Source: Paracoccaceae bacterium (GTDB taxonomy: Bacteria; Pseudomonadota; Alphaproteobacteria; Rhodobacterales; Rhodobacteraceae). Taken from it: a stretch of 64,000 nt of DNA. How positions within the stretch are numbered: the stretch's first letter is position 1; every line of letters starts with the position of its first letter. This document shows positions 1-64,000 of this stretch, piece after piece. The stretch covers positions 10,563-74,562 of the forward strand of contig JAQWIK010000109.1 of the NCBI GenBank assembly GCA_029248915.1, written 5' to 3'. A model generated the notes under the pieces. It saw nothing but the letters and a program-made list of their open reading frames with translations, was not told the DNA's origin and ran no database searches. The translations under genes and the position numbers were made by a program.

Positions 1-126
1 GCCTGCTTTGGCAAGAGGTCCAGTTGACCTTGCATAAGAATCAGAAACCATAATTGGTCCAGCGCTCAGACTTGACGATAGTGTAAAGAAAAATAAAAGG
101 GCCTTAAAAAATGATTTTATTTTCAC
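1..126 (-). CDS. Secreted protein, N-terminal fragment running off the left edge (PCu(A)C copper-chaperone-like motif)
   Basis: Too short for the ORF track. The minus-strand frame is open from GTG at 126..124 (preceded by an in-frame TAA) to position 1: MKIKSFFKALLFFFTLSSSLSAGPIMVSDSYARSTGPLAKAG. It has a clear signal peptide. The V-x-D-x-Y-AR-x-T-x-P-x-AKAG stretch resembles, from memory, the start of mature PCu(A)C/DUF461 proteins. Confidence 0.3.
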   Translation of the reverse strand, partial: MKIKSFFKALLFFFTLSSSLSAGPIMVSDSYARSTGPLAKAG

Positions 127-192
127 TTATTCAACCGCTCTTATGATCCAAACATGAAAAAAAATATGACACTATAATTTCTGGTGTCTTAG

Positions 193-477
193 TTAAGCCT
201 CTTGGGCTTTTGCTATTTCTTTTTTAACTTTTAAAGCATTAGCAGACAATTCGATATCCTTAGCTTTTGCTAGGAAGGCGTCTAAACCACCTCTGTGGTC
301 AACAGTACGCAGTGCTGCCGCAGAAATTCTTAATTTTACAGAACGCCCTAGAGTCTCAGATTGAAGAGTTACATGATTAAGGTTAGGTAGAAACCTTCTG
401 CGTGTCCTATTCTTAGCATGACTTACATTGTTTCCAGTCATTGGACCTTTACCTGTTAGTTCACAACGGCGCGACAT
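193..477 (-). CDS. rpmB: 50S ribosomal protein L28
   Basis: 94 aa. [33 protein letters not shown] is the canonical L28 N-terminus, followed by a C-terminal extension typical of alphaproteobacteria. Confidence 0.95.
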
Positions 478-671
478 TATAACTTCCTAACTTTAACTAT
501 AAAGACATCACTTGTTCAAAGATTTATGCAATGAGCAATCTAACACACTTTAGTTTGTTTCAGTGCTTCTATGGATATTCTGTATGCTCGTCAAGCACCT
601 TCAAGCGAAAAAAAATATAATAATTTAGCAGATATTATTATGAAAAAGTAAGCTTTTAAAATAAAATTAAT

Positions 672-1670
672 TTAGCCCAACTCACCCTTTTTAATTGAGA
701 TTTCTTGTAATATTTGATTGGCCGCCAGAGCTAAATTTTTCTTTCCCGAAGCAACTTCTTCAGCAATCTTTGAAAGGTCTCCTTTAACAGGATCTTTTTC
801 TAAAACTGATAATAATTGATATTTAACATCCTCTAATAGCCAAAATTTGGATTGATCAGTACGATTAGTCTGAAAATAACCTTTTTCCCGACGCCACCCT
901 ACTAGATCAGAAATGACCTCCCATGTTTCGCTAATTCCGTTTTTCTCAATAGCTGAGACAGTCATAGCCTTTGGGAAACCTTCTGGATCCTGAGGACGTT
1001 TTCTGAGCAATCGAAGGGCTCCAGAGTAGTCAGCACAAGTTCTAGTTGCTTGATCCTTTAATTCTCCATCAGCTTTGTTTACTAAAATAATGTCTGCCAG
1101 CTCCATTATACCTCGTTTAACACCCTGTAGTTCGTCGCCACCAGCCGGAGCAAGAAGCAGAGTAAAAATATCACAAATTTCAGAAACAATAGTTTCAGAT
1201 TGTCCAACCCCGACAGTTTCAATTAATATCACATCAAACCCTGCAACCTCACATATCTTTACGGTTTCACGAGTCCGTCTGGCTACCCCACCCAAATGCG
1301 TTTGGCTAGGAGACGGTCGGATAAAGGCCGCAGGATTTCTGGCTAAAAGAGTCATCCTGGTTTTATCGCCGAGAATAGACCCCCCTGATCTTACAGAGCT
1401 AGGATCTACCGCGAGAACTGCAACACTCAATCCAAAATCAGTAAGATACGATCCAAAAACTTCAATGAAAGTCGATTTGCCCACACCTGGCGTACCCGAA
1501 AGCCCTATCCGGATTGCCTGTTTTTTTGACTTTTTTTCAAGCAAGGTGATGAGAGAAACAGCAGATTTTCTATGATCGTCGCGTGAACTCTCCACTAATG
1601 TAATAGCTCTGGATAAGGCTCGCCTATCCCCTGCCATTAAACTTTCAGCCATTTTGTTAAAGTCAGTCAT
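672..1670 (-). CDS. meaB: Methylmalonyl-CoA mutase-associated G3E GTPase (MeaB/ArgK)
   Basis: 332 aa. P-loop GTPGVGKST, ETVGVGQSE switch block and NKAD guanine-specificity motif (LVNKADG). Length and layout match MeaB/ArgK. Confidence 0.85.
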   Translation of the reverse strand: MTDFNKMAESLMAGDRRALSRAITLVESSRDDHRKSAVSLITLLEKKSKKQAIRIGLSGTPGVGKSTFIEVFGSYLTDFGLSVAVLAVDPSSVRSGGSILGDKTRMTLLARNPAAFIRPSPSQTHLGGVARRTRETVKICEVAGFDVILIETVGVGQSETIVSEICDIFTLLLAPAGGDELQGVKRGIMELADIILVNKADGELKDQATRTCADYSGALRLLRKRPQDPEGFPKAMTVSAIEKNGISETWEVISDLVGWRREKGYFQTNRTDQSKFWLLEDVKYQLLSVLEKDPVKGDLSKIAEEVASGKKNLALAANQILQEISIKKGELG

Positions 1671-1779
1671 TTTGACCAGTTTCCGCGTAAACTTAAAATT
1701 GTCGGTTGACCTTATCCTGCTTTTCTTGCCTTGTTTAGCCTGAAATTATTAAGCTGGATAGGTAAGTTGTAGTTTAGTT

Positions 1780-2496
1780 ATGAAAAACAAACAAAAACTT
1801 TTCGTTGTCTATTGCATATGCGCGTTGATTATTTCTGCAAATGCTCTTTCTGCAAAAACAGAAAAATATAGCTTTGACGTTTTCCTATGGGGAATAAAAG
1901 TCGGAGAACTCGTTTATTCTATCAAAAAAGTATCCAATGAATATGATATTTCGGGCCTTTTAAAGTCCAAAGGTCTCGCCAGAGTTATTACTAAGTATAA
2001 ATTTGCAGCCCAGACACAAGGAAAACTCTCCGATTCAAAATATTATCCCACTTCGTACAGTGAAAATTCTGATACAGGTCGCAGGAAAGAACAGAAATCT
2101 ATAACTTACCAAAATATGGTACCAAAAATAACTTCTGCAAAGGCCCCCAAACTTCATTGGGCCAAGCCAAAATCGCAAAAAGGAACTGTAGATCCGATGA
2201 CAGCGATTCATTTAGTTATGGGTGATAGAATTGAAAAAACACTCTGCAAGCAAAAATTTAATCTCTTCGACGGAGCTCGCCGAATAGAAATTATTTTGTC
2301 AAAAATTAATATCCAAAAAAATTCTGCACAGTGTCGTGGTCAATATATACGTCAAGAAGGCTACACAGATGAAGAGATGAAGGAAGGCAAAAATTTTCCG
2401 TTCACGATAGAGTACATTAAGCGAGATGAAATTTATGCCGTGGAAAGTTTGGAGATAAAAGCTTTACGCGGGCGGACAAAATTTACTAGACGTTAA
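1780..2496 (+). CDS. Secreted hypothetical protein, DUF3108-like
   Basis: 238 aa. N-terminal signal peptide (LFVVYCICALIISANALSA), then a YSFDVFLWGIKVGEL start that resembles DUF3108 proteins from memory. No catalytic motif recognised. Confidence 0.4.
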   Translation: MKNKQKLFVVYCICALIISANALSAKTEKYSFDVFLWGIKVGELVYSIKKVSNEYDISGLLKSKGLARVITKYKFAAQTQGKLSDSKYYPTSYSENSDTGRRKEQKSITYQNMVPKITSAKAPKLHWAKPKSQKGTVDPMTAIHLVMGDRIEKTLCKQKFNLFDGARRIEIILSKINIQKNSAQCRGQYIRQEGYTDEEMKEGKNFPFTIEYIKRDEIYAVESLEIKALRGRTKFTRR

Positions 2497-2502
2497 ACTA
2501 TC

Positions 2503-4941
2503 TTGGACACAAAGTTACCCATATTTAAAGTTTTAGACGAGCTGATAGAAAAGTTGGTTAGAACAAAAAGAGTTGTTTTAACAGCACCACCCGGTGCAGG
2601 AAAATCAACAGCTATTCCAATCAGTCTAAATAAACATCCTGCCTTTGCAAAAGGAAAAATAATAGTACTGGAGCCTCGGCGCCTTGCTGCAAAACAAGTT
2701 GCCTCACGAATGGCTGAAACACTGGGCGAAAAGATTGGAAGAACGGTAGGATATCGAATTAGAGGTGAAACCAAATGTGGTGAACAAACGAAAGTTGAGG
2801 TGGTAACGGAAGGCATATTAATTAGGATGATCCAAGAGGATCAACAACTGATAGGTGTATCCACCGTAATATTTGATGAATTTCATGAAAGGAGTTTAAA
2901 TGCAGATTTAGGGCTCGCTTTTTGTCTTGAAATAGCAAGTATTCTAAGAGTTGATTTAAAAATCTTAGTTATGTCGGCAACATTAGAAATAAGTGCTGTT
3001 TCCAAACTAATGCAAAACGCTCCAATAGTTTCATGCGAGGGCAAAAGTTTTCCTGTAACCCCCAGATGGCAAACAAAACCTGTGGTTCACGACCAGTTCA
3101 TGAATAAGCTGCTAACTGACGTGATACTGGCGGCAATTGATGAAAACAAAGGCAGTATACTTGTTTTTTTACCAGGAGAGCTTGAAATAATTAAATTGCA
3201 AGCCTCTTTAAAAAATGAGGTGCCGGATAATTGTCACGTACTCCCACTTTATGGGAGGTTAGAATTTAAAGATCAGCAAAAAGCAATAAAACCAATGTTA
3301 GATGGAAGAAAAATTGTTCTGGCAACAAATGTTGCAGAAACTTCTTTGACCATTGAGGGAATAGAGACGGTTATAGACAGCGGTCTTTCAAAAAGATCCA
3401 TATATGAAGCAAGCTCTGGTATGGCCCGTTTGGTGACCCAGAAAATATCTAAAGCAGAAGCCAAGCAAAGAATGGGTAGAGCTGGAAGATTGAGTCCTGG
3501 GATTTGTTACAAACTATGGTCAAAGGCTCAGGATGGTAGTTTCCCAGATTTCGCACCATCTGAAATTGAAAATTCAGATTTAACCTCATTTGCTTTGGAA
3601 CTTGCTCTTTGGGGTAGCAACATCAATGACCTTGCCTTATTAACAAGGCCAAATGAAAAATCACTTTCAGAAGCTTATAAAGTTCTACAGATGCTTGGGG
3701 CAGTAAATGAAAAGCTCCAAATTACCAAACATGGTCGACTACTATCAAAAATACCATTGCACCCGAGATTGGCTACTATAATTCTTGCTGGTGGAAAAGA
3801 TGCTACTTTACTTACATCAATTCTTTCAAATGCGGACCCTCTTAAAAAAATAGATGGCTCAGATATTAATTTAAGAATTTCTGCAATCAAAAACTACCAA
3901 CGACAAAAATCTGATTACCCGCGTGCGGTAAATAATTCCACCATGAAAACAATAATTAAAGACACTGACCAACTTTTTAAACATTTATCAAATCGGTCAA
4001 ACTATACAGTTGCTCAGCTTGCGGCTCTCGCATACCCAGATCGTGTAGGAAAGCGCAGAAAAGGAGAATCTCCGCGCTATATTTTGTCAAACGGTAAAGG
4101 CGCTATAATGGCAGAGAGCGACCCTCTGAGATCTGAACCCTTTATCGTTGCATGCAACCTGGACGGAAACCTTCAAGAGGCTAAACTTCGATACTGCATT
4201 CCAATTACGTTTCCAGAAATTAAAGAATTGTTTGGCAACCAAGTTTTCTCAAAAAAAACTTGTGAATGGTCCAAGAGACAGAAAAAGATAATTGCTCAAC
4301 ATCAAGAGAAGCTTGGTCAATTGACCCTAAACGAGAAAAACTGGCTTGAGCCACCAAGTAATATGCTTATTGATGCTATGCTGGAAGGTGTGAGACAACT
4401 TGGGTTTTCCCATTCAGAAAGCGCCAAAACTTTTTTGGCTAGAGTTAAAATGGCAGGAAATAGTTTTCCTGATATGTCAGACATAAAATTAATGGCCACA
4501 AGAAAAATATGGTTAGCGCCGTTTTTGAACGGCATTCAATCGGCCGATGATTGGAAGAAATTTGATGATTTAGAAGCGCTTCAGTCGATCTTAAGTTGGA
4601 AAGAAATGCAATTGCTAGAAAAATTAGCGCCCGCTCATTTCATCACTCCACTTGGGCGTAAGATAAAAATCACTTACCAAAATCGGCTGCCCGAAATATC
4701 AATACGTATCCAAGAAATGTATGGTCAGAAAATTCATCCAGTGAGTGCCGGGATACCCATCAGAATAACATTCCTGTCGCCTGCGGGAAGAACAATACAA
4801 ACTACTACAGATATAGTGTCTTTTTGGAACAGCTCTTACACCGATGTCAGAAAAGATATGAGGGGCCGATATCCAAAACATTTTTGGCCAGAATATCCAT
4901 CTGAGTCTATACCGACTTTGAAAACAACCAAAAGAAATTAG
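2503..4941 (+). CDS. hrpB: ATP-dependent RNA helicase HrpB (DEAH box)
   Basis: 812 aa. Motifs APPGAGKST, DEFHERS, SATL, TNVAETSLTIEG and QRMGRAGR, plus a long C-terminal HrpB-type domain. Confidence 0.9.
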   Translation: MDTKLPIFKVLDELIEKLVRTKRVVLTAPPGAGKSTAIPISLNKHPAFAKGKIIVLEPRRLAAKQVASRMAETLGEKIGRTVGYRIRGETKCGEQTKVEVVTEGILIRMIQEDQQLIGVSTVIFDEFHERSLNADLGLAFCLEIASILRVDLKILVMSATLEISAVSKLMQNAPIVSCEGKSFPVTPRWQTKPVVHDQFMNKLLTDVILAAIDENKGSILVFLPGELEIIKLQASLKNEVPDNCHVLPLYGRLEFKDQQKAIKPMLDGRKIVLATNVAETSLTIEGIETVIDSGLSKRSIYEASSGMARLVTQKISKAEAKQRMGRAGRLSPGICYKLWSKAQDGSFPDFAPSEIENSDLTSFALELALWGSNINDLALLTRPNEKSLSEAYKVLQMLGAVNEKLQITKHGRLLSKIPLHPRLATIILAGGKDATLLTSILSNADPLKKIDGSDINLRISAIKNYQRQKSDYPRAVNNSTMKTIIKDTDQLFKHLSNRSNYTVAQLAALAYPDRVGKRRKGESPRYILSNGKGAIMAESDPLRSEPFIVACNLDGNLQEAKLRYCIPITFPEIKELFGNQVFSKKTCEWSKRQKKIIAQHQEKLGQLTLNEKNWLEPPSNMLIDAMLEGVRQLGFSHSESAKTFLARVKMAGNSFPDMSDIKLMATRKIWLAPFLNGIQSADDWKKFDDLEALQSILSWKEMQLLEKLAPAHFITPLGRKIKITYQNRLPEISIRIQEMYGQKIHPVSAGIPIRITFLSPAGRTIQTTTDIVSFWNSSYTDVRKDMRGRYPKHFWPEYPSESIPTLKTTKRN

Positions 4942-4974
4942 TAGGTTGTTAAAAGTAGTTAAGTAGGTTACCAT

Positions 4975-5742
4975 TTATACAAATGGATCAGTTTCATAAA
5001 TAACATCAGTAAGATATAACCCCTGCGGAGGTGAAACTGGACCACAAGCTGATCGATCTTTTGCTTCTAAAGCTTTTTTTACATCGAATGGGCTCCAACT
5101 ACCTGCTCCCACACGTTCTAAAGTTCCAACAAAACTCCGAACTTGGTTATGAAGGAAACTTCTTGCCCTCAATTGGAATCTGAACTCGTCACCAGACCAA
5201 CCTGTTATGCGGTCAATTTTCAATTCATCCAATGTCTTTATAGGACTTTTAGCTTGGCACATAGATGACCGAAATGTCGTAAAATCATGTTTACCAAGCA
5301 AGTATTTAGAGGCTTCTAGCATCTTAGACAAATCAAGAGAGTGTCCAATTTGCCATACTAGACCAGCTTCATGTGTCGACGGTGCCCTTCTGACTAGGAG
5401 CCGAAATAAATATTTTCTTTCCAAAGCAGAAAAGCGTGCATGCCAATCACTATTGACCAGGGCACAATCAATTACTGCTATTGGAAGTGGCCTCAAATGA
5501 AAATTTAAGGCTTCAGAAAGCCGAAAAGGTTGCCATTCTTTATCAAGATCGCAATGCGCAACTTGGGACCTCGCGTGCACACCAGCATCGGTACGACCTG
5601 CGCCAGCTATTTTATGTTCTTTATTTTCTAACTTCGAAAGGGCAGTTTCAATTGAACCTTGCACAGAAACTTGGCTTCGCTGACGCTGCCATCCAACAAA
5701 AGGAGAGCCGTCATATTCAATTTTTAAGGCATATCTGGGCAT
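4975..5742 (-). CDS. truA: tRNA pseudouridine(38-40) synthase
   Basis: 255 aa. [21 protein letters not shown] start and catalytic [11 protein letters not shown] motif. Confidence 0.95.
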
Positions 5743-5814
5743 ATCTGCGGATAACTCAAATCAGACTTGAAGGAAAGTGGGCAATATTCCAATTGGTACA
5801 ATGAAAATATAGAA

Positions 5815-6300
5815 CTAATTTGAACTTTTTATGGACCCACTCGGCATATCCCAGGCCCCAGAAATCAATTCAATTCCTAAGATGCGATCTGGGTTTGTTG
5901 GTTTTGGCATTTTAATATTTGTCAGCTTTTTAAAACCTAAACGACCATAATAGGAAAAATCACCAATTAATATTATTCTGGAATAATCCAATTCTTTAGC
6001 GAGCGACAAACTATCTTTTATTAACAAAGCGCCCAAACCTTCCCCCTGCCTCGTTGGATGAACAGCTATGGGACCCAGCAATAAAGCCTTGTATTCGTGT
6101 ATTTTAACTGGCCAATAGCGAATAGCGCCAGCCAAAATTTTCTCGTCATCTCTTGCAACCATACAAAGCTCAGATATAGGGTTGATATTTTCTCTAAAAC
6201 GGTATGAAGACAAGGCTTCTCGGCCAGGAGCGAAACATAGGTCAAACAATGCCTCAACTTCCCAATAGTCAGCTTTTTTTTCAGTATTTATCGCGTACAC
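5815..6300 (-). CDS. GNAT family N-acetyltransferase
   Basis: 161 aa. Acetyl-CoA binding block HPTRQGEGLGALLI (Q/R-x-x-G-x-G/A). Uses a GTG start. Substrate unknown. Confidence 0.7.
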   Translation of the reverse strand: MYAINTEKKADYWEVEALFDLCFAPGREALSSYRFRENINPISELCMVARDDEKILAGAIRYWPVKIHEYKALLLGPIAVHPTRQGEGLGALLIKDSLSLAKELDYSRIILIGDFSYYGRLGFKKLTNIKMPKPTNPDRILGIELISGAWDMPSGSIKSSN

Positions 6301-6385
6301 TTAAAACTCCCATAAGCGATTTTACCACAAAGAATTAGACAAATTTCAAAATTATCTGGAAGGCGGGTTAGCATGGCTCTATCTC

Positions 6386-7012
6386 ATGATCAAAGGAAGT
6401 TTTAAAATGTTTTATAAACCCGATGAAGGTCATGGACTTAAAAATAATCCGTTCAATGCGATTGTGACACCCCGTCCAATTGGTTGGATCTCGACAAGAG
6501 ATAAAAAATTGATCGACAATATTGCACCATATTCTTTTTTTAACGCAGTGGCTTATGTACCACCTCAAGTTATGTTTGCTTCTACAGGGGATAAACCTGA
6601 TAGAGAAGGAACTAAAGATTCTGTAGCAAATATCAGGGAAAAAAAAGAGTTTTGTGTAAATATTGTATCTTACGAGATGCGGCATCAAATGAATGCAACT
6701 TCGAAATCTTTGCCAGCAGATATTGATGAATTTAAGCATGCCGAATTAAAAAAAATAGATTGTAATTTAGTAGATTGCCCACGGGTTTTAAATGCGCCCG
6801 CTTCACTTGAATGTAAATTGGTTGAAATTATAAAGTTGCCAGGAGCTGCAAATTTTGCTGTTTTCGGCGAAGTTGTCGGTGTTCACATGCGCGATGATTA
6901 CGTAGTTGAGGGAAAATTTGACGTAAGTAAATTTAATCCACTCACCCGGTTGGGTTATCGTGATTACAGTGTAGTTCGGGAGATATTTTCTATTTCACGG
7001 CCTGATGACTAA
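6386..7012 (+). CDS. Flavin reductase-like (FMN-binding split-barrel) protein
   Basis: 208 aa. N-terminal NPFNAIVTPRPIGWISTRD, IAPYSFFN and a C-terminal LTRLGYRDY block, typical of flavin reductase domain proteins. Confidence 0.7.
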   Translation: MIKGSFKMFYKPDEGHGLKNNPFNAIVTPRPIGWISTRDKKLIDNIAPYSFFNAVAYVPPQVMFASTGDKPDREGTKDSVANIREKKEFCVNIVSYEMRHQMNATSKSLPADIDEFKHAELKKIDCNLVDCPRVLNAPASLECKLVEIIKLPGAANFAVFGEVVGVHMRDDYVVEGKFDVSKFNPLTRLGYRDYSVVREIFSISRPDD

Positions 7013-7130
7013 CAACAAAATAGAACGTTTAGTAAGAACTTTGAACCTTTTAGATTTTCAAAAAGGTCTGTTCTAATTGGTAGATAGGTTATACAACGAT
7101 TTTTAGAAACAAATATTTTAGTAGTGAAAT

Positions 7131-8303
7131 ATGATTAGTGCTGTATTACCAACTTACTCGCGAGCAGATTTGGAATTTGTGAAAGGCGAAGGTGCTTGGT
7201 TAACGGAAGCGGACGGAAGTCATTTTTTAGATCTGGCATATGGAATTGCAGTAAATTCATTAGGCCATGCTCATCCTGATCTTGTGCAGGTTATAAAATC
7301 ACAAGCAGAAAAGCTTTGGCATGTATCAAACCTATATGAAATTCCACAACAACGCGCACTGGCAAATGCATTAGTTGCGAATTCATTCGCCGATACTGTT
7401 TTCTTTACAAATTCAGGCACTGAATCTTGCGAGCTAGCCGTTAAGATGGCTCGAAAATATTGGTTTGAAAAAGGATACCCTGATAAGTCCGAAATAATTA
7501 CACTTGAAGGCTCTTTTCATGGTCGATCTTCCGCAGGAATAGCCGCGACCGCATCTGAAAAGATGACTAAAGGTTTTGGACCTTTATTACCTGGTTTCGT
7601 AAATATAGACTGGACCGACCATGAGACCATTAATAGCACAATTTCAGATAGGACTGCCGCTGTCTTAATTGAACCTATTCAGGGAGAAGGCGGTATTAGA
7701 GTACTTCCTGAACCCTTTTTAAGGGGGATTAAGAAAATTTGTGACGAAAATGACGTTTTGTTGATACTCGACGAAGTCCAATGTGGTGTTGGCAGAACAG
7801 GCAAGTTGTTTGCTCATGAATGGGTGGGAATTGAACCCGACATAATGATGGTTGCAAAAGGTATAGGCGGTGGATTCCCATTAGGTGCTGTTTTGGCAAA
7901 AGAAAATGCCGCCAGTGGGATGACGGCGGGGACACATGGATCAACTTATGGAGGTAATCCCTTGGGTTGTTCGATTGGGCTAAAAGTTATGGATATTATT
8001 TCTGACCCCAATTTTCTACATGACGTGAATCGAAAAGCAAAAATTTTTCATGATGGGCTACTGGAACTTTTGAAGAAAAATACTTCTATTTTTGAAGAAG
8101 TTCGTGGCAAAGGCCTAATGTTAGGGCTCAAATGTAACGTCAAAAATATAGATGTCGTGAAAGAAGGTTATTCAAAAAAGCTACTAACAGTGCCAGCTGG
8201 AGATAATGTCATACGTCTTTTGCCTCCATTAACCATCACTGAAAGCGATATAGATGAAGCACTTAAAAAAATAGATAGCGTTATGACAGCTCTTTCTCAA
8301 TAA
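7131..8303 (+). CDS. argD: Acetylornithine aminotransferase (class III PLP aminotransferase)
   Basis: 390 aa. FFTNSGTESCE, LILDEVQCGVGRTGK and THGSTYGGNPL blocks. Lies immediately upstream of argF. Confidence 0.85.
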   Translation: MISAVLPTYSRADLEFVKGEGAWLTEADGSHFLDLAYGIAVNSLGHAHPDLVQVIKSQAEKLWHVSNLYEIPQQRALANALVANSFADTVFFTNSGTESCELAVKMARKYWFEKGYPDKSEIITLEGSFHGRSSAGIAATASEKMTKGFGPLLPGFVNIDWTDHETINSTISDRTAAVLIEPIQGEGGIRVLPEPFLRGIKKICDENDVLLILDEVQCGVGRTGKLFAHEWVGIEPDIMMVAKGIGGGFPLGAVLAKENAASGMTAGTHGSTYGGNPLGCSIGLKVMDIISDPNFLHDVNRKAKIFHDGLLELLKKNTSIFEEVRGKGLMLGLKCNVKNIDVVKEGYSKKLLTVPAGDNVIRLLPPLTITESDIDEALKKIDSVMTALSQ

Positions 8304-8329
8304 AAGATTTCTAAAGATAATTGTGAACC

Positions 8330-9256
8330 ATGAAACATTTTTTAAATATAAACGAGATATCTATCAGAGACCTCAAAGGCATACTTGAACAAGCCAAAAA
8401 GATGAAGGGAGCTAGGATTGGTCTCGCTAAAGGAACCTACGACGAAGGCAAACCACTAAGTCAGCATATTGTTGCCCTAGTTTTTGAAAAGCCTTCCACC
8501 AGGACTAGGACCAGCTTTGATGTGGGTGTCCGACAACTTGGGGGGCAACCGATGTTACTTTCCGGGGCTGAAATGCATTTAGGGCAAGGAGAAACAATAT
8601 CTGATACGGCACAGGTCTTAAGCCGGTACGTAGATTTGATTATGCTGAGAACTTATGAAAGTAAAACTCTCTACGAAATGGCTAAATATTCGACAGTTCC
8701 AGTTATCAATGGTTTGACCAACGATAGTCATCCCTGCCAAATAATGGCAGACATTATGACATTTGAGGAAAAGCGAGGGACAATAGAAGGTAAAAAGGTT
8801 GTTTGGTTCGGTGATGGCAATAATGTTTTTAATAGCTTTTTTCAGGCTGCTGGAAAATTCAATTTCTCCCTTATTTTTTCAGGACCTAAAGAATTAGATC
8901 CACCAAGTAATTTAGTAAAAAAAGCTAATAGTCTTGGATTTGATTTTAAAATCGATAGGGATCCAATATCAGCTATTAAAGGTGCGGACCTAATAGCCAC
9001 TGATACTTGGGTAAGCATGCACGATAGTCCAGAAGTGAAACAAGTCAGGCATAATCAACTAAAAGCATTTCAAGTAAACGAAGAGCTTATGTCAAATGCA
9101 AAAAAAGATGCTCTATTTATGCATTGTTTACCAGCTCATAGAAATGAAGAAGCAACTTCTGCTGTCATGGACGGACAAAACTCAGTTATTTTTGATGAGG
9201 CAGAAAATCGTTTGCATGTACAAAAAGCGATAATGCGATGGTGCCTTTCAAAGTAG
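8330..9256 (+). CDS. argF: Ornithine carbamoyltransferase
   Basis: 308 aa. Carbamoyl-phosphate motif STRTR, HPCQ, DTWVSM and HCLPA. Confidence 0.92.
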
Positions 9257-10885
9257 TCAATGACCACTATCCAAAATACCAGTTTTTACCGAGTAATTCA
9301 CAGCAAGAGCATAATCTGGATCGTCATCACTATCGATGACTAGGTGACCCGCTTTAGTCAGCAAATTATGACAGTCCCGGCTAAGATGTCTGAGTTGAAT
9401 TCGTTTGTTCGCAAGTTCATATTTACCCGCAATTGCCTCAATTGCCTGTAGGGCCGATTGATCAACTACTCGGCTATCAGAAAATTCAATGATGACTTCT
9501 TCGGGATCATTTTGAACATCAAATAACTCTGAAAACCCATCAGCAGAGCCAAAAAATAAAGGGCCTTGAATGCGATAAATTTTGGCACCACTTCCTGAAA
9601 TTTCAGTGTGAGCGTGAATTCTCCTAGCATTATTCCAGGCATAAGCTAAAGCAGAAACAATTACCCCCACAACCACTGCAACTGCTAGGTCTGACAAAAC
9701 AGTGACAATTGTTACAAGTATAGTAACGAAAGCATCTGTAAGCGGAACTTTTCTAAGAATTTTAAAAGAATTCCATGCAAAAGTTCCTATAACAACCATG
9801 AACATAACTCCAACAAGCGCCGCTAAAGGTATCATTTCGATTATTGGCGATCCGACTAATATAAAAACCAGTAGGAAAAGTGCCGCAGCAATCCCTGCTA
9901 TCCGAGTTCTACCGCCCGACTTAACATTGATCATGGATTGACCAATCATAGCGCATCCACCCATTCCGCCAAAAAATCCGGTTGCAGTATTAGCGAGACC
10001 CTGAGCTATACATTCTTGGCTCGCACCTCCCCTTTTACCCGTCATTTCACCAACTAAATTAAGTGTAAGAAGACTCTCAATTAAGCCGATAGCCGCCAAA
10101 ATGATTGAATAGGGTAATATAATTTCGAATGTTTCCCAGCTTAGTGGAACGGAAGGGATATGAAACGGAGGTAAAGTTCCTTGAATTGAAGCCATATCAC
10201 CAACTCTAGGAACATCTAAACCAAAGAAAATAACAAGCCCTGCCACAACGCCGATACCAGCGAGAGGCGAAGGAATAATACGCGTAATGCGTGGCATGAT
10301 ATAGATTATAAACATTGTCAGAGCGACTAAAGCCAACATCATATATAAAGAGCCACCGCTGAGCCATTCGCCTCCTGAAGAACCATGCCCAGAAATTTCA
10401 GCTGTACCAGGTACTTTAAATTGCGTTAATTGGGCCAAGAAAATTACAATTGCCAGTCCATTGACGAAACCTAACATTACTGGATGAGGCACTAAGCGGA
10501 TAAACTTTCCCCACTGCATAAGACCAGCAAATATTTGCAAAACTCCCATTAAAACTACTGTGGCAAATAAATATTCCACTCCATGTTCTGCAACTAGTGC
10601 CACCATAACGACCGCTAAGGCTCCGGTGGCTCCAGAAATCATACCTGGACGACCTCCCAAGACTGCAGTTACCAACCCAACAAGAAACGCCGCATATAGT
10701 CCAACTAAAGGATGTACGCCAGCCACAAACGCAAACGCAACTGCTTCTGGAATCAGAGCTAGAGCAACAGTTAGTCCCGACAAGAGTTCCGTCCTGACCC
10801 GAGAAATGGTTAAACCTTCATCATTCATAAAATTCAAATCTGGTTTGTTCAAAGTCGCAAAAGTATTTAGAAGGGTTTGTTTCAT
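9257..10885 (-). CDS. SulP family anion (sulfate) permease with C-terminal STAS domain
   Basis: 542 aa. Polytopic membrane protein with SulP-like N-terminal blocks (LSGLTVALALIPEAVAFA) and a soluble about 120-aa STAS-like tail. Its stop abuts the argF stop. Confidence 0.85.
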   Translation of the reverse strand: MKQTLLNTFATLNKPDLNFMNDEGLTISRVRTELLSGLTVALALIPEAVAFAFVAGVHPLVGLYAAFLVGLVTAVLGGRPGMISGATGALAVVMVALVAEHGVEYLFATVVLMGVLQIFAGLMQWGKFIRLVPHPVMLGFVNGLAIVIFLAQLTQFKVPGTAEISGHGSSGGEWLSGGSLYMMLALVALTMFIIYIMPRITRIIPSPLAGIGVVAGLVIFFGLDVPRVGDMASIQGTLPPFHIPSVPLSWETFEIILPYSIILAAIGLIESLLTLNLVGEMTGKRGGASQECIAQGLANTATGFFGGMGGCAMIGQSMINVKSGGRTRIAGIAAALFLLVFILVGSPIIEMIPLAALVGVMFMVVIGTFAWNSFKILRKVPLTDAFVTILVTIVTVLSDLAVAVVVGVIVSALAYAWNNARRIHAHTEISGSGAKIYRIQGPLFFGSADGFSELFDVQNDPEEVIIEFSDSRVVDQSALQAIEAIAGKYELANKRIQLRHLSRDCHNLLTKAGHLVIDSDDDPDYALAVNYSVKTGILDSGH

Positions 10886-11106
10886 CTATGGGGTTTCCAA
10901 TTAATCACTAGTTGTCTCACTAATCGAGATTGTGCCAGTTTAAAAGCCATTCGGTTCACAAAATTCAAAATTGCATTATTAAACTAGAGATAATTTTGTT
11001 AACTAAGTTGAACTGTTTAGTTTACCACGATCTAAAATTCTAATAAAAGTCCCAATGTCTCAATACTTAGAGTATATGTTATTTTTATTAGTAGGGAACG
11101 TTAGAA

Positions 11107-11637
11107 ATGTCATCAATCAAGGATCTAATAAGAACAATACCCAATTTTCCAATTGAAGGTATAATGTTCAGGGATGTCACAACTTTGTTTGATAACGCTA
11201 AAGGCTTTAAGGAATGTATAGATAAACTTGCAGAGCCGTACAAAGGAACCAAAATCGATAAAGTTATAGGTCTAGAAGCAAGGGGATTTATAATAGGTGG
11301 AGCAATTGCGAAAGAATTGGAATGTGGCTTCATACCTATACGAAAAGTAGGAAAACTTCCAAGTAAAACAATAACTCAAGATTATGAGCTAGAATATGGA
11401 AAAGCCACATTAGAGATACATGAGGATGCATTATCAGCGGGACATAAAGTACTTATAGTAGACGACCTTCTTGCAACTGGCGGCACAGCGGAAGCTGGCA
11501 TAGCTTTAGTAGAAAAACTAGGTGGAGAAATTTTAGGCTGTTCTTTTATCGTTAATTTACCAGACTTGGGTGGTAGCAAAAAATTGGAAAAAATGGGAGT
11601 TTCTACTCATATTTTGTGCGAATTCGAAGGACTATAG
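11107..11637 (+). CDS. apt: Adenine phosphoribosyltransferase
   Basis: 176 aa. [17 protein letters not shown] and PRPP-binding [13 protein letters not shown]. Confidence 0.93.
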
Positions 11638-11788
11638 CTCGGGAACTTTAGTCCATAAAAAAATTGCCCTCTACAGAAAACAAACTCCCTCAATCAAATA
11701 CTTAAAACAAATTTTTTGACTCCAGTTTTTATCAAAAACTGAGTTTTGATCTTGAAAATTTCAGATATTAACTGCATTGCTGATAGCC

Positions 11789-12367
11789 ATGGCGAAGTTA
11801 TATTTTCAATATTCAACTATGAATGCTGGTAAGTCTACACTATTGCTTCAGGCATCCCACAACTACCATGAGAGAGGGATGAAGACTTATCTCATTACAG
11901 CGGGCTTTGACAAAAGAGTTGGCGACGGGAAAATAGGATCAAGAATAGGCATTGCATCCGATGCTGATACTTTTGACCACAAAGAAAATATGTTTCAAAA
12001 AATTGAGTCTAGATTAAGAAAAGGACCGTGTTCCTGTGTATTTATAGACGAGGCTCAATTTTTATCTGAGGAACAGGTTTGGGAACTAGCTCGCGTGGTT
12101 GATGATTTAAAAGTGCCAGTAATGTGCTATGGACTGAGAGTAGACTTTCAAGGTAAATTATTTCCCGGATCCGCCGCGCTGTTAGCTCTGGCAGACGAAA
12201 TGCGCGAAATTAGGACCATTTGCCATTGTGGCAAAAAAGCTACTATGGTGATCCGCCAAGATGAAAACGGTGATGCCATTAAAGATGGGGCTCAGATACA
12301 AATAGGAGGGAATGAAACATATATATCTTTATGTCGACGTCACTGGCGTGAAGCTATTGGCGAATGA
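11789..12367 (+). CDS. tdk: Thymidine kinase
   Basis: The ORF track starts at TTG 11777. I prefer ATG 11789 (MAKLYFQYSTMNAGKST, the usual Tdk N-terminus with P-loop). DEAQF and the zinc-ribbon cysteines C-H-C-G ... C-R-x-H are present. Confidence 0.9.
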   Translation: MAKLYFQYSTMNAGKSTLLLQASHNYHERGMKTYLITAGFDKRVGDGKIGSRIGIASDADTFDHKENMFQKIESRLRKGPCSCVFIDEAQFLSEEQVWELARVVDDLKVPVMCYGLRVDFQGKLFPGSAALLALADEMREIRTICHCGKKATMVIRQDENGDAIKDGAQIQIGGNETYISLCRRHWREAIGE

Positions 12368-12374
12368 AAAAATT

Positions 12375-12713
12375 TTAACATAAAGACGATCCATTAGGTG
12401 TCGGTTTATCTGGTACAGCTAAGATTACTGATCCATCAGAGTCCATAAAACCAAGTATTAAAACTTCAGACATAAAAGGCCCTATTTGTCGTGGTGGGAA
12501 ATTAACAATGCCCATTACCTGCTTTCCCACTAAAATATTGTAATCATAATGTTCTGTGATCTGCGCTGATGATTTTTTTTCTCCAACTTCCGAACCAAAA
12601 TCGACCCAAAGTTTAGTCGCGGGCTTACGTGCTTCAGGAAATTCTTCTGCACGAATAACTGTACCAACACGGATATCGACAGCAAGAAAATGCTCTAAAT
12701 TAATTTCAGCCAT
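12375..12713 (-). CDS. tRNA-binding domain protein (CsaA/YgjH-like)
   Basis: I chose ATG 12713 (MAEINLEHFLAVDIRVGTV...), which overlaps the proC stop by 8 nt. LDIRVG-type OB-fold start and the VNFPPRQIG block are typical of EMAP/CsaA tRNA-binding proteins. Confidence 0.7.
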   Translation of the reverse strand: MAEINLEHFLAVDIRVGTVIRAEEFPEARKPATKLWVDFGSEVGEKKSSAQITEHYDYNILVGKQVMGIVNFPPRQIGPFMSEVLILGFMDSDGSVILAVPDKPTPNGSSLC

Positions 12714-13521
12714 TACCGAGTTCTTTCGATCTTTTTGCAGCAGCTTCAACAGTATTTTTAATCAAAGGACCCAAACCACATTTCTGGTCCATAAGAATTT
12801 CTAGACCGGCCTGCGTAGTTCCATTCGGACTAGTCACATTTTCTCTAAGTGCACTCGGGCTCTCTTTAGAACTCATTGCCAAAGCTCCAGAGCCAGCTAC
12901 AGTTGCTTTTGCCAAATGTAATGCTTTATCTTTAGTGAGGCCCAACTCAATTCCAGCGTTTGTTAGGGCCTCGATTAAATAAAAAACATATGCAGGTCCT
13001 GAGCCCGAGAGCCCAGTTACTATATCCATCTGATCTTCATGCTCGAGCTCAACTACCTCACTGATTTTTTCCAGTAAAATTTTAGAAATTATCATATGCT
13101 CATTTTTTGCAACAGAATTACCGATGAGGGCGGTGATTCCTTTACCAATTGCTGATGGGGTATTTGGCATAGCCCTTACGATTGTACTAGCCGGGGAAAT
13201 TGCTTGCTCTAATTGTTTGAGTGTAATTCCAGCAGCGATTGATATAAACAATGTATCGCTCTCTTTATAGTATTTTAAGTTCGAAACAGCCTCAAAAATA
13301 ATTTGCGGTTTCACGGCAATCAAACAAACGGCAGGATTCTCAGGTAGACTTTTATTTATATTCACTCCAGTTGTGGCTAGCCAAGAATTAGGTTGGGGGT
13401 CTGATATCCAGATACTGGATGCTGGTATTCCAGTGTCCAGCCAACCCGCAAGCATTGCAGAACCCATTTTACCACAACCGATGAGGATAAGGCCTCGCGC
13501 CTTAATATCATCTAAATTCAT
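12706..13521 (-). CDS. proC: Pyrroline-5-carboxylate reductase
   Basis: 271 aa. Rossmann LILIGCGKMGSAM, VRAMPNTP and SPNGTT signature. Confidence 0.9.
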   Translation of the reverse strand: MNLDDIKARGLILIGCGKMGSAMLAGWLDTGIPASSIWISDPQPNSWLATTGVNINKSLPENPAVCLIAVKPQIIFEAVSNLKYYKESDTLFISIAAGITLKQLEQAISPASTIVRAMPNTPSAIGKGITALIGNSVAKNEHMIISKILLEKISEVVELEHEDQMDIVTGLSGSGPAYVFYLIEALTNAGIELGLTKDKALHLAKATVAGSGALAMSSKESPSALRENVTSPNGTTQAGLEILMDQKCGLGPLIKNTVEAAAKRSKELGNG

Positions 13522-13554
13522 TTTTAGCTCGCTGTTATTACTTATGACCCGATC

Positions 13555-14097
13555 TTAAGCGTGACCATACGCCTCTGCAATGGCTACTTGCATTGCGCTA
13601 GCTGGGCTTTGATCATCATATATTACTAACTGAAAAGCAGGATAATACTTTTCAGCAGTAAGAACGGCAGATGAAATCATGGTATCAATTTGGTCAGCGG
13701 ATGCGATTTGGCCACCGGCAAGAACAAGACCGTAGCGATAGACCATCAGTTTCTGTTCTTCCCAAAAAGTGAACGCCCCGGTCCAACACCTATCATTTGC
13801 AACGTTTAATGTTTCATAAAGATCTTTAAATTTCTCTGCAGGCGGTTCCATTTCAAATGAGCAAATAAGACGTAAAGTTTCGTCATACCCAGACCAAGCC
13901 AATGTAATTGAATACGTTCTCCACTGCCCTTGAACAGCCATGGCAATCTGATCCTCTTCTATTCGATCAAATTCCCATTCATGATGTTCTGCGAGATGTT
14001 CCACAATATCGATAGGATGTATTTCATCATCTAAAAACATTTCAGTTTGTGCCATAGCGCCACCTCTTTTTGTTGTGTTGCTTGCGGGCTGACTCAT
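13555..14097 (-). CDS. YbjN domain-containing protein
   Basis: 180 aa, acidic and soluble. The arrangement directly upstream of proC is the usual alphaproteobacterial context for YbjN-domain proteins. The start may instead be the internal MAQTEM. Confidence 0.6.
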   Translation of the reverse strand: MSQPASNTTKRGGAMAQTEMFLDDEIHPIDIVEHLAEHHEWEFDRIEEDQIAMAVQGQWRTYSITLAWSGYDETLRLICSFEMEPPAEKFKDLYETLNVANDRCWTGAFTFWEEQKLMVYRYGLVLAGGQIASADQIDTMISSAVLTAEKYYPAFQLVIYDDQSPASAMQVAIAEAYGHA

Positions 14098-14207
14098 TCC
14101 TCAAGCAATTGGTGCCTGCTCAAAGTACTGTGTGTTACACAACTCTGTACACAACATATGGTGCTTTGCTTTACTCACACTGTAAAGAGAAATTTTAAAA
14201 AAAATGG

Positions 14208-14246
14208 AAAAAAATTCGAAAGACAAACTTTTCTATGTCTTTCGAA
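14208..14246 (-). terminator. Rho-independent terminator downstream of ubiK
   Basis: Perfect 11-bp stem TTCGAAAGACA / TGTCTTTCGAA (14215-14225 / 14236-14246) with a 10-nt loop. On the minus strand it is followed by T7 (A-run 14208-14214). Confidence 0.75.
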
Positions 14247-14279
14247 TTTTATAATGTGCTGGATAGGAAAAATAAAAAT

Positions 14280-14528
14280 CTATTTTTTCTTTTTCTTTTC
14301 GATGTTATCTAAACGTGCTCTTAAATCTTCATTCTCTTCTCGCGCTTTTTGAGCCATCGCTTTTACAGCATCAAATTCTTCACGTGTGACAAAATCATGA
14401 TCTGCCAACCATCTATCTATAACTGACTTTACTGCAGTTTCCGCTTCTTCGCGTGCTCCTTGAGCCACCCCCATTGCATTTGTCATTAGTTGCGAAACAT
14501 CATCCAAAATTTTATTACGTGACTGCAT
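14280..14528 (-). CDS. ubiK: UbiK/YqiC (BMFP) family accessory protein
   Basis: 82 aa coiled-coil protein. The VTREEFDAVKAMAQKAREENEDLRARL block is typical of the family, and it ends in a lysine run. Confidence 0.7.
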   Translation of the reverse strand: MQSRNKILDDVSQLMTNAMGVAQGAREEAETAVKSVIDRWLADHDFVTREEFDAVKAMAQKAREENEDLRARLDNIEKKKKK

Positions 14529-14633
14529 AAATATCTCCCTTTGAGGTTTATTTAATTATATGGGGTAAATTGCGATTTATCTCAAGGTTGACTTTTAATA
14601 TCATCTCGCGGCACGAAGAGTTAGGAGAAAATA

Positions 14634-15521
14634 ATGATCCCATTTCCAGAAGGCATAAGTCCAGATATTTTCACTATCTCTTTAGGTAGTTTCAGGTTCA
14701 CACTTTATTGGTACGCATTAGCCTATGTTGTTGGAATTTTAGCTTGGTGGCGAATAGCAGCAATAGCCTTGGGAAAAAATGCTTTTTGGCCTGACAATAT
14801 ACCGCCCATGCAAGTAGCCAAACTCGAAGACCTAGTAACTTACTTAGTTTTGGGAATAATTATAGGCGGCAGACTTGGTTATGTGATATTTTATAAGCCA
14901 GCCTATTTTTTAAATAATCCCATTGAAATAATGTTTGTTTGGCAAGGTGGCATGTCTTTTCATGGTGGCCTATTTGGTGTTGCAGTAGCTGGTTTTTTAT
15001 TTTTCCAACGAAATTCTATAGCTATAAGGTCAGGAGCCGATCTTTTAGCTTTAGGTTCGCCTGTAGGTTTATTTTTGGGCCGGATAGCTAATTTTGTTAA
15101 TGATGAGCTGTGGGGACGAACAACAGATGTCCCGTGGGGATTTATAGTAACAAGCCCAGAAGCTTCTAGAGTCTGTGAAGAATTAATAAAACCATGTGTC
15201 AGACATCCCTCACAAATTTACGAAGCTATTTTAGAAGGTTTGATCCTTTTTTTAATAATGCTCTACCTTGCTTTTAGAAAAAAAGCGTTGCAGTTTCCAG
15301 GTCGTCTCGCTGGTGTGTTTTTTATTGGCTATGGATCAGCACGTTGTTTTGTTGAACTTTTTCGTCAGCCAGACGCCCAGTTCCAAAGCCTAAATAATCC
15401 TTTAGGCTTTTTTATACAAATGGGAGAATTTGGTTTGACTATGGGACAAATCCTTTCGATACCAATGATAATTATTGGATTTATTTTGTATTTCACATCC
15501 GGGCGCCGTAAAGCAGTATGA
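14634..15521 (+). CDS. lgt: Prolipoprotein diacylglyceryl transferase
   Basis: 295 aa. GGRLGYV, GGMSFHGGL and GRIANFVNDELWGR signature blocks. Confidence 0.92.
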   Translation: MIPFPEGISPDIFTISLGSFRFTLYWYALAYVVGILAWWRIAAIALGKNAFWPDNIPPMQVAKLEDLVTYLVLGIIIGGRLGYVIFYKPAYFLNNPIEIMFVWQGGMSFHGGLFGVAVAGFLFFQRNSIAIRSGADLLALGSPVGLFLGRIANFVNDELWGRTTDVPWGFIVTSPEASRVCEELIKPCVRHPSQIYEAILEGLILFLIMLYLAFRKKALQFPGRLAGVFFIGYGSARCFVELFRQPDAQFQSLNNPLGFFIQMGEFGLTMGQILSIPMIIIGFILYFTSGRRKAV

Positions 15522-16582
15522 CAAATTTGCAATCCATATTGATTGACAAAATTAGTACTAAAGGCCCTATGCCTTTGTCAGACTATATTCACCTATGTTT
15601 ATTTCACCCCATTTACGGTTATTATGTAAAAGGGCCAGTTTTTGGTCTTGACGGCGATTTTACAACTGCTCCTGAAATTTCACAAATGTTTGGCGAATTA
15701 TTGGCTATCTCAATATTACAAGCATGGATAGATCAGGGTTCTCCTTCTAAAATAATACTTGCTGAACTGGGTCCTGGAAAAGGAACAATGATGGCCGATA
15801 TATTGAGGACACTAAAAATTCATCCTGAGTTTCTCAAAGCAACAGAAATTCATTTGATAGAGGCATCGTCAAATTTAAGAAGTGTGCAAGAAAAAACTTT
15901 ATCAGAATTCGACATATCTTGGCACAAGGAATTTCCTGATTTTGAAGAAAAGCATTTATTTTTAATTGCTAACGAATTTTTTGATGCTCTTCCCGTTGAA
16001 CAGTTTTTACGAAAAGGAAATAAGTTTTTCAAAAGAACCATTCAGTTATTAAATGACAACCTTGCCTATGGATTGGAAAAAAAGCCTACGATCAATGAAA
16101 TTTTGAAAAATAGGCTCACTGATACATCTGATGGAGATATTGTTGAGTTAAATACCGCAGCAGCTCAAATTTCTAAGAATATTGGTGATCATATTAGTAA
16201 TTTTGGCGGTTTAGCCATTTTGATAGATTACGGTGACTGGCGTTCTCTGGGTGATACTCTACAGGCAATAAAAAGTCATGAGTATTGTGATATTTTCGTT
16301 GCGCCTGGCGAAGTAGATATCACAGCGCACGTAGATTTTGAAATTCTCGCCAGTAATTCTGGATGCGCATTTAGTAAATTGACTACACAAGGAGTTCTGC
16401 TCGAAAGATTAGGTATAACTGAAAGAGCAAAAAATTTAGCAAAAAATTTAAGTGGAAAAGATTTGGAAAGTCACATCGCAGCACATAGACGCCTAACCCA
16501 CCCAAACGAGATGGGTAGTTTATTTAAAGCTTTATCATTATTTCCAAAACAGGCACCTTGCCCACCAGGTTTTCAAAAATGA
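15518..16582 (+). CDS. Class I SAM-dependent methyltransferase, NDUFAF7/DUF185 family
   Basis: 354 aa. DFTTAPEISQMFGEL and ELGPGKGTMMADIL blocks are characteristic of the family. ATGA overlap with lgt. Confidence 0.75.
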   Translation: MTNLQSILIDKISTKGPMPLSDYIHLCLFHPIYGYYVKGPVFGLDGDFTTAPEISQMFGELLAISILQAWIDQGSPSKIILAELGPGKGTMMADILRTLKIHPEFLKATEIHLIEASSNLRSVQEKTLSEFDISWHKEFPDFEEKHLFLIANEFFDALPVEQFLRKGNKFFKRTIQLLNDNLAYGLEKKPTINEILKNRLTDTSDGDIVELNTAAAQISKNIGDHISNFGGLAILIDYGDWRSLGDTLQAIKSHEYCDIFVAPGEVDITAHVDFEILASNSGCAFSKLTTQGVLLERLGITERAKNLAKNLSGKDLESHIAAHRRLTHPNEMGSLFKALSLFPKQAPCPPGFQK

Positions 16583-17337
16583 CACTTGCGAAAATTCAAT
16601 CCTCACTCATTAAGAATTTCAAGCATGGGTTTTTTACCCGAAATGGAGGCGACTCTAGCGGGATATACAAAGGCTTAAATTGTGGAATGGGTTCTGGTGA
16701 CGAGAAAAAAACTGTGCTGAGCAATCGCAATCGTGTCGCTTTACATATGGGAACATGTTTAGAAAATATTGTAAGCGTTCATCAAATTCATTCTATTGAA
16801 ACAATTATATGTAATAAAAAGTTTGAAGCCTTACCAAAAGCGGATGCTCTCGTAACAAACACACCAGGCCTTTTACTTTCAGTTTTAACTGCTGATTGCC
16901 AGCCAGTGATTTTTGCAGATAAAAAAAATAGTGTTATCGGAATTGCGCATGCTGGTTGGCGCGGAGCGCTCAATGGGGTTTTAACTTCCACCATAAATAA
17001 AATGGAAGTCTTGGGCGCAGAAAGAAAGCAAATTTCCGCCGTAATTGGTCCATGTATCAGCCAAGCTGCCTATGAAGTAGATTTGGATTTTTTTGAAAAA
17101 TTTACTAACCCAAATAAAAAAAATAGAAGCTTTTTTTACTATAACTCTGATACTAAAAAGTATCATTTTGACTTACCTAATTTCAGCTTAAAACTCCTAA
17201 AAGAAGCAAATATTTTATCCGCCGAATGGACTGGCCACTGCACCTACAACGACCCAAAAAGATTTTTTTCGTACAGGAGAAGTTGTCACAAAAATGAGCC
17301 AGACTATGGAAGGCTTATATCCACTATTATGCTTTAG
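16579..17337 (+). CDS. pgeF: Peptidoglycan editing factor PgeF (YfiH / laccase-domain protein)
   Basis: I chose ATG 16579 (ATGA overlap with the upstream stop) rather than the track start 16558. TADCQPV and HAGWRG motifs are present. Confidence 0.85.
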   Translation: MTLAKIQSSLIKNFKHGFFTRNGGDSSGIYKGLNCGMGSGDEKKTVLSNRNRVALHMGTCLENIVSVHQIHSIETIICNKKFEALPKADALVTNTPGLLLSVLTADCQPVIFADKKNSVIGIAHAGWRGALNGVLTSTINKMEVLGAERKQISAVIGPCISQAAYEVDLDFFEKFTNPNKKNRSFFYYNSDTKKYHFDLPNFSLKLLKEANILSAEWTGHCTYNDPKRFFSYRRSCHKNEPDYGRLISTIML

Positions 17338-17834
17338 GGGCGCTGACTTAGTCTATCCTCTAAAACGTCAAAAGGAACCCCAGGTTCGTCTTTTTCAGCA
17401 CGTATAACAAGTGATGTTTTAACAGACCCAACATTAGGCGTGGTGAGTAGCTGTCCAGTCAAGAAACTTTGAAAACTACTAAGATCAGGAGCTACACATT
17501 TAAGCATAAAGTCAACTTCCCCATTTAGCATGTGACATTCTCTAACAAGAGGCCAGCCCTGGCATAAATCTTCAAATTGCCTCAAATCAACTTCAGCTTG
17601 GGACTGTAGTCCAACCATCGCGAATACCTGAACTTCAAAACCAAGCGCACGGCTGTCAACATCTGCGTGATAACCTTTTATAAAACCTTGCTCCTCAAGA
17701 GCCCTAACTCGACGAAGGCAGGGAGGTGCAGAAATTCCAACACGTCTTGCTAATTCAACGTTCGTCATTTTCCCGTCAGCTTGGAGTTCTGCTAAAATTA
17801 GCCGATCTATTGAATCTAGTCGTGTTAAAGGCAT
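17334..17834 (-). CDS. Lrp/AsnC family transcriptional regulator
   Basis: 166 aa. LDSIDRLILAELQADGKMTNVELARRVGIS helix-turn-helix plus a RAM domain. Divergent from trxB. Confidence 0.9.
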   Translation of the reverse strand: MPLTRLDSIDRLILAELQADGKMTNVELARRVGISAPPCLRRVRALEEQGFIKGYHADVDSRALGFEVQVFAMVGLQSQAEVDLRQFEDLCQGWPLVRECHMLNGEVDFMLKCVAPDLSSFQSFLTGQLLTTPNVGSVKTSLVIRAEKDEPGVPFDVLEDRLSQRP

Positions 17835-17999
17835 AACTATGTTCCATTTTTTTGAATATTATAAATCATTCACCCATAATCGCAATATTATTCCAACATT
17901 GTGAAATAATATTTTACAAGGGATTATTTTATCTCAAGTGATTTTGGGGTTTTTAATCACCAAATCAACAGGTATATAAAACGCAAAGATGAGGAAGAA

Positions 18000-18941
18000 A
18001 TGTCTCAGTACCAACACACCAAAGTGCTTATTATAGGAAGTGGCCCTGCCGGATATACGGCTGGCGTTTATGCCAGTCGCGCAATGCTGTCACCAATACT
18101 CATTCAAGGCATTGAGCCAGGAGGCCAATTAACAACAACAACAGAAGTTGAAAATTGGCCAGGAGATACTGAAGTTCAGGGTCCTGATCTAATGGTAAGA
18201 ATGGAAGCCCATGCTAAGGCAATGGGATGTGAAATAATTGGAGACATAGTAACAAAATTAGAGGCCAATAGCAGACCATTTATTGCAACGTGTGATAGTG
18301 GAAAGAAATATACTGCTGACGCCATTATTCTTGCAACTGGTGCAAGAGCAAAATGGTTGGGGTTACCATCAGAAGAAAAATATAAAGGTTTTGGTGTATC
18401 CGCATGTGCGACTTGTGACGGCTTTTTCTATAGAGGACAGGAAATAGCGGTTATTGGCGGTGGAAATACTGCTGTAGAAGAAGCCCTTTTTCTCACAAAC
18501 TTTGCTTCAAAGGTAACCTTAGTCCACCGACGCGATGAGCTAAGAGCAGAAAAAATACTTCAAGATAGGTTATTTAAACACCCTAAAATTGAACCAATTT
18601 GGTTTCATGAGCTTAATGAAGTTATAGGAACAGATTCTCCTCTAGGGGTAGAGGCGATCCGTATAAAAAATACAAAGAATGGGAAACTATCTGAACTGCC
18701 TTGCAAAGGTGTTTTCGTTGCAATTGGACATGCCCCTGCTACCGAATTGGTAAAAAATATTTTAGAAACACATAAAGGTGGATATGTAAAAATTGATCCG
18801 GGAAGTACTAGAACATCAATACCAGGTATTTTTGCCGCTGGAGACTTAACTGATCATATTTATCGCCAAGCTGTAACAAGCGCAGGTATGGGCTGCATGG
18901 CTGCTCTAGATGCTGAAAAGTTTATTGCTGAAAATGAATAA
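18000..18941 (+). CDS. trxB: Thioredoxin-disulfide reductase
   Basis: 313 aa. [12 protein letters not shown] motif, redox centre [21 protein letters not shown] motif and GIFAAGD. Confidence 0.95.
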
Positions 18942-18977
18942 AATTGCTTATGGGTAATTTTATTAACTAAAAATTGG

Positions 18978-20696
18978 ATGCACATAATGTTGGAAAACCA
19001 CAAGCCAATTAAAGAACTGTATTTAAGCTCTAAATTATCAGATACAGCAAAGAAAGAAGCTGCAAACTATGTGAGCTGGGATTTAACTCCCCGCCAGATA
19101 TGTGACTTAGAACTTATTATGAATGGAGGTTTTTCTCCGCTTAATGGTTTTTTAGATGAAGAAGATTATAACAGTGTTTTAGACAATATGAGGCTCAAAG
19201 ATGGATCACTGTGGCCAATACCTATCACATTAGATGTCTCTGAAGAATTTTCTAGCAACTTAAAAATTGGGGAAAACGTTGCGCTGAGAAATCTTGAGGG
19301 TGTTATTCTAGCGACAATTCGCGTGGACGCTAAATGGTTACCAGATAAATTTAAAGAAGCTAAAAAGGTCTTCCAAACAACAGATGAAACACACCCAGGT
19401 GTAAATTTTCTTCTTAATAATAGTGGTAAAATTTATTTAGGCGGCGAGGTAACCGGACTGGAAAGGCCTCAGCACTATGATTTTAAAAGTCGAAGGCAAA
19501 CACCAAATGAGTTAAGAAAATATTTCCATAAAATGGGTTGGCAAAAAATTGTTGCTTTCCAAACTAGAAATCCATTGCACCGTGCTCACCAAGAATTAAC
19601 TCTAGCAGCAGCGAGGGACGTTGAAGCAAACTTATTAATTCATCCTGTTGTTGGTATGACAAAACCGGGAGACGTTGACCATTTCACTCGTGTGAGATGT
19701 TACGAAGCAATACTGGATAAGTACCCAACATTTTCAACAACATTATCACTAGTCAATCTTGCAATGAGAATGGCCGGGCCACGGGAGGCTGTTTGGCATG
19801 GCCTAATTCGCAAAAATCATGGCTGTACACACTTCATCATTGGAAGAGACCATGCAGGTCCTGGAAAAGATATTGATGGAAATGACTTTTACGCTCCTTA
19901 TGACGCACAAATCTTGTTCAAAACATATTCTAAAGAAATCGGAATTGAAATGGTAAGCTTTAAAGAGCTAGTATATGTGCCTGAGTATGGAAAATTTAAG
20001 CCCATTGATGAGTTAAATATTGATATTAAGACCTTGAGTATCTCGGGAACAGAACTCAGGCGGCGTTTGTATGAAGGGATAGATGTCCCAGACTGGTTTT
20101 CATTTCCTGAAGTATTAAAAGAGCTTCGCAAAACACTGCCTCCATTATCAAAGCGTGGCTTTACTATATTTTTTACAGGGCTTTCTGGATCAGGTAAATC
20201 TACAATAGCTAATGCTGTTTTAACTAAATTAATGGAAATGGGTGGAAGACCAGTTACCTTACTTGACGGCGATATAGTTCGCAAAAACTTATCTTCTGAA
20301 CTTGGGTTTTCTAAGGAGCACCGAGATCTAAATATACTTCGAATTGGTTATGTAGCATCAGAGATTACAAAAAACGGCGGTATAGCTATTTGCGCTCCGA
20401 TTGCCCCCTATTCAAAGACAAGGCTTTCCGTCAGAAATGACATAACTCAGTACGGAAGTTTTGTTGAAATTCATGTAAAAACCTCGTTAAAGATCTGCGA
20501 AAAAAGAGATCGAAAAGGATTATATAAGCTTGCTCGTCAGGGGAAAATAAAAGCTTTTACTGGGATCTCTGATCCATATGAAATTCCAGAACAGCCTGAA
20601 TTACGCTTAGATACAGAAAACGCTTCTGTTGACCAATGTGCTCAAAAAATCATATTAAAACTTCAACGTATGGGACTGATTAAATTTTCCGTTTAA
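18978..20696 (+). CDS. Bifunctional sulfate adenylyltransferase (Sat type) / adenylylsulfate kinase
   Basis: 572 aa. ATP-sulfurylase motifs QTRNPLHRAH and GRDHAG in the N-terminal about 390 aa. The C-terminal APS-kinase has P-loop GLSGSGKST. Confidence 0.9.
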   Translation: MHIMLENHKPIKELYLSSKLSDTAKKEAANYVSWDLTPRQICDLELIMNGGFSPLNGFLDEEDYNSVLDNMRLKDGSLWPIPITLDVSEEFSSNLKIGENVALRNLEGVILATIRVDAKWLPDKFKEAKKVFQTTDETHPGVNFLLNNSGKIYLGGEVTGLERPQHYDFKSRRQTPNELRKYFHKMGWQKIVAFQTRNPLHRAHQELTLAAARDVEANLLIHPVVGMTKPGDVDHFTRVRCYEAILDKYPTFSTTLSLVNLAMRMAGPREAVWHGLIRKNHGCTHFIIGRDHAGPGKDIDGNDFYAPYDAQILFKTYSKEIGIEMVSFKELVYVPEYGKFKPIDELNIDIKTLSISGTELRRRLYEGIDVPDWFSFPEVLKELRKTLPPLSKRGFTIFFTGLSGSGKSTIANAVLTKLMEMGGRPVTLLDGDIVRKNLSSELGFSKEHRDLNILRIGYVASEITKNGGIAICAPIAPYSKTRLSVRNDITQYGSFVEIHVKTSLKICEKRDRKGLYKLARQGKIKAFTGISDPYEIPEQPELRLDTENASVDQCAQKIILKLQRMGLIKFSV

Positions 20697-20699
20697 AAT

Positions 20700-21116
20700 C
20701 TACTGTTGTGTTTTTATTTCAATCTTTTGTATAATATTCGTTGAAATATTCTGTACTAAATCAATTTGCAGTAACCCTATTTCCATAAATGCTTCACCCA
20801 CTTCGATTCCATCTGCGAGAACAAAAGATCGCTGAAATTGCCTTGTTGCTATTCCTCGATGGAGAAAAATTTTCGTGACTGTTTCTTGGTGTTTCTTGCC
20901 TTGTATAACGAGCTGGCGATTTTCCAAGGTAATAGACAGCTCTGCTTCTGAAAAACCAGCAACCGCTAAGCTTATACGAAATGATCGATCAGATGTCTGT
21001 TCTATGTTAAATGGTGGGTAACCTTCATTACTAGATTTTTCCGTTCTCTTTAATAACTTTTCTAACTGTTCAAATCCAAGCATATGCGGATATGCACCAA
21101 ATGATAATTTCGCCAT
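20700..21116 (-). CDS. ibpA: Hsp20/alpha-crystallin family small heat-shock protein
   Basis: 138 aa. YPPFNIEQTSDRSFRISLAVAGF and the alpha-crystallin core resemble IbpA. Confidence 0.88.
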   Translation of the reverse strand: MAKLSFGAYPHMLGFEQLEKLLKRTEKSSNEGYPPFNIEQTSDRSFRISLAVAGFSEAELSITLENRQLVIQGKKHQETVTKIFLHRGIATRQFQRSFVLADGIEVGEAFMEIGLLQIDLVQNISTNIIQKIEIKTQQ

Positions 21117-21172
21117 CGTTAAGCCCTTACTCTAAGCAACATTTTTTAGCTCCTTATCGGCAGCTTTTTTTA

Positions 21173-21206
21173 CAGGTGGATCTTTGAAATATAATTTTCA
21201 AGGGGT
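21173..21206 (-). promoter_or_regulatory. Candidate sigma-32 (RpoH) promoter of hsp20
   Basis: The minus strand reads CCCCTTGAAA (rc of 21197-21206), then a 17-nt spacer after CTTGAA, then CCACCTGT (rc of 21173-21180). Compare E. coli-type CCCTTGAA-N13-17-CCCCATNT. It lies about 57 nt upstream of the ATG. The -10 match is imperfect. Confidence 0.35.
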
Positions 21207-21260
21207 TAACAAGCAAAATTAATTACCCTATTAGATTAAGGTATTCAGCAGGATCATTTA

Positions 21261-21485
21261 ATGAGTACTTCAGACAAAATATCGATGCAAACCGAAGAAG
21301 TCTTGAAGGTGGAATTAGAATTCTTTCGCCAAGAACACCGCGATTTAGATCAGGCAATTATCGCACTATCTGATACCGCTACCTCCGATAGACTTATGAT
21401 ACAGAGGCTGAAAAAGAAAAAATTACAGTTAAAAGACAAAATTACACTACTGGAAGATAGACTTACACCCGATATTATTGCCTAA
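21261..21485 (+). CDS. DUF465 (YdcH) family protein
   Basis: 74 aa. EHRDLDQAI ... RLKKKKLQLKDKI ... PDIIA is the typical DUF465 pattern. Confidence 0.75.
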   Translation: MSTSDKISMQTEEVLKVELEFFRQEHRDLDQAIIALSDTATSDRLMIQRLKKKKLQLKDKITLLEDRLTPDIIA

Positions 21486-21531
21486 GTTATATTCCTATTA
21501 TATTAGGCAAGTCGTGAACACGAGGTAAAAA

Positions 21532-22020
21532 ATGAGCGATATCCAGGTAGGTTTAATTATGGGCAGCCAGTCAGATTGGTCAACCATGAAGGAAGCAGCT
21601 GATATTTTATCAGAGCTCGACATAACTTATGAAAATAAAATTATTTCAGCTCATAGAACTCCAGATCGTTTGTGGTCATATGGTGAGGCTGCCGATCAAA
21701 GAGGTTTGAAAGTAATTATAGCAGGCGCCGGGGGTGCAGCCCATCTTCCAGGAATGATAGCTTCAAAAACCAACTTACCTGTTGTCGGCATACCTGTAAC
21801 CACATCGACTTTAAATGGGATAGATAGTCTTTATTCTATTCTGCAAATGCCACGAGGCTATCCGGTTGCAACGATGGCTATAGGGGCGCAAGGTGCAAAA
21901 AATGGAGGCTTATTGGCAGCTCAAATAATAGCATTATCTGATCCAGAACTAAACAAAAGACTTAGTAAATGGCGGAACGCTTTATCAGCTTCAATACCTG
22001 ATGAACCTCAAGATGAATAA
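21532..22020 (+). CDS. purE: N5-carboxyaminoimidazole ribonucleotide mutase
   Basis: 162 aa. IIMGSQSDW, SAHRTPD and AGGAAHLPGM. Confidence 0.95.
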   Translation: MSDIQVGLIMGSQSDWSTMKEAADILSELDITYENKIISAHRTPDRLWSYGEAADQRGLKVIIAGAGGAAHLPGMIASKTNLPVVGIPVTTSTLNGIDSLYSILQMPRGYPVATMAIGAQGAKNGGLLAAQIIALSDPELNKRLSKWRNALSASIPDEPQDE

Positions 22021-23080
22021 ACCATTATTAAGAGGGTCTTCAATAGGCATACTGGGTGGCGGACAGCTGGGGCAGATGCTGAGTATGGCGGCTGCCCGAC
22101 TTGGTTTTAAAACCCATATTTTTGAACCAAGTAGCAATCCACCTGCTTCAAATGTATCATCTAAATTTACTCAATCAAAATACGATGATTATGACGCACT
22201 TAAGAAATTTGCTTCAAGCGTTGATGTCGTTACATATGAGTTCGAAAATATCCCAACCGGCGCATTGGATATTATTGAGACACAATGTGAAATATTTCCT
22301 AGTAGAGAGGCTTTAAAAATATCACAAGACCGGCTTGTAGAAAAAGAATTTATTAATAAGTTAGGATTTAAAACTGCAAGCTTTCACAAAGTGAGTTCTT
22401 TAGAAGACTTGACCAGTGCACTAGATCAAATTGGAACCCCTAGCATACTAAAAACGCGCCGTTTTGGATATGACGGAAAAGGACAAGTAAAGATGTACTC
22501 CTCTTCAAAACCTGAAGAGGTTTGGAAGAGCTTAGACCAGAAGGATTTAATACTAGAGGGCTTTGTAAATTTTACTAGTGAGTTTTCTGTAATCGGATCA
22601 CGATCACAAGATGGTCAAATATCATGCTTTGATCCTGGAGAAAATGTGCACCAAGAAGGAATTTTAAGGACTACGACTGTACCGGCAGACATAACAAATC
22701 AGCAAAAAACGGAAGCTGTTTTAATTACGGCAAAAATCTTAGAATCCTTAAACTACGTTGGTGTAATTGGTGTTGAGTTTTTTTTAGAAAAAGGCTCTCT
22801 GGTTATAAATGAATTTGCTCCAAGGGTTCATAATTCCGGTCATTGGACACAAAATGGCTGCACGGTAGATCAGTTTGAACAACATATTAGGGCGATAGCG
22901 GGCTGGAAACTTGGTAATGCTGAAAGGCACAGCAATATTGTGATGGAAAATCTCATAGGGGATGAAATCCATAAAACTGACCAATTGGTTGAGGAAGGAT
23001 CCATTGCATTACACTTATATGGAAAAGCTGATATAAAACCTGGCCGCAAAATGGGTCACTTTAACCGAATTAAAAAATAA
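22001..23080 (+). CDS. purK: N5-carboxyaminoimidazole ribonucleotide synthase
   Basis: 359 aa. ATP-grasp fold, ILGGGQLGQM, YDGKGQ and APRVHNSGHWT. The start may be the second Met at 22013. Overlaps purE. Confidence 0.9.
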   Translation: MNLKMNKPLLRGSSIGILGGGQLGQMLSMAAARLGFKTHIFEPSSNPPASNVSSKFTQSKYDDYDALKKFASSVDVVTYEFENIPTGALDIIETQCEIFPSREALKISQDRLVEKEFINKLGFKTASFHKVSSLEDLTSALDQIGTPSILKTRRFGYDGKGQVKMYSSSKPEEVWKSLDQKDLILEGFVNFTSEFSVIGSRSQDGQISCFDPGENVHQEGILRTTTVPADITNQQKTEAVLITAKILESLNYVGVIGVEFFLEKGSLVINEFAPRVHNSGHWTQNGCTVDQFEQHIRAIAGWKLGNAERHSNIVMENLIGDEIHKTDQLVEEGSIALHLYGKADIKPGRKMGHFNRIKK

Positions 23081-23093
23081 ACTAGTGGTAATT

Positions 23094-23124
23094 AAAAAAA
23101 ACCCCAGAATAAATCCTGGGGTTT
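23094..23124. terminator. Bidirectional terminator between purK and groEL
   Basis: Stem CCCCAG / CTGGGG (23102-23107 / 23116-23121), extended by A:T pairs, with an 8-nt loop. It is flanked by A8 on the left (T8 for minus-strand groESL) and TTT on the right. Confidence 0.7.
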
Positions 23125-23145
23125 CTAAAATTATAATTGGTAGGG

Positions 23146-24816
<1,671 letters not shown>

Positions 24817-24842
24817 CTATTTGTTAAAATTAATTTTTGCGA

Positions 24843-25130
24843 TTAAGACAAAGTGCCTAAAATATCGCTTTCTTTCATGATAAGAAGTTCTTCTCCATCA
24901 ATGGTTACTTCTGTTCCAGACCATTTTCCGAATAAAATTTTATCACCTTCGTTAACTGACATAGCAATCAGTTCACCGCTGTCCTTGCGAGCACCTTCGC
25001 CAGCAGCTACGATCACACCTTCCGCGGGCTTTTCTTTAGCACTTTCAGGAATAATCAATCCACCAGATGTTTTTTCGTCACTTTCTACGCGGCGAACAAG
25101 AACACGGTCATGAAGTGGTTTTAATGCCAT
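24843..25130 (-). CDS. groS: Co-chaperonin GroES
   Basis: 95 aa. [33 protein letters not shown]. Confidence 0.97.
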
Positions 25131-25175
25131 CTTAAGGCTCCTTCACTTAGTTACGTTATACCCTTTTATGGGCAA

Positions 25176-25202
25176 TTATCACTCAACACTGACGAGTGAT
25201 AA
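25176..25202 (-). promoter_or_regulatory. CIRCE-like inverted repeat (HrcA operator type) upstream of groES
   Basis: TTATCACTC-N9-GAGTGATAA is a perfect 9-bp inverted repeat with a 9-nt spacer, 46-72 nt upstream of the groES ATG. It matches CIRCE TTAGCACTC-N9-GAGTGCTAA apart from one symmetric substitution per arm. Confidence 0.7.
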
Positions 25203-25209
25203 CGAACGC

Positions 25210-25238
25210 TATCTATGTATGGTGTATGGCAGAGTCAA
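25210..25238 (-). promoter_or_regulatory. Candidate sigma-70-type promoter of groESL
   Basis: The minus strand reads TTGACT (rc of 25233-25238), 17 nt, then TAGATA (rc of 25210-25215). This places the start site just before the CIRCE-like element. Confidence 0.4.
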
Positions 25239-25280
25239 CCACTTAGGTTAAAAAAATTTTAATTAATAAAGAACCATTGA

Positions 25281-27296
25281 TCAAACTAATCCACGACCTT
25301 TTAAAAGAGCATCTACCTTTGGTAATTTTCCTCTAAACTGCACATAGGCTAATTCAGAATCCATACTGTTACCGATAGAGAGAATATTTTTTTCTAGTGA
25401 ATTAGCCAAGTGCCTGTCGAATGGATTACCTACTTCTTTGAATGCCGAAAAAACATCTTCATCCATAACCTCCGACCACATGTAACTGTAGTAGGCAGCA
25501 GCGTAGTAACCGCCAGAAAAAACATGAGAAAAATGAGGAGTTGCATGTCGCATCTCAATCACTTTAGGCATCTCTATTTTGTTTAGAATTTCAGTTTGAA
25601 ATTTCATCACATCTTTGTCTTTGTCCGAAAGATGAAAGTGAAGGTCCACCAGAGCACTCGAAATGTATTCAACAGTCTGGTAACCCATATCAAAGTTAGC
25701 AGCGCCAATAATTCTTTCTATTAATACATCTGAAATTGGTTGTTTGGTTTCATAATGAAGTGCAAACTGTTTTAAAACCTCTGGAACAGTCAGCCAATGT
25801 TCATATAGTTGACTTGGTAACTCGACAAAATCGCGCGAAACAGCAGTACCAGACAGAGGTTCATAAGTCACGTTCGATAGCAATTGATGAAGCGCATGCC
25901 CAAATTCGTGAAACAAAGTTTGAGCGTCATCAAACGATAAAAGTGTGGGTGATCCTTTTGCAAAATTACAAACGTTTAATACTATTGGCTTTTGCAAGAT
26001 TGGAAATTTAGCTTGAGATTGAAACGCACTACACCAAGCACCAGATCGTTTGGAAGGTCTGGCAAAATAATCGCCTATAAATAATCCAACAGCTTTATCG
26101 TCCCTAAAGACTTCCCAAGCTTTACAGTCTTTATGATATAAGGGCACTTCTATTGGTACGAATGAAAGATTAAATAATCTATTTGCACAATAAAACGCTG
26201 CCTCGATCATTTGATGTAGGCCAAAATATGGTTTTATCTCTAATTCATTCAATTCATGTTCTTTTTGTCTTCTTTTTTCTGAGTAATATAACCAGTCCCA
26301 AGAACTGAAATCATCCCTAATGCCATCTTTAGCCATGTAGGCTGTCAGAATTTTTTGATCCTTTTTAGCCTGCTCTTTGGAGCACTCCCAAACCAGCATT
26401 AAAAGCTTCTCAACGTTTTCTGGCTTTTTTGCCATTTCCGTTTCCAACTTAAATTCGGCAAAATTCTTATAACCAAGCAAATCAGCCATCTGCCTCCGCA
26501 GAGTTAATGTTTCGCGCGCAATCGACCTATTATCAGTTTCTTCTTTTAGCATCCCTCGAGACACCCAAGCCTTCTGAGCTTGCTTCCTAAGTTCACGATT
26601 GGGAGAAAATTTCAAAAATGGTGTAATAATTGATCGAGACAAAGTAATAATAGGTTTTTCTATTCCTTTTTCGTCCGCTGCTTGTCTTGCAGCCTCTATC
26701 AAAAAATCAGGTAGTGCAGCTTGATCCTCTAAACTTAGCTCGAGGTACCAAGAACTTTCATCAGCTAGTAAATTTTGTGAAAACTGTGTGCCCAGAATTG
26801 AAAGTTGCTTTTTAATATCTTTCATTCTTTCTTTATTTTTAACATTAAGAGAAGCACCCGCTCTTGTATAATCCCGGTATATTTTTTCTAGTAGCCTGTA
26901 CTGTTCAGGTAGTAAGTCTAGACTTTCAATTTTCTCAAATAGTTCCTGAATTCGACTGAAAAGCTTTTGATTTGATGTAATTTTGGATGCATGTGATGCC
27001 AACTTTGGAGAAAATTCCATCATCAGCTTTTCTCGTTGATCATTCGAGTTTGTACTAATCAAAGTATAAAAAGTAGATAAAACCCTATCCAGGAGCTTGC
27101 CCGACTTCAAAATTGCATGAATAGTATTATCAAAAGTTGGTGGGTCGGGATTGTCACAAATATCTTGAATTTCCGAAAGTTCGTCCTCGATTGCTTTTTC
27201 CAAAGCATCAGAAAAATGGTGGTCTAAAACTTTGTCAAACGGTGCAAGTTTGTAAGGAGTGTTCCAATTTTTCAGTAATGGGTTTTCATTAATCAT
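25281..27296 (-). CDS. dcp: M3 family metallopeptidase, peptidyl-dipeptidase Dcp-like
   Basis: 671 aa. Zinc motif HEFGHALH with a downstream E in VELPSQLYE. The length matches Dcp rather than oligopeptidase A, but I cannot separate the two with certainty. Confidence 0.8.
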   Translation of the reverse strand: MINENPLLKNWNTPYKLAPFDKVLDHHFSDALEKAIEDELSEIQDICDNPDPPTFDNTIHAILKSGKLLDRVLSTFYTLISTNSNDQREKLMMEFSPKLASHASKITSNQKLFSRIQELFEKIESLDLLPEQYRLLEKIYRDYTRAGASLNVKNKERMKDIKKQLSILGTQFSQNLLADESSWYLELSLEDQAALPDFLIEAARQAADEKGIEKPIITLSRSIITPFLKFSPNRELRKQAQKAWVSRGMLKEETDNRSIARETLTLRRQMADLLGYKNFAEFKLETEMAKKPENVEKLLMLVWECSKEQAKKDQKILTAYMAKDGIRDDFSSWDWLYYSEKRRQKEHELNELEIKPYFGLHQMIEAAFYCANRLFNLSFVPIEVPLYHKDCKAWEVFRDDKAVGLFIGDYFARPSKRSGAWCSAFQSQAKFPILQKPIVLNVCNFAKGSPTLLSFDDAQTLFHEFGHALHQLLSNVTYEPLSGTAVSRDFVELPSQLYEHWLTVPEVLKQFALHYETKQPISDVLIERIIGAANFDMGYQTVEYISSALVDLHFHLSDKDKDVMKFQTEILNKIEMPKVIEMRHATPHFSHVFSGGYYAAAYYSYMWSEVMDEDVFSAFKEVGNPFDRHLANSLEKNILSIGNSMDSELAYVQFRGKLPKVDALLKGRGLV

Positions 27297-27306
27297 CTTA
27301 ACGTCT

Positions 27307-28344
27307 TCAAATAGAGCAAACAGGGCATTTTTTATTAGGTTTTATTTTTATTTTGCGACTTTCCCCTCTTAGACCATCATAGATAAACATTTGACCCAAT
27401 AGCGTATTACCAGATTGGCTTAGAATTTTTAAGGTTTCAACAGCCATTACCGATCCAATAACACCTGATAAAGGGGAAAAAACACCGCCCTCAGAACATG
27501 TTAATGCTAACCCTTCTTTAGGGGGGGTCGGAAATACGCAAGCATAGCAAGGCGCTCCTTTGTGTGGGGCAAATACTGAAACCTGACCCTCCCATTGGCC
27601 AAGAGCGCCTGAAACTAAGTATTTTTTCGTAACATTAGCTGCGGCGTTCGATATATATCTTGTCTCAAAATTATCAGTACCATCTATTATAACATCATAC
27701 TCAGAAAAAATTTCCTCCGCTATGTCGGAATTTAATCGCCTATTATACGGCCGAACGTTTACATTGCTATTCAATTTATGAATGGCGTCCACTGCCGAAA
27801 AAACCTTTTGCTCACCTACTTTTTTTGTTGGGAATATAACCTGCCTTTGCAAATTTGATAAACTGACTTTGTCATGATCAATAATTCCGATTATGCCGAC
27901 ACCTGATGCGGCTAAATATTGAATAACTGGAGCACCTAAGCCTCCTGCCCCTATTATGAGAACACTGGAATTTTTAATACGCTGCTGTCCCAGCCCACCA
28001 AGTTCTTTCAATATAATATGCCTAGAATAACGCTCGAGTTCATGATTTGAAAACTCATTCGATTCCTTTACATCGGCACGGTTAATATCGTGCGATTTAT
28101 TTCTCAGCACTTTTATGAAAAATCGAAAAAAAAAGGTCCCACCTAAAATAAAAGAGACAGTTGCCAAAGGCGCCCAACCACCCATACTAACTGAAAAGGA
28201 ATTTGTCTCAGGAATTAACAAAAGCGTGACTAGAACAACAATCAATGAAATAAAAACATAGATCATTCTTAAATTTTGACTGACGCCCAAATAGCCAGCA
28301 AGGAGCCAAGTTAAAACTAAAAAGGTAAGAAAAGCTAATATCAT
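27307..28344 (-). CDS. HesA/MoeB/ThiF family adenylyltransferase with N-terminal membrane domain
   Basis: 345 aa. Residues 1-about 85 form three hydrophobic helices. Then come RYSRHIIL, the nucleotide loop IIGAGGLGAP, DHDKVSLSNLQRQ and two Cys pairs (CYACV, CPVC). ATGA overlap with the dut stop. Confidence 0.8.
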   Translation of the reverse strand: MILAFLTFLVLTWLLAGYLGVSQNLRMIYVFISLIVVLVTLLLIPETNSFSVSMGGWAPLATVSFILGGTFFFRFFIKVLRNKSHDINRADVKESNEFSNHELERYSRHIILKELGGLGQQRIKNSSVLIIGAGGLGAPVIQYLAASGVGIIGIIDHDKVSLSNLQRQVIFPTKKVGEQKVFSAVDAIHKLNSNVNVRPYNRRLNSDIAEEIFSEYDVIIDGTDNFETRYISNAAANVTKKYLVSGALGQWEGQVSVFAPHKGAPCYACVFPTPPKEGLALTCSEGGVFSPLSGVIGSVMAVETLKILSQSGNTLLGQMFIYDGLRGESRKIKIKPNKKCPVCSI

Positions 28345-28817
28345 TTCGTTCCTGTTGATCCAAAACCACTGCTACTTCTAATCGTCTGGCTCAAACTTTT
28401 TGAAACATTAAACTCAACTCCCACAGTTGAGGCGAAAACTATTTGTGCAACTCTCATGCCGTGGGTAATTACAAAATCAGAGTCCCCCATGTTTATCAAA
28501 ATTAAGCCGATGGGGCCTCTATAATCACTATCAATAGTACCTGGTGCGTTCAATAAGGTCAGACCATGCTTTAAAGCTAAGCCAGAACGAGGTCTCAACT
28601 GCCCTTCGAAGCCATAAGGTATTTCAAAGCACAACCCAGTGGGAACCAGTACCCGCTGCAATGGAGCTAAAGCCACACCACTAGTTCGAAATTCGTTACT
28701 AAAATTGGCTCTTAAGTCTGCACCAGCTGCTCCGTCAGTTTGAAACTTTGGAAGGCCCAAATTTTGATCAGCCTCTTTCGTCCAACTAACGACAACTTTA
28801 ATCATCCATTCCCTCAA
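28341..28817 (-). CDS. dut: dUTP diphosphatase
   Basis: 158 aa. GAAGADLRA, PRSGLALKHG, GTIDSDYRG and SSGFGSTG motifs. Confidence 0.92.
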   Translation of the reverse strand: MREWMIKVVVSWTKEADQNLGLPKFQTDGAAGADLRANFSNEFRTSGVALAPLQRVLVPTGLCFEIPYGFEGQLRPRSGLALKHGLTLLNAPGTIDSDYRGPIGLILINMGDSDFVITHGMRVAQIVFASTVGVEFNVSKSLSQTIRSSSGFGSTGTK

Positions 28818-30003
28818 GAGATTGGCTTATTTTATTAACTAAAATTTTAGCAAGTGCGCGTTTTGACATTGTGGGTAACTTTTCAATGCCAAACTCAGAA
28901 ACAATAATAGCTGTGTTTTCATTACCGCCCATAGTTTTAGTACCCAAAGAAACATCGTTTGCAACAATACAATCACAACCTTTCTTTTTTAGTTTAGATT
29001 TTGCATTTTCCAGTATATTTCCAGTTTCAGCGGCAAACCCCATAACAAATTTAGGCCTATTTTTTTTCAATTTTGACACTGAGGCCAAAATATCTTTGTT
29101 TTCTATCAGATCAAAAGTTGGCAACTTATCAGTTTGTTTCTTCAGCTTCTGGTCATTGGTATTTTTAATTTTCCAATCTGCAACTGCAGCTGTAAAAATC
29201 GCAACATCCGCTGGAAGAGAAGAATGGACAGCGTCATACATTTCGTCCGCAGTCTCTACTCTAATTACGTTTGAGCCACGTGGCGGTTCCAAATCAACAG
29301 GACCTGTGACAAATGTCACTTCAGCACCTTTTGCGATAAGCTCCTTTGCTATTGCTTCTCCTTGTAAACCAGAAGATCTGTTGCCAATGAAGCGCACTGG
29401 ATCTAATGGCTCTCTTGTTGGGCCTGAAGTTACTAGAAAATGAAGACCGTGTAACTTTTTGTCACAAAAATAGAGCTCTATTTCTTCAAGAATTTCATCT
29501 ACCTCGGCCATTCGCCCAAAACCAAACTCGCCACATGCCATCTGGCCTTGATTTGGTCCTATGAACTTAATGCCATTGTTATCTAAGGTTTTTACATTTT
29601 TTTGGGTTAAAGGATTTTCCCACATGCGAACATTCATCGCCGGCGCCATCAAAACGTTGGTATCAGTAGCTAAAATTATAGTACTAGCGAGATCATTTGC
29701 CTGACCCGTTGCCGTTTTGGCAATAAAATCTGCGCTAGCCGGTACAACAATGATTAAATCAGCACTTCGAGACAACTCAATGTGACCCATTTCTGCCTCA
29801 TCAGTTAAATCAAACAACTGGTTGAAGACTTTTTCTTGGGATAGCGCTGAAACTGACATTGGAGTAACGAAGTTTTCAGCAGATTGGGTCATGACAGGAG
29901 TAACCATGGAACCCTTGTCCTTTAGCTTCCTGATCAAATCCAAGGACTTATATGCCGCTATCCCGCCTGTAATAATGATAAGAATGTTTTTGCCGGTAAG
30001 CAT
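28798..30003 (-). CDS. coaBC: Bifunctional phosphopantothenoylcysteine decarboxylase / phosphopantothenate-cysteine ligase
   Basis: 401 aa. N-terminal flavoprotein ILIIITGGIAAYK and PAMNVRMW. C-terminal CoaB has TSGPTREPLDPVRFIGNRSSG. Confidence 0.93.
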   Translation of the reverse strand: MLTGKNILIIITGGIAAYKSLDLIRKLKDKGSMVTPVMTQSAENFVTPMSVSALSQEKVFNQLFDLTDEAEMGHIELSRSADLIIVVPASADFIAKTATGQANDLASTIILATDTNVLMAPAMNVRMWENPLTQKNVKTLDNNGIKFIGPNQGQMACGEFGFGRMAEVDEILEEIELYFCDKKLHGLHFLVTSGPTREPLDPVRFIGNRSSGLQGEAIAKELIAKGAEVTFVTGPVDLEPPRGSNVIRVETADEMYDAVHSSLPADVAIFTAAVADWKIKNTNDQKLKKQTDKLPTFDLIENKDILASVSKLKKNRPKFVMGFAAETGNILENAKSKLKKKGCDCIVANDVSLGTKTMGGNENTAIIVSEFGIEKLPTMSKRALAKILVNKISQSLEGMDD

Positions 30004-30093
30004 CTATAAACTCGCTACGTTAGACACCAGAACTCTAGTGCCTTAAGACACCAACATGCAACCCGTAGATTCAAACATCACAAGCATAAAAAT

Positions 30094-30969
30094 TTAAAGA
30101 AAGTTTTTTACTTCGCCAGCGTTTTTTTCCAAATATTTACGCATTTTTCCAAAAGCTGCAGCCTCAAGTTGCCGAACCCGCTCTTTCGAAAGACTGAGTT
30201 CAGCTCCCAAGCTTTCTAGTGTTCTCGGACTTTCGATTAATTTTCGCTGACGAACAATAAATTGTTCTCTATCGTTAAGTGTATCCATAGCTACTCCTAT
30301 CCAGTCAGCAAGCCGACCTTGATCATGCTCTTCTTCTACAGCTAGATCAGCCCGTGAGTTTTCATCCTCTAAAGTGTCTATCCACTCACGCCCTTCCTCA
30401 TCGCTTGCTTGAGTAGCATTCAGAGAAAAATCGGAACCAGACAAACGCCCATCCATCATTTCCACATCATTTAAAGGCACTCCAACTTCCGTCGCTATCA
30501 ACTGGTTCAGTTGATGCTTATCCAAACTTTCACCAGTTTGCTGCGCTTCGCGCTCAAGCTGAGCTTGAACTCTTCGCATGTTAAAAAACAAAGATTTTTG
30601 ACTACTCGTTGATCCCGTACGCACCATCGACCAATTTCGCATCACATAGTCTTGAACACTAGCTTTAATCCACCATACCGCATATGTGGAAAACCTAACG
30701 CCTCGGTCAGGGTCGAATTTTTCAGCGGCTTTCATTAAACCTAACCCGGCTTCCTGAACTAAATCGTTCATTGGAGCACCATATCGCTTAAACTTTGCAG
30801 CCATTGATATGGCCAACCTCATGTATGCTGTAATCAACCGGTGTAACGCCGCCTCATCTCGCGAGTCTCTCCAGGCGTAAGCAAGCTGAAGTTCAGTTTC
30901 AGCATCGAGCAATTCTGCTTTAACTGCTTTTCTGGTAAGTGACATATTTGTGTTATTGTCTAAAGCCAT
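30094..30969 (-). CDS. rpoH: RNA polymerase sigma-32 factor
   Basis: 291 aa. Sigma-70 regions 2-4 (DLVQEAGLGLMKAAEKFDPDRGVRFSTYAVWWI) and an RpoH-box-like SQKSLFFNMRRVQ. Confidence 0.92.
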   Translation of the reverse strand: MALDNNTNMSLTRKAVKAELLDAETELQLAYAWRDSRDEAALHRLITAYMRLAISMAAKFKRYGAPMNDLVQEAGLGLMKAAEKFDPDRGVRFSTYAVWWIKASVQDYVMRNWSMVRTGSTSSQKSLFFNMRRVQAQLEREAQQTGESLDKHQLNQLIATEVGVPLNDVEMMDGRLSGSDFSLNATQASDEEGREWIDTLEDENSRADLAVEEEHDQGRLADWIGVAMDTLNDREQFIVRQRKLIESPRTLESLGAELSLSKERVRQLEAAAFGKMRKYLEKNAGEVKNFL

Positions 30970-31171
30970 CTGTTTTATCCCTACACATTTAATCGAGCAC
31001 TTTTATTTGCTCACTTTTTAATATTAATACGGAAGATGAGTTGTGTTGGATCACTTTTGACAAATTCCAACCAGAAAATATTATGTCAAACACTGCTTAC
31101 AACGGTATTTACTGTTCTTAGATTAAAATGTGTTTATTTCTTAATTATTAGATTAATTCATTAAAAAGGGA

Positions 31172-32110
31172 TCAATGCTCTAGCTTTTTTTCTATCGCGT
31201 GCCAAATCATTTCTGCTATATTTACCTTATCGAACCGCTCTAACTCTTGGATCCCTGTTGGTGACGTGACGTTTATCTCTGTCAAATACTCACCTATGAC
31301 ATCTATACCAACAAAAACCTGCCCCTTACTCTTCAATGTGGGCCCAATAATACTGCAAATTTCTCTATCTCGCTGACTTAATTTTGCCGCCTCTGCTATT
31401 CCACCAACATGCATGTTTGATCTTACCTCGCCAACTTTTGGCACACGATTAATCGCTCCTACCGGCTCACCATCAACGAGTATAATGCGCTTATCACCAT
31501 TTTCGACGTCAGGTAAAAATGCTTGAGCAATCAAGGGCTCTGAGGACATATTAGAAAAAAGCTCATGCAACGAAGTTAAATTTTTATCATCTTCTCTTAA
31601 CCGAAAGATACCAGCTCCACCATTGCCGTATAATGGTTTAATAATGATATCATTAAATTCACTTTTGAATTTTTTAATTTCGTCTAAATCTCGAGATATT
31701 AAAGTGTCTGGGATCAAATCGGGGAATTCCAGTACTAACAGCTTTTCGGGTAAGTTCCTTACCCAGAAGGGATTGTTAACAATTAAGGTTTCTTGAGCAA
31801 CCAAATCTAGCAAGTGAGTATTGGTTATGTATCCCATGTCGAATGGTGGATCTTGCCGCAGCCAAATAATATCAAATTCACTTAAGGCTAACATTTCTTC
31901 AGTGCCAAAATTTACATGGTCACCAATTTTTCTTTTTAGACTTATTGAACGGACTTTTGCTGCAATTTTACCCCTATTAAAAGTCAAATCGTTGGGCGAA
32001 TAAACATATATTTCGTGACCCCTAATTTGAGCTTCTTCCGCGAGCCTAAAAGTACTATCTGCATTAATATCCACAAGTTCTATGGGATCCATTTGAAATG
32101 CAATTTTCAT
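31172..32110 (-). CDS. gshB: Glutathione synthetase (ATP-grasp)
   Basis: 312 aa. MKIAFQMDPIE start, FMRQDPPFD-like WLRQDPPFDM, PLYGNGGAGIF and TEINVTSPTG. Confidence 0.92.
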   Translation of the reverse strand: MKIAFQMDPIELVDINADSTFRLAEEAQIRGHEIYVYSPNDLTFNRGKIAAKVRSISLKRKIGDHVNFGTEEMLALSEFDIIWLRQDPPFDMGYITNTHLLDLVAQETLIVNNPFWVRNLPEKLLVLEFPDLIPDTLISRDLDEIKKFKSEFNDIIIKPLYGNGGAGIFRLREDDKNLTSLHELFSNMSSEPLIAQAFLPDVENGDKRIILVDGEPVGAINRVPKVGEVRSNMHVGGIAEAAKLSQRDREICSIIGPTLKSKGQVFVGIDVIGEYLTEINVTSPTGIQELERFDKVNIAEMIWHAIEKKLEH

Positions 32111-32183
32111 AAGCCCATTCCCTTTTATCGTGAATATTCAAAAGATTGATTTGGTAGCATCTTTGGGGTCAAAGGTAAACTAT

Positions 32184-33050
32184 TTACTCACTGCGGCTTT
32201 TTATTTTCAGCGCTAATTGATAAACATCTCGCCGCGACACATTTAATGCCAAAGCTACTGCCTCTGCAGAGTCCTTCACAGACATTGACTTAAGCGCATC
32301 TTTTAAATGTTGCTCTACTTTATTCAAATCAACATCAGGATCGGTCGCTCCCGCTATAAGAAGAACAATTTCACCTTTTATATTTTTATCGCAATAAAAT
32401 TCTGAAAGTTTTTTCAAGCTGCCACGCTGGGTATCTTCAAACTTCTTGGTGATTTCCCGACAAACAACTCCTTGCCTATCCTCACCCAAAACTTCCACTG
32501 ATTTTAATAAAGTATCACTTAACCTTTTAGCAGATTCATAAAAAATAAGCGTGCCGCGATAAGACCGTAAATCGCGAAGTTTTAATTCCTTCTGACTTTT
32601 ATTATTAGGCAAAAAACCCTCAAAAGAAAATCTATCTGTTGGAAGACCAGCAACTGTCAAAGCTGCTATAAGTGCACAAGGCCCTGGCGCGCTAATTACA
32701 TTATTCTCCGCACTTAAAACTTCAGTTAGTAGCGAGAACCCGGGATCGGCTATTAAGGGAGTTCCTGCCTCTGATGCATAAGCAATCGACTTACCCTGTT
32801 CCAAGTGAGCGAGCAACTTGGGCCGAGCTTTGCCTCCGTTATGGTCGTGATAAGAAATTAAACTTCTATTTTTTAATTGGATTCCATGAATTTCTAGCAA
32901 TTTTTTTAAAGTTCGTGTGTCTTCAGCGGCTAAAACGTCCGCATTGGCTAAAATATCAAGTGCCCTTAAAGTTATATCTCTGGCCGAGCCTATAGGTGTT
33001 GAAACAAAATATAAACCTGGCGATAACTTGATTGATTTGTAATTGACCAT
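32184..33050 (-). CDS. rsmI: 16S rRNA (cytidine1402-2'-O)-methyltransferase
   Basis: I chose ATG 33050 (MVNYKSIKLSPGLYFVSTPIG...). The track start 33134 would overlap the divergent lpoA-like gene. LYFVSTPIG, AAEDTR and SEAGTPLIADPG motifs are present. Confidence 0.88.
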   Translation of the reverse strand: MVNYKSIKLSPGLYFVSTPIGSARDITLRALDILANADVLAAEDTRTLKKLLEIHGIQLKNRSLISYHDHNGGKARPKLLAHLEQGKSIAYASEAGTPLIADPGFSLLTEVLSAENNVISAPGPCALIAALTVAGLPTDRFSFEGFLPNNKSQKELKLRDLRSYRGTLIFYESAKRLSDTLLKSVEVLGEDRQGVVCREITKKFEDTQRGSLKKLSEFYCDKNIKGEIVLLIAGATDPDVDLNKVEQHLKDALKSMSVKDSAEAVALALNVSRRDVYQLALKIKSRSE

Positions 33051-33105
33051 TAGAAACTTTTTAGTCGAAGTTTTTATTAACTCATAATTTTGAGGATTTA
33101 ACGTT

Positions 33106-34269
33106 ATGTTGGATAAAATATTGTCATTAAGCAAGCAATTAAAACTTATCAGTTTTGTGACATTAGCTATTTTTATTTCGTCATGTGCCCCGCAGCAACG
33201 TGAAACCTCAATTGGCCCAAGTATTGATGTTAAAAAACCTGTTCAAGTTGCTTTACTGTTACCTAAATCACATCCAAAAACACAGGCTTTGTCAACGAGC
33301 TTAGAAAACGCAACACTTATGGCTGTTGGAGATTTGAAAAATGTTCAAATTCATCTGAGGATTTATGATACAGCAGGCAACCCCGCACAAGCTGCCATCC
33401 AAGCGCAAACGGCTGTTGATGATGGTGCTAAAATTATTCTTGGCCCTTTATTTGGCGAAGCCGCAAATGCTGCTGGTATGGCTGTAGCAGACGAAGAAAT
33501 AAATGTTTTAAGTTTTTCTAATAACACTTCTATTGCTGGTGGTAATGTATTTATTTTGGGCAAAACATTCCAAAACACATCTGACAGACTACTGACCTAC
33601 GCCGCCTCAAAAGGAAAGTCGCGAGCCGTAATTCTTTATCCGGATAACATTGAAGGAAAATTTGGAAGAGCAGCACTCAAAAAATCTGCACAAAAAGCAA
33701 ATATCCAGGTAATTAACAGTCAACCTTTTGAATTTACGCAAAAAGGCATAGTCAATGCTGTTCCAGTTGCGCGCGCCTCTGTCGAGGTTGAGGATGTAGA
33801 TCTACTTCTCCTAACATCTAACTCGGCGGGAGCTCTTCCTCTGTTGGGACAATTGTTACCAGAGTCTGGTATTGATACAGAAAAAGTCCAATTTGCTGGA
33901 ATTTCTCGGTGGGATATACCTCAGCAAACACTTCGGTTAAAAGGTCTTCAAGGAGGTTGGTTCACGACTCCAGATCAAGTTGTACGTAAAAATTTTTTAA
34001 AACGCTATGAAGCTTTATACGATAAACAGCCTCATCAACTGGCGGGTTTAGCCTTTGACGGAATAGCGGCAATAGGAGCATTAGTTCAAACCGGCAAACC
34101 TCATGCCTTAGCCTCAAAGGGACTAACCCAATCTGCAGGCTTTGAAGGTGTCGATGGAATTTTTCGATTTTTGAAAGATCGAACGAATGAGCGAGGCTTA
34201 GCGATAGCAGAAGTCAGAAATAAGCAGGTATACATCATTGACCCAGCGCCACGATTCTTTAGATTTTGA
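33106..34269 (+). CDS. Lipoprotein with type-1 periplasmic-binding fold, penicillin-binding-protein activator (LpoA-like)
   Basis: 387 aa. Lipobox FISSC. The Leu/Ile/Val-binding-protein-like fold has no linked permease genes. The divergent arrangement with rsmI is the same as E. coli rsmI/lpoA. Confidence 0.6.
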   Translation: MLDKILSLSKQLKLISFVTLAIFISSCAPQQRETSIGPSIDVKKPVQVALLLPKSHPKTQALSTSLENATLMAVGDLKNVQIHLRIYDTAGNPAQAAIQAQTAVDDGAKIILGPLFGEAANAAGMAVADEEINVLSFSNNTSIAGGNVFILGKTFQNTSDRLLTYAASKGKSRAVILYPDNIEGKFGRAALKKSAQKANIQVINSQPFEFTQKGIVNAVPVARASVEVEDVDLLLLTSNSAGALPLLGQLLPESGIDTEKVQFAGISRWDIPQQTLRLKGLQGGWFTTPDQVVRKNFLKRYEALYDKQPHQLAGLAFDGIAAIGALVQTGKPHALASKGLTQSAGFEGVDGIFRFLKDRTNERGLAIAEVRNKQVYIIDPAPRFFRF

Positions 34270-37027
34270 TAAACTTAAAAACGGAAAAGATAGATCTACT
34301 CATATTAATTTGGATTTGATCTGCAAACCAAAGCACATCTTTGATAATGCTAAAGTGAATTCCTTTATCAAATCAAAAGCACCTGAACGAACGGAATTAG
34401 TAAGTTTATTGAAGAAATTAAAATCTACAGGGTTTGAGAGAATTTCATCAGAACTTACTAAAAATCCACTTAAAGCCAGAAAAGCCGTCACCAGTTACGC
34501 TTTTTTGACAGACTGCCTAGTAAAGAGCACTTGGGAATTTGCAACGAAGATAAAATTCCCAACACATAATCCAACGAGTGGAGAAAGATTATCAGTTATT
34601 TCCGTAGGCGGTTACGGAAGGCGCGAAATGGCCCCCTACTCAGATGTAGATCTACTTTTTCTTACACCCTATAAGATTACACCATGGGCAGAAACTATAA
34701 TAGAAACAGTTCTATACCTGTTATGGGATTTAAAACTTAAAGTAGGGCATTCATCCCGGTCTATACGAGATTGTATACGAATGGGTCGCGAAGACTACAC
34801 CATTAGAACGGCTATGTTGGAACATAGATTTGTGTGCGGAGATATCAGTTTAGCTTCAGAGTTGAATGAAAAACTTTGGAAAAATTTATTTGAAGGAACT
34901 GCTAAAGAATTTATTTCAGCGAAATTAAAAGAAAGAGAGCGGAGACACGAAAAACATGGCCAAAGATATATGGTCGAACCCAATGTAAAAGAAGGAAAAG
35001 GCGGACTACGTGATTTGCAATCGTTATATTGGATCGCAAAGTATGTTTATAAAACTCAAAATATAGGTGATTTAGTTGAATTAAACGTGTTCAGAGAAGA
35101 TGAACATGACCAATTTGAAAAAGCTGAGGAATTTTTGTGGGCAGTACGATGTCAAATGCATCAACTATCTAATAGAGCAATTGAACAATTGAACTTTGAT
35201 CTTCAGGTCGAAGTAGCAACAGCAATGGGCTATAAAAATTCTCAAGCCCGTCGTGCTGTTGAGATATTCATGCAAGATTATTTTCGACACGCAACGCGTG
35301 TTGGAGATTTAACGAGGATATTTCTTACTTCGTTAGAGGCGGTTCACGCAAAAGATGACCCTTTGCTAGAGCGAATATTTAAAAGAAGACCCAAACTCGG
35401 TAAAGAGTATGCTGTTTTACAAAATAGACTAGCAATAAGGTCAGAAGAGAAATTTTTGGCTAATCCTATAAATTTACTTAAATTATTTTCAGAAGCACTT
35501 CGGACCGGATTATTAATTCACCCTAATGCTATGAGATTTGTTTCTGCAAACTTACCTTTGATAGATAAAGAATTTAGGCAATCGCCAGAAGCTCAAAATA
35601 TTTTCTTAGAATTGTTACTCAAACACGGCAATCCAGAGAGAGCACTGCGCCGAATGAATGAATTAGGTTTTCTAGCAAAATTTATTCCAGAATTTGAGCC
35701 TATAGTAGCAATGATGCAGTTCAACATGTACCATAGCTACACTGTTGATGAGCATACGATCCAATGCCTAAAAACATTAGCACAAATTGAAAAAGGCGAA
35801 TTGGTTGAAGAATTACCAATTGCAAGCTCAATCTTAAAAGGCGAGGTAAACCGTAAAGTAATTTATGTAGCATTGTTACTTCATGATATCGGTAAAGGAC
35901 GTTCAGATGATCACTCAATATTAGGAGCTAAAATTGCGAGGAAAGTTTCACCGCGTTTAGGCCTAAAAAAACAAGAAACAGAAATCGTTGAATGGCTTGT
36001 TAGGTATCATCTCTTGATGTCTGATATGGCTCAGAAGAGGGACATATCTGATCCTCGTACCGTTCGTGATTTTGCAAAAGCAGTTCAAAGCGTCAAAAGG
36101 TTGGATCTTTTAACTGTTCTTACAGTATGCGATGTACGCAGTGTAGGGCCTGACACCTGGAACAATTGGAAAGCAACCCTGATCAGACAACTATATTCTG
36201 AAACGAGACTAACTTTAGAACAAGGTGGTGAGGCTCTAAACAGAGAAAACCGAATGGTTGAGGCAAAAAAATCGTTACGAGAAAAATTATTTGATTGGGA
36301 TTCGACAGATATTAAAACAGAAATGGGGCGGCATTATCCGCCATACTGGCAAGGGTTCCAGATCGAGGCGCAATTCGCTTTTGCCAAATTACTGAAAGAC
36401 CTTGGGTCTGATGAAATTAAAATGGACCTAACAGCTGATACAGAAAGAGATGCTACGAGAATTTGCTTTGCTCTGTCAGACCATCCTGGAATTTTCTCTC
36501 GGCTTTCTGGTGCCATAGCCTTGGTTGGAGCAAATGTGGTTGATGCCAGATCATATACATCCAAAGACGGATTTGCTACAGCTGCATTCTGGATACAAGA
36601 TGGAGATGGTGCACCATATAATCAAACTCGATTTTCAAGACTTAGAGGCATGATTGAAAAAATATTAGGTGGTGAAATTATAACTCGCGACGCCATGAAG
36701 GAACGGGATAAGTTAAAAAAAAGGGAACGGGCTTTTAAAGTTCCAACTTCTGTAACTTTCGACAACGACGGGTCGGAAATATACACAATTATTGAGGTAG
36801 ACACTAGAGATAGGCCCGGATTACTCTTTGATTTGACCAGAACGCTAGCCAATATGAACGTATATATAGCGTCCGCCGTTATAGCGACCTATGGAGAACA
36901 AGTTGTTGACAGTTTTTACGTTAAAGACATGTTTGGCTTAAAATTTTATAGTGAAAGCAAACAAAAAAAACTTGAGCAGAACTTACGACAGGCAATTAAT
37001 CTCGGAGTGGAACGAGCACAATCTTGA
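34238..37027 (+). CDS. glnD: [Protein-PII] uridylyltransferase / uridylyl-removing enzyme
   Basis: 929 aa. Nucleotidyltransferase GGYGRREMAPYSDVDLLFL, HD domain (LLLHDIGKG) and two C-terminal ACT domains. The start is a TTG (34238) and is uncertain. There is no in-frame ATG before the catalytic motif. Confidence 0.9.
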   Translation: MTQRHDSLDFDKLKNGKDRSTHINLDLICKPKHIFDNAKVNSFIKSKAPERTELVSLLKKLKSTGFERISSELTKNPLKARKAVTSYAFLTDCLVKSTWEFATKIKFPTHNPTSGERLSVISVGGYGRREMAPYSDVDLLFLTPYKITPWAETIIETVLYLLWDLKLKVGHSSRSIRDCIRMGREDYTIRTAMLEHRFVCGDISLASELNEKLWKNLFEGTAKEFISAKLKERERRHEKHGQRYMVEPNVKEGKGGLRDLQSLYWIAKYVYKTQNIGDLVELNVFREDEHDQFEKAEEFLWAVRCQMHQLSNRAIEQLNFDLQVEVATAMGYKNSQARRAVEIFMQDYFRHATRVGDLTRIFLTSLEAVHAKDDPLLERIFKRRPKLGKEYAVLQNRLAIRSEEKFLANPINLLKLFSEALRTGLLIHPNAMRFVSANLPLIDKEFRQSPEAQNIFLELLLKHGNPERALRRMNELGFLAKFIPEFEPIVAMMQFNMYHSYTVDEHTIQCLKTLAQIEKGELVEELPIASSILKGEVNRKVIYVALLLHDIGKGRSDDHSILGAKIARKVSPRLGLKKQETEIVEWLVRYHLLMSDMAQKRDISDPRTVRDFAKAVQSVKRLDLLTVLTVCDVRSVGPDTWNNWKATLIRQLYSETRLTLEQGGEALNRENRMVEAKKSLREKLFDWDSTDIKTEMGRHYPPYWQGFQIEAQFAFAKLLKDLGSDEIKMDLTADTERDATRICFALSDHPGIFSRLSGAIALVGANVVDARSYTSKDGFATAAFWIQDGDGAPYNQTRFSRLRGMIEKILGGEIITRDAMKERDKLKKRERAFKVPTSVTFDNDGSEIYTIIEVDTRDRPGLLFDLTRTLANMNVYIASAVIATYGEQVVDSFYVKDMFGLKFYSESKQKKLEQNLRQAINLGVERAQS

Positions 37028-38565
37028 AACCAATACGCTTTATATCGGGCTTTGTGACAGTTGGCTTTTGGACTTTAATAAGTCGTGTCTTGGGTATGGT
37101 ACGAGAAATTTTATTATTTTCTTTGATCGGGGCTGGTCCAATTTTAGATGCTTTTTTTGCGGCATTTAGATTACCAAATATGTTCAGAAGATTTTTTGCT
37201 GAAGGTGCATTTAATTCAGCCTTCGTTCCTTTAATTTCAAAAAAATACGAAAAAAATGAAAATGCTACAGCTTTCGCAAATGAAGCTTTGGGCAGTTTAG
37301 CTTTTATTTTGCTAATTCTTACTACCCTCGCGATTATTTTTATGCCAGCGCTAATATGGGCTATCGCCAATGGCTTTGTAGGTGATGAACGCTTCGAAAT
37401 CACTGTTGCATTTGGCCGAGTTATGTTTCCCTATATTTTCCTAATCTCCCTTGCAGCACTTCTATCTGGGGTGCTAAATGCTTTAGGTTACTTCGCTGCC
37501 GCTGCCGCTGCTCCTGTTCTGCTCAACATAATAATCATTTTAGGGTTGTGCATTTCGTTTGTCTTTGAATGGCCAACAATGACTGTTTTGATCTATTCAG
37601 TACCATTTGCAGGTATCATGCAATTGATACTCTTATGGACGGCTGCCGAAAAAGCTGGCTTAATTATCCGTCCGAGCAGACCAAGATTATCAAAAGATAT
37701 GAAAATTTTAATCCGTGTAGCCATCCCAAGCGCCCTTGCGAATGGTGTTTTACAGATTAACTTGCTTGTTGGCCAATTCGTTTCAAGTCAGGAAAAGGGA
37801 GCAATTAGCTGGCTCTACGGTGCCGATCGATTGTATCAGTTACCTTTGGGTGTAGTAGGAATTGCAATTGGCATAGTATTGCTTCCCGAATTATCACGCC
37901 GAATTGCTAATAACGACGAGACCGGAGCTCGTTCAGCCTTCAATAATGCTTTCACAACAAGTATGGCGCTAACCATACCGGCTACCGTAGCTTTGTTTAT
38001 TGTTCCGCTACCTTTAATATCAGCCCTTTTTCAACATGGTGAAACCACTTCTACCGATGCCATCGCCATGGCGCTTGCCACATCAATTTATGCTCTTGGG
38101 CTACCAGCGTTTGTGTTACAAAAAGTTTACCAACCAATCTACTTCGCTCGGGGAGATACGAAAACACCTTTTCGCTTTGCTGTTTTATCAATGATTGTAA
38201 ATTCCTTAATTGCATTTGGCTTAATGCCAATTTACGGGTGGATCGCCGCACCAATTGCAACAACCGTGTCAGCCTGGGCTATGATAATATTACTTTTTAC
38301 TGGAACCAAAAAATTGGGGAATAGTGGCCAGCTTTCCATGCTTTCAAAATCAAAATTTGTGCTGATTATTCTTTCATCATTTGTGATGGGTTTATTTTTA
38401 TGGGTTGCAAATTTCCTTCTAAAGGAAGAAATTTTCTCTCTGCTTGAAAAAATTTCGTTCGCTTGTTTTTTAGTTTTGATAGGAGCATCAATCTACACTT
38501 TTACTGCAAATTTTTTGGGTGCATTTAACATCAAAGATATCCAAGAATCTATTAAAAGAAACTAA
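37024..38565 (+). CDS. murJ: Lipid II flippase MurJ
   Basis: 513 aa polytopic protein. The N-terminus FVTVGFWTLISRVLGMVREILL and the FRRFFAEGAFNSAFVP block are characteristic. TTG start overlaps the glnD TGA (TTGA). Confidence 0.9.
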   Translation: MKPIRFISGFVTVGFWTLISRVLGMVREILLFSLIGAGPILDAFFAAFRLPNMFRRFFAEGAFNSAFVPLISKKYEKNENATAFANEALGSLAFILLILTTLAIIFMPALIWAIANGFVGDERFEITVAFGRVMFPYIFLISLAALLSGVLNALGYFAAAAAAPVLLNIIIILGLCISFVFEWPTMTVLIYSVPFAGIMQLILLWTAAEKAGLIIRPSRPRLSKDMKILIRVAIPSALANGVLQINLLVGQFVSSQEKGAISWLYGADRLYQLPLGVVGIAIGIVLLPELSRRIANNDETGARSAFNNAFTTSMALTIPATVALFIVPLPLISALFQHGETTSTDAIAMALATSIYALGLPAFVLQKVYQPIYFARGDTKTPFRFAVLSMIVNSLIAFGLMPIYGWIAAPIATTVSAWAMIILLFTGTKKLGNSGQLSMLSKSKFVLIILSSFVMGLFLWVANFLLKEEIFSLLEKISFACFLVLIGASIYTFTANFLGAFNIKDIQESIKRN

Positions 38566-39248
38566 TTCCTAAAAACAGAAATTACTTCCTTTATACCACC
38601 AGGACTTAAGAAAAATGACACTGTAAAACCTGTAACAAAACCTGCAAAATCAGCGATCCAGAGTTGCCCAGTTCCAAATAAAAAGCTAAAAAGTAATTGC
38701 ACACTCATTAGCGCTACAATCAAAGAAAACGCCTGAGATTGATTTTTGTTTTTAGCTAATCGCAAAGCAATCCAGGAAACAAATGTATAAGCTCCAACAA
38801 AGCCATAAACTCCTGGATAAGAGCCAACCAATATTTGACCATTAGTTGCCGATATGGAATAAAAAAAAGCCGCAAGTATCGTACTCAGTATCCAAATCAA
38901 TACTACGGATAGCGTCGAAAAAACTTCTCCAACCATTTTTCCCAAAGCCAACAATAAAACTGAAGCGAAAACAACCGAGAGACTTGATAAGTTGACAAAT
39001 GGGTAGGCTACAAATCTAAAAACATTATCAATTGAAAGATTACCTGTTCCCAACATCCAATTTGCAAGTTTTGGCGGAACGCCGTAGTTTTGTATCAACA
39101 ATAACCTTTCAGCAGCACCTCCAGTCTTTCCAATTAGCTCGCCCAAGTCAAAGAAAAGGAAAGCTTCAACAAGTGTTATGCCAAAAAAAATGACTAGGAT
39201 AGCAGTTGGAATTGGATTAACTACAGGGGGTTTATTATACTCCGACAA
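38562..39248 (-). CDS. Rhomboid-like polytopic membrane protein (catalytic residues apparently absent)
   Basis: The track ORF begins at TTG 39353 and would overlap trpS. I prefer TTG 39248, preceded by AAGGAAG 6 nt upstream (229 aa). It has six or seven hydrophobic helices with a rhomboid-like layout (FRFVAYPF..., GSYPGVYGFVGAY, ADFAGFVTG). Confidence 0.5.
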   Translation of the reverse strand: MSEYNKPPVVNPIPTAILVIFFGITLVEAFLFFDLGELIGKTGGAAERLLLIQNYGVPPKLANWMLGTGNLSIDNVFRFVAYPFVNLSSLSVVFASVLLLALGKMVGEVFSTLSVVLIWILSTILAAFFYSISATNGQILVGSYPGVYGFVGAYTFVSWIALRLAKNKNQSQAFSLIVALMSVQLLFSFLFGTGQLWIADFAGFVTGFTVSFFLSPGGIKEVISVFRN

Positions 39249-39325
39249 GTTAACTTCCTTAGCTTGACCACAACTAATGACACAGGTAAGCGATTTGTCA
39301 TGAAAAATCCAGACGGAGACTATTG

Positions 39326-40360
39326 ATGAGTAAACCTGCACAACCTGAACCAATGGGTGAATTCAAAAAGCGGGTTTTTTCTGGAGTTCAACCTTCAGGT
39401 GGATTGACCCTCGGTAACTATTTGGGCGCAATCAAAAGATTTGTCCAGATGCAAGATGATAATTACGAAACAATTTATTGTGTAGTTGACCTGCACGCGA
39501 TTACCGTGTGGCAAAACCCAAGCATACTGAGGCAAAATACTAGAGAATTAGCGGCATCCTTTATTGCGTCCGGGCTCGATCCAGAGAAATCTATTTTATT
39601 TAACCAATCTGCAGTGCCTGAACATGCGCAGTTAGGATGGGTCTTCAATTGTGTTGCTCGCATGGGTTGGATGCAACGAATGACACAGTTCAAAGATAAA
39701 GCCGGAAAGAATGCTCAGAATGCATCTCTCGGTCTATTTGGCTATCCTGCACTTATGGCGGCTGATATTTTAGCTTATCATGCAACTCATGTTCCCGTGG
39801 GGGATGATCAGAAACAGCACCTAGAGCTGACCAGAGACATAGCCATAAAATTTAATCATGACTATGAGGTTGATTTTTTTCCAATAACTGAACCTGTTAT
39901 CGGAGGGCCCGCGGCCAGGGTAATGAGTTTACGTGACGGTACCAAAAAAATGTCTAAATCTGACCCTTCAGATTTAAGTCGAATAAATATGACCGACGAT
40001 CCCGATATGATTGCAAATAAAATCAGAAAAGCGAAAACAGATCAATACGGCCTTCCTTCCGAACCGGAAGGGTTAGAAGGTAGAGCCGAGGCGCAGAATT
40101 TGGTATCAATATACGCAGCTCTTGGAGATGATAGCATTGAAAGCGTATTGAGCGAAATAGGTGGAAAACAATTTTCAGAATTTAAACCCATGTTGGTAGA
40201 AAGGGCAACAGAGGTGCTGGCACCAATTTCACGCGAGATGGGGCGAATAATGCAGGATATTACTCAATTAGATAAAGTTTTGAATAGTGGCGCACGTAAA
40301 GCTAAATCGGTTGCCGAACCAATTTTACAAAAAACTTTTGACATTATAGGTATGAAATAG
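39326..40360 (+). CDS. trpS: Tryptophan--tRNA ligase
   Basis: ATG 39326 is preceded by [22 protein letters not shown] (HIGH-region equivalent) and KMSKS are present. Confidence 0.95.
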
Positions 40361-40376
40361 AGAAGTTGGAATTAAA

Positions 40377-40832
40377 ATGCGCAAATTTTTAGTTGTTCTT
40401 GACGACAGTCGCGAATGTTTAAGTGCAATGCGCTTTGCAGCCATGCGCGCAATGAAAACTGGGGGTGGAGTTGCTATTCTGTCAGTAATTCCCCCTGATG
40501 AGTTCAATCACTGGATTGGAGTTAGTGACCTGATGCGAGAAGAAGCTCGCGAAAGGATCCAAGCACATTTTGATGTTTTTGCAAAGTGGATGCGCGATAG
40601 TAATAAAATTGATCCTGATTTAATCATTCGTGAAGGCGAGCCAATCAAGGAAATATTAGACTACGTCACAGATAACCCTGAGGTTGGTGTTCTTGTTCTA
40701 GGTGCCGGAACCGATAATAGTGGGCCAGGGCCACTAGTTTCCCAATTATCCAAGAATTCAGGTTCACTCCCAGTACCAATTACGATTGTACCCGGTAACT
40801 TATCAAAGGAGCAACTTGAGGCTATAACCTAA
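40377..40832 (+). CDS. Universal stress protein family protein
   Basis: 151 aa. USP fold pattern with the C-terminal G-x2-G-x9-G-S-like LVLGAGTDNSGPGPLVSQLS. Confidence 0.75.
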   Translation: MRKFLVVLDDSRECLSAMRFAAMRAMKTGGGVAILSVIPPDEFNHWIGVSDLMREEARERIQAHFDVFAKWMRDSNKIDPDLIIREGEPIKEILDYVTDNPEVGVLVLGAGTDNSGPGPLVSQLSKNSGSLPVPITIVPGNLSKEQLEAIT

Positions 40833-40945
40833 TGGGGCAGCTGAGACTCAGTATTTAAGCAAAAAATTTAATTTAGAATGATTCTAAACTCTTGACTTTT
40901 TTTGACTTAATTATCATATTAACGAGGTAAAACAAGGATTAGACA

Positions 40946-41506
40946 ATGTTCATACAAACAGAATCGACACCAAATCCAGCTACTTTAAAATTTTTACCCG
41001 GACAGACAGTTTTAGAAGAGGGAACCGCTGATTTTCCTAATGCTGATGATGCAAACGTTTCCCCACTTGCTCAGAGACTGTTTAACGTAAGTGGCGTAAC
41101 AGGTGTCTTTCTAGGCCGCGATTTTGTTACAGTTACAAAGGAAGATGGCGTGGACTGGGATCACGCAAAGCCTGCTCTCCTTGGCGCCATGATGGAACAT
41201 TTTCAATCCGGTCAAGAAGCTATGAGCGGAGAAACAACACCTGATCATTCTACCGAAGTATCTGAAGAAGACGCTCCAATTGTTGGTCAAATTAAAGAAT
41301 TGCTCGACAGTCGCGTCAGGCCAGCGGTTGCTCAGGATGGAGGAGATATTACTTTCCACGGGTTTGATCGAGGCGTAGTTTATCTTCAAATGAAAGGCGC
41401 ATGTGCGGGCTGCCCCTCTTCAACAATGACCTTGAAAATGGGCATTGAAAATCTTTTAAGGCACTATATTCCAGAGGTGACCGAGGTTCGGCCAGTTGAT
41501 CTGTGA
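40946..41506 (+). CDS. NifU family Fe-S cluster assembly protein (Nfu_N + NifU C-terminal domain)
   Basis: 186 aa. MFIQTESTPNPATLKFLPG start and C-terminal GACAGCPSS CxxC motif. Confidence 0.88.
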   Translation: MFIQTESTPNPATLKFLPGQTVLEEGTADFPNADDANVSPLAQRLFNVSGVTGVFLGRDFVTVTKEDGVDWDHAKPALLGAMMEHFQSGQEAMSGETTPDHSTEVSEEDAPIVGQIKELLDSRVRPAVAQDGGDITFHGFDRGVVYLQMKGACAGCPSSTMTLKMGIENLLRHYIPEVTEVRPVDL

Positions 41507-42083
41507 TCAAACTGTAATTGTTTTTGATACCTCTGATCAATACATAGCTGCGGCTCTGTATCGCGGAAAACAGAAAGTTAAAGCCGCAATAGAATTCATG
41601 AATCGAGGTCAGGCGGAAAGACTAATGTCTTCGCTAAACGAACTTTTAGAACGCTCCTCGTTGAATTGGTCAGACGTTGGAAAGATCGGTGTCTGCACAG
41701 GTCCAGGAAATTTTACTGGGATCAGAATCTCCGTGTCGGCTGCCCGGGGGTTAGCTTTAGGATTAAAAATTCCAGCCATAGGAGTTACTAGTTTTGAAAC
41801 CACCTTGTACGGGTACGGTGATGAAAATTTAGCTTTGCTTCCAGCCAACAAAGGTTTTTATTATGTTGGCTCAAATCCAAAAAATGCAAAATTTATGTCA
41901 GCAGATGAGATAGACGTTAAAAATGATAAGTATATTAGAAAATCTAAACCAGAAGTTCATTTGAAAAATCTAGCTCTTCTAACCCAAGAAAAAGAAACCG
42001 AGGTTAGTCGTCCTAGTCCATGTTATATAAAACCAGCAGACGCATCTCCTAACCTAAGCAACGTACCAAATTTACTAAAATGA
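41496..42083 (+). CDS. tsaB: tRNA threonylcarbamoyladenosine biosynthesis protein TsaB
   Basis: 195 aa. VIVFDTSDQYIAAAL and GPGNFTGIRISVSAARGLALG. TTG start overlaps the nifU end. Confidence 0.8.
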   Translation: MICDQTVIVFDTSDQYIAAALYRGKQKVKAAIEFMNRGQAERLMSSLNELLERSSLNWSDVGKIGVCTGPGNFTGIRISVSAARGLALGLKIPAIGVTSFETTLYGYGDENLALLPANKGFYYVGSNPKNAKFMSADEIDVKNDKYIRKSKPEVHLKNLALLTQEKETEVSRPSPCYIKPADASPNLSNVPNLLK

Positions 42084-42490
42084 CACCCTTCGAAATGGCA
42101 AAACTACATTTGCTTTCTGGCTCCCTTACTCGACCATGGAGCGAAAGCGAGTACAAAATTTTACTGTCTACAGATACAATTAGATTTTTTTATGTTGAAA
42201 ATGGCTTTCTTGTCGGTCGTCTTATCGGACCAGACGCAGAGATTTTGAATGTAATTGTTCATCCAAAATATCGTAGATTAGGCAAGGCAAGGTATCTCAT
42301 TGACAAGTTTGAAAAAGAAGCAAAAGAGGAAGGATCTTCAAAGTGTTTTCTAGAAGTGGCCGAATCGAACAGCCGAGCCAATAAACTTTACCAATCTTTA
42401 AACTATTTAAGCGTTGGGAAAAGAAAAAATTACTATGAATTTGTTGATGGTCGCAAAGACAATGCATCGATCTTGGCTAAGGAAATATGA
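42080..42490 (+). CDS. rimI: Ribosomal-protein-alanine N-acetyltransferase (GNAT)
   Basis: 136 aa. GNAT block HPKYRRLGKARYLI, ATGA overlap with tsaB, and the classic tsaB-rimI pairing. Confidence 0.75.
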   Translation: MTPFEMAKLHLLSGSLTRPWSESEYKILLSTDTIRFFYVENGFLVGRLIGPDAEILNVIVHPKYRRLGKARYLIDKFEKEAKEEGSSKCFLEVAESNSRANKLYQSLNYLSVGKRKNYYEFVDGRKDNASILAKEI

Positions 42491-42637
42491 ACCTAATTTA
42501 AATTATTCTAAAATTAGATTGATTTGAAAAAAAAGCTGTTGACCACCATTTGCTGAAGCGTCTTAATAAGCTAATATCATTTTATGATCCACTAGCGTCA
42601 CAACGTGCAAGGATCTATTAACAATTGGGAGTTTTAT

Positions 42638-43636
42638 ATGAATATCGTTACCAAAATGTTGTCAACCGCAGTTGGTTTGACCATGAGCGCAGGTATAGCT
42701 TTAGCCGAACCCGCTATTATTTTTGATCTTGGGGGAAAATTTGATAAATCCTTTAATGAATCTGCTTTTACTGGCGCACAACGCTGGGCAGATGAAACCG
42801 GTGGATCTTTCAGAGAAATTGAACTTCAAAACGAAGCGCAGCGAGAACAAGCTTTGCGTAGATTTGCAGAAGCGGGCGCTAACCCTATCGTAATGGCAGG
42901 CTTTGGTTTTGCTGACTCACTCGGGAAGGTTGCACCAGATTATCCAGATACAAAGTTTGCTGTTATTGATGTAAACTGGTTGAGCCTACCTAACGTAAGG
43001 GGCGTCGGGTTTAATGAGCATGAAGGGTCCTATTTGGTTGGTATGCTTGCTGCTCAAGCATCGAAGACAGGAACCGTTGGTTTTGTAGGGGGCATGGATA
43101 TCCCTCTCATCAGGCGTTTTGGATGCGGTTACGCGCAAGGCGTGAAGGCGGTTAATCCTAATGCTACTGTCATAGCCAATATGACTGGAACAACCCCTGC
43201 TGCATGGAACGATCCAGTGAAAGGTTCTGAACTTACAAAAGCTCAAATTAGCCAAGGTGCAGATGTAGTTTATGCTGCTGCAGGCGGCACTGGAGTGGGT
43301 GTTTTGCAAACAGCTGCTGATGAGGGCATTTTATCAATAGGTGTTGACGCAAACCAGAACTATCTACACCCAGGGAAAGTGTTAACTTCAATGTTAAAGC
43401 GTGTTGATAATGCTGTTTATGAGGCTTTTTCTGCTGGAGAAAATTTAGAAACAGGGAATTTTCAAATGGGTATAGCCAATGGCGGAGTGGGATATGCATT
43501 AGACGAGCATAATGCTTCGTTAGTATCTAACGCTATGAAATCTGCAGTTGATGCAGCAGCGGCTTCAATATCTAACGGATCAATGTCAGTTCATAATTAT
43601 ACCGACGATGAGTCCTGCCCAGCTATATCATTCTAG
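42638..43636 (+). CDS. BMP family (nucleoside-type) ABC transporter substrate-binding protein
   Basis: I chose ATG 42638, preceded by GGGAG, rather than GTG 42605. Signal peptide, DKSFNESA, GFVGGMDIPLIRRF and GVDANQ blocks are typical of Bmp/PnrA proteins. Confidence 0.85.
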   Translation: MNIVTKMLSTAVGLTMSAGIALAEPAIIFDLGGKFDKSFNESAFTGAQRWADETGGSFREIELQNEAQREQALRRFAEAGANPIVMAGFGFADSLGKVAPDYPDTKFAVIDVNWLSLPNVRGVGFNEHEGSYLVGMLAAQASKTGTVGFVGGMDIPLIRRFGCGYAQGVKAVNPNATVIANMTGTTPAAWNDPVKGSELTKAQISQGADVVYAAAGGTGVGVLQTAADEGILSIGVDANQNYLHPGKVLTSMLKRVDNAVYEAFSAGENLETGNFQMGIANGGVGYALDEHNASLVSNAMKSAVDAAAASISNGSMSVHNYTDDESCPAISF

Positions 43637-43660
43637 TAGAGTGTGAAAATACTTTTAAAA

Positions 43661-43686
43661 ACCGCACCATTTACGGTGCGGTTTTT
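43661..43686 (+). terminator. Rho-independent terminator/attenuator after the BMP binding-protein gene
   Basis: Stem ACCGCACC / GGTGCGGT (43661-43668 / 43675-43682), 6-nt loop, followed by TTTT. A-run upstream. Confidence 0.75.
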
Positions 43687-43705
43687 ATATTGAATTGAGA
43701 AGTAA

Positions 43706-45247
43706 ATGACTGAAAACCCAGCGATTGAATTACGGAAAATTTCTAAATCCTTCGGTCCAGTTCAAGCAAACAAGGATATTACTATCCGCGTTATGCCTGG
43801 AACCATCCATGGGATCATTGGAGAAAATGGCGCTGGAAAGTCAACATTAATGTCGATTTTATACGGTTTTTATAAGGCTGATGCAGGAGAAATTTTTGTT
43901 GATGGCAAAAAAATTTCTATACCTGATAGCCAAGCAGCAATAGCTGCAGGAATTGGAATGGTTTTCCAACATTTTAAGCTTGTTGAGAACTTCTCAGTTC
44001 TAGAAAATATTGTTCTCGGTGCAGAAAGTGGCGCTTTATTATCTCCATCTCTAAGTAAGGCCAGAACTGAACTTGCCGCGCTAGCCTCTGAATATGAGCT
44101 AAATGTAGATCCTGACGCTATTATTGAGGATATTGGGGTTGGAATGCAGCAAAGAGTAGAGATCCTCAAAGCCCTTTACCGACAGGCAAAGATTTTAATT
44201 TTGGATGAACCTACAGGTGTTTTGACTCCAGCTGAGGCTGATCAACTGTTTAGAATACTGAAGCGGCTACGTGAGGAAGGTAAGACGATTATTTTAATCA
44301 CTCATAAGCTTCGAGAAATTATGGACAGTACAGATACAGTAAGCGTAATGCGTCAGGGTGAAATGACAGCTACCTTAAAAACTAACGATACTAGTCCTGA
44401 AGATTTAGCGGAACTAATGGTGGGAAGAAAAGTTTTACTTCGCGTTGATAAAACGCCCGCGAAGCCCACTAAGCCAGTGCTTGAAATAAAAAACCTCAGT
44501 ATGGTTGATGATTTTGGCGTACAAAGATTGAAAAATATCAGCTTGACTGTAAAAGCTGGAGAAATACTTGGTATCGCCGGTGTGGCGGGCAATGGTCAAT
44601 CAGAGCTCCTAGAAGTCCTGGGCGGTTACAGCGCTGCTACAGGTGTTGTTAAGCTAAACGGATCAGAAATAGATTTGTCAACCAGTGTATCCGGCGACGG
44701 GCAAGCAAGACGCGCACTGGGAATAGCGCACGTACCCGAGGATAGACAACGCGAGGGTCTAATAATGGACTTCATGGCGTGGGAAAATGCAGTTTTTGGT
44801 TATCACCGTGATAAATCCAACCAAGCTAACCGATTTTTTATGGATAATAATGCAATTCGAAAAGAGACCGAAGAAAAAATGAAGCGGTTCGATGTTCGGC
44901 CTCCTAACCCAAAACTAACCGCAAAAAATTTTTCAGGCGGAAATCAACAAAAAATAGTTTTGGCCCGTGAGATTGAGCGCAATCCAAATTTACTGCTTGT
45001 CGGCCAACCAACGCGCGGAGTTGATATTGGTGCCATTGAATTTATACATCAACAGATTGTTGCGTTGCGCGACCAAGGAAAAGCTATTTTGCTTATATCC
45101 GTCGAGTTAGATGAAATTTTATCACTTTCAGACAGAATGGTTGTGATGTTCGATGGAAAGATTATGGGAGAGAGACAGCCTGCAAATACGAATGAAAAAG
45201 AACTTGGACTTTTGATGGCTGGTGTTTCTGAGAAAGCAGCTCAATGA
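43706..45247 (+). CDS. ABC transporter ATP-binding protein, duplicated NBD (nucleoside/sugar type)
   Basis: 513 aa. Walker A GENGAGKST, signature MQQRVEI, Walker B ILILDEPT and a degenerate second NBD (FSGGNQQK, LLLVGQPTRGVD). Confidence 0.9.
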   Translation: MTENPAIELRKISKSFGPVQANKDITIRVMPGTIHGIIGENGAGKSTLMSILYGFYKADAGEIFVDGKKISIPDSQAAIAAGIGMVFQHFKLVENFSVLENIVLGAESGALLSPSLSKARTELAALASEYELNVDPDAIIEDIGVGMQQRVEILKALYRQAKILILDEPTGVLTPAEADQLFRILKRLREEGKTIILITHKLREIMDSTDTVSVMRQGEMTATLKTNDTSPEDLAELMVGRKVLLRVDKTPAKPTKPVLEIKNLSMVDDFGVQRLKNISLTVKAGEILGIAGVAGNGQSELLEVLGGYSAATGVVKLNGSEIDLSTSVSGDGQARRALGIAHVPEDRQREGLIMDFMAWENAVFGYHRDKSNQANRFFMDNNAIRKETEEKMKRFDVRPPNPKLTAKNFSGGNQQKIVLAREIERNPNLLLVGQPTRGVDIGAIEFIHQQIVALRDQGKAILLISVELDEILSLSDRMVVMFDGKIMGERQPANTNEKELGLLMAGVSEKAAQ

Positions 45248-45281
45248 TGTGTTTAAATCGTGCAAATGACTTTATTGGAGC

Positions 45282-46385
45282 ATGCAAATGGATATAATGC
45301 CAAAATGGGTAGATATAATTGTTGTTCCGTTAATTTCTGTATTTCTAGCAGCCTTTTTATCTGCATTACTAATTCTAGCGATCGGTGAAAGCCCAATAGC
45401 CGCTTTAAATCTTATGATTGAAGGTACATTATTTCGATCTGCTGGTTGGGGATATATGCTTTATTACACTACGAATTTTATTTTTACTGGTCTTGCTGTT
45501 TCAGTGGCCTTTCATGCTGCACTTTTTAATATTGGAGGAGAAGGTCAAGCTATGATCGGGGGATTAGGAGTAGCACTTGTTTGCCTGTTCATTCCGTGGC
45601 CTCATTGGACATTAGCTATAATTGGCGCTTCAGTTGCAGCCGCTCTTTTTGGTATGATTTGGGCAGGTTTGCCGGCTTATCTCCAGGCAAAAAGAGGAAG
45701 CCATATTGTAATCACCACGATTATGTTTAATTTCATCGCAGCAGGTGTGCTCAATTTCTTCTTGGTAGATGTTTTAAAGCCCAAAGGAAGTATGGATCCT
45801 GCTTCAGCAAATTTTCCAGCAACCACTCACCTCCCCACCTTCCAAGATCTAGCAAGCTTATTCGGCTTTGAGAAAGCATTTAGATCTGCTCCTGCAAATG
45901 TTAGTTTTTTTATTGCGCTTTTGGCATGTGTGGCCGTTTGGTATCTGATTTGGCGCTCTCCATTAGGATACGAAATTAGAGCTTTAGGAAAATCCGGGCC
46001 AGCCGCGCGCTATGCAGGTGTTAGACCGGTCAAAATAATAATGATAGCGATGATGATCTCTGGTGCACTATGTGGAATGATGGCAATCAATACTACACAA
46101 GGGGAAAGTGAACGTCTTATTTTGAACTTCACGGAAGGCGCTGGTTTTATAGGCATCGCAGTTGCTCTAATGGGACGCAGTCATCCGTTTGGAGTTTTAA
46201 TGGCAGCATTATTATTCGGATTTCTATACCAAGGTGGTGCAGAATTAGCCCTATGGACAAAAATACCACGTGAGCTGATCGTAGTCATCCAAGCCTTAGT
46301 AATACTGTTTACTGGCGCCCTCAGTTTGATGGTGAGAGCTCCCCTTGAAAGCTTTTTCATGTCTTTGCAAAAGGCTAAAGGATGA
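45282..46385 (+). CDS. ABC transporter permease (BMP system)
   Basis: 367 aa polytopic protein. FNIGGEGQ block is typical of this permease family. Confidence 0.85.
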   Translation: MQMDIMPKWVDIIVVPLISVFLAAFLSALLILAIGESPIAALNLMIEGTLFRSAGWGYMLYYTTNFIFTGLAVSVAFHAALFNIGGEGQAMIGGLGVALVCLFIPWPHWTLAIIGASVAAALFGMIWAGLPAYLQAKRGSHIVITTIMFNFIAAGVLNFFLVDVLKPKGSMDPASANFPATTHLPTFQDLASLFGFEKAFRSAPANVSFFIALLACVAVWYLIWRSPLGYEIRALGKSGPAARYAGVRPVKIIMIAMMISGALCGMMAINTTQGESERLILNFTEGAGFIGIAVALMGRSHPFGVLMAALLFGFLYQGGAELALWTKIPRELIVVIQALVILFTGALSLMVRAPLESFFMSLQKAKG

Positions 46386-47524
46386 TTGACTTTTTAACCC
46401 TTCTTCAAGTTTTAGATAGCTCACTGCGCCTTGCAACTCCGTTATTGTTAGTTTGCCTGGCTGGATTATTTTCAGAACGCGCAGGTATTTTTGATATCGG
46501 ACTTGAGGGAAAGCTTTTAGCCGCTGCATTTGTTTCTGCAGCTTTTGCATCAATAACAGGATCCGTTTGGTTAGGTCTTTTGGCAGGCATTTTAGCATCA
46601 ATTATGTTATCACTTCTTCATGGGTTAGCGTCGATAACACTCCGCGGAGATCAAATAATATCAGGAGTTGCCATAAACTTTTTAGCAGCAGGTCTTACTG
46701 TGGTAATAGCACAAGATTTGTTTGGGCAAGGGGGACGAACACCGCCATTAAAGTCTGGTGGTAGGTTCGAGCCAATAAATTTTCCAGGTACCACTTCATC
46801 GAAAGAAATCAGTGACGCAGGCCCGTTGATGCAACTCTATTCAGAACTTTTTTCTGGACATTCTCTTCTTGTTTACATCGCCCTTTTGACGGTACCAATT
46901 TCATGGTTTTTACTTTACAAAACGCGGTATGGCCTCCGATTACGGGCTGTTGGGGAAAATCCCGCTGCGGTTGATACAGCAGGCATATCAGTTATCGGCT
47001 TGCGCTATAGTGCAGTTGTTATTGGAGGGGTTTTGTGCGGTATTGCCGGAGCATATATTGCAACCTCCCTGCAAGCAAATTTTACAAAAGATATGTCGGC
47101 AGGCCGTGGGTTTATTGCGCTGGCTGCCTTAATTTTTGCTAAGTGGCGACCATGGTACGCACTAGGAGCATGTTTGTTATTCGGATTTTTCTTTGCTGTG
47201 GATACTCGATTTCAAAATATATTACTGCCCGCTTGGGCTTTAAGTGGGTTTTTAATTTTTATTGCTCTAGGTCTGATGAGTTATGTTTGGAAAAAGGATC
47301 TTTTGGACAAAGTAGTTCTTGGAGGTTTAGCCCTTGGAATTTCAGCTATCGCCATTATGGTGATTTCTTCTGTTTGGAATAGCGGTATTAGTAACCAAAT
47401 AAAAATTCCCGTCGTTTTCATACAGTCATTACCTTATATCCTAACCGTAGTTGTGTTGGCCGGTTTTGTAGGCAAAGCAATTCCTCCCAGGGCTGGTGGA
47501 CAACCATATGTTAAAGAGCGCTAA
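46382..47524 (+). CDS. ABC transporter permease (BMP system), with extra hydrophobic insert
   Basis: 380 aa. GIFDIGLEGK, RLRAVGENP and C-terminal GKAIPPRAGGQPYVKER blocks. ATGA overlap with the upstream permease. Confidence 0.85.
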   Translation: MIDFLTLLQVLDSSLRLATPLLLVCLAGLFSERAGIFDIGLEGKLLAAAFVSAAFASITGSVWLGLLAGILASIMLSLLHGLASITLRGDQIISGVAINFLAAGLTVVIAQDLFGQGGRTPPLKSGGRFEPINFPGTTSSKEISDAGPLMQLYSELFSGHSLLVYIALLTVPISWFLLYKTRYGLRLRAVGENPAAVDTAGISVIGLRYSAVVIGGVLCGIAGAYIATSLQANFTKDMSAGRGFIALAALIFAKWRPWYALGACLLFGFFFAVDTRFQNILLPAWALSGFLIFIALGLMSYVWKKDLLDKVVLGGLALGISAIAIMVISSVWNSGISNQIKIPVVFIQSLPYILTVVVLAGFVGKAIPPRAGGQPYVKER

Positions 47525-47588
47525 CGATACTTAGTTTCAGACTATTCTAGCTGTTGCAAATGCCAAATAATTCTGTCTAAAGACGGCC

Positions 47589-48509
47589 ATGCAAATTTAT
47601 CTTCCAATAGCTGAAGTTTCAGTGAACGCTTTCCTTTTACTTGGCTTAGGTGGAGTGGTTGGTATTCTCTCCGGAATGTTTGGTGTTGGTGGTGGTTTCT
47701 TAATGACGCCGCTTCTGTTCTTTATTGGCATTCCCCCAGCTGTTGCAGTTGCAACAGAAGCAAATCAGATAGTTGCGTCCTCATTTTCAGGAGCATTGGC
47801 TCATTTAAAACGTAAAACTGTTGATTTAAAAATGGGTTTAATTCTTCTGATTGGTGGTCTTTTGGGGGCTGGAATTGGATTGATTATTTTTAATTATCTT
47901 AAAAGCCTTGGCCAAGTCGATTTACTTGTAAAACTTTGCTATGTTGCTTTCTTAGGTATTATTGGCAGTTTGATGTTTATAGAAAGCTTGCGGGCAATTT
48001 TAAAAACGCAGAGCGGTTTAATACCAAAAAAAGTTCGCAGACCAAGAAGTTTGGCACAACAATTACCCTTTAAAATGCGTTTCAGAACCTCAGGGCTATA
48101 CATTTCCGTAATACCACCAATATTGGTCGGTCTCTTAGTAGGGATCTTATCAGCAATAATGGGTGTTGGTGGTGGGTTTATTATGGTGCCAGCTATGATT
48201 TACATACTTGGCATGCCGACAAAAGTTGTAGTAGGAACATCACTTTTTCAAATTATTTTTGTTACAGGTTTTACAACCATATTGCATGCAACAACAAATT
48301 ACACAGTTGATATAGCTTTGGCTGTTCTTTTACTTTTGGGAGGTGTAATTGGTGCTCAATTCGGTAGCCAGTTTGGAACACGTTTACGGGCTGAACAGTT
48401 GCGAATTCTATTAGCATTAATGGTTATTGCTGTTTGCTTAAAAATTGCCCTCGACTTGTTGATTATGCCAACTGAACTGTACTCAATCAGCAATGCGAGT
48501 ATGCACTAA
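47589..48509 (+). CDS. TSUP (TauE/SafE) family anion exporter
   Basis: 306 aa. Two internal repeats, each with the GVGGGF(L/I)M(T/V)P motif. Confidence 0.8.
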   Translation: MQIYLPIAEVSVNAFLLLGLGGVVGILSGMFGVGGGFLMTPLLFFIGIPPAVAVATEANQIVASSFSGALAHLKRKTVDLKMGLILLIGGLLGAGIGLIIFNYLKSLGQVDLLVKLCYVAFLGIIGSLMFIESLRAILKTQSGLIPKKVRRPRSLAQQLPFKMRFRTSGLYISVIPPILVGLLVGILSAIMGVGGGFIMVPAMIYILGMPTKVVVGTSLFQIIFVTGFTTILHATTNYTVDIALAVLLLLGGVIGAQFGSQFGTRLRAEQLRILLALMVIAVCLKIALDLLIMPTELYSISNASMH

Positions 48510-49264
48510 TGTTGAGGCTATTTTTATTATTTTTGATATCAACTTCATCTGCCATAGCAGAAAGTGTTGTCATTGGAATGGACAAAGAAAAAGTTGCTAT
48601 TACTGCAACATTTGATGGATCCCAAATTTTATTGTTTGGTGCGGTTAAAAGAGATAAACCAGCTCCCATCGGTGATATTCAGGTTGTTGTTACTATAGCA
48701 GGACCATCCGAACCAATTTCAGTTCATAGAAAATCAAAAGTTTTAGGAATTTGGATGAACACTGATACTGTAGAAGTAGATGCTGCACCAAGCTTCTATG
48801 CTGTTGCTACAAGTTCAGGTTTTTCATCAACTATAAATGATACTGAAGACCTAAGATATAAAGTTTCTATACCTCGCGCAATTAGATCTGTTGGTGCACC
48901 AATGGATGTTTTAGATGCAGCTTCGTTTTCAGACGCAGTGATACGCATCAGAAGTGAAAAAGGGTTATATCAACTGCTTGAGAACAAGGTTAATATTGAC
49001 GAACAAACCTTATTTCGGACGTCTATAGACATGCCTGCAGATATATCTGACGGTGACTATACCGCGCGCATTCTCCTAACAAGGAATGGAAATGTAGTTG
49101 ATGAGTTTACTACAATAATTGACGTTAGAAAAGTTGGTTTAGAACGTTTCTTATTTAATATGTCTCGAGAAAACCCTCTGGCATATGGTTTAATGTCAAT
49201 TGCAATTGCTATATTTGCCGGATGGGCGGCCTCATTACTATTTAGATTTTTTAGGACTACCTAG
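48509..49264 (+). CDS. Alphaproteobacterial membrane-anchored protein, TIGR02186/Alph_Pro_TM-like
   Basis: 251 aa. Signal peptide plus a single C-terminal TM helix. TAATG overlap with the TSUP gene. The family assignment is from memory of this conserved gene pair. Confidence 0.5.
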   Translation: MLRLFLLFLISTSSAIAESVVIGMDKEKVAITATFDGSQILLFGAVKRDKPAPIGDIQVVVTIAGPSEPISVHRKSKVLGIWMNTDTVEVDAAPSFYAVATSSGFSSTINDTEDLRYKVSIPRAIRSVGAPMDVLDAASFSDAVIRIRSEKGLYQLLENKVNIDEQTLFRTSIDMPADISDGDYTARILLTRNGNVVDEFTTIIDVRKVGLERFLFNMSRENPLAYGLMSIAIAIFAGWAASLLFRFFRTT

Positions 49265-50028
49265 CGTGGCGCCATTCTAATGGCACCATCTAAACGTATT
49301 ACCTCTCCATTCAACATATCGTTCTCAATAATCTGCACTACTAACTTGGCAAATTCCGTTGGTTTTCCTAATCGTGATGGAAATGGAACCTGTTTTCCCA
49401 AGGATTCTTGAACTTCTTCAGGCAGGCTTTCCAAGAGTGGTGTCAAAAATAATCCTGGTGCTATCGAACAGACACGAATGCCTTTATCCGAAAGATCCCT
49501 TGCCATAGGAAGTGTCATTCCTACGATACCACCTTTAGAAGCTGAATAAGCAACCTGACCTATCTGCCCATCATAAGCCGCAACTGATGCTGTATTTACT
49601 ATAACACCCCGAAAACCATCCTCCGAATACGCCCTATTTTTGACCATTTCAGCCGCACATATAGAAGCTACGTTGAAGGAGCCAATCAGATTAATGTTAA
49701 TCACTTTTGCAAATAGTTCACTTGAATGAGGTTCACCTCGTGAAACAGTTTTTGCTGCTGGACCTATTCCAGCACAATTTACAACAATCTGAATTCCATC
49801 ATTTTTCTTCAAAAAAGATAAAACCGCTTGGTTTACTGAATTTGTATCTGTTACATCAACCTTGTAAAAATCCGAATTTATTTCCTCCGAAACTGCTAAA
49901 CCTTTATTTTCATCTAAATCAAAAATAGCTACATTTGCACCCATGGAAGAAAGCGAACGCGCTGTTGCTTCACCCAGCCCGGAGGCACCTCCAGTAACTA
50001 CAGCTGATATTTTTTCATTTATTTCCAT
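49261..50028 (-). CDS. SDR family 3-hydroxyacyl-CoA dehydrogenase (HSD17B10-like)
   Basis: 255 aa. TGGASGLG, NCAG and catalytic YSASKGG. The C-terminal RLDGAIRMAPR is typical of type-2 hydroxyacyl-CoA dehydrogenases. Confidence 0.8.
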   Translation of the reverse strand: MEINEKISAVVTGGASGLGEATARSLSSMGANVAIFDLDENKGLAVSEEINSDFYKVDVTDTNSVNQAVLSFLKKNDGIQIVVNCAGIGPAAKTVSRGEPHSSELFAKVININLIGSFNVASICAAEMVKNRAYSEDGFRGVIVNTASVAAYDGQIGQVAYSASKGGIVGMTLPMARDLSDKGIRVCSIAPGLFLTPLLESLPEEVQESLGKQVPFPSRLGKPTEFAKLVVQIIENDMLNGEVIRLDGAIRMAPR

Positions 50029-50131
50029 TGATCACCTCACCATATTTTCTATTTTACTATACAAATTATTTCTTTTGGCTAAATTTTAAATGCGTTAAAT
50101 AATTTTTAAATATTGGCGTCAGGATAAACAA

Positions 50132-50566
50132 ATGACACAAAACAAACAACTTTTCAGAGAAGAGTTCCCTACCTTTGTCGAGATGCCAACTAGATGGATA
50201 GATAATGACGCCTATGGTCATATGAATAATATTGTCCACTATGCACTAATAGACACAGCTGTTACTGACTGGCAAAGAAACCGCGGGTTCTTTAGTGACG
50301 AACATAAATGTTTAGAATTTATGGTAGTAGAAAGTGGTTGTCGCTATTTTTCGGAAGCTGCATACCCAGATAAAATAGCAGTTGGCTTAAGAATAAAAAA
50401 AATTGGTAATACATCATGGGTATATCAAGCAGGGCTTTTTCGAGAAGAAGATGAACTGTGTTTTGCCCTCGGTTTTTTTGCCCAGGTTCTCGTAGACTGT
50501 GAAAAACGAAGGCCCGCACCTATTCCCAAGAAAATGCATGACGCATTAAAGTTGATAGAAATTTAA
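50132..50566 (+). CDS. Hotdog-fold acyl-CoA thioesterase (4HBT/YbgC-like)
   Basis: 144 aa. RWIDNDAYGHMNN matches the family pattern with the catalytic Asp in D-x-x-G-H-V-x-N. Confidence 0.7.
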   Translation: MTQNKQLFREEFPTFVEMPTRWIDNDAYGHMNNIVHYALIDTAVTDWQRNRGFFSDEHKCLEFMVVESGCRYFSEAAYPDKIAVGLRIKKIGNTSWVYQAGLFREEDELCFALGFFAQVLVDCEKRRPAPIPKKMHDALKLIEI

Positions 50567-50610
50567 TTTGACGCCCATAAAATGCAAAGGATAGTTATTA
50601 TTAAATAAGT

Positions 50611-51696
50611 TCAGAAATTGACCACTTGTCCAGTTTCAGCAGAGGCCTGGGCTGCATGCCCCATCCTTACAGCCCAAATTCCGTCGTCCAGAGTGACCTC
50701 TGGAGGCATTTTCCCATCCACCACGAGCATAAATTTTTGATGTTGATAAAAGGTAGAACCATTATGATCTCCTGCCTCTAATATCTTCTTATCTACGGGC
50801 ACCTCCATCTCTTTTAAAATAGATTTATCTCTAGGACTAACCACTATTTTTGATATTGGAGGAGCACCAAGTTTTTTAGGCCAAAACCTAGCAGGTCCTG
50901 GGATAAAAGCCTCAACTTTGCCAGCCTCTCCAGTGATTGATATCTCTTCTTGATACTTTGAACCTTCTGCAAACATACAGAGTTCCAGCATTGCCTTCAT
51001 ATTATTTTCAAACTCAACAATGACATATCCGTGATCCCAAATATCTGGTACCGAACCAGAGTAATCTTCCTTCAGGTGGTTAACGGCCTGCCCTCCACTT
51101 GCCATTATCTTAATTGGGTTAGACTTTGTAATTAACCTCATCAAATCAAAAAAATGACAGCATTTTTCAACAAATGTCCCTCCACTATTTTTATTAAATC
51201 TGTTCCAATTATCAACTTTAGGAAGAAAGGGAAATCTATGTTCACGGATGGAAAGCATTTTGATACCACCAGTTACATTTTTTTGCTGCCTGATTAGTTC
51301 TGCTATGGGTGGCATATATCGATATTCCATAGCCACCCAAACCGGTGCTGTGTATTGAACTAAAAAGTTTTGTACTCTCTCCAAGTGATTGATGTCAGTA
51401 AACAAAGGTTTTTCCACTAAAATTGGCTTATGAGGTACACTAGCCAATCGTTCCAATTGTTCCATGTGAAGATGATTTGGCGAAACTATTAACCAGCAAT
51501 CAATGTTTTCATCACTTAAAATTTCATCCAGAGAATCATAAAACTTGGACTCTGGAGCAAGTGCTTTTGCCATCTTCTGCATATTTAAATTAGGTTCATA
51601 AACAGCATAAGTTAAAGCATCATCTATTAAATTTATATTGCGAAGATGCTCTTGCCCCATCATTCCACAACCAATAATTCCATACCTTTTTTTCAT
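50611..51696 (-). CDS. Gfo/Idh/MocA family NAD(P)-dependent oxidoreductase
   Basis: I chose ATG 51696 (MKKRYGIIGCGMMGQEH), preceded by AGGAG that overlaps the gntR stop. Rossmann GxGxxG, VEKP motif and the GGTFVEKCCHFFD block are present. Confidence 0.8.
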   Translation of the reverse strand: MKKRYGIIGCGMMGQEHLRNINLIDDALTYAVYEPNLNMQKMAKALAPESKFYDSLDEILSDENIDCWLIVSPNHLHMEQLERLASVPHKPILVEKPLFTDINHLERVQNFLVQYTAPVWVAMEYRYMPPIAELIRQQKNVTGGIKMLSIREHRFPFLPKVDNWNRFNKNSGGTFVEKCCHFFDLMRLITKSNPIKIMASGGQAVNHLKEDYSGSVPDIWDHGYVIVEFENNMKAMLELCMFAEGSKYQEEISITGEAGKVEAFIPGPARFWPKKLGAPPISKIVVSPRDKSILKEMEVPVDKKILEAGDHNGSTFYQHQKFMLVVDGKMPPEVTLDDGIWAVRMGHAAQASAETGQVVNF

Positions 51697-51703
51697 AATG
51701 CTC

Positions 51704-52405
51704 CTAACTGATACGCGTCGTATAGCGTGCAATATTTGTATCGATCCAACTTCGTGAAAACTCTACAGGAGCTCCAACCTGATCGTATGCTAAACGTTCT
51801 ATGCAAACTGTTTCCTGACAATTCATTACTTTAAATTCCTTAGGAGACCAAACAGGCACTGGAAGTAAGGTAGCGCTGTCTTTAGCTGAAGTAATACGCA
51901 AATTAAGAATATCTTTATAAAAGAGATAAATAGACTGTGAAATATTATTAAATTTAAGGCCATCAGTTTTAATCGAGTCTAAGTAAATTTCTTCCAACAC
52001 GCAGGGTAGATTATCTAAGAAACGCAATCGCCTAATCCTCAGGCATTCATCTGATTCTCCAAAAAATGGTGAGGATTTTGGTTTTTTAACTAAATTGATG
52101 TCTAAATTTTTAGCTGAAGGCAAACCTCCGCCATCGATAAGCTCAACTCTAAAAAACGAGTAAATGGAATTAAATTTTGTATTAAATTTTATGTAATTAC
52201 CAGAACCGTGCCTTCGAAATAAAGCACCTTTTTTTTCAAGGTCTTTTAATGATTTGCGCAGTGTTCCAACAGAAATGTTGAGAGATTTGGCCAATTGTCT
52301 TTCAGGCAGAAGACGTTCACCATCAGATAACCGACCTGCTATTATTTCTCTCATAAGCATTTCACTAATTTGGATATAAACTGGTAAAGAAGTAGCTTCC
52401 GACAT
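51704..52405 (-). CDS. GntR family transcriptional regulator, HutC subfamily (UTRA effector domain)
   Basis: I chose ATG 52405 (MSEATSLPVYIQISEMLMREI...). Winged helix LPERQLAKSLNISVGTLRKSLKDLEKKGALFRRHGSGNYI plus an about 150-aa UTRA-like C-terminal domain. Confidence 0.85.
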   Translation of the reverse strand: MSEATSLPVYIQISEMLMREIIAGRLSDGERLLPERQLAKSLNISVGTLRKSLKDLEKKGALFRRHGSGNYIKFNTKFNSIYSFFRVELIDGGGLPSAKNLDINLVKKPKSSPFFGESDECLRIRRLRFLDNLPCVLEEIYLDSIKTDGLKFNNISQSIYLFYKDILNLRITSAKDSATLLPVPVWSPKEFKVMNCQETVCIERLAYDQVGAPVEFSRSWIDTNIARYTTRIS

Positions 52406-52494
52406 GCTTCCAAAATGTAAGTAATTTAAAAATTGATACACTATTGATTTACATATGTTGTAATGTTACGCAAGACTTAACATTAGGGGGGGCT

Positions 52495-53649
52495 ATGACC
52501 GTCGTACCAATAACATCTTATGAATTGAAGGCTGCAGAGATTTCTTGGTTCTCAGCTTTATGCTCTGACGATTATCAATTCTTGGGAGTTCCAGATGGAA
52601 ACCTTCGAAGTTCATGGGACCATTGTAGTCAAATAGTGAAAGAAGCGGAAAACTATGGATTTCGAAATATCCTTTGCCCGTCTTCTTATCAAGTTGGACA
52701 AGACACATTGAGCTTTGTGGCTGGTTGCGCTCCAATAACGGAAAAAATTAATATGCTCGCTGCAGTAAGGTGCGGTGAAATGCAACCCATTATGCTCGCC
52801 CGAACTATCGCCACTTTAGATCACATGCTAAAAGGTCGACTTACTATTAATATCATTAGTTCCGATTTTCCTGGGGAAACCGCTGAGAGTGGATATCGAT
52901 ATAAACGTTCACGGGAAGTAGTTGAAATTTTAAAACAAGCATGGACACAAGATGAGATCAACTATGAAGGTGAGACATACAAATTTTCAGGTCTTACAAC
53001 TGATCCTTCAAAGCCTTTTCAAATTGGAGGACCGCTACTTTATTTCGGTGGCTATTCTCCACCAGCTCTTGAACTATGTGGACAACATTGTGATGTATAT
53101 CTCATGTGGCCTGAACCAAAAGAACAAATAATTAGCCGAATGAAATCTGTAAATGAAGTAGCTGAAAAATATAATAGAACCCTCGATTATGGTTTGAGAG
53201 TTCATATGATTGTTAGAGATTCCGAAATAGAGGCCAAAGAATATGCTGAGTACATAGTGTCAAAGCTAGAGGATGACTTTGGGAAGAAAATTAGAGAGCG
53301 GGCGCAGGACAGCTCTTCCTTGGGAGTATCGCACCAAACAAAAAATAGAAAAATGGCGGATGAATTCGGTTACGTCGAACCTAATCTTTGGACAGGAGTG
53401 GGTAGAGCAAGATCTGGATGTGGCGCTGCTATTGTTGGATCAACTGATCAAGTGATGAGTGAATTGGAACAATATCAGAAATTAGGAATTCGTTCTTTTA
53501 TCCTATCTGGGTACCCCCACCTTGAAGAATGTAAACATTTTGGCTCAAAGGTCTTGCCAAATATAAAAACTTGTTCTTTACCACATGAGTACGGACGAGT
53601 TCCCAACAATACACCTTCAACTCCACTTGGGATAGGGGAGCGTCACTAA
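52495..53649 (+). CDS. SsuD-family (alkanesulfonate-monooxygenase-like) FMNH2-dependent LLM monooxygenase
   Basis: I chose ATG 52495, preceded by a G-rich SD. Blocks LLYFGGYS, DVYLMWPEP, LRVHMIVRDSE, EPNLWTGVG, GAAIVGSTDQV and FILSGYPHLEE line up with E. coli SsuD as I recall it (PLYFGGSS, DLYLTWGEP, IRLHVIVRET, SPNLWAGVG, GTALVGDGPTV, FVLSGYPHLEE). Confidence 0.85.
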   Translation: MTVVPITSYELKAAEISWFSALCSDDYQFLGVPDGNLRSSWDHCSQIVKEAENYGFRNILCPSSYQVGQDTLSFVAGCAPITEKINMLAAVRCGEMQPIMLARTIATLDHMLKGRLTINIISSDFPGETAESGYRYKRSREVVEILKQAWTQDEINYEGETYKFSGLTTDPSKPFQIGGPLLYFGGYSPPALELCGQHCDVYLMWPEPKEQIISRMKSVNEVAEKYNRTLDYGLRVHMIVRDSEIEAKEYAEYIVSKLEDDFGKKIRERAQDSSSLGVSHQTKNRKMADEFGYVEPNLWTGVGRARSGCGAAIVGSTDQVMSELEQYQKLGIRSFILSGYPHLEECKHFGSKVLPNIKTCSLPHEYGRVPNNTPSTPLGIGERH

Positions 53650-54539
53650 TGGAAAGAATTAAAATAAGTTCAACGCTTACCATGTCCCAGTTGGTTTACG
53701 GTATGTGGCGATTAGGTGATGATGAAGATACATCGCCGGACCATGTACGAAATAAAATCGAAAGTTGTTTGGACCAAGGAATAACCTCCTTTGATCAGGC
53801 CGATATTTATGGCGGCTATGAGGCTGAAGAAATTCTAGGAAATGCACTTAAAGGTTCAAGCCTACGTCAAAAAATGGAAATTGTTACCAAGTGCGATATC
53901 GTCGCTCCAGTAGGTAGGTATAAAAATGCTCGCGTTAAGTATTATGATACGTCAAGAGACCATATTTTAAATTCAGTAGAGCAATCTTTAAAGCTAATGG
54001 GTATCGACTACATTGACTTGCTTTTACTTCATAGACCTGATCCATTGATGGATCACTTTGAAACCGGTGCTGCACTTGATGAAATAATTGCTTCTGGGAA
54101 AGTAAGAAATGTGGGCGTTTCAAATTTCAAACCGTGGGATTGGAATTTATTGCAAACTGGGATGAAAAATAAACTTGTCACCAATCAAATTGAGTTAAGC
54201 GTTCTTGCTCACGACGGCTTCACAAATGGAGACGTTGCATTTCACCAAAGTAAAAATACTCCAATTATGGCGTGGTCTCCCTTAGGGGGAGGAGACATAT
54301 TTTTAAAATCTAACGAAAAGATTTTGAATCATCTGGATAGTATAGGAAAAACATTTGGCTTCGAGCCAGGGACGGTCGCCGTTGCCTGGTTGCTCGCACA
54401 CCCTGCCAATATTTTACCTGTGCTAGGAACAAACTCATTGGCCCGAATAGAGACAATTTCAAAAGCCTTAGAGGTTAAATTGGATAGACAAACTTGGTTT
54501 GAAATTTATACAGCTGCGCTTGGACGTGAAGTTGCTTAG
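53649..54539 (+). CDS. Aldo-keto reductase, YdhF-like
   Basis: 296 aa. DQADIYGGYEAEE, DLLLLHRPDPLMD and VGVSNF blocks are very like E. coli YdhF from memory. TAATG overlap with the monooxygenase gene. Confidence 0.85.
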   Translation: MERIKISSTLTMSQLVYGMWRLGDDEDTSPDHVRNKIESCLDQGITSFDQADIYGGYEAEEILGNALKGSSLRQKMEIVTKCDIVAPVGRYKNARVKYYDTSRDHILNSVEQSLKLMGIDYIDLLLLHRPDPLMDHFETGAALDEIIASGKVRNVGVSNFKPWDWNLLQTGMKNKLVTNQIELSVLAHDGFTNGDVAFHQSKNTPIMAWSPLGGGDIFLKSNEKILNHLDSIGKTFGFEPGTVAVAWLLAHPANILPVLGTNSLARIETISKALEVKLDRQTWFEIYTAALGREVA

Positions 54540-54560
54540 TGACAGCGGAATTAGATTTTA

Positions 54561-55022
54561 ATGAAAAATCAGGATGAGTTCAGATTTGCTTTAGGGAAGT
54601 ACACAACAGGGGTCACAATTGTTACCTGTAACGGTAAAAATGGCCCGATAGGAATTACAGCAAATAGCTTTTCAAGCCTGTCTTTATCACCCCCATTAGT
54701 TCTATGGTCACCGGCAAAGGCTTCCAAAAGACATGATACTTTTTTAAAAGCTGAAAAGTTTACAATTCATATTGCTGGTGAACATCAAATTGAGCTATGC
54801 AAAAGCTTTTCAAAGAGCGCTGATGGTGGAAGTGAAATGAATTGGAATTTCAATGATGAAGGTGAAGCCTTTATCAAAAATTGTTCCGCACGGTTTGAAT
54901 GCACAAAATATAGTCACTTTGACGGAGGCGACCATTCAATTATCGTGGGAGAGGTGAAAAAGTTTGAAACTACGGACAATAAACCGTTAGTATATTGGGG
55001 AGGCAATTACCAAAAACTTTAA
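54561..55022 (+). CDS. Flavin reductase (HpaC/RutF-type, NAD(P)H:flavin oxidoreductase)
   Basis: 153 aa. FRFALGKYTTGVTIVT, ITANSFSSLSLSPPLVLWS and DHSIIVGEV blocks are typical of the short flavin reductases that partner two-component monooxygenases. Confidence 0.8.
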   Translation: MKNQDEFRFALGKYTTGVTIVTCNGKNGPIGITANSFSSLSLSPPLVLWSPAKASKRHDTFLKAEKFTIHIAGEHQIELCKSFSKSADGGSEMNWNFNDEGEAFIKNCSARFECTKYSHFDGGDHSIIVGEVKKFETTDNKPLVYWGGNYQKL

Positions 55023-55124
55023 TATTTGACGAAATTCAGAAATATGAAGATAACAAAATTTTAAATAATTTTTTGTTTTTATATCACCAAACTTTTCTGT
55101 TTGACCTATTTTAGATTTTAGAGT

Positions 55125-55159
55125 TTGGTAGCGCTACCAATGGTGCAAATTTTAGCACC
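55125..55159. promoter_or_regulatory. Candidate operator: perfect 16-bp palindrome plus adjacent imperfect palindrome
   Basis: TTGGTAGCGCTACCAA (55125-55140) is a perfect palindrome. One base later comes GGTGC-aaatttta-GCACC (55142-55159). Both lie about 80-110 nt upstream of the binding-protein ATG and just upstream of TATATT (55160-55165). The TGGT...ACCA half-sites resemble HutC/GntR-type operators. Confidence 0.45.
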
Positions 55160-55237
55160 TATATTTTATAAATTAGGTCATCTAGTGACTTAGTTTTTTA
55201 GTACAACTAAAATGTTTCTACTCTCGGGAGGAAAAGA

Positions 55238-56581
55238 ATGAAACGTAATATTAAATCTTTAAGTATCGCAGCTGCTCTGTCCTTAAGTTTTGGGACCATG
55301 GGGATCGCGGGTTCTCACGATGTTTGCAATACGCCATCAAAGTTAGGTGACATGGGAAGTTTTCCTGGCGAAGTCATAACTATGCAAGGATCAATGTTAG
55401 GCACTGACCAAGAAATGTTAGAAAATACCATTAGCTGCTTTGAAAAGGCAACTGGTGCAACAGTTCAATATTCTGGGTCATGTGATTTTGCAGCCCTCGT
55501 CGTTGCAGACATGCGTTCGAATAACCCACCTAACATCGCAATTTTTCCACAACCGGGTCTTGCAGCTGACATGGCCGCGGAAGGTCACCTTATTCCAATT
55601 GGTGATGATGCAGCCTCTTGGATGGCTGATAATTACGGAGCCGGCTCTTCATGGGTCGATCTTGGAACTTATGCCGATGCCAGCGGCAATAAGAATTTCT
55701 ATGGATTTGCATACAAAATGGATCTGAAATCTTTAGTTTGGTATTCACCTGAGCAATTTGAAGATAATGGCTATGAAATTCCTTCTACAATGGAAGAACT
55801 AATTGAGCTTTCTGATCAAATGGTTGCGGATGGCAACACTCCTTGGTGCATAGGTGTGGAGTCTGGAAATGCGACTGGATGGACCGCAACAGACTGGATG
55901 GAAGACATCATGCTACGCACAACTTCAGCGGAAAACTATGATCGGTGGGTTTCAAATGACCTTGCCTTCAATAGTCCTGAAGTAATCAACGCAATGAACC
56001 TTTATGGTCAATTTTCTAGGAATGACGAGTACGTCGCCGGTGGAGCATCATCAGTAGCTACCACGTCTTTCGGTGATGCGCCGAAAGGTTTGTTTACTTC
56101 ACCACCAAGGTGTATGATGCATCGTCAAGCCTCTTTTATCACAGGTTTTTTTCCTGATAAAGGAGAAGAAGTTGCACGCGGTGAGGCAGATGCTTTCTAC
56201 TTCCCTCCATTCGCATCGGGAAATTTAGGAAATCCAGTTCTTGGCGCAGGGACCCTGTACACAATGGCTAAAGACTCGCCTGCAACTCGTGCATTCTTTA
56301 AATATTTGCAAGAAGCCTCAGCTCATGAAGCTTGGATGCAGCAAGGTGTATTCCTAACTGCGCACAAAGGCGCTGACTTATCTGCTTATGCAACACCACT
56401 TCTTAGAAAGCAGGGAGAAATCCTAGCAAATGCAACAACTTTCCGTTTTGACGCTTCTGACTTAATGCCTGGTGCAATTGGAGCAGGTGCTTTTTGGAGC
56501 GAAATGACAGCATTTGCAAACGGACAGGATGCAAAAAGAACAGCTGACAATATTCAAGCAGCATGGGACGCTATTAAGTAA
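55238..56581 (+). CDS. aglE: Sugar ABC transporter substrate-binding protein (AglE-like, alpha-glucoside type)
   Basis: 447 aa. Signal peptide, family-1 extracellular solute-binding protein, GGAGG SD. First gene of an SBP-permease-permease-GH13-ATPase array, identical in order to Sinorhizobium aglEFGAK. The symbol is given by gene order only. Confidence 0.7.
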   Translation: MKRNIKSLSIAAALSLSFGTMGIAGSHDVCNTPSKLGDMGSFPGEVITMQGSMLGTDQEMLENTISCFEKATGATVQYSGSCDFAALVVADMRSNNPPNIAIFPQPGLAADMAAEGHLIPIGDDAASWMADNYGAGSSWVDLGTYADASGNKNFYGFAYKMDLKSLVWYSPEQFEDNGYEIPSTMEELIELSDQMVADGNTPWCIGVESGNATGWTATDWMEDIMLRTTSAENYDRWVSNDLAFNSPEVINAMNLYGQFSRNDEYVAGGASSVATTSFGDAPKGLFTSPPRCMMHRQASFITGFFPDKGEEVARGEADAFYFPPFASGNLGNPVLGAGTLYTMAKDSPATRAFFKYLQEASAHEAWMQQGVFLTAHKGADLSAYATPLLRKQGEILANATTFRFDASDLMPGAIGAGAFWSEMTAFANGQDAKRTADNIQAAWDAIK

Positions 56582-56603
56582 TAATAGCTACCAAACAAGC
56601 TTT

Positions 56604-56631
56604 AAGAGCACAGGGTAAAACCTGTGCTCTT
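56604..56631 (+). terminator. Intra-operon hairpin after the binding-protein gene (attenuator or mRNA-stabilising element)
   Basis: Perfect 11-bp stem AAGAGCACAGG / CCTGTGCTCTT with a 6-nt loop. It is followed by ATTTAATTA, which is a weak U-tract, so it is probably only a partial terminator. Confidence 0.45.
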
Positions 56632-56660
56632 ATTTAATTATCACTAGGTAAACCAAATAC

Positions 56661-57914
56661 ATGCGGTCAGTACAATCGATAATATTTAGCAATAGCTTAG
56701 CTATCGTATTAACGATTGTCTGCGTGCTACCAATTACTGCTGTTTTCATTTTTTCATTAACTGCGCCAATAGATGATGCTTTCGCCAATTTTGGTCTCTG
56801 GCTCCATGATAAATACAATTGGTCTGTAGCTATTTTTGTTACTGAACTTAGATTTGCAAAAGTAGGATTTGCACTACGATCTGTGATAATAGCTTTATTT
56901 ATTTCATTCCTTTATTATTGGATCGCAAATTGGCTCAACTTTGGATTAGCAAATTTCCGATCAAGCAATTCAATCGGGAAAAGGTCAGTAATTGCAGAAG
57001 CTATTCAGCCCTGGATATTTGTAGGGCCAGCATTGATCTTACTCTTACTATTTTTGCTAATTCCTGCACTCACTACATTGAAAATTTCTTTCACAGAACC
57101 TGGTGGAACAGCTTCAGTTAGCAACTATTCATTTCTGTGGGACCAAAATGCTTTAGGTTATATGCAATTTAGGTTGGCTATGAGAAATAGTTTAATGTGG
57201 TTAATTTTAGTACCATCGCTTTGTATAGTATTTGGATTACTTATTGCCGTTTTAGCCGACTCAGTAAGGTGGGGGGTCGTCGCAAAAACATTTATTTTCG
57301 TACCCTTGGCCATCTCGTTTGTTGGAGCAGCCGTGATCTGGCGAAATATCTTGGCAGGTGGAGGTATCGAACCACAAGAAGCAATAAACGGAGTTACACC
57401 TTCCTACCAAATAGGACTACTAAAGGCACTATTAGGACATACACCCGAGTATAATGAACCACTTTATAATCTCAAATTTTGGGGCAACTTTTACCTAATG
57501 TGGATTATGGTATGGATCAAAACCGGTTTTGCGATGGTTATTTTTTCTGCTGCGTTGAGAGGGGTACCGCAAGAGACGGTCGAGGCTGCTATAATTGATG
57601 GAGCTAACCCTCGGCAGCTATTCTTTAGAATAAAGTTACCACAAATTTTTTCAACTGTGGTGGTTGTATGGACATACCTTGTAACAGACGTTTTAAAGGT
57701 ATTCGATATTCCTTACGCATTATCCGCCAATGATGACGATAAGCTTTTGCTTGCTACTATGATGGAAGCTGCAATGAATACCTGGTCTATTGGTGGTAGT
57801 AATGTGGATAATTTATTCGCGGCTATCGCGATCATGCTCATGTTAACAGTTATTCCCCACATGATTTTCCTTGGTTGGCGTATACGCCGTGAACAAAAGC
57901 AATTAGAACATTAA
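56661..57914 (+). CDS. aglF: Sugar ABC transporter permease (MalF/AglF-like) with about 110-aa N-terminal membrane extension
   Basis: 417 aa. EAA-loop region (EAAIIDGANPRQLFFRIKLP). There is no in-frame ATG/GTG/TTG between 56661 and the canonical first helix, so the extension appears to be genuinely coded. Confidence 0.75.
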   Translation: MRSVQSIIFSNSLAIVLTIVCVLPITAVFIFSLTAPIDDAFANFGLWLHDKYNWSVAIFVTELRFAKVGFALRSVIIALFISFLYYWIANWLNFGLANFRSSNSIGKRSVIAEAIQPWIFVGPALILLLLFLLIPALTTLKISFTEPGGTASVSNYSFLWDQNALGYMQFRLAMRNSLMWLILVPSLCIVFGLLIAVLADSVRWGVVAKTFIFVPLAISFVGAAVIWRNILAGGGIEPQEAINGVTPSYQIGLLKALLGHTPEYNEPLYNLKFWGNFYLMWIMVWIKTGFAMVIFSAALRGVPQETVEAAIIDGANPRQLFFRIKLPQIFSTVVVVWTYLVTDVLKVFDIPYALSANDDDKLLLATMMEAAMNTWSIGGSNVDNLFAAIAIMLMLTVIPHMIFLGWRIRREQKQLEH

Positions 57915-57928
57915 GAGGTTGTTAAAAT

Positions 57929-59155
57929 ATGTTTAATCGTTCTTTTGCTCACATTATCCTGGCATTAATTTTGGTAATATGGGTGGTTCCCTTTATCGCT
58001 CTTATAACAACATCGTTCAGATCAGAAGTTGCATCTAAAACTTCAGGTTTTTGGACAGCATTCACGCCAACTGAACTTGGGCATCGCTTTAGTACACATG
58101 ACAAAGGGCAACAATTCAAAGTCATCGAAATGCGCGGTAATATTTTTGAACGGATAAATAAGAGCGAAGAATGGTTTACGATATCTGGGGGAATAAACTC
58201 AATTATGTTTAAGGGTAGAGTGCCTGACCCCGATAAACCAGGTAAAACCAAGTTAATTCGAAAACTAGTGCCCGCAGGCGAAGTCATGGATGTTCGCGGT
58301 GGGGAATTTATTTTCCAAGCTAACGGTGATTTTATTTGGTCTTTTCCAGAAGCAACAGCACCAAAGCCAAAAAACCTTGATGTTTTTATTAATCAAGATC
58401 CAGTATTTGGAGCGGAGGCCTATTTTGAGGTCTTGTTAGATAACAAAGACGTTCCAAACGCTCTGATATCTTCCTTTATCGTGGTGGTGCCCGCAACAAT
58501 AATTCCTATTACAGTTGCTGCGTTTGCTGCATATGCTTTTTCATGGATGCAGTTTCCAGGCCGAGACTGGTTATTTATACTTGTAGTTTCACTGATGGTG
58601 GTGCCAACCCAGTTAGCTTTTTTACCAATTTTACAGGGCTTCAACGGGCTTGCAAGCTGGGCTACTGCACTTAAACAATGGACGACGGATTGCGAATTGA
58701 CAAACACATGCCAATTCCCAACTAAGTCATTCGCAGGTTTGTGGCTTACTCATACAGGCTTTGGCCTTCCTCTCGCTATCTTTCTTTTGCGCAATTACAT
58801 CGTAGGATTGCCGCGGGAATTACTTGAGAGCGCCAAAATCGACGGTGCTAATCACATGCAAATTTTTGTGAAAGTAGTTATACCACTTTCTGTACCAGCA
58901 CTCGCTTCATTCAGTATTTTCCAGTTTCTCTGGATCTGGAATGATCTATTGGTAGCTATGTTTGTTGGACCTACTGCAAATGATGATGTAGTTTTTCCAA
59001 TTTTACTAGAAAGACAATTAGGAACTTTTGGAGACCAACTTCATCTTCTGAATGCTTCCGCAGTGATTTCCATGGTAGTACCAGTGATAGTATTTCTTGC
59101 TATGCAAAAATATTTTATTAAGGGATTGCTCGCCGGATCCGTCAAGGGAGGCTGA
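57929..59155 (+). CDS. aglG: Sugar ABC transporter permease (MalG/AglG-like) with large periplasmic loop
   Basis: 408 aa. EAA loop ESAKIDGANHMQIFVKVVIP. An about 150-aa hydrophilic segment sits between the first and second helices. Confidence 0.75.
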   Translation: MFNRSFAHIILALILVIWVVPFIALITTSFRSEVASKTSGFWTAFTPTELGHRFSTHDKGQQFKVIEMRGNIFERINKSEEWFTISGGINSIMFKGRVPDPDKPGKTKLIRKLVPAGEVMDVRGGEFIFQANGDFIWSFPEATAPKPKNLDVFINQDPVFGAEAYFEVLLDNKDVPNALISSFIVVVPATIIPITVAAFAAYAFSWMQFPGRDWLFILVVSLMVVPTQLAFLPILQGFNGLASWATALKQWTTDCELTNTCQFPTKSFAGLWLTHTGFGLPLAIFLLRNYIVGLPRELLESAKIDGANHMQIFVKVVIPLSVPALASFSIFQFLWIWNDLLVAMFVGPTANDDVVFPILLERQLGTFGDQLHLLNASAVISMVVPVIVFLAMQKYFIKGLLAGSVKGG

Positions 59156-59158
59156 AAA

Positions 59159-60727
59159 ATGTCTACTTTGAAATGGTGGGAAAACGCCGTAATCTACCAA
59201 ATTTATCCCAGGTCATTTCAGGACTCAAATAGCGATGGCATTGGTGATCTCAACGGCATCGCCTCAAGATTGAATTATATTGCAGATCTTGGTGTTGATG
59301 CTATCTGGGTTAGCCCCTTTTTCATGTCTCCTCAATATGACTTCGGCTATGACGTATCTAACTATTGCGATATTAACCCTGAGTATGGGACCCTTACTGA
59401 TTTTGATAATCTAATTCAGAAAACTCATAAGCTTGGTTTACGCCTTATGATAGATATTGTCCCCGCACATTGTTCTTCCTTGCACCCTTGGTTTGAAGAA
59501 AGCCGCCAGTCTAGACATAACTCAAAAGCTGACTGGTTTCATTGGGTAGATCCAAAACCAGACGGATTACCACCTAATAATTGGTTATCGTTTTTTGGAG
59601 GCTTAGCTTGGTCTTGGGAACCACGGCGTCAACAATACTATTTACATAATTTTTTACCAGAGCAGCCAAATTTAAATCATGCGAACCCTCAGGTGCGTGA
59701 CGAGTTAAATAAAATAGCAAGATTTTGGTTTGACCGTGGCGTGGATGGTTTCAGATTAGACGCAGTCCACACAATCAACGGAGATACTGCACCTTACAGA
59801 GATAATTTAGCAGATCCAAATTTTGTTCTCGGGCCCTTACCCCAAGACAAACAACCTTCTTTTAGACAATTGCATGACGTGGCTCAACTTAATCAGCCAG
59901 TGATCCAGAGCTTTAGTTCAGCTTATAGAAAAATAGCTGACGAGTATGAAGGTGATCGCTTTCTTATGGGAGAGGTGGATGGAGACGAAGGTAATGCTAT
60001 GAACGTCAGTAAGACGTTTTCAGAACCTGGTCGGCTCCACGCAACTTATAATTTTGATCTGCTTGAATGGTCAGGATTGACAGTCTCTGAACTTAAAGAA
60101 GCTATTTCAAATGCAATAAAGGTTTTCAACGGATCAGGTCGACTATGCTTTGCCTTTTCTAACCACGACGTTCCAAGATCAGCAACTCGCCAACTGGAGC
60201 CACTTGAAATTTCACTGGATAAACAAGATAATTTGCAGCTGTTACTTCTTCAGCTGGAAACATCACTTATTGGCTCAACCTGTATCTATCAGGGTGAAGA
60301 ATTAGGTCTTTGTGACGTTACTGATATTCCTGTAACAAAAATGAAAGACCCCTGGGGTATAAACTTTCATCCTGAATTCTTAGGAAGAGATACATGCAGA
60401 ACACCTATGGTCTGGAATAAGAAACAGTCTATGGGTGGATTTACATCAGGAAATCAGTCCTGGTTACCAATAGCTGAACCTCATTTAGAAAAGGCCGCAC
60501 TGGAAATGGCAATAAATACTAAATCTGTATACAGTAAGTTTTCAAAATTCTTAAAATGGCGGAAAAAGCAGCCAGCGATGATGCATGCTAATATCATGTC
60601 AGAAGTGTCTGGTGGCCCTAAAGAAATAATTTTTGATAGAATGAGTGACTCTCAAAAATTGAGATGTAAATTTGATTTTGAAATGGTTAAAGCCACCTTT
60701 GAAGAGGTAAAGTATGGCACAAGTTGA
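59159..60727 (+). CDS. aglA: GH13 alpha-glucosidase (AglA / oligo-1,6-glucosidase-like)
   Basis: 522 aa. WWENAVIYQIYPRSFQDSNSDGIGDL start. Conserved regions DIVPAH (I), GFRLDAVH (II, nucleophile Asp), GEVDG (III, acid/base Glu) and FSNHDVPR (IV) are all present. Confidence 0.88.
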   Translation: MSTLKWWENAVIYQIYPRSFQDSNSDGIGDLNGIASRLNYIADLGVDAIWVSPFFMSPQYDFGYDVSNYCDINPEYGTLTDFDNLIQKTHKLGLRLMIDIVPAHCSSLHPWFEESRQSRHNSKADWFHWVDPKPDGLPPNNWLSFFGGLAWSWEPRRQQYYLHNFLPEQPNLNHANPQVRDELNKIARFWFDRGVDGFRLDAVHTINGDTAPYRDNLADPNFVLGPLPQDKQPSFRQLHDVAQLNQPVIQSFSSAYRKIADEYEGDRFLMGEVDGDEGNAMNVSKTFSEPGRLHATYNFDLLEWSGLTVSELKEAISNAIKVFNGSGRLCFAFSNHDVPRSATRQLEPLEISLDKQDNLQLLLLQLETSLIGSTCIYQGEELGLCDVTDIPVTKMKDPWGINFHPEFLGRDTCRTPMVWNKKQSMGGFTSGNQSWLPIAEPHLEKAALEMAINTKSVYSKFSKFLKWRKKQPAMMHANIMSEVSGGPKEIIFDRMSDSQKLRCKFDFEMVKATFEEVKYGTS

Positions 60728-61772
60728 ACTTAAAAATGTTGCGAAGTCTTTTGGAAAAACAGAAGTTATAAGAGACGTACACTTATCAATAGAAAAGGGG
60801 GAATTCGTTGTCTTCGTTGGCCCATCTGGTTGTGGGAAATCAACGCTACTGAGGCTAATTGCTGGTTTGGAAAACCTAACAGAAGGTGAAATTATAATAG
60901 CAGACAAACCAGTTATGGATTTACCTCCATCTGAACGCGGAATTGCTATGGTTTTTCAGTCATACGCTCTTTATCCACATATGTCTGTTTTTCAAAATAT
61001 GGCTTTTTCTTTAAGTCTCCAAAGCTTATCAAAAGATGATATCAAGAAACGAGTAGAGGCGGCAGCTAAAATTCTTCAAATGGAGCATCTTCTGGACCGT
61101 AGGCCAGCTGCGTTGTCTGGTGGACAGCGGCAACGTGTTGCTATTGGACGAGCGATCGTTAGAAATCCTGATGTATTTTTATTTGATGAACCGCTCTCAA
61201 ATTTAGATGCTGCACTACGACATGATACGCGCGTTGAGATCGCCAAATTACATAAGCAATTAGATGCTACAACTATATACGTAACCCATGATCAGGTTGA
61301 AGCCATGACCTTAGCTGACAAAATAGTTGTCCTAAAAGATGGAGAAATTATGCAAGTGGGATCGCCAATGGAATTATTCAATACGCCTGCAAATGAGTTT
61401 GTTGCTGGATTTCTTGGTTCACCAAAAATGAACTTTTTTGATGGGAATTTATCAAAAGTTACTAAAAGTGGCTCAACAGGGTCTTTTGCTGGAGAAGGTT
61501 TTACGGCAAATAGTATTCGGCTTAATTCACCAGAAAAGCGAGCTGAAGAAAAAATACTGTTGGGTATTCGCCCACAGCACTTACAAATCGATGTAAAAGG
61601 TAACTTGTCAGGTAAAGTGACATTAGTCGAAAAACTTGGAACGGAAACTGTTGTTGAATTGATTACTGAAAATGGAACCCCCTTCAGATATGCGGCGGCA
61701 GAAACTCCCAATATAACAACTGGAGACAAGCTAAAATTTAAATTCGAAAGTGATAAAGCTCACTTATTTTAA
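60714..61772 (+). CDS. aglK: Sugar ABC transporter ATP-binding protein (MalK/UgpC/AglK type)
   Basis: 352 aa. Walker A GPSGCGKST, signature LSGGQRQR, Walker B FLFDEPLS and a C-terminal TOBE-like domain. Overlaps the GH13 gene by 14 nt. Confidence 0.9.
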   Translation: MAQVELKNVAKSFGKTEVIRDVHLSIEKGEFVVFVGPSGCGKSTLLRLIAGLENLTEGEIIIADKPVMDLPPSERGIAMVFQSYALYPHMSVFQNMAFSLSLQSLSKDDIKKRVEAAAKILQMEHLLDRRPAALSGGQRQRVAIGRAIVRNPDVFLFDEPLSNLDAALRHDTRVEIAKLHKQLDATTIYVTHDQVEAMTLADKIVVLKDGEIMQVGSPMELFNTPANEFVAGFLGSPKMNFFDGNLSKVTKSGSTGSFAGEGFTANSIRLNSPEKRAEEKILLGIRPQHLQIDVKGNLSGKVTLVEKLGTETVVELITENGTPFRYAAAETPNITTGDKLKFKFESDKAHLF

Positions 61773-61799
61773 GCCAAATATTTATTCTAAATATGAGAC

Positions 61800-62573
61800 T
61801 TAATCTATCCACCTAGGTTTAGTCTTGTTTAGGAAGGCATCTATCCCGTGGCTGGCTTCCTCTCCCTCCCATATATCTGCTAACCGCTCTATAGTTCCTT
61901 CTATAACTTGCTCATCGATCCTCGGTCCTAGCGATCTTAACAGAGCTTTTGCTTCACCAACCGCTTTCGGTGCTGTTTGCAAATATGGATTGAGATGGCT
62001 CTCAACAGATTGATCAAGATTTTCTGAAATTTCTGATACTATGTTTAATTTTTTTGCCTCTACCTCGTTGAAAGTCTGACCTGACATAAATACTTCACGA
62101 GCTTTTGCCTCTCCCATTTTCCCAACAACATATGGTCCAATTGTGGAGGGTATCAGGCCCAAACGCGTCTCAGTAAAGCCAAATTTTACATTCGAACTTG
62201 ATATAACAAAATCACACACACAGGCTAAACCAACCCCACCTCCATATGCAGCGCCATGTAATTTCCCAATGAGGGGTACAGGAATTTCATTCAGCGCTTT
62301 TAACATCATGGCCAGTTTCCTAGCTTCAGAAATTCTTGTCAGCCTATCCGCTTTAATTTGGTTATTCATCCAGTCTAAATCTCCACCAGCACAAAATAAC
62401 TTACCAGCTCCCTGAATAACCACAGCGCGGGTATCAGGAGTTAACTTGGAAGTAAAACCTGTTAACTCTTCTATCATTTTTGCTGAGAGGGCATTACGTT
62501 TCTCCGGCCTATTCAAGGTAAGTGATACAACACCCCTTTTATCTTGATTAAACAATAAAGTTTCAAAATTCAT
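61800..62573 (-). CDS. Enoyl-CoA hydratase/isomerase family protein (probably methylglutaconyl-CoA hydratase)
   Basis: 257 aa. Crotonase fold with FCAGGDL and the GGGVGLA oxyanion hole. ATGA overlap with the upstream HMG-CoA lyase suggests a role in leucine catabolism. Confidence 0.75.
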   Translation of the reverse strand: MNFETLLFNQDKRGVVSLTLNRPEKRNALSAKMIEELTGFTSKLTPDTRAVVIQGAGKLFCAGGDLDWMNNQIKADRLTRISEARKLAMMLKALNEIPVPLIGKLHGAAYGGGVGLACVCDFVISSSNVKFGFTETRLGLIPSTIGPYVVGKMGEAKAREVFMSGQTFNEVEAKKLNIVSEISENLDQSVESHLNPYLQTAPKAVGEAKALLRSLGPRIDEQVIEGTIERLADIWEGEEASHGIDAFLNKTKPRWID

Positions 62574-63412
62574 TGACTAAGACTCCTCGCAAACTGAGCT
62601 GCTGTTTTTAGATTTTCTCTTTTGATACCAGTGCGAAAGCCTGTACTCTCTAAAAAATCAACCACTGCTTCCGTCGACACATTACCTTTTGCTCCAGGGG
62701 CGTAGGGACAACCACCCAAACCAGCGATAGAGGAATCAAAAGTTGTAATTCCAAATTCCGATGCAATGGCAATATTTTCAATCGCTTTTCCTTGTGTGTC
62801 ATGGAAATGTACTGCTAACTCCTTTGTTTGAAATACAGACAAAAGCTCCGACAATAGTTTTTTTGTGCTGTCTGGGTTAGCCGACCCCAAAGTATCACCT
62901 AAAGAAATCTCATAACACCCCATAGCCAGCAATTCTTCAGCAACTTTGATAACCTTATCGGGATTTGTAGGGCCATCATATGGGCAGTCCGTTACGCAAG
63001 AAACATATCCCCTTACAGGCATTGGTGCAGCATCCACAATTGGTCTAAATAATTGCAAGCTCTCTTTAATACTTTTGTTAATGTTGGCTTTTGAAAATCC
63101 CTCTGAGGCAGATCCAAATACTGCTATCTCGTCAGCTTTAGACTGAATGGCGCGATCCAATCCCTGTTCATTAGGCGTTAACGCCGTATAGGAAACACCC
63201 GGTTCCCGCTGAATACCATCCATGACCTGCTCTCCATCAGCCATTTGCGGAACCCATCTAGAACTTACAAAACTGGCAGTCTCTATTTTACTTAATCCAC
63301 TTTTTGATAACAGATTAACAAGTTTTATTTTTTCGATGGTATTGATAAATATGCTTTCATTTTGAAGACCATCTCTTGGACCCATCTCAAAAATAGTGAC
63401 ATCAGTTTCCAT
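62570..63412 (-). CDS. Hydroxymethylglutaryl-CoA lyase
   Basis: 280 aa. IFEMGPRDGLQNE start, HFHDT and GLGGCPYAPGAKGNV motifs. Confidence 0.9.
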   Translation of the reverse strand: METDVTIFEMGPRDGLQNESIFINTIEKIKLVNLLSKSGLSKIETASFVSSRWVPQMADGEQVMDGIQREPGVSYTALTPNEQGLDRAIQSKADEIAVFGSASEGFSKANINKSIKESLQLFRPIVDAAPMPVRGYVSCVTDCPYDGPTNPDKVIKVAEELLAMGCYEISLGDTLGSANPDSTKKLLSELLSVFQTKELAVHFHDTQGKAIENIAIASEFGITTFDSSIAGLGGCPYAPGAKGNVSTEAVVDFLESTGFRTGIKRENLKTAAQFARSLSQ

Positions 63413-63542
63413 TTTGCGTACCTCTAGAGCACAGTAACAAGAGAAGATTGATAAGCAAGATCACACTTTTAGAAGGCTAAAGTTTTTTCTTGCAGATTCA
63501 CGTTAACACTGCTTTGAATTTAGTATGGTTGGGAGCATCAAT

Positions 63543-64000
63543 GTGGATTATTTTTCACCAAATTTATTAGCTGAAATAAGAGATAAATTCGCGTTTGTTG
63601 AAGACTGCCCATTCGAGGGGAAACGAGTTTTTTTTGAGAATGCTGGAGGTGCTTTGACTCTAAAATCAGTGGTGGAAACTTCCTCTAAATTTGCAGCAAT
63701 TCCTGATAATCAAGGGCGTGCAAACCCAGCAAGCATGGCTTTAATGGGTATCATTCAGGAAGCTAAAAATGATGCCTCAAAACTTTTTGGATCTACGACA
63801 GGGCAGTTTTTTGTTGGTGAAAGTGGAACAGAATTATTATTCCGCCTTGTTAGAAATGCCGCTACTTCAGCAAAAGCAGGAGGGAATATATTAGGCAGTA
63901 GTTTTGAACATCCTGCGACAAGAAGTGCAGCAAAACATTGGGCTTCACAAACAAAACGTCAGTATATCAATGTACAACATGAAGATAGTAGTGGAGATGT
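63543..64000 (+). CDS. Class V aminotransferase-fold PLP enzyme (cysteine desulfurase-like), N-terminal fragment running off the right edge
   Basis: Not in the ORF track because it is open-ended. The frame is open from GTG 63543 (GGGAG SD 7 nt upstream; alternative ATG 63525) to the window end: VDYFSPNLLAEIRDKFAFVEDCPFEGKRVFFENAGGALTLKSVVE... The FENAGGA start is typical of class V aminotransferases. Confidence 0.45.
   Translation, partial: MDYFSPNLLAEIRDKFAFVEDCPFEGKRVFFENAGGALTLKSVVETSSKFAAIPDNQGRANPASMALMGIIQEAKNDASKLFGSTTGQFFVGESGTELLFRLVRNAATSAKAGGNILGSSFEHPATRSAAKHWASQTKRQYINVQHEDSSGD

Follow-up and report, generated by a model that had tools for sequence, protein, structure and literature searches.

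Sulfoquinovose desulfonation clusters

Sulfoquinovose (SQ) is a sulfosugar of plants and algae. Its oxidative desulfonation by Agrobacterium tumefaciens is encoded in the smo cluster (Atu3277-3285; Sharma et al. 2022, PMC8795539), which comprises the monooxygenase SmoC, the aldo-keto reductase SmoB, a flavin reductase, the GH31 enzyme SmoI as sulfoquinovosidase (SQase), and SmoF, which binds SQGro, together with SmoE/G/H. The Roseobacter version, present in R. denitrificans OCh 114 and D. shibae DFL 12 and described by Liu et al. 2023 (as reported in papers citing it), Kaur et al. 2023 (PMC10755693) and Ma et al. 2025 (PMC12780224), has no GH31 gene; sqgA and gntR diverge from smoC-smoB-smoA, and in R. 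denitrificans the TRAP transporter genes dctQMP follow smoA, the binding protein RdDctP having been tested by SPR in that literature. Among Roseobacter sulfo-SMO clusters without GH31, GH188 genes are near-universal (Kaur et al. 2023), and RdSqgA cleaves SQGro, on which R. denitrificans grows (Ma et al. 2025). A cluster in a Marinovum sp. MAG (NZGN01000053.1; Li et al. 2023, bioRxiv 10.1101/2023.03.31.535182) was published with homologues of SmoA/B/C and an ABC cassette including its binding protein, and it has a GH13_23 enzyme but lacks GH31; that work predates the discovery of GH188 and left the SQase question open.

The locus analysed here, in a 64-kb window (the whole stretch of Paracoccaceae DNA under study), is the already described marine Roseobacter SQ desulfonation cluster. 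Two modules lie side by side, at 50611-55022 and 55125-61772 (Table 1), and probably represent a Roseobacter-clade sulfo-SMO module with a GH188 SqgA and, adjacent to it, an independent agl-type alpha-glucoside operon. The first-pass annotation did not know this combination as a characterised system, but it is covered by Li et al. 2023, Kaur et al. 2023 and Ma et al. 2025, and the Marinovum cluster has the window's architecture.

Gene content of the locus

The ten open reading frames annotated earlier were all recovered at the same coordinates and placed by Pfam in the same families, and the overlaps and the spacer are present as described: the gntR stop codon TAG lies within TAGGAG, the ribosome-binding site of the next gene, 7 bases 5' of its ATG at 51696; the monooxygenase and aldo-keto reductase genes overlap as TAATG; and a 215-bp spacer (55023-55237) contains a perfect 16-bp palindrome, TTGGTAGCGCTACCAA, at 55125-55140. 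The reported lack of a GH31 sulfoquinovosidase also holds, for the ORFs scanned and by ORF length: a scan of 30 ORFs in 672-46385, covering every ORF of at least 300 aa there, detected no GH31 domain, and outside the cluster the 46-64 kb interval has no ORF above 380 aa, so that those remaining are far below the size of a GH31 sulfoquinovosidase. Nor does the 64-kb window contain an SQ-type TRAP, LacI or exporter gene.

Table 1. Predicted features of the desulfonation locus and the adjoining operon (positions in the window)
Position	Strand	Feature	Basis
50611..51696	-	sqgA, GH188 NAD+-dependent sulfoquinovosidase, Gfo/Idh/MocA fold	phmmer, identity, residues
51704..52405	-	GntR/HutC-type regulator, co-transcribed with sqgA	Pfam GntR and UTRA
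52432..52474	+	conserved promoter/operator block in the divergent gntR-smoC region	ATTGATACACTATTGATTTAC (52432-52452) and GTTACGCAAG (52465-52474)
52495..53649	+	smoC, FMNH2-dependent sulfoquinovose monooxygenase	Pfam luciferase-like monooxygenase, bit scores, identity
53649..54539	+	smoB, 6-oxo-glucose reductase (aldo-keto reductase)	Pfam AKR, bit scores, identity
54561..55022	+	smoA, NAD(P)H-flavin reductase	Pfam Flavin_Reduct, position 3' of smoB
55125..55140	.	palindrome, probable LacI-family operator of the agl-type operon	single exact copy in window
55238..56581	+	aglE-like periplasmic sugar-binding protein (CUT1 ABC)	Pfam SBP_bac_1
56603..56632	+	hairpin with 12-bp stem, then T-rich tail, between binding-protein and first permease genes	terminator-like scan
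56661..57914	+	aglF-like ABC permease	Pfam BPD_transp_1; syntenic in all agl-type operons examined
57929..59155	+	aglG-like ABC permease	Pfam BPD_transp_1; synteny as for aglF-like permease
59159..60727	+	aglA, GH13_23 alpha-glucosidase, orthologue of MsGH13	identity, residues, structure matches
60714..61772	+	aglK/MalK/UgpC-type ABC ATPase	Pfam ABC_tran, OB_MalK and TOBE_2

The desulfonation enzymes

The earlier assignment of the region to a sulfo-SMO pathway is borne out by SmoC and SmoB, each clearly orthologous to its crystallised A. tumefaciens counterpart. SmoC (74% identical to AtSmoC) scores 691 bits against 7OLF (A. tumefaciens SmoC) and 675 against 7OH2 (RoSmoC) versus 189 for MsuD and 181 for SsuD, which sets it on the SmoC side by 691 bits to about 185, and with 243 bits it misses the SsuD equivalog cut-off of 518; residues W206, R236, H238, Y341 and H343 are conserved. 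SmoB (62.5% identical to AtSmoB) scores 403 bits against 7BBY/7BC0 (AtSmoB), its second-best match being YdhF at 196 bits. These scores and identities rule out an ordinary SsuD and a generic aldo-keto reductase. The place of smoA after smoB is kept in most surveyed loci, its product being 39-54% identical outside the two loci L001 and L002. For the monooxygenase module, a sulfonate substrate different from SQ, for instance another 6-sulfo sugar or an alkanesulfonate scavenged for its sulfur, is highly improbable: although the sulfonate-site residues of SmoC are common to MsuD and SsuD, and no structure of a SmoC-SQ complex exists, the 74% identity to AtSmoC exceeds the 60% smoC cut-off of Ma et al. 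2025, the gene is co-located with those for SmoB and an SQ-specific GH188 enzyme, and growth on SQ or SQGro is documented for Roseobacters with this core cluster.

The Gfo/Idh/MocA protein, described by the first-pass annotation as an extra NAD-type oxidoreductase, is by its sequence the cluster's own SQase, the GH188 NAD+-dependent enzyme SqgA. In phmmer searches it scores 504 bits against 8ZN9 (RdSqgA) and 343 and 337 bits against 8QC2 and 8QC3, with all dehydrogenases at 69 or less; it is 60% identical to the crystallised RdSqgA and 47% identical to 8QC2, and in alignment it keeps the equivalents of ArSqgA K107, Y136, R166, L170, K172, E189, H193 and H321, so that the SQ-binding and catalytic residues, including the full GH188 sulfonate-binding triad, are all present. 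Its start is likely the ATG at 51696, although a longer TTG ORF extends to 51732. The window has the same desulfonation chemistry as A. tumefaciens but a GH188 SQase in place of its GH31 enzyme, and shares with the Roseobacter cluster its SqgA, its lack of GH31, its divergent gene order and its intergenic promoter/operator block.

The GH13 enzyme had been proposed to cleave the sulfonated glycoside, which would make it a non-classical sulfoquinovosidase and leave the Gfo/Idh/MocA protein an accessory oxidoreductase. The sole argument for this is genomic context, a GH13 gene in a cluster without GH31, and the published assay of an orthologue already contradicts it. MsGH13 of the Marinovum cluster, a different organism, is 82% identical to the window's enzyme across 521 aa, of equal length and without a gap; cloned from the same type of cluster to test GH13 as a cleaver of sulfoglycosides, it was inactive on PNP-sulfoquinovoside (PNP-SQ) and hydrolysed six alpha-glucosides: maltose, nigerose, trehalose, sucrose, isomaltose and kojibiose (Li et al. 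2023). The window's enzyme has D61, H104, R199, D201, E272, H336, D337 and R410 (numbered as in the MsGH13 work), active-site residues of the neutral alpha-glucosidase type, and its nearest structures are 6AAV and 3WY1 (Halomonas HaG alpha-glucosidase). With the complete sulfonate-binding triad residing in the Gfo/Idh/MocA protein, a sulfoquinovosidase role for GH13 is very hard to credit, and SqgA is retained as the SQase.

Distribution and regulation of the two modules

A survey of 80 SmoC loci found the core order <sqgA <gntR smoC> smoB> smoA> in 78, a recurrence that argues against chance juxtaposition; gntR adjoins sqgA in 79. The closest genomes to the window are those of the Rhodobacteraceae SAGs AG-390-A18 and AG-359-N23, with SmoC identities of 93-94%. 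A TRAP transporter, often followed by a di-haem CCP_MauG gene, lies 3' of smoA in 54 of the 80 loci, whereas the window has neither and an agl-type ABC/GH13 operon occupies their place. The two operons had been read as one locus; the survey upholds the adjacency within the sqgA-gntR/smoCBA core, and the agl operon stands beside that core in about ten loci.

The divergent gntR-smoC region contains a conserved block, found once in the window against 0.01 matches expected, and once per locus in all 80, always just 5' of smoC whatever the GC content and never 5' of the binding-protein gene. The block, which may be bound by the GntR regulator, overlaps the 5' end of the longest gntR ORF (from GTG at 52441), which favours the shorter start, likely the ATG at 52405. 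The spacer palindrome bears no resemblance to this block. It is kept in L001 and L002, and where an orthologous operon has a LacI gene divergent from it, TCAAAGCGCTTTGA or TTGAAAGCGCTTTCAA stands at the corresponding position; it is therefore predicted to be a LacI-family operator of the agl-type operon. The downstream hairpin perhaps acts as an intra-operon attenuator.

By gene order (binding protein, two permeases, GH13 alpha-glucosidase, MalK-type ATPase) the second module resembles the aglEFGAK operon for alpha-glucoside uptake and hydrolysis of Sinorhizobium meliloti, which is associated with the LacI-family regulator AglR. The likeness extends to a LacI-type palindromic operator and, in the window's relatives, to a divergent LacI gene; unlike in S. 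meliloti, no LacI gene stands beside the operon in the window. The ATPase belongs to the NCBIfam UgpC subfamily (456 bits, cut-off 432), and in JGI and NCBI annotation close homologues of the binding protein are labelled alpha-glucoside transport system substrate-binding protein. The importer had been read as one for a sulfonated alpha-glycoside, but it is not of the SmoF type: its binding protein, the only one adjacent to the cluster, gives no match to SmoF (7OFY/7NBZ) even at E<=10. This binding protein is 76-82% identical to binding proteins of agl operons without smo neighbours, one of them in a SAR116 MAG; in a tree, smo-adjacent and non-adjacent copies interleave, and no alignment column discriminates between them.

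The ABC system may nevertheless be a working part of the SQ pathway, importing SQ-glycerol, perhaps together with neutral alpha-glucosides, in replacement of the TRAP transporter DctPQM, with GH13 handling the neutral co-substrates only. SQ-glycerol is an alpha-glycoside of a 6-substituted glucose, and the operon is in the same orientation as smoA, directly 3' of it, in what is elsewhere the TRAP slot, with no other transporter in the window's cluster. A terminator-like scan found no strong terminator between smoA and the binding-protein gene, so read-through co-expression is possible. In all six loci with agl directly after smoA or smoB (the window, L001, L002, L004, L086 and L087) an SQ-type TRAP is absent within 10 kb, as functional replacement would predict, whereas L047, L079 and L035, in which agl lies nearby with its own LacI gene, retain it. 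Adjacency arises in several arrangements at no fewer than four separate places (at least four branches) of the SqgA+SmoC+SmoB tree, a recurrence beyond what random gene order would give. Li et al. 2023 depicted the ABC cassette within the Marinovum cluster, and a 2026 review considers SQ uptake in aquatic bacteria largely unknown. We nevertheless consider this role unlikely. Besides the lack of detectable SmoF similarity, binding proteins 76-92% identical to smo-adjacent ones occur in operons without smo genes; the operon has a LacI-type operator and not the gntR-smoC block; and genome streamlining alone could produce the adjacency, through a deletion series from L079 through L003 to HIMB11 and the window and then L086/L087. 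By its regulatory signals and distribution, the importer operon looks like an independent alpha-glucoside operon.

Proposed metabolism

Orthology, residues, gene order and distribution come from this analysis, and enzyme activities from the literature on orthologues; from these we infer which regulator pairs with which operator and which substrates the importer takes. SqgA, with tightly bound NAD+, would transiently oxidise C3 of sulfoquinovosyl glycerol, eliminating the aglycone and freeing sulfoquinovose. SmoC, supplied with FMNH2 by SmoA, would then cut the C-S bond with O2, yielding sulfite and 6-oxo-glucose, which SmoB would reduce to glucose. The divergent promoters of this module would be under the HutC-type GntR, probably via the block at 52432-52474. 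The aglEFGAK-type operon (55125-61772), controlled from a LacI-type operator of its own by a repressor encoded elsewhere, would take up neutral alpha-glucosides (sucrose, trehalose, maltose and similar) for hydrolysis by the GH13_23 alpha-glucosidase. Sulfosugar cleavage would not involve GH13, nor would the ABC system be a dedicated SQ-glycerol importer. Both modules would use phototroph-derived alpha-glycosides, with glucose as their common end product.

The sulfoquinovose monooxygenase core

An ORF and Pfam check recovered all ten open reading frames of the first-pass annotation at the coordinates it had assigned, together with the details of their arrangement: the gntR stop codon is contained in TAGGAG, with the ATG of the adjoining oxidoreductase gene seven bases on; a TAATG overlap, through which smoC and smoB are translationally coupled, joins the monooxygenase and aldo-keto reductase genes; and the spacer between smoA and the gene of the binding protein (SBP) is 215 bp long and contains a perfect palindrome (TTGGTAGCGCTACCAA). 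The G+C content of the window is approximately 40%.

Features of the window (own coordinates)
Feature	Coordinates	Strand	Basis or remark
Flavin_Reduct-domain protein, 208 aa	6386-7012	+	
SulP/STAS sulfate permease	9257-10885	-	
Fused ATP-sulfurylase/APS-kinase	18978-20696	+	
Gfo/Idh/MocA (sqgA)	50611-51732	-	Pfam
GntR+UTRA regulator (gntR)	51704-52441	-	Pfam
gntR-smoC conserved block, whole	52432-52474		same position in loci L001-L080
Luciferase-like monooxygenase (smoC)	52495-53649	+	Pfam
Aldo-keto reductase (smoB)	53649-54539	+	Pfam
Flavin reductase (smoA)	54561-55022	+	Pfam
Palindrome	55125-55140		
SBP_bac_1 binding protein (SBP)	55238-56581	+	Pfam
Hairpin with T-rich tail	56603-56632		
BPD_transp_1 permease, first	56661-57914	+	Pfam
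BPD_transp_1 permease, second	57929-59155	+	Pfam
GH13	59159-60727	+	Pfam
MalK/UgpC-type ATPase	60714-61772	+	Pfam

The monooxygenase scores 691 and 675 bits with the SmoC structures of Agrobacterium tumefaciens (AtSmoC, 7OLF) and Rhizobium oryzae (RoSmoC, 7OH2; Sharma et al. 2022, PMC8795539), versus 189 bits with MsuD, 181 with SsuD, and 93 with SfnG. It is 74% identical to AtSmoC (published threshold for smoC: an identity of 60% or more to SmoC), falls below the NCBI SsuD equivalog cut-off (243 versus 518 bits), and keeps all five residues of the SmoC sulfonate site (W206, R236, H238, Y341, and H343). The aldo-keto reductase, 62.5% identical to AtSmoB, scores 403 bits with that enzyme and 196 bits with its next match, YdhF. 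The smoA product is provisionally assigned as SmoA by its Flavin_Reduct domain and its conserved position. A genome is counted as positive for the sulfoquinovose (SQ) monooxygenase pathway, sulfo-SMO, when SmoB and SmoC are both present. The identities of these two proteins bear out the pathway that had been proposed for the locus; the monooxygenase does not fall among the SsuD clades, nor the aldo-keto reductase outside SmoB. Judged by sequence, the genes for desulfonation form a genuine sulfo-SMO core. SQ-dependent growth with release of sulfite or sulfate has been shown in R. denitrificans and D. shibae, which have the same core cluster.

The order of the core, with sqgA and gntR divergent from smoC, smoB, and smoA, is found in 78 of 80 SmoC loci from GTDB species representatives (L001-L080), nearly all of the Roseobacter group or Roseibium; one of the two exceptions is at a contig end. 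In the GTDB representative set, the window is closest to two single-cell Rhodobacteraceae genomes, AG-390-A18 and AG-359-N23, with 93-94% identity in SmoC and identical gene order over the whole region.

Elsewhere in the window, another Flavin_Reduct-domain protein is encoded at a distance from the smo genes. The sulfate permease and the fused ATP-sulfurylase/APS-kinase, 30-40 kb upstream, give the organism genes of assimilatory sulfate activation in addition to the sulfite-releasing pathway. The window had no Rfam or tRNA matches, and genes for an SQ-type TRAP transporter, a LacI regulator, a GH1 enzyme, or a YeiH-type exporter were not found elsewhere in its 64 kb.

A GH188 sulfoquinovosidase orthologue

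The Gfo/Idh/MocA protein, previously considered an extra NAD-type oxidoreductase, belongs with SqgA of family GH188, whose NAD+-dependent sulfoquinovosidases work by transient oxidation at C3 (Kaur et al. 2023, PMC10755693). It scores 504 bits with RdSqgA of Roseobacter denitrificans (8ZN9), which cleaves SQ-glycerol (Ma et al. 2025, PMC12780224), and 343 and 337 bits with 8QC2 and 8QC3, the SqgA structures of the founding paper of GH188 (Kaur et al. 2023), but at most 69 bits with any inositol-type dehydrogenase. Its identity is 47% to 8QC2 and 60% to RdSqgA, the latter above the cut-off of at least 54% used for prokaryotic SqgA by Ma et al. (2025). In the alignment, the sulfonate triad (Arg166, the backbone of Leu170, and Lys172 in ArSqgA numbering) and the sugar-binding and catalytic residues (Lys107, Tyr136, Glu189, His193, and His321) are all kept, in the contexts EKP, MEYRY, EHRFPFLPKV, VEKCCH, and GDHNG, and the Rossmann GxGxxG dinucleotide-binding motif is kept as GIIGCGMMG. 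By orthology and these residues, the "missing" sulfoquinovosidase is the oxidoreductase whose gene adjoins that of the regulator. The reported absence of GH31 was confirmed, no such domain being present in the scanned open reading frames of the remaining window. GH188 genes are near-universal in the sulfo-SMO clusters of Roseobacter, from which GH31 is absent (Kaur et al. 2023), and the window cluster likewise has a GH188 SqgA orthologue and no GH31.

The GH13 enzyme is a predicted alpha-glucosidase

A cluster in a Marinovum sp. metagenome-assembled genome (MAG) encodes homologues of SmoA, SmoB, and SmoC, an ABC cassette that includes a binding protein, and a GH13 enzyme, without GH31; the authors posited that this enzyme (MsGH13) was a non-classical sulfoquinovosidase and put this to the test by cloning and assay (Li et al. 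2023, 10.1101/2023.03.31.535182). MsGH13 had no activity on PNP-sulfoquinovoside and is a broad GH13_23 alpha-glucosidase of maltose, nigerose, trehalose, sucrose, isomaltose, and kojibiose (Li et al. 2023). No source name among the GH13 homologues matched MsGH13, and its sequence was taken from the supplement of that paper. The window GH13 is 82% identical to it over 521 residues, without gaps and at equal length, with all eight active-site residues (D61, H104, R199, D201, E272, H336, D337, and R410) at the same numbers, and scores 438 bits with HaG (3WY1). Its catalytic residues and identity are those of a GH13_23 alpha-glucosidase of the MsGH13/HaG type, and the published inactivity of so close an orthologue directly refutes the proposal of the first-pass annotation that this enzyme cleaves a sulfonated glycoside. 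The published Marinovum cluster is thus the same architecture (SmoA/B/C, ABC cassette, GH13, no GH31) in a close relative.

The agl-type operon and its binding protein

The order SBP, permease, permease, GH13, MalK-type ATPase is that of an aglEFGAK-type operon, and a LacI-type palindrome is present. The SBP has no match to SmoF (7OFY/7NBZ) even at E<=10, on which ground it was rejected as a SmoF-type SQ-glycerol-binding protein; the sulfonate cluster of SmoF is T220-G166-S43-H2O(H13-Q46). Its best PDB match is a xylo-oligosaccharide binding protein, at 29 bits. Marine metagenomes contain very many close homologues, whose source names, where given, are those of alpha-glucoside transport SBPs.

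The genomic context of seven SBP homologues was examined on long contigs. Five (L081/L082, L083, L084, L085, and L088) belong to SBP-permease-permease-(GH13)-ATPase operons that lack smo neighbours and are often accompanied by a GH1 gene or a divergent LacI gene. In the other two, the operon directly follows smoB in a cluster of sqgA-gntR/smoC-smoB without smoA (L086, 5739-7789; L087, 5575-7625), beginning 212-376 bp past smoB; with no smoA in the cluster, the flavin reductase of both must be encoded elsewhere. One of the smo-free operons (L083, SBP-permease-permease-GH13-ATPase-GH1 at 6611-14517 of JBMHBX010000024.1) is from a SAR116 MAG, Candidatus Puniceispirillaceae, and its SBP is 90% identical to the roseobacter-type proteins of L087 and L088 and 76% identical to that of the window, which suggests either horizontal spread of the module in pelagic Alphaproteobacteria or a binning error.

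Smo-adjacent and non-adjacent proteins are interleaved in the SBP tree, with pairs as close as 91% identity (HIMB11 versus L085) and 92% (L087 versus L088) across contexts, and no column of the alignment discriminates between the two groups. Whatever the ligand, it would be the same in both contexts, and we infer that the substrate range of the importer is neutral alpha-glucosides.

Transporter genes beside the core

Immediately 3' of smoA, 54 of the 80 loci have the TRAP genes dctQ-dctM-dctP, of which DctP is 72-92% conserved between loci; the DctP of R. denitrificans (RdDctP, RD1_2315), from the same type of transporter, has been tested by SPR (Ma et al. 2025). The window, L001, L002, and HIMB11 (L004; AVDB01) are the only ones with an agl-type operon in this position; the SBP of HIMB11 is 85% identical to that of the window. 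In L003, a LacI gene lies between smoA and the operon, and five loci (L030, L043, L047, L050, and L079) have a remoter agl-type operon (SBP 51-55% identical) within 10 kb, with LacI and/or GH1 genes alongside.

Might this alpha-glucoside importer, abundant and horizontally shared, also serve as the SQ-glycerol importer of streamlined pelagic roseobacters (the low-GC lineage of the window, HIMB11, and the Tara contigs L086 and L087), replacing the TRAP system of coastal roseobacters? We consider this unlikely. Within 10 kb, an SQ-type TRAP is absent from all six loci with the operon immediately next to smoA or smoB, and loci with a nearby agl operon accompanied by LacI (L047, L079, and L035) have kept theirs. 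The smo-adjacent agl loci occupy at least four separate places in a neighbor-joining tree of SqgA, SmoC, and SmoB (distance-based and without support values), by which a single origin of the adjacency was rejected. This pattern fits functional replacement, and it also fits a stepwise deletion by streamlining from an ancestral smoCBA-TRAP-GH1/LacI-agl arrangement, with L079 as the first stage, L003 as the second, HIMB11 and the window as the third, and L086/L087 as the last. The uptake of SQ in aquatic bacteria is largely unknown according to a 2026 review, and nothing useful was found in the literature on SQ in HIMB11 or on aglE in roseobacters.

Other genes accompany the core in some lineages. 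A di-haem cytochrome c peroxidase gene of the CCP_MauG family (PF03150) follows the TRAP genes in most of the Roseobacter loci, approximately 45 of L006-L080 (at about 15.6-18 kb of the locus coordinates), and a PF03601 (YeiH-type) membrane protein gene does so in Roseibium loci; neither is present in the window, and their role is perhaps sulfite handling. Nioella (L005, L036, L058, L063, and L070, at about 12.5-20 kb) has a third accessory set 3' of smoA: an AXE1/S9-like esterase gene right after smoA, genes for a FadR-type GntR regulator and three Gfo/Idh/MocA proteins, a UxuA-like gene, and the gene of an ABC sugar-binding protein that differs from the agl-type SBP. The esterase could be a sulfolipid deacylase. 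In Yoonia (L066), that other ABC system lies immediately 3' of smoA.

Regulatory elements

The gntR-smoC intergenic region of all 80 Roseobacter and Roseibium loci contains the block ATTGATACACYATTGATYTAC followed, after about 12 nucleotides, by GCTACGCAAG, kept regardless of G+C content (from 40% to more than 60%). Each locus has a single copy of the block, as does the window (52432-52452; 0.01 matches expected), and it was found in none of the sulfo-SMO literature examined. It is probably the promoter of the pathway together with a predicted GntR operator.

Agl-type operons with a divergent LacI gene have TCAAAGCGCTTTGA or TTGAAAGCGCTTTCAA at the corresponding site upstream of the SBP gene; the palindrome of the window shares the TTGnnAGCGCTnnCAA design of these LacI-flanked operons and is conserved in L001 and L002. 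The gntR-smoC block was never found upstream of the SBP gene, and the gntR-smoC region has no relative of the palindrome; with neither a shared block nor a related palindrome, an operator common to this region and the smoA-SBP spacer was rejected. Relatives of the operon have an adjacent LacI gene, and because the window has none, a LacI-family repressor of the operon would be encoded outside it. These pairings of regulator and operator are predictions.

Between the SBP and first permease genes is a hairpin with a 12-bp stem (TAAGAGCACAGG...CCTGTGCTCTTA) and a T-rich tail, the strongest terminator-like site of the region, which may determine how much SBP is made relative to permease. No strong terminator was found between smoA and the SBP gene, so read-through is possible.

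Proposed mechanism and significance

SQ-glycerol or free SQ would enter the cell, and SqgA would cleave SQ-glycerol with NAD+ as catalytic cofactor. SmoA would reduce FMN, SmoC would use O2 to release sulfite and form 6-oxo-glucose, and SmoB would convert the latter to glucose. The HutC-type regulator would repress the divergent promoters until an SQ-derived inducer is present. Independently, the agl operon would import neutral alpha-glucosides and hydrolyse them to glucose under control of a LacI-type repressor. The enzyme activities in this scheme are those published for orthologues; orthology, conserved residues, synteny, and distribution come from the present comparisons.

The locus belongs to a published system, of which the pathway was described in 2022, the GH188 sulfoquinovosidase in 2023-2025, and both the Roseobacter form and the test of GH13 in 2023. 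The observations and the pathway assignment of the first-pass annotation stood; what it drew from the two unusual features did not, both having published explanations. The value of the analysis is mainly corrective: the sulfoquinovosidase is SqgA, and the GH13 hypothesis had already been tested and had failed. The agl-type operon is a testable candidate importer for pelagic lineages with a TRAP-less cluster and, if it does import SQ-glycerol, would account in these lineages for the uptake of sulfoquinovosyl compounds by oceanic bacteria.

Follow-up and report, generated by a model that had tools for sequence, protein, structure and literature searches.

The gene at positions 50611-51696 on the minus strand of the window, which is the whole 64,000-nucleotide stretch of DNA analyzed here, very probably encodes SqgA, a cytoplasmic, metal-independent and NAD+-dependent sulfoquinovosidase of family GH188 that would act as the gateway of a sulfoquinovose monooxygenase (sulfo-SMO) locus in a pelagic Rhodobacteraceae bacterium. 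The activity, cofactor retention and substrate range that we ascribe to this protein are extrapolated from orthologues that are 45-60% identical to it. The original prediction had offered two options for this gene, an NAD+-dependent, C3-oxidising sulfoquinovosidase and a 3-keto-sugar-forming dehydrogenase. The first option is supported by the resemblance to three SqgA enzymes with crystal structures, which extends over the full sequence length and to an almost identical fold, by the presence of all published active-site and sulfonate residues, by the sulfo-SMO context and by the fact that no GH31 was found in the genome. The literature on NAD+-dependent sulfoquinovosidases given with it is accurate against Kaur et al. 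(2023, PMC10755693). The second option found no support, since the NCBIfam dehydrogenase equivalogs all scored far below their cut-offs.

Translation of the sqgA gene (P0001) gave a 361-aa frame that is open throughout 50611-51696, with the motifs GCGMMG at residue 9, EKP at residue 95 and EKCCHFFD at residue 177. Pfam assigned an N-terminal GFO_IDH_MocA Rossmann domain (E 1.2e-18) and the corresponding C-terminal domain (E 1.2e-23) to the product. The 361-aa Rossmann-fold protein noticed earlier is therefore real, and its strand, left unnamed at that time, is the minus strand. Read directly on this strand, the junction between the upstream gntR gene and sqgA runs ...TAG GAG CATT ATG, which leaves 7 nt between the two genes. 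The Shine-Dalgarno sequence AGGAG of sqgA (51701-51705, minus strand, read from 51705 to 51701) covers the last two bases of the gntR TAG stop (51704-51706) and is separated from the ATG at 51696 by 4 nt, so a ribosome-binding site does sit on the stop codon of the HutC-type (GntR/UTRA) regulator gene, as had been noted. The close relatives L001-L003 have TAGGAG...ATG arranged in the same way. For the start codon, the longest mechanical ORF would begin at a TTG at 51732 (373 aa). We preferred the ATG at 51696, because it has the Shine-Dalgarno sequence in front of it, because alignments with homologues begin at residue 1-5, and because the Rossmann beta-1 strand begins at residue 3 of the model.

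A phmmer search of the PDB with the SqgA protein returned 35 sequence matches at E<=0.001. Among them, RdSqgA (8ZN9) was matched over residues 4-360 with an E-value of 2.1e-150, while FlSqgA (8QC2/8QC8; E 2e-101) and ArSqgA (8QC3/5/6; E 2.7e-99) were matched over residues 4-359; the next match after the SqgA entries was a generic dehydrogenase at E 2.3e-18. The similarity to FlSqgA, ArSqgA and RdSqgA is full-length and includes the C-terminal domain, which is the part behind the family HMM. The AlphaFold model of the protein (pLDDT 94.4, pTM 0.92) shows an N-terminal Rossmann NAD-binding domain, with GxGxxG at residues 9-14, followed by a C-terminal alpha/beta dimerisation domain. Foldseek superposed this model on 8ZN9 with a TM score of 0.98, an rmsd of 1.0 A and 59-60% identity. 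The values against the 8QC* chains of FlSqgA and ArSqgA were TM 0.96-0.97 and 45-46% identity, and the best non-SqgA chain reached TM 0.74 at 23% identity. At the end of strand beta-2, E34 is at least 90% conserved among the aligned homologues; from general Rossmann-fold knowledge, we take this residue to favour NAD over NADP. The identity of 59-60% to the 8ZN9 chains passes both the working SqgA cut-off for prokaryotes reported by Ma et al. (54% identity to RdSqgA; 2025, PMC12780224) and the sequence-network cluster threshold for GH188 (~53% identity; Kaur et al. 2023, PMC10755693).

The active site points in the same direction. Ma et al. (2025, PMC12780224) report K98, Y127, R156, L160, K162, E179 and H183 as functional residues of RdSqgA, and their counterparts are present here with identical spacing as K96, Y125, R154, L158, K160, E177 and H181. 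These seven residues and H311 are invariant in 120/120 aligned homologues. In ArSqgA, the catalytic residues placed at O3, O2, O1 and O4 are Lys107, His193, Tyr136, His321 and Glu189 (Kaur et al. 2023, PMC10755693). The corresponding K96, H181, Y125, H311 and E177 align to identical residues in 8ZN9 and 8QC2, and the mapping onto ArSqgA numbering was made by motif spacing. The sulfonate-binding triad consists of Arg166, Lys172 and the backbone of Leu170 in ArSqgA (Kaur et al. 2023, PMC10755693), and of R156, K162 and L160 in RdSqgA according to Ma et al. (2025, PMC12780224). It is represented here by R154, K160 and L158 in a block at residues 151-160.

The neighbouring genes complete the sulfo-SMO context. 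The gntR gene (51704-52441, minus strand) encodes a SmoD-like HutC-type regulator with Pfam GntR (E 2.5e-13) and UTRA (E 2.9e-13) domains. Its start is likely the ATG at 52405, which gives 233 aa, and not the GTG at 52441 (245 aa); the homologue in L060 has 235 aa with the HTH at residues 14-76. The gntR-sqgA pair is divergent from the smoC, smoB and flavin-reductase genes on the plus strand. The smoC gene (52495-53649; Pfam Bac_luciferase) encodes an orthologue of the FMNH2-dependent sulfoquinovose monooxygenase and matched 7OLF (E 4e-207) and 7OH2 (E 3e-202), reported as SmoC structures in PMC8795539, with alignments beginning at query residue 18, which corresponds to base 52495. The product of smoB (53649-54539; Pfam Aldo_ket_red) is an aldo-keto reductase orthologous to the 6-oxo-glucose reductase, and matched the SmoB entries of the same source (7BBY/7BBZ/7BC0/7BC1; E ~5e-120). 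Next to it lies a smoA-like flavin reductase gene (54561-55022; Pfam Flavin_Reduct, E 5e-36). Across 80 related loci, a GntR gene is located upstream of sqgA on the same strand in all 80, SmoC is found in 77, the aldo-keto reductase in 71, and the flavin reductase beside smoCB in 66. A search of the gene's own genome (90.16% complete) for GH31 (PF01055) gave 0 matches, while the control search was positive in 6/14 control genomes. In this genome, sqgA is the sole GH188-like gene, and the nearest Gfo/Idh/MocA paralogue shares 25% identity with it.

Co-transcription of sqgA with gntR, which the original prediction had proposed, is well supported by the conserved tight spacing but not proven: the gap between the two genes is 20 nt or less, or the genes overlap, in 66/80 loci, with a median of 10.5 nt. 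Seawater metatranscriptome contigs from all four runs searched (4/4, from four studies) cover sqgA with at least 95% identity and extend across its junction with gntR. These data are assembled contigs, in which strand, transcript ends and a single transcript are not resolvable, and RNA libraries can contain DNA. The contigs place the locus in RNA libraries, and transcription itself lies beyond what they can demonstrate. One X8 contig (depth 4.65) carries a single-base insertion behind 51686, possibly an assembly error. Scanning 50300-52800 gave 8 promoter sites versus a mean of 8.0 in shuffled sequence and 2 terminator sites versus 2.0; since these counts equal those of shuffled sequence, the scans are silent on the operon.

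The catalytic mechanism that we propose is taken from characterised SqgA orthologues. FlSqgA, ArSqgA, CrSqgA and RdSqgA cleave SQGro or PNP-SQ with NAD+, and deuterium is incorporated at C2 (Kaur et al. 2023, PMC10755693; Ma et al. 2025, PMC12780224). By analogy, tightly bound NAD+ would take a hydride from C3 of a sulfoquinovoside, for example sulfoquinovosyl glycerol, with K96 and H181 positioned at O3. The resulting 3-ketone would acidify H2, which Y125 would remove, and the aglycone would then leave by elimination with H311 assisting at O1. Water would add back to the enone, and C3 would be reduced again by the enzyme-bound NADH, so that the net reaction would be a hydrolysis with zero net NADH. 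The 6-sulfonate would be held by R154, K160 and the L158 backbone amide, which would confer specificity. The freed sulfoquinovose, an algal sulfosugar, would be desulfonated by SmoC, using FMNH2 from the flavin reductase, and SmoB would reduce the 6-oxo-glucose product to glucose. The sqgA gene would most probably share its mRNA with the gene for the GntR/HutC-type repressor that lies immediately upstream.

An Agl-type ABC importer operon (55238-61772, plus strand) is also located beside the cluster. It encodes a binding protein (55238-56581; Pfam SBP_bac_1), two permeases (56661-57914 and 57929-59155; both Pfam BPD_transp_1), a GH13 alpha-glucosidase (59159-60727; Pfam Alpha-amylase) and an ATPase (60714-61772; Pfam ABC_tran). 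We presume that this importer is the route of the glycoside to the cytoplasmic SqgA, a substrate that we infer. Only 5-6 of the 80 related loci carry an Agl-type importer beside sqgA. A PDB search with the binding protein for SmoF orthology returned neither 7NBZ nor 7OFY, given as SmoF entries in PMC8795539, at E<=0.001 (6 weak matches, best E 3.4e-06), so that import of SQGro is without homology support. Since the binding protein is no SmoF orthologue and an ordinary alpha-glucosidase is encoded within the importer operon, the cell may take up SQGro or free sulfoquinovose. One improbable extension is that a single Agl-type importer takes up sulfoquinovosyl glycerol as well as neutral alpha-glucosides, for instance glucosylglycerol. 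SqgA and GH13 would then be two entry steps working side by side in the cytoplasm and supplying a shared glucose pool. If true, the locus would let a streamlined open-ocean Roseobacter lineage scavenge compatible solutes and sulfolipid headgroups through one joint module, controlled by one HutC-type regulator.

The importer also bears on the physiological substrate of SqgA. A GH188-fold enzyme could act on something other than the alpha-sulfoquinovosyl glycerol of sulfolipid, namely another 6-sulfo-sugar glycoside or aglycone, such as SQ conjugates with a beta linkage, or sulfolipid in intact or lyso form; this would leave the chemistry unchanged and give the pathway another point of entry. 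FlSqgA does cleave both alpha- and beta-PNP-SQ, and the same work considers SQ glycans with beta linkages as possible substrates (Kaur et al. 2023, PMC10755693). Moreover, the adjoining importer is unlike the SmoF ABC system and unlike the TRAP system beside sqgA in Roseobacter insulae. However, the residues that contact the sugar and the sulfonate do not differ from those of enzymes with demonstrated SQGro cleavage, and the downstream enzymes are close orthologues of the SQ-specific SmoC and SmoB. We regard a different physiological substrate as very improbable.

Even less probability attaches to an ordinary Gfo/Idh/MocA sugar/inositol dehydrogenase or glycoside 3-dehydrogenase, which would release NAD(P)H stoichiometrically and neighbour the sulfo-SMO genes by chance. 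The Pfam domains are indeed those of the general oxidoreductase family, and the best NCBIfam match is the inositol 2-dehydrogenase IolG (TIGR04380), but its score of 108.3 bits is far below the cut-off of 355. The other NCBIfam scores behave likewise, with 38.6 bits against a cut-off of 450 for UDP-GlcNAc 3-dehydrogenase, 30.1 against 650 for the BT_2159 disaccharide 3-dehydrogenase and 25.8 against 650 for levoglucosan dehydrogenase. The PDB search also gave weak matches to inositol dehydrogenases and to glycoside 3-dehydrogenases of the DgpA type (E 1e-9 to 1e-18), although in phmmer the SqgA structures surpass every dehydrogenase by 80-130 orders of magnitude. A chance neighbour would also have to share the invariant sulfonate-binding Arg/Lys pair and catalytic His/Tyr set, and the pairing with gntR and smoC that is kept in 77-80 of the 80 loci. 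Membership of GH4 or GH109 was rejected, with no GH4 family among the 3 Pfam matches, and neither a GH4 chain nor one bearing the name of a GH109 enzyme among the 35 PDB sequence matches at E<=0.001.

The GH188 sulfoquinovosidase gene was found in 14/18 sampled congeners; the search gave no match in the remaining 4/18 genomes, three of which are 53-81% complete. Nearly all Roseobacter sulfo-SMO clusters carry GH188 genes (Kaur et al. 2023, PMC10755693), and both the SqgA enzyme and the genes around it have been described before in the literature. The only addition here is that an uncultured, low-GC, ~2 Mb pelagic Rhodobacteraceae lineage keeps the complete gntR-sqgA / smoCBA module. Sulfoquinovose is described as being among the organosulfur compounds of greatest abundance, and SqgA as the enzyme that opens its glycosides, beyond the rare free sugar, to marine Roseobacter-group bacteria (Kaur et al. 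2023, PMC10755693; Ma et al. 2025, PMC12780224). Public labels of such proteins read 'predicted dehydrogenase' or 'inositol 2-dehydrogenase', so the identification as SqgA is useful for correct annotation, and it opens no new question.

Among known systems, the NAD+-dependent glycosidases GH109 (AmGH109A, 6T2B) and GH4 (BglT, 1UP6) follow the same logic of oxidation at C3, elimination, hydration and reduction. GH109 has a Gfo/Idh/MocA-like fold and two structurally conserved histidines in common with SqgA, with 15% identity between ArSqgA and AmGH109A, whereas GH4 requires Mn2+ at a Cys/His site that the SqgA enzymes do not have (Kaur et al. 2023, PMC10755693). ArSqgA (Arthrobacter sp. U41; 8QC3/5/6) and FlSqgA (Flavobacterium sp. 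K172; 8QC2/8QC8), the founders of CAZy GH188 (Kaur et al. 2023, PMC10755693), share with the present protein the Rossmann plus alpha/beta dimerisation fold. Their Lys/Tyr/His/His catalytic set and their Arg/Lys/backbone sulfonate triad have counterparts here, and NAD+ is the catalytic cofactor. Unlike the founders, which are located in sulfoglycolytic (sulfo-EMP) clusters and are 45-46% identical to it, this gene belongs to a sulfolytic sulfo-SMO cluster.

By its description, the Marinovum sp. sulfo-SMO cluster with MsGH13 (bioRxiv 10.1101/2023.03.31.535182) is similar in coming from the Roseobacter group, in lacking GH31 and in carrying a GH13 gene. MsGH13 is reported to have no sulfoquinovosidase activity (Li et al., bioRxiv 10.1101/2023.03.31.535182), and the abstract of that report is silent on sqgA; since MsGH13 lacks this activity, SqgA would be the only candidate entry glycosidase in a Marinovum-type cluster. 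The closest known system is RdSqgA of Roseobacter denitrificans OCh 114 (8ZN9). The two proteins differ in 40% of their residues, and the host here is an uncultured bacterium with low GC (39.6%) and a ~2 Mb genome. Here, import genes of the Agl-type ABC class with GH13 adjoin the cluster, and in Roseobacter insulae, the Roseobacter-genus genome among the 80 loci, their place is taken by a TRAP system. Despite these differences, the present protein and RdSqgA share family, fold, length class and all seven listed residues with their spacing, and the gene of RdSqgA likewise adjoins a sulfo-SMO cluster in a Roseobacter-group bacterium, as reported by Ma et al. (2025, PMC12780224).

The reading frame at 50611-51696 on the minus strand (sqgA) is open for 361 codons, and its product carries GCGMMG at residue 9, EKP at residue 95 and EKCCHFFD at residue 177, together with the N-terminal Rossmann and C-terminal domains of the Gfo/Idh/MocA type in Pfam. 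The original prediction had described such a 361-aa Rossmann protein with these three motifs, its strand unstated, and translation and Pfam bear this out. It had also suggested a comparison with GH188. Using phmmer against all PDB chains, we found that the protein matched 8ZN9 at E 2.1e-150, 8QC2/8QC8 at E 2e-101 and 8QC3/8QC5/8QC6 at E 2.7e-99, while the first match after these SqgA entries was a generic Thermotoga dehydrogenase at E 2.3e-18. 8QC8 and 8QC2 are FlSqgA and 8QC3, 8QC5 and 8QC6 are ArSqgA, the NAD+-dependent sulfoquinovosidases that founded CAZy GH188 (Kaur et al. 2023, PMC10755693). According to Ma et al. 2025 (PMC12780224), whose sole deposition is 8ZN9, RdSqgA from Roseobacter denitrificans OCh 114 cleaves sulfoquinovosyl glycerol as an NAD+-dependent sulfoquinovosidase. 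The AlphaFold model, computed with an alignment of 120 homologues (mean pLDDT 94.4, pTM 0.92), superposed on 8ZN9 (RdSqgA) with TM 0.98, rmsd 1.0 Å and 59-60% identity, and on the 8QC entries with TM 0.96-0.97 and 45-46% identity, compared with TM 0.74 and 23% identity for the best chain outside SqgA. The window protein is thus a member of the GH188/SqgA family. Because beta-1 of the Rossmann fold forms the very N-terminus of the model and the enzyme would use NAD+, it is presumably cytoplasmic.

The active site is also conserved. Kaur et al. 2023 (PMC10755693) placed Lys107 and His193 of ArSqgA at O3, Tyr136 at O2, His321 at O1 and Glu189 at O4, with Arg166, Lys172 and the Leu170 backbone amide contacting the sulfonate; the conserved functional residues of RdSqgA, as given by Ma et al. 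2025 (PMC12780224), are K98, H183, Y127, R156, L160, K162 and E179. The window protein has its counterparts K96, Y125, R154, L158, K160, E177, H181 and H311 at identical spacing, aligned to identical residues of 8ZN9 and 8QC2, and all eight are invariant in the 120 of 120 aligned homologues. E152, likewise invariant among them, may correspond to ArSqgA Glu163, with spacing off by one. Following the oxidation-elimination-hydration-reduction mechanism given for GH188 (Kaur et al. 2023, PMC10755693), and by orthology, NAD+ would oxidise C3 of the sulfoquinovoside, Tyr125 would take off H2, the aglycone would leave by elimination, the resulting enone would take up water, and bound NADH would re-reduce C3, for a net hydrolysis with the cofactor regenerated. 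The released sulfoquinovose would then pass to SmoC for C-S bond cleavage with release of sulfite, after which SmoB would yield glucose. PDB matches, fold, active-site residues and gene context together support the main reading of the original prediction, an NAD+-dependent sulfoquinovosidase; its activity, substrate and cofactor retention are predicted from orthology.

Upstream on the same strand lies gntR (51704-52441), whose GntR HTH and UTRA domains in Pfam identify a HutC-type regulator. The junction reads TAG GAG CATT ATG on the minus strand, with an intergenic gap of 7 nt, and the AGGAG ahead of sqgA overlaps the gntR stop codon, as had been predicted. The two genes are tightly coupled and probably co-transcribed. 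They are divergent from three genes, namely a smoC (sulfoquinovose monooxygenase) orthologue from 52495 (7OLF, E 4e-207; 7OH2, E 3e-202), a smoB (6-oxo-glucose reductase) orthologue (7BBY/7BBZ/7BC0/7BC1, about E 5e-120) and a flavin reductase gene recognised by Pfam; the SmoC and SmoB entries are identified as such by Sharma et al. 2022 (PMC8795539). The divergent intergenic region spans about 89 nt (52406-52494), between the ATG at 52405, where gntR probably begins, and the smoC ATG at 52495, the latter preceded by a G-rich Shine-Dalgarno sequence; by eye, it holds a short inverted repeat, GTAA-N2-TTAC, a candidate HutC-type operator. About 2 kb beyond sqgA, 47589-49264 encodes a TauE/SafE-family exporter and an Alph_Pro_TM membrane protein. 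The TauE gene keeps its position in two relatives (L003 and L088, 91% identity), and the exporter could plausibly let out the sulfite that SmoC would release. The region directly downstream of sqgA (49261-50566) has two genes, one for an SDR on the minus strand and one for a 4HBT thioesterase on the plus strand, the latter converging on sqgA. Since both occur in only 3 of the best 80 of 590 related loci (SDR in 4), they probably lie outside the sulfoquinovose module; both recur in L088, from the same genus. The window genome (2.02 Mb, 113 contigs, 90.16% complete) yielded no GH31 domain, and sqgA is its sole GH188-like gene, the next paralogue sharing 25% identity.

To place the locus among its relatives, we scanned species-representative genomes; of 599 matching stretches, 590 encoded relatives, from which we took the best 80. 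The closest, at 86-90% identity, were MAGs and single-cell genomes of Rhodobacteraceae, and identity then drops to at most 67%. By tblastn (E<=1e-20, query coverage >=60%), GntR lies directly upstream on the sqgA strand in all 80 loci; SmoC was found in 77, the AKR (SmoB) in 71 and the flavin reductase in 66, several misses being loci that end at contig ends (e.g. L019, 4215 bases). With start codons picked by a simple rule, the gntR stop and sqgA start in these best 80 loci overlap in one, are 0-20 nt apart in 65 and 21-60 nt apart in 13, and 164 nt apart in one (L042), with a median of 10.5 nt. Among 30 relatives examined, sqgA occurs in 14 of 18 congener genomes, at 84-90% identity in eight (G001, G002, G004, G006, G008, G010, G012, G018) and 59-62% in six (G003, G007, G009, G013, G014, G015); the four congeners without a match comprise three that are 53-81% complete and one that is 94% complete. 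The next family has it in three of six genomes (46-47% identity), and none of six more distant class members gave a match. The divergent congener loci L086 and L087 also have a more distant SmoC (73-77%) and AKR (60-63%) next to sqgA, with GC unchanged at about 40%. The two identity classes within one genus may reflect deep divergence or an exchanged cluster.

Thirteen RNA-labelled seawater runs contain part of the window, and we compared four, from four studies. All four hold contigs of at least 95% identity over sqgA, and in each, one contig spans the gntR-sqgA junction (X1, 51614-52165; X5, 50821-51850; X7, 50963-51757; X8, 51655-51846), although assembled contigs reveal neither the strand nor where transcripts end, nor whether both genes share one transcript. 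These contigs give a faint hint of sqgA expression. Scanning 50300-52800 for promoters and terminators yielded counts equal to those in shuffled sequence (8 against a mean of 8.0, and 2 against 2.0). One X8 contig, with a depth of 4.65, has an additional T behind 51686, among the first sqgA codons, which is probably due to strain variation or misassembly.

SqgA orthologues (P0020, P0039, P0064, P0093 and others) appear in public sources as 'predicted dehydrogenase', 'myo-inositol 2-dehydrogenase/D-chiro-inositol 1-dehydrogenase' or 'Gfo/Idh/MocA family protein', and a model for SqgA is absent from NCBIfam release 20. Annotation thus falls systematically short for this family.

GH188 genes are present in sulfo-SMO clusters that lack GH31, and are near-universal in those of the marine Roseobacter clade (Kaur et al. 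2023, PMC10755693). A Roseobacter SqgA orthologue has been assayed, and sqgA and smoC transcripts mapped across oceans, as reported by Ma et al. 2025 (PMC12780224), and a 2026 review gives the same picture (PMC13436972). Given these sources, the window sqgA is orthologous to an enzyme already known, and its gene context has likewise been described before. Beyond the sulfo-SMO genes, 55238-61772 holds an operon with a GH13 alpha-glucosidase gene (Pfam) for an Agl-type ABC importer, which may be the route of the sulfosugar into the cell. A search of PDB chains with its binding protein detected no match to SmoF (7NBZ/7OFY). Such an importer stands beside sqgA in only five to six of the best 80 of 590 loci (L001, L002, part of L003, L011, L066 from HIMB11, and L080), the binding protein being found in six and GH13 in five. 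In Roseobacter insulae (L060), by contrast, a TRAP system adjoins the module. The Agl-type importer is already in print for Marinovum, in whose sulfo-SMO cluster a relative of the GH13 gene was reported without sulfoquinovosidase activity (bioRxiv 10.1101/2023.03.31.535182). Compared with the known system, the lineage of the host and its Agl-type importer are minor variations.

Follow-up and report, generated by a model that had tools for sequence, protein, structure and literature searches.

Layout and conservation of the locus

Three consecutive genes on the forward strand, smoC, smoB and a smoA-type flavin reductase gene, lie in the 64-kb window (the whole stretch of DNA that was analysed), with a gntR-sqgA pair upstream and an ABC transporter/GH13 block downstream (Table 1). 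The first-pass annotation had described these three as same-strand genes joined by a TAATG overlap and then by a 21-nt gap, and the coordinates confirmed this. The start codon of smoC (ATG 52495) is preceded by a GGGGGGG Shine-Dalgarno-like run, and its stop (TAA 53647–53649, giving 384 aa) shares one base with the smoB start (ATG 53649, giving 296 aa), so that the junction reads cacTAATGg. A spacer of exactly 21 nt (54540–54560) separates smoB from smoA (ATG 54561, giving 153 aa). The mechanical ORF list took an upstream TTG (52444) as the smoC start; the ATG is the start codon in public gene calls and in every orthologue.

The divergent gntR-sqgA operon was absent from the earlier annotation. 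Its first gene, gntR, encodes 233 aa when read from ATG 52405, in agreement with the gene call in the near-identical contig L097 (GTG 52441 is the start in the mechanical list), and stops 7 nt before the likely sqgA start, ATG 51696, which follows an AGGAG sequence; the public call for sqgA is 361 aa.

Table 1. Features of the probable sulfoquinovose locus and adjoining block, in window coordinates.
Feature	Coordinates	Strand	Description
sqgA	50611..51696	-	GH188 NAD+-dependent sulfoquinovosidase orthologue; Pfam GFO_IDH_MocA N- and C-terminal domains
GntR/HutC regulator gene (SmoD-like)	51704..52405	-	Pfam GntR HTH and UTRA effector domain
Operator-like motif AATTGATACACTATTGATTTAC	52431..52452		In the 89-nt divergent promoter region
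smoC (squD)	52495..53649	+	FMNH2-/O2-dependent sulfoquinovose monooxygenase orthologue; Pfam Bac_luciferase, 3e-49
smoB (squF)	53649..54539	+	NADPH-dependent AKR (6-oxo-glucose to glucose) orthologue; Pfam Aldo_ket_red, 1.6e-53
smoA-type flavin reductase gene	54561..55022	+	Pfam Flavin_Reduct PF01613, 5e-36
14-bp palindrome TGGTAGCGCTACCA	55126..55139		In the 215-nt smoA-SBP spacer
AglE-like sugar ABC substrate-binding protein (SBP) gene	55238..56581	+	Pfam SBP_bac_1
Two AglF/AglG-like ABC permease genes	56661-57914, 57929-59155	+	Pfam BPD_transp_1, both
GH13 alpha-glucosidase gene (AglA/MsGH13-like)	59159..60727	+	Pfam Alpha-amylase, 1e-115
MalK/UgpC-type ABC ATPase gene (AglK-like)	60714..61772	+	Pfam ABC_tran, OB_MalK, TOBE_2

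We compared the locus with 80 smoC loci of Rhodobacteraceae and Roseibium from other genomes (locus numbers carry the prefix L). The partners of smoC were kept in the same order: smoB lay directly 3' of smoC in 78/80 loci, a smoA homologue 3' of smoB in 73/80, sqgA upstream of smoC in 78/80, and gntR in the same place and orientation in 79/80. Since gene order is kept in 73–78 of the 80 genomes, and the smoC and smoB products match solved structures at E = 3e-207 and 5e-120 (see below), the association of this gene set is not due to chance.

Orthology of the encoded proteins and a conserved operator-like motif

The smoC product aligned over its full length with SmoC of A. tumefaciens (7OLF; 691 bits, 74.2% identity) and end to end with that of R. 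oryzae (7OH2; 675 bits, 73.2% identity), and scored 189 bits against MsuD and 181 against E. coli SsuD. The FMN-phosphate residues Y136 and S188 and the sulfonate-site residues W205, R235, H237, Y340 and H342 were all conserved (7/7; residue list and PDB codes for SmoC and SmoB from PMC8795539). Identity to Rhodobacteraceae orthologues was 79–94%, or 79–83% outside the two closest SAGs. The criterion used for SmoC in marine surveys is at least 60% identity to the R. denitrificans protein; the references compared here were AtSmoC and RoSmoC. The first gene would thus, going by its characterised orthologues, encode a SmoC that converts sulfoquinovose (SQ), a sulfosugar of plants and algae, to 6-oxo-glucose and sulfite. 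SmoC and RoSmoC are SQ-specific, and the product of SmoB is glucose (PMC8795539).

The smoB product matched AtSmoB (7BBY/7BC0/7BBZ/7BC1) over its full length with 403 bits and 62.5% identity, against 196 bits for YdhF. The tetrad D49/Y54/K81/H128, the glucose contacts K97 and R129 and the nicotinamide-stacking W209 were all conserved (PMC8795539), and the protein is predicted from its characterised orthologues to be a SmoB that reduces 6-oxo-glucose to glucose with NADPH. The first-pass annotation had called the first two products SsuD-like and YdhF-like. The sequence blocks that it quoted (YFGGYS, LMWPEP, VHMIVRD, NLWTGVG and SGYPHLEE) were all present in the translation of the first gene, and SsuD and YdhF are indeed relatives, but more distant ones than SmoC and SmoB.

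The flavin reductase was the least conserved component of the core, with 39–54% identity to its syntenic homologues outside the closest relatives (41% to that of Rhizobium sp. SL42). The smoA-type reductase is predicted to supply FMNH2 to SmoC. Where lineages lack smoCB within 8 kb, related reductases still adjoin Agl-like blocks and are under purifying selection (dN/dS ~0.08), so dedication of the smoA product to SmoC is not certain.

The sqgA product matched RdSqgA of Roseobacter denitrificans (PDB 8ZN9; PMC12780224) with 504 bits and 60.4% identity, above the 54% cut-off to RdSqgA used by Ma et al., and FlSqgA and ArSqgA (8QC2 and 8QC3; PMC10755693) with 343 and 337 bits. The listed catalytic and SQ-binding residues (K98, Y127, R156, L160, K162, E179 and H183 in RdSqgA numbering) were conserved at 7/7 positions as K108, Y137, R166, L170, K172, E189 and H193. 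A scan of the ORFs around the locus gave no GH31 sulfoquinovosidase. SqgA would release SQ from sulfoquinovosyl glycerol (SQGro) in the cytoplasm, and its presence beside smoC points to SQ and its glycosides as the substrate of the module. The protein has no signal peptide and this enzyme type requires NAD+, which implies that SQ glycosides must be imported intact.

Between gntR and smoC lies the direct repeat ATTGAT-N5-ATTGAT, AATTGATACACTATTGATTTAC. Its exact 16-mer occurred once in the window and once in each of 35 loci. In 81/81 sequences, with GC contents from 40 to 68%, a copy with three or fewer mismatches lay 62–201 nt upstream of smoC. Fifteen positions of the smoC-upstream motif were invariant, and the best matches elsewhere in the same loci carried 2–6 mismatches. 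We suggest that this motif is a putative binding site of the GntR/HutC regulator.

Proposed pathway, alternative substrates and known relatives

Judged on sequence, smoC, smoB and smoA very probably form the enzymatic core of a sulfo-SMO (sulfo-ASMO) pathway in an uncultured pelagic member of the Paracoccaceae (Roseobacter group). The SmoC/SmoB logic had been proposed in the first-pass annotation by analogy; the identities of 74% and 62.5% and the conserved residues carry it beyond analogy, to orthology. In the pathway that we propose, SQGro or free SQ would enter the cell, and cytoplasmic, NAD+-dependent SqgA would free SQ. The flavin reductase would make FMNH2 from NAD(P)H, with which, and with O2, SmoC would cleave the C6-S bond to give 6-oxo-glucose and sulfite; SmoB would then reduce 6-oxo-glucose with NADPH to glucose, which would enter central metabolism. 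The GntR/HutC regulator probably acts at ATTGAT-N5-ATTGAT as a repressor of both divergent operons, and SQ or a derivative may relieve this repression. Roseobacters that carry this cluster can grow on either SQ or SQGro, and nearly all Roseobacter sulfo-SMO clusters include a GH188 sulfoquinovosidase (PMC12780224; PMC10755693).

Two other readings of the enzymes deserve consideration. The genes could encode a classical SsuD/SsuE pair for scavenging sulfur from alkanesulfonates, with an unrelated AKR gene lying in between by chance, as the shared superfamily and chemistry, the Pfam Bac_luciferase match and the best-scoring NCBIfam family (alkanesulfonate monooxygenase) of the first product would suggest. 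Yet its score against that SsuD equivalog (TIGR03565) was 243.2 bits, below the curated cut-off of 518.2, and its match to E. coli SsuD fell well short of that to SmoC. The window reductase belongs to the Flavin_Reduct (HpaC/FerA-like) family, and E. coli SsuE to a different, flavodoxin-like FMN reductase family. Pfam and NCBIfam scans found no ssuABC-type sulfonate transporter, the AKR gene shows translational coupling to smoC and accompanies it in 78/80 genomes, and sulfate-rich seawater leaves little need for sulfur scavenging (PMC13436972). We regard this reading as extremely improbable. Alternatively, the module might act not on SQ itself but on a related sulfonated compound, for instance an SQ derivative or another 6-sulfo sugar, the AKR reducing the corresponding aldehyde. 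There is no structure of a SmoC-SQ complex, so that the determinants of SQ specificity are structurally undefined (PMC8795539), and the transporter context differs from that of every characterized cluster. This is nonetheless very unlikely: the proteins are 74% and 62.5% identical to SQ-specific, glucose-forming enzymes, every glucose-contacting residue of SmoB is conserved, an SqgA orthologue with the full residue set is co-located, and R. denitrificans and D. shibae grow on SQ by means of orthologous clusters (PMC12780224).

The pathway has already been published for marine Roseobacters, including a GH13-containing variant, and the idea of the first-pass annotation, though right, rediscovers this known system. 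As described in papers citing Liu et al. (2023), the sulfo-SMO clusters of R. denitrificans OCh 114 and D. shibae DFL 12 match the window in all five core genes and in their arrangement, with sqgA and gntR on one strand facing smoC, smoB and smoA on the other (PMC12780224; PMC10755693; PMC10507154). They differ in what follows: DctQMP (SqoKLM-like) genes stand directly after smoA in 52/80 loci, whereas the window has the aglEFGAK-like block there. By its description in a preprint, a 'Marinovum sp.' MAG resembles the window in its SmoC/SmoB/SmoA core and in an ABC cassette that includes a binding protein, and it carries a GH13_23 gene in place of one for a GH31 sulfoquinovosidase (Li et al., 2023; 10.1101/2023.03.31.535182); the preprint was written before SqgA was recognized, and it leaves aside the regulator, the operators and block copies lacking smoCB. 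With smoABCDEFGHI of A. tumefaciens C58 (Sharma et al., 2022; PMC8795539) the window shares SmoC, SmoB, a SmoA-type reductase and a GntR-family regulator, and the logic of SQ glycoside to SQ, to 6-oxo-glucose and sulfite, and to glucose. It lacks the GH31 enzyme SmoI, with the GH188 NAD+-dependent SqgA in its stead, and the SmoEFGH transporter, the adjoining SBP being unrelated to SmoF; gene order also differs, as a divergent gntR-sqgA operon faces smoC-smoB-smoA.

The sulfo-SDO/ASDO system (SqoD and SquF; Ye et al., 2023; PMC10507154) has the SmoB/SquF step and a GntR regulator in common with the window, and its typical clusters also include a TRAP importer, but C-S cleavage is carried out there by an Fe/alpha-ketoglutarate dioxygenase instead of a flavin-dependent SmoC and its reductase. 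E. coli SsuD/SsuE shares the luciferase-like TIM-barrel fold, FMNH2/O2 chemistry, sulfonate-binding residues and a partner flavin reductase; Sharma et al. give ~30% as the identity of A. tumefaciens SmoC to SsuD (PMC8795539). The E. coli system has no AKR or glycosidase and uses a reductase of a different family, and it serves sulfur scavenging, as opposed to the carbon catabolism assigned to the window module. Against this background the locus adds two minor points: a strongly conserved operator-like motif ahead of smoC, and a unit of flavin reductase plus agl block that persists without smoCB.

The downstream ABC/GH13 block and the uptake of sulfoquinovose

The five genes after smoA follow the order SBP-permease-permease-GH13-ATPase, that of aglEFGAK in S. 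meliloti (PMC3518184). The likeness to this system lies in gene order and domain content, with a LacI-type operator-like palindrome upstream; the window differs in having no adjacent aglR-like regulator gene and in the flavin reductase gene that precedes the block. Members of the SBP's 90% cluster carry the JGI name 'alpha-glucoside transport system substrate-binding protein', and the SBP gave no match to SmoF (7NBZ/7OFY) even at E <= 10. The ATPase fell into the NCBIfam UgpC subfamily (456 bits). The GH13 protein matched the Halomonas H11 alpha-glucosidase 3WY1, and also 6AAV, with 438–448 bits (438 for 3WY1), and it retained 8/8 catalytic and substrate residues of MsGH13 at identical numbering (D61, H104, R199, D201, E272, H336, D337 and R410, with D201 as nucleophile and E272 as acid/base; this list and the GH13_23 label were taken from 10.1101/2023.03.31.535182). 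As MsGH13 is inactive on PNP-sulfoquinovoside (10.1101/2023.03.31.535182), the window enzyme is, judged from this homologue, presumably not a sulfoquinovosidase.

The smoA-SBP spacer holds TGGTAGCGCTACCA, a perfect 14-bp palindrome of which this is the sole exact copy in the window, and which is conserved in L001 and L002. Other loci have related boxes, AAATGTTAGCG and CAAAGCGCTTTG, ahead of the SBP gene, and in these a LacI-family gene is adjacent: in L003 it separates smoA from the SBP gene, and in L030, L043, L047 and L050 it is a neighbor of the SBP gene. No LacI homologue is encoded in the 64-kb window. We suggest that TGGTAGCGCTACCA is a putative LacI-family (AglR-like) operator for the downstream block.

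The permease and SBP genes were conserved in L001, L002, L004 and L083–L097, and in L083–L096 the block occurred without smoCB, sqgA or gntR; a flavin reductase gene always precedes it in these marine lineages. Directly after smoA, the ABC/GH13 block was found in 4/80 loci against 52/80 for TRAP genes. A tblastn search with the DctQMP proteins of L073 found no homologue in the 64-kb window, and the locus has no recognized SQ/SQGro importer, whether a SmoF-like SBP or an SqoKLM-like TRAP system. Importer type varies among published clusters, and such an absence does not exclude membership of the sulfo-SMO group.

The first-pass annotation had taken the adjacent sugar ABC importer as sulfosugar context. 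This part needs qualification, as the block is most likely a separate, independently regulated operon for alpha-glucoside uptake and hydrolysis, given its rare adjacency to smoA (4/80), its own palindrome, the nearby LacI genes, the copies lacking smoCB and the lack of sulfoquinovosidase activity in MsGH13. The eleven-gene region could instead work as one system, in which the AglE-like ABC transporter imports SQGro or SQ, perhaps together with structurally similar alpha-glucosides (glucosylglycerol, for instance), and co-imported neutral glucosides are left to the GH13 enzyme. SqgA needs intact import, and in the TRAP-less window the only transporter adjoining the core is the AglE-like one. 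Moreover, smoA and the SBP gene have stayed side by side from the window lineage to HIMB11 (SmoC 83% identical), 9/80 loci have an Agl-like block within 10 kb of smoC, by our rough estimate more than a single random genomic position would give, and uptake of SQ substrates by aquatic bacteria is largely unknown according to a 2026 review (PMC13436972). Several observations weigh against such a joint system: no similarity to SmoF could be detected in the SBP, whose cluster name denotes alpha-glucoside binding; the block carries a LacI-type palindrome and no smo operator, and LacI-family genes accompany it in the five loci named above; where both transporters occur (L047 and L079), the TRAP genes take the place directly after smoA; near-identical blocks stand with no smoC, smoB, sqgA or gntR nearby; and MsGH13 is inactive on PNP-SQ. 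On balance we consider a single system unlikely, and favor the separate alpha-glucoside operon.

There is a small chance that the AglE-like ABC transporter is the missing SQGro/SQ importer of streamlined pelagic Roseobacter-group lineages with no TRAP system at the locus, and that it also serves alpha-glucosides of similar shape, for example glucosylglycerol from cyanobacteria. If this were true, the flavin reductase and agl block would together make up a separate functional module, more than a mere neighbor of the sulfoquinovose genes.

The smoC-smoB-smoA core and its divergent partners

The first-pass annotation had proposed, from the sequence, a "sulfonate to alcohol" module working by SmoC/SmoB logic at 52495-55022. 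Its three successive plus-strand genes were confirmed, with the overlap and gap listed in the table below, and every peptide block that it quoted for gene 1 was found in the gene 1 translation. The functional proposal was also correct, as shown by orthology to characterised SmoC and SmoB, yet it rediscovers a published pathway: the locus very probably encodes the sulfolytic sulfoquinovose (SQ) monooxygenase, or sulfo-SMO, pathway.

Coordinates of the smo genes, associated elements and flanking genes in the window
Feature	Position	Orientation	Remarks
Gene 1 (smoC)	ATG 52495 to TAA 53647-53649	+	G7 ribosome-binding run before ATG; Pfam Bac_luciferase
Gene 2 (smoB)	ATG 53649 to 54539	+	overlap with gene 1 stop, TAATG; Pfam Aldo_ket_red
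Gene 3 (smoA-type)	54561-55022	+	start 21 nt after gene 2; Pfam Flavin_Reduct
gntR, GntR/UTRA (HutC-type) regulator	ATG 52405 (likely start)	divergent from smoC	233 aa; Pfam
sqgA, Gfo/Idh/MocA protein	ATG 51696 (likely start)	divergent from smoC	361 aa; Pfam
Conserved element AATTGATACACTATTGATTTAC	52431-52452		within 89-nt divergent gntR/smoC promoter region
Perfect 14-bp palindrome TGGTAGCGCTACCA	55126-55139		smoA-SBP spacer, upstream of AglE-like gene
Flavin reductase plus Agl-like block	54561-61772
BMP-family (PnrA-like) ABC operon	42605-47524		binding protein, double-ATPase, two ORFs (367 and 380 aa)
TauE/SafE-family "sulfite exporter" homologue	47589-48509
Alph_Pro_TM membrane protein	48509-49264
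Enoyl-CoA hydratase gene	61800-62573	-	directly after ABC ATPase
ORF	62570-63412	-	counterpart on 341-kb metagenome contig HMGL-like

When gene 1 was compared with all PDB chains, it matched 7OLF end to end (E = 3e-207, 691 bits) and 7OH2 with 675 bits, against 189 bits for MsuD and 181 bits for E. coli SsuD. The entries 7OLF and 7OH2, deposited by Sharma et al. 2022, are SmoC of A. tumefaciens and R. oryzae, the SQ monooxygenases that define the sulfo-SMO pathway (PMC8795539). Global identity was 74.2% to 7OLF and 73.2% to 7OH2, and gene 1 keeps all the SmoC residues listed in PMC8795539 (FMN-phosphate gate Y136/S189; sulfonate site W206, R236, H238, Y341 and H343). The NCBIfam SsuD equivalog model scored 243 bits on gene 1 against a cut-off of 518 bits, and gene 1 is therefore not an SsuD by the curated definition.

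Over its whole length, gene 2 aligned with 7BBY/7BC0 at 403 bits, against 196 bits for YdhF. These two structures are of SmoB, the NADPH-dependent 6-oxo-glucose reductase (PMC8795539); identity to SmoB was 62.5%, and gene 2 retains the D/Y/K/H tetrad as well as K120 and R152, which contact glucose, and the stacking residue W232. On the 341-kb metagenome contig (L097), which has a window-like arrangement, smoB was called as two ORFs of 160 and 142 aa (10155-11046), which points either to a pseudogene created by a frameshift or to a mistake in assembly or polishing. Gene 3 encodes a Flavin_Reduct-family protein, 41% identical to the product of a syntenic gene on a Rhizobium plasmid; because no SmoA structure exists, its orthology to SmoA is based on position.

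Upstream, gntR and sqgA are divergent from smoC. Mechanical ORF calls were too long at the 5' end, beginning at upstream TTG or GTG codons (52444, 51732 and 52441); the conserved start of smoC is the ATG at 52495, and the tabulated ATGs are the likely true starts of sqgA and gntR. The SqgA of the window scored 504 bits against 8ZN9 and 337-343 bits against 8QC2/8QC3. The former is RdSqgA of R. denitrificans, an NAD+-dependent sulfoquinovosidase of family GH188 whose gene lies upstream of the sulfo-SMO cluster in that species (PMC12780224), and the latter are the founding SqgA structures (PMC10755693). Identity to RdSqgA was 60.4%, and none of the seven residues that Ma et al. list is changed.

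Conservation of the core and of a repeat in the gntR/smoC promoter

A one-genome-per-species scan returned at least 586 stretches encoding relatives, and the best 80 were analysed as loci. These best 80 belong to Rhodobacteraceae and Roseibium/Labrenzia, with SmoC identities of 78-94%. Beside SmoC, order and orientation were kept in this best 80 of at least 586 for SqgA (78/80), GntR (79/80), SmoB (78/80) and SmoA (73/80), a gene 3 homologue lying directly after smoB in 73 of the 80 genomes. The smo core is also plasmid-borne in Ruegeria, Marinovum algicola and a Rhizobium.

The element in the divergent promoter region has the consensus AATTGATACAC[T/C]ATTGAT[C/T]TAC, and contains the direct repeat ATTGAT-N5-ATTGAT. 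Given the corrected ATG starts of smoC, sqgA and gntR, the element is intergenic and outside coding sequence. A copy with at most three mismatches was found 62-201 nt upstream of smoC in 81 of 81 sequences, whose hosts range from 40 to 68% GC. Fifteen positions are invariant, and the pattern for sulfo-SMO clusters is AATTGAT-A-N-A-NN-ATTGAT-N-TA. The 16-mer core occurs in one exact copy in the window and in one apiece in 35 loci. No description of the ATTGAT-N5-ATTGAT element was found in the sulfoquinovose papers searched. We infer that it is a putative operator of the GntR/HutC regulator, and the motif could be usable as a marker and regulon probe for sulfo-SMO clusters.

The downstream ABC/GH13 block and the uptake question

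After a 215-nt spacer, smoA is followed by genes for a binding protein (SBP), two permeases, a GH13 enzyme and a MalK-type ATPase (Pfam); the S. meliloti aglEFGAK genes are arranged in this way (PMC3518184). Several results argue that this agl block is a neighbour, not part of the sulfosugar system. Its SBP is unlike SmoF, with no match to 7NBZ/7OFY, and falls in a cluster named alpha-glucoside binding by JGI. The GH13 enzyme is similar to the alpha-glucosidase of Halomonas H11 and has all eight MsGH13 active-site residues at identical numbering. The source of MsGH13 is a Marinovum sp. MAG, in which the sulfo-SMO cluster also includes a GH13 gene and an ABC cassette; when expressed as a test for sulfoquinovosidase, MsGH13 had no such activity and proved to be a broad alpha-glucosidase (10.1101/2023.03.31.535182). 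Glucosylglycerol does not figure in the preprint's list of MsGH13 substrates. That published biochemistry, together with the identical active-site residues, led us to reject the GH13 enzyme of the window as a non-classical sulfoquinovosidase. The block rarely follows smoA, standing directly behind it at only 4 of the best 80 of at least 586 loci, and other marine contigs contain blocks, their SBP at least 90% identical, that have no smoC, smoB, sqgA or gntR within 8 kb. The block also has its own palindrome. The smo operator is absent from the smoA-SBP spacer in which this palindrome lies; related boxes (AAATGTTAGCG and CAAAGCGCTTTG) and LacI-family genes accompany the agl block in other loci, and at one locus (L003) a LacI gene is inserted between smoA and the SBP gene. 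The window encodes no LacI homologue, which means that the regulator acting on the palindrome must have its gene elsewhere or has been lost. Promoter and terminator scans of 50400-62000 gave chance-level counts (26 vs 29.8 and 10 vs 9.1 expected, respectively) and are therefore uninformative on operon boundaries, and scanning the full window for Rfam families and tRNAs gave no hits.

A functional tie between the smo core and the ABC block is unlikely but conceivable, mainly because a unit of flavin reductase plus agl block persists without smoCB. At loci L083-L096, from related marine lineages with differing flanking genes, an intact flavin reductase precedes the Agl-like ABC/GH13 block (for example L083, 7312-14529), and smoC, smoB, sqgA and gntR are missing within 8 kb. 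No remnants of these four genes were detected there at E <= 0.01, and the best match to the smo operator had four mismatches. The SAG GCA_902606205.1 likewise has no smoCB at its agl locus. The reductase of these loci is ~49% identical to SmoA of the window, groups in a neighbour-joining tree with SmoA of the window, L001-L004 and HIMB11, and shows a dN/dS of ~0.08 between two sub-lineages, indicating purifying selection. Either the reductase stayed behind when smoCB, sqgA and gntR were lost, or a resident reductase gained the smo core as a neighbour by insertion. Retention of the reductase without smoCB makes the case for a reductase dedicated to SmoC slightly weaker.

No importer could be assigned, as the 64-kb window has neither a SmoF-like binding protein nor a TRAP importer. 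Among the best 80 of at least 586 loci, smoA is directly followed by TRAP DctQMP, proposed as the SQ importer (PMC10507154), in 52/80 and by an Agl-like ABC in 4/80; the arrangement is a different or unknown one in 20/80. The Marinovum algicola plasmid pMaD9 has a different, third sugar ABC system next to the smo core, plus an esterase and a second dehydrogenase; its SBP is unrelated to that of the window and likewise has no match to 7NBZ/7OFY. On the Rhizobium sp. SL42 plasmid, a core of the Roseobacter type is accompanied by TRAP and by a "putative sulfate exporter family" gene. The transporter cassette adjoining the conserved smo core is thus interchangeable (TRAP, Agl-like ABC, or the unrelated ABC of pMaD9). 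Import of SQ glycosides by the Agl-like ABC system of these lineages seems improbable. The absence from the window of TRAP, present at 52 of these 80 loci, draws attention to the question of uptake.

The TauE/SafE and Alph_Pro_TM genes lie ~4 kb from the smo locus. We rejected this pair as part of the SQ system, as neither gene occurs in any of 82 loci; the collinear nearest relatives L001, L002 and L097 (by gene list) are without it, and it is an indel of ~1.7 kb, not a conserved SQ-system component. The BMP-family operon further upstream is collinear with the same three relatives and has no evident tie to the smo genes; the L097 counterparts of its 367- and 380-aa ORFs have BPD_transp_2 permease domains. 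On the other side, the two minus-strand genes form the downstream boundary of the sugar-related region and may belong to leucine or isovalerate catabolism.

Pathway and host lineage

About 10 billion tons of SQ are produced each year, and bacteria of the Roseobacter group count as principal consumers of it in the sea (PMC12780224, PMC10755693). At this locus, SqgA would free SQ from imported sulfoquinovosyl glycerol, the flavin reductase would make FMNH2, SmoC would cleave the C-S bond to give 6-oxo-glucose and sulfite, and SmoB would convert the aldehyde to glucose, with both divergent operons presumably controlled by the GntR regulator.

The window corresponds to a public contig of a Paracoccaceae MAG, on which the proteins bear generic names only (e.g. 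"LLM class flavin-dependent oxidoreductase" and "aldo/keto reductase"). The single-cell assemblies AG-390-A18 and AG-359-N23 are its closest genomes, and the cultured strain HIMB11, which has the same layout, is more distant. At 90% identity, the window proteins belong to clusters of 125-2320 metagenomic members, in part from Tara Oceans.

Published work already covers the pathway and its presence in Roseobacters, together with the GH188 gateway sulfoquinovosidase, the link to TRAP and the variant with a GH13 gene; the locus is thus an un-annotated further instance of a known system, and brings nothing new for the pathway itself. It makes small additions, namely the operator motif, evidence for the ABC/GH13 block as a separate LacI-type unit, the swappable transporter cassettes and the reductase plus agl unit, and is of practical use for better annotation of generically named smo genes. 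The locus places the complete sulfo-SMO enzymatic core in a low-GC (~40%) lineage of pelagic Paracoccaceae that is abundant and uncultured.

Follow-up and report, generated by a model that had tools for sequence, protein, structure and literature searches.

A probable GH13 subfamily 23 alpha-glucosidase in an agl-type ABC transporter cassette adjoining the sulfoquinovose monooxygenase genes of a Paracoccaceae bacterium

What is the function of a GH13 glycosidase encoded next to genes for sulfoquinovose degradation? The 64,000-nucleotide stretch of Paracoccaceae DNA analyzed here (the window) carries, at 59159–60727 (+), an open reading frame with an ATG start that encodes a 522-residue GH13 protein. 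A preliminary description of the locus offered two readings: (a) a plain alpha-glucoside system lies next to a sulfonate module by chance, or (b) a GH13 enzyme has been recruited to hydrolyze a 6-sulfonated or otherwise modified alpha-glucoside. Our analysis indicates that the protein is very probably an ordinary retaining exo-alpha-glucosidase that belongs to GH13 subfamily 23 (AglA type) and serves as the cytoplasmic hydrolase in an agl-type ABC cassette of five genes.

The alpha-amylase catalytic domain (PF00128) matched residues 14–475 at 387.7 bits (E 1.3e-115; cut-off 22), and the alignment spans positions 1–444 of the 446 in the profile, which places the protein in family GH13. The motifs read YDFGYD at residue 60, DIVPAH at 99–104, GFRLDAVH at 197, and GEVDG at 271, followed by SNHD at 334 (H336, D337) and GRDTCR at 409 (R410). 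GFRLDAVH contains R199 and the nucleophile D201, GEVDG contains the acid/base E272, and the Asp of NHD is D337. All motifs quoted in the preliminary description were thereby recovered, and the four conserved regions and intact catalytic Asp/Glu/Asp of the protein align with their counterparts in HaG and XgtA. The nine retained residues D61, Y64, H104, R199, D201, E272, H336, D337, and R410 correspond in the alignment to the HaG residues listed in the study of MsGH13, a relative discussed below. The best solved relatives were XgtA (6AAV, 448 bits), HaG (3WY1, 438 bits), and QsGH13 (7VOH, 400 bits); the next best structure, outside GH13_23, was sucrose hydrolase (6LGA, 285 bits). These scores place the protein closer to characterized GH13_23 members than to other subfamilies. 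NCBIfam profiles yielded no equivalog above cut-off for either the GH13 or the cassette binding protein, and the top NCBIfam match of the GH13 protein, “beta-galactosidase BglA”, fell far under its cut-off.

HaG of Halomonas sp. H11 (PDB 3WY1–3WY4) and XgtA of Xanthomonas (6AAV) are 42–43% identical to the window enzyme over its full length, share its catalytic triad and subsite −1, and likewise have a region I without Asn. The region I sequence DIVPAH, earlier singled out as uncommon, is present but not peculiar to this enzyme: GH13_23 structures read DQVISH or DQVLSH, MsGH13 also reads DIVPAH, and Ala occupies the Asn position in 78 of 81 GH13 relatives. The catalytic and subsite −1 residues were invariant in all 81. 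In contrast, the surroundings of subsite +1 differ, with A103, A202, and H204 in the marine clade to which the window enzyme belongs and Ser, Thr, and Asn in HaG. Relative to the ordinary Rhodobacteraceae/Sinorhizobium AglA-type enzymes, the clade has A103, F145, A202, H204, and N298 in place of S, I, T, N, and A/S, respectively. An AF2 model (pTM 0.83, mean pLDDT 74.6) had XgtA, HaG, and QsGH13 as its nearest folds (TM 0.76–0.79); its low-confidence loops (residues 138–167, 205–245, and 397–418) shape the pocket entrance. Judged by alignment alone, the O6 pocket appears to be an ordinary HaG-like subsite −1, and the basic residues around O6 that might have set smo-adjacent GH13 proteins apart did not appear in the alignment.

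The central idea of reading (b) had in fact been put to a close relative. Li et al. (bioRxiv 10.1101/2023.03.31.535182) studied MsGH13 (GenBank MAI18115.1), from a “Marinovum sp.” MAG (NZGN01000053.1) whose sulfo-SMO cluster has no GH31 sulfoquinovosidase. The authors posed the sulfoquinovosidase question in 2023, concluded that the answer was no, and placed the enzyme in GH13_23. MsGH13 was inactive on PNP-SQ, 6-P-PNPGlc, and PNPGlcA, and it hydrolyzed PNPGlc and six alpha-glucobioses (maltose, nigerose, trehalose, sucrose, isomaltose, and kojibiose), a linkage specificity broader than that of HaG. The substrate of the sulfoquinovosidase assay is PNP-SQ, and an assay on the natural glycoside SQGro is not mentioned in the accessible text; the preprint also predates knowledge of the GH188 enzyme SqgA in its cluster.

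Comparison of motifs, identities, and gene order showed that the window GH13 is an orthologue of MsGH13 from a sister species, and a different protein. The eight active-site residues of MsGH13 recur in the window enzyme under identical numbering, and the diagnostic motifs of MsGH13 map to one cluster of our GH13 sequences at 90% identity (cluster 4). The members of cluster 4, the close relatives of MsGH13, are 81–83% identical to the window GH13, all of 522 residues and aligned without gaps; P0156, for example, aligns gaplessly at 81% identity. The gene order of the window, from the SDR gene through the HMGL-like gene, recurs on contig L009, where a further cluster 4 member is encoded; this run includes SDR, thioesterase, SqgA, GntR, SmoC, SmoB, SmoA, binding protein, two permeases, GH13, and ATPase. 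The dN/dS against the L009 orthologue was 0.053 for GH13 and 0.055 for SmoC, and the GH13 gene is under purifying selection. The negative PNP-SQ assay is that of MsGH13, linked to the window enzyme via relatives 81–83% identical; given the identical eight active-site residues, it nevertheless tells against reading (b).

The sulfonate module recognized in the preliminary description is real. The SmoC orthologue, a sulfoquinovose monooxygenase (52444–53649, +), scored 691/675 bits against 7OLF/7OH2, the structures of SmoC and RoSmoC (PMC8795539). It aligns to them from residue 18, and its true start is probably near 52495. The SmoB orthologue, a 6-oxo-glucose reductase of the aldo-keto reductase type (53649–54539, +), scored 403 bits against 7BBY/7BBZ, which are SmoB structures (PMC8795539). 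A SmoA-like flavin reductase follows (54561–55022, +; PF01613), 46–60% identical to the flavin reductases of other Roseobacter smo clusters. Divergent from smoC lies a SmoD-like GntR/HutC-type regulator gene (51704–52441, −; PF00392 and UTRA), and a regulator of the GntR type adjoins smoC in every Roseobacter locus examined. In the SmoC matches of genomes G071, G039, and G121, apparent stop codons were seen where the alignment starts inside the 17-residue N-terminal extension of the TTG-started query. We rejected the interpretation of these genes as pseudogenes and read the stops as an artefact. Further upstream in the window, a TauE/SafE-type exporter gene (47589–48509, +; PF01925), possibly for sulfite export, is mentioned as context only; it is absent from the corresponding place in the MsGH13-lineage contig L009.

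The premise that this cluster is without a sulfoquinovosidase did not survive. On the far side of the regulator gene, 50611–51732 (−) encodes an orthologue of the GH188 NAD+-dependent sulfoquinovosidase SqgA, which scored 504 bits against 8ZN9 (RdSqgA) and 343/337 bits against 8QC2/8QC3 (FlSqgA/ArSqgA; PMC10755693, PMC12780224). It aligned end to end over residues 15–372 and has the Gfo/Idh/MocA N-terminal domain, as expected of a full-length GH188 protein. SqgA is therewith the candidate for the actual sulfoquinovosidase of the cluster. The gap that motivated reading (b) has disappeared because the GH188 sulfoquinovosidases were discovered later. The sulfoquinovosidase step would belong to SqgA, and free sulfoquinovose would be converted to glucose via SmoC, SmoA, and SmoB. 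A classical sulfoquinovosidase has the fold of GH31 subfamily 13 and the Arg/Trp/Tyr sulfonate-binding triad defined on SmoI/YihQ (PMC8795539), and the protein at 59159–60727 belongs to GH13.

Could the GH13 protein still act in the sulfosugar pathway? A non-classical sulfoquinovosidase, or a hydrolase of another 6-modified alpha-glucoside, would fit a gene located within an importer operon beside true smoCBA genes, in a genome (90% complete) in which no GH31 match (PF01055) was found, and GH13 enzymes can in principle take 6-anionic substrates, as does the trehalose-6-phosphate hydrolase 5BRQ, a distant relative (259 bits). However, the inactivity of MsGH13, with the same active site and the same smo genes around it, a subsite −1 composed entirely of HaG residues (including the eight matched in the MsGH13 paper), the lack of any extra basic residue marking smo-adjacent enzymes, and the SqgA orthologue in the cluster make this role highly improbable. 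We give even less credence to a reversed order of steps, in which SmoC and SmoB would desulfonate intact SQGro to alpha-glucosylglycerol and GH13 would cleave this product as the last step of the pathway. Such an order would account for an alpha-glucosidase kept with smo genes, and glycerol is accepted in subsite +1 by GH13_23 enzymes (3WY3). Yet the same GH13 type is widespread without smo genes, SqgA gives free SQ, and SmoC of Agrobacterium tumefaciens, against which the window SmoC scored 691 bits, neither turns over nor binds SQGro (PMC8795539). We rejected this pathway on the basis of the SmoC behavior and the presence of SqgA.

The immediate context of the GH13 gene is that of an ABC importer. 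The cassette comprises an AglE-like periplasmic solute-binding protein (55238–56581, +; PF01547), AglF-like and AglG-like permeases (56661–57914 and 57929–59155, both +; PF00528), whose gene order is conserved in all cassette loci, the GH13 enzyme, and an AglK-like ATPase of the MalK/UgpC type (60714–61772, +; PF00005, OB_MalK, TOBE_2; NCBIfam UgpC/MalK subfamily). The GH13 gene starts 4 nt past the AglG-like permease gene and shares 14 nt at its stop with the ATPase gene. This placement between the second permease and the ATPase of a CUT1-type system is the AglA type. The earlier comparison with Sinorhizobium aglEFGAK held, as the same five-gene order occurs in Sinorhizobium meliloti (L013) and Ruegeria sp. 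TM1040 (L014). The five S. meliloti proteins are, in order, 53/41/40/46/53% identical to those of the window, and the binding protein is 56% identical to that of TM1040; L013 was likened to aglEFGAK by gene order and, being unannotated, is a candidate for the named locus only.

The permease–GH13–ATPase order was found in most of 80 related loci where the sequence allows, two of the 80 having GH13 without transporter genes. A divergent LacI-type regulator gene occurs in 21 cassette loci and a GH1 gene in 31. Among 120 Rhodobacteraceae genera, GH13 homologues are present in 90, binding-protein homologues in 80 (50–63% identical, approximately 4 kb from the GH13 homologue), and SmoC in 53, mostly unlinked to the cassette. 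The window cassette belongs to a marine clade with GH13 proteins 66–92% identical, distributed over pelagic Rhodobacteraceae, SAR116, and Granulosicoccaceae. Homology and gene order thus portray the cassette as a conserved unit, widespread among marine Alpha- and Gammaproteobacteria whether or not smo genes lie close by. Maltose, sucrose, trehalose, nigerose, and similar small alpha-glucosides, perhaps also alpha-glucosylglycerol, would enter through it, and GH13 would split them to glucose with D201 as nucleophile and E272 as acid/base; this substrate range is the one that we infer for the window enzyme.

The smo genes adjoin the cassette in 18 of the 50 species-level loci with enough upstream sequence, in two alphaproteobacterial orders and three arrangements. 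This recurrence exceeds what a single accident would give. Reading (a) essentially stands for the enzyme, a GH13_23 protein in an agl-type cassette, but “by chance” is too strong a term. The smo-adjacent genes did not form a group of their own in a tree of 85 GH13 sequences but were interleaved with the non-adjacent ones, and in neither the GH13 nor the binding protein did we find alignment columns that separate the two groups or gained basic residues that track smo adjacency. The cassette may be a horizontally mobile marine unit that came to adjoin smoA. In genome G121, the order is SqgA, GntR, SmoC, SmoB, SmoA, DctQMP, cytochrome c peroxidase, a second flavin reductase, and the cassette. The cultured isolate HIMB11, which is close to G121, has SqgA, GntR, SmoC, SmoB, one flavin reductase, and the cassette; the TRAP block is missing, and its only flavin reductase shares 83% identity with the second copy of G121. 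From this pair, HIMB11 (of the sister-lineage type) without the block and its close relative with it, we infer a deletion history in which the window arrangement may stem from loss of the SmoA–TRAP–peroxidase block. A link to the sulfo-SDO (dioxygenase) route was considered and rejected, as a TauD-family gene follows the cassette only in loci L002 and L045.

The remaining question concerns transport. An alternative that we consider possible but rather unlikely keeps GH13 as an alpha-glucosidase and proposes that the agl-type transporter also imports SQ/SQGro in pelagic Roseobacter without TRAP (HIMB11 and Planktomarina-like relatives) and in SAR116, replacing TRAP; the cassette would then be their unrecognized SQ/SQGro importer. 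One binding protein would serve phytoplankton-released solutes of the alpha-glucosyl and alpha-sulfoquinovosyl glycerol type, with GH13 cleaving the former and SqgA the latter, both routes leading to glucose. The importer would go on supplying alpha-glucosides, such as the non-sulfonated SQGro analogue alpha-glucosylglycerol, and GH13 would be retained for this reason. The gene arrangement is compatible with this idea. The typical Roseobacter smo cluster reads SqgA, GntR, SmoC, SmoB, SmoA, DctQ, DctM, and DctP; in roughly 37 of 54 SmoC-positive genera, SMO-type DctP is encoded no more than approximately 5 kb from SmoC, and its Roseobacter denitrificans orthologue has been examined for SQ/SQGro binding (PMC12780224). 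The window cassette begins 215 nt after smoA, in the usual TRAP slot. No SMO-type DctP orthologue was found in the window genome, in a second genome of the same genus (G071), in G066, or in five further genomes with direct smo–cassette adjacency, which include the isolate HIMB11 and a complete 2.3-Mb chromosome. In addition, SmoEFGH, which imports SQGro in A. tumefaciens, has been likened to maltose MalEFGK (PMC8795539), HaG was crystallized with glucose and glycerol (3WY3) and is reported to make alpha-glucosylglycerol, and a 2026 review calls SQ-compound uptake by aquatic bacteria largely unknown.

Several observations weigh against import of SQ compounds by the cassette. The residues of the binding protein show no pattern that follows smo adjacency; the protein is approximately 81–83% identical in Granulosicoccaceae loci without smo genes within 10 kb and gave no match to SmoF at E<=1e-3 in a PDB search. 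Four SmoC-positive genomes (G123, G124, G125, and G032) carry the cassette on another contig and no transporter beside smoA, so an empty transporter slot is common. G121 carries both a TRAP system and the cassette, and the window's own genome offers four other DctP-family and six SBP_bac_8 binding proteins as alternatives.

A perfect 16-bp palindrome with an AGCGCT core (55125–55140), approximately 100 nt upstream of the binding-protein gene, is a candidate operator of the cassette. It occupies the position of the CAAAGCGCTTTG-type palindrome of other cassette loci, which was found only in loci with a divergent LacI-type regulator gene. Its arms (TGGT/ACCA) resemble HutC sites and its core resembles LacI sites. 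The palindrome occurs once in the window: it was sought in the gntR–smoC spacer and the rest of the window and was not found, and the spacer carries an inverted repeat unlike it. We therefore rejected an operator common to the GntR regulator and the cassette, and these observations leave no evidence of GntR control over the cassette. Three LacI-family proteins are encoded elsewhere in the genome. A hairpin with a 12-bp stem lies between the binding-protein and first permease genes (56603–56632, +). A promoter/terminator consensus scan of 50000–62600 gave counts equal to those of shuffled sequence.

Metatranscriptome contigs from four studies cover the GH13 gene. In four runs, the binding-protein bins were 5–50 times deeper than the rest, which is a hint only, as the runs are kept as contigs whose depth cannot rank genes. 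The cassette may be co-expressed with the smo genes: in this lineage it has lost the neighboring LacI-type regulator gene as well as the GH1 gene, and RNA-library contigs bridge the spacer from smoA to the binding-protein gene, although such bridging is not proof of a single transcript.

The hypothesis of a GH13 sulfoquinovosidase has already been published, tested, and rejected, and our analysis adds little that is new for the enzyme itself. It does offer annotators a warning, namely that a glycosidase encoded within a sulfosugar cluster does not necessarily have the sulfosugar as its substrate. The residual value lies in transport, the aspect of marine sulfoquinovose use that the 2026 review leaves largely unknown, as abundant pelagic lineages with small genomes are without the TRAP system implicated in cultured Roseobacters and have the cassette in its place.

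Three known systems frame the locus. (i) The aglEFGAK-type operon (S. meliloti type; Ruegeria sp. TM1040 megaplasmid) has the five genes in the order of the window, and many such loci carry, ahead of the binding-protein gene, a palindrome with an AGCGCT core together with a divergent gene for a LacI-type regulator. The window cassette, in contrast, belongs to a distinct marine clade, has neither an adjacent LacI regulator nor a GH1 gene, encodes longer permeases, and is placed directly after smoA. (ii) The smoABCDEFGHI cluster of A. tumefaciens C58 (PMC8795539) resembles the window in its SmoC, SmoB, and SmoA orthologues, in its GntR regulator, and in that a glycosidase gene adjoins the permease genes of an ABC importer. 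That glycosidase is the GH31 enzyme SmoI, whereas in the window it is a GH13 alpha-glucosidase; SmoF has no detectable similarity to the window binding protein, and the window has GH188 SqgA as its candidate sulfoquinovosidase, with the regulator gene lying between sqgA and smoC. (iii) The clusters of R. denitrificans OCh 114 and D. shibae (PMC10755693, PMC12780224) share the core SqgA(−), GntR(−), SmoC, SmoB, and SmoA in the same order. Most Roseobacter-type sulfo-SMO clusters then continue with TRAP DctQMP, whereas the window continues with the agl-type cassette that includes GH13.

The open reading frame at 59159-60727 (plus strand) encodes a protein of 522 amino acids; it matched PF00128, the profile of the GH13 catalytic domain, along nearly the full profile length and with 387.7 bits. 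The intact GH13 enzyme reported in the preliminary description was confirmed, as each quoted motif was found in the translated frame: DIVPAH in region I (residues 99-104), GFRLDAVH in region II (R199 and nucleophile D201), GEVDG in region III (acid/base E272), and NHD in region IV (H336 and D337). D61, Y64, and R410 are also present. The position of the gene between the permease and ATPase genes is likewise borne out by the spacing: its start lies 4 nt past the second permease gene, and its 3' end shares 14 nt with the ATPase gene. The reading of region I was correct, but the missing Asn is a subfamily trait and not an oddity of this enzyme: the region reads DQVISH in HaG of Halomonas, DQVLSH in XgtA of Xanthomonas, and DIVPAH in MsGH13 of a “Marinovum sp.” MAG, and position 103 is Ala in 78 of 81 relatives. 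The AF2 model (pTM 0.83, with weak loops) was nearest to the structures of XgtA, HaG, and QsGH13. The dN/dS value against the orthologue on contig L009, which carries a close MsGH13 relative, was 0.053, similar to that of SmoC, which shows purifying selection on the gene, and seawater metatranscriptome contigs from four studies covered it. It is the only GH13 gene in the genome (2.02 Mb, 90% complete), in which GH31 gave zero matches.

The proposal that a GH13 enzyme was recruited to hydrolyze a 6-sulfonated or otherwise modified alpha-glucoside has a precedent. In a 2023 preprint, the team that had defined the sulfo-SMO pathway described a “Marinovum sp.” MAG cluster of smo genes and an ABC cassette, noted the absence of GH31, proposed the embedded MsGH13 as a non-classical sulfoquinovosidase, and then expressed and assayed it (bioRxiv 10.1101/2023.03.31.535182). 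MsGH13 hydrolyzed PNP-Glc with retention of configuration and accepted maltose, nigerose, trehalose, sucrose, isomaltose, and kojibiose, while no activity was detected on PNP-SQ, 6-P-PNPGlc, PNPGlcA, and four further PNP glycosides (bioRxiv 10.1101/2023.03.31.535182). Short motifs of its published sequence placed MsGH13 in a 90%-identity cluster, one member of which, P0156, was 81% identical to the window GH13 without gaps. Its eight active-site residues (D61, H104, R199, D201, E272, H336, D337, and R410) are identically numbered in the window protein, and a 73-kb contig with another cluster member matches the gene order of the window, starting at the short-chain dehydrogenase gene and ending at the HMGL-like gene. 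The window GH13 is thus a close orthologue of MsGH13, whose inactivity on PNP-SQ and 6-P-PNPGlc speaks against the recruitment proposal. A GH13 sulfoquinovosidase, a question already answered in the literature, is not supported, and the enzyme is predicted to be an ordinary alpha-glucosidase of the AglA type, within a subfamily already known.

Comparison across loci showed no specialization of the GH13 where smo genes adjoin. A scan of species-representative genomes yielded 80 marine-clade loci with GH13 proteins 66-92% identical. In a tree of 85 GH13 sequences this clade lies well apart from ordinary AglA, and smo-adjacent and non-adjacent members are intermixed within it, with at least seven state changes forced by the starred branches. 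Catalytic and subsite -1 residues were invariant in all 81 members, and no column of the GH13 or binding-protein alignment separated smo-adjacent from non-adjacent sequences. The marine clade differs from ordinary AglA at A103, F145, A202, H204, and N298, around subsite +1; these differences may relate to the broad linkage range of MsGH13 rather than to sulfonate binding.

The genes upstream of the cassette are a true sulfo-SMO core. The SmoC orthologue (52444-53649, plus strand; 691 bits against 7OLF) and the SmoB orthologue (53649-54539, plus; 403 bits against 7BBY/7BBZ) match proteins of the published pathway, to which 7OLF, 7OH2, and 7BBY belong (PMC8795539). A flavin reductase (54561-55022, plus) and a GntR/HutC regulator (51704-52441, minus) were assigned by domain match. 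The Gfo/Idh/MocA protein at 50611-51732 (minus) matched 8ZN9 at 504 bits and 8QC2/8QC3 at 343/337 bits. The former is RdSqgA of Roseobacter denitrificans, which turns SQGro into SQ (PMC12780224), and the latter are the founding GH188 NAD+-dependent sulfoquinovosidases (PMC10755693). Therefore, the cluster does have a candidate sulfoquinovosidase, a non-GH31 protein. An order in which SmoC acts first on the glycoside and GH13 finishes conflicts with the finding that SmoC is strictly specific for free SQ (PMC8795539). The gntR-smoC spacer (52442-52494) contains an 8-bp inverted repeat, TAATGTTA-N11-TAACATTA, which is unlike the palindrome before the cassette and is a candidate GntR operator. Farther upstream, the genes of a TauE/SafE exporter and its Alph_Pro_TM partner (47589-49264) are flanked by BMP-type ABC permease genes on one side and by the SDR gene on the other; the pair is missing from the corresponding place in L009.

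Adjacency of cassette and smo genes is one of several arrangements. In the typical Roseobacter cluster, smoA is followed by the TRAP transporter DctQMP; by our own tally, SMO-type DctP lies within ~5 kb of SmoC in ~37 of 54 SmoC-positive genera, and SQ/SQGro binding by the R. denitrificans orthologue of this DctP has been investigated (PMC12780224). Among 50 marine-clade loci with sufficient upstream sequence, smo genes were beside the cassette in 18, none were upstream in 27, and a flavin reductase alone was upstream in four. In these 18 loci, the cassette follows smoA directly (as in the window), is inverted (genome G066), or is separated from the smo genes by three Gfo/Idh/MocA genes or by the gene of a LacI-type regulator. 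The remaining locus, in G121, presents the complete series: SqgA, GntR, SmoC, SmoB, SmoA, DctQMP, cytochrome c peroxidase, a second flavin reductase, and the cassette. HIMB11, very close to G121 on the GH13 tree, is without the SmoA-to-peroxidase block, and its single flavin reductase corresponds to the cassette-side copy (83% identity, versus 71% to the other). Since HIMB11 lacks the block and keeps this copy, block loss would be the simplest route to adjacency in its lineage, and a similar loss may account for the window arrangement.

The two G121 flavin reductases, of which the first follows SmoB and the second precedes the cassette, are 69% identical. A SmoA-like flavin reductase lies directly 5' of the cassette, with SmoC/SmoB not nearby, in L035:5384-5851 and relatives and in L104:10782-11225; no SmoC was found in the 1.4-Mb MAG of L035. 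On the 271-kb metagenome contig L003, whose GH13 relatives make a SAR116 origin probable, three tandem Gfo/Idh/MocA genes (2764-5868; 339-350 aa) separate SmoB from the cassette, and neither flavin reductase nor SqgA was matched at 50% coverage. In the Rhodobacteraceae genome G094, another CUT1-type ABC system (L015:4759-6408), whose ATPase and permease share 53% and 28% identity with those of the window, follows SmoB on the opposite strand, with an ordinary agl cassette 12 kb beyond it. Roseobacter smo clusters have diverse transporter partners.

The genome of the window, its congener G071, G066, and five more genomes with direct smo-cassette adjacency yielded no SMO-type TRAP orthologue; therefore, the cassette may double as an SQ/SQGro importer. 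We consider this unlikely, as lineages without smo neighbors have the same binding protein, several SmoC-positive genomes have no transporter beside smoA, and the genome of the window encodes other binding proteins that might serve instead. The binding protein showed no similarity to the SQGro-binding SmoF. The transport question is the only lead worth keeping.

A palindrome at 55125-55140 occupies the place where LacI-regulated cassettes have an CAAAGCGCTTTG-type site; both share an AGCGCT core, while the arms differ. No LacI gene adjoins the window cassette, and three are located elsewhere in the genome. In four seawater metatranscriptome runs, contig depth over the binding-protein bins (55226-56795) was 5-50 times that of the bins on either side, which hold the smo, permease, and GH13 genes; this is a hint at most of the usual excess of binding-protein mRNA. 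A hairpin with a 12-bp stem (56603-56632) lies 3' of this gene.

Our analysis favors a cassette (55238-61772) that serves glucosides in general. Among 120 sampled Rhodobacteraceae genera, homologues of GH13 were found in 90 and of the binding protein in 80, ~4 kb apart; SmoC was found in 53, mostly on a different contig or distant from the cassette. Marine-clade hosts comprise pelagic Rhodobacteraceae (MED-G52, HIMB11, Planktomarina, and Ascidiaceihabitans), SAR116 (Puniceispirillaceae), and the gammaproteobacterial Granulosicoccaceae. The GH13 is inside the cassette in nearly all 80 loci; L038 and L051 (GH13 71-72% identical) have no recognizable binding-protein, permease, or ATPase genes within their flanks. 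Whole cassettes of Granulosicoccaceae (including L061, L077, L079, L081, L085, and L088) and Halioglobus are 68-83% identical to those of marine Alphaproteobacteria, suggesting that the unit has spread horizontally between marine bacteria. In four Rhodobacteraceae loci (L034, L035, L037, and L075), identity to the window proteins is 89-94% for the binding protein and the two permeases and only 70-75% for GH13 and ATPase; this mosaic suggests recombination with a break between the GH13 gene and the permease gene before it. Between the window and L009, synonymous divergence also rises from ~0.6-0.8 (sqgA to smoC) to 1.9-2.2 (GH13 and ATPase). In its usual full form, the cassette comes with a divergent LacI-type regulator (21 loci) and a GH1 beta-glucosidase (31 loci). 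We therefore regard it as a unit for glucoside uptake in general. The same five-gene order of binding protein, two permeases, GH13, and ATPase is found in a Sinorhizobium meliloti locus and on the megaplasmid of Ruegeria TM1040.
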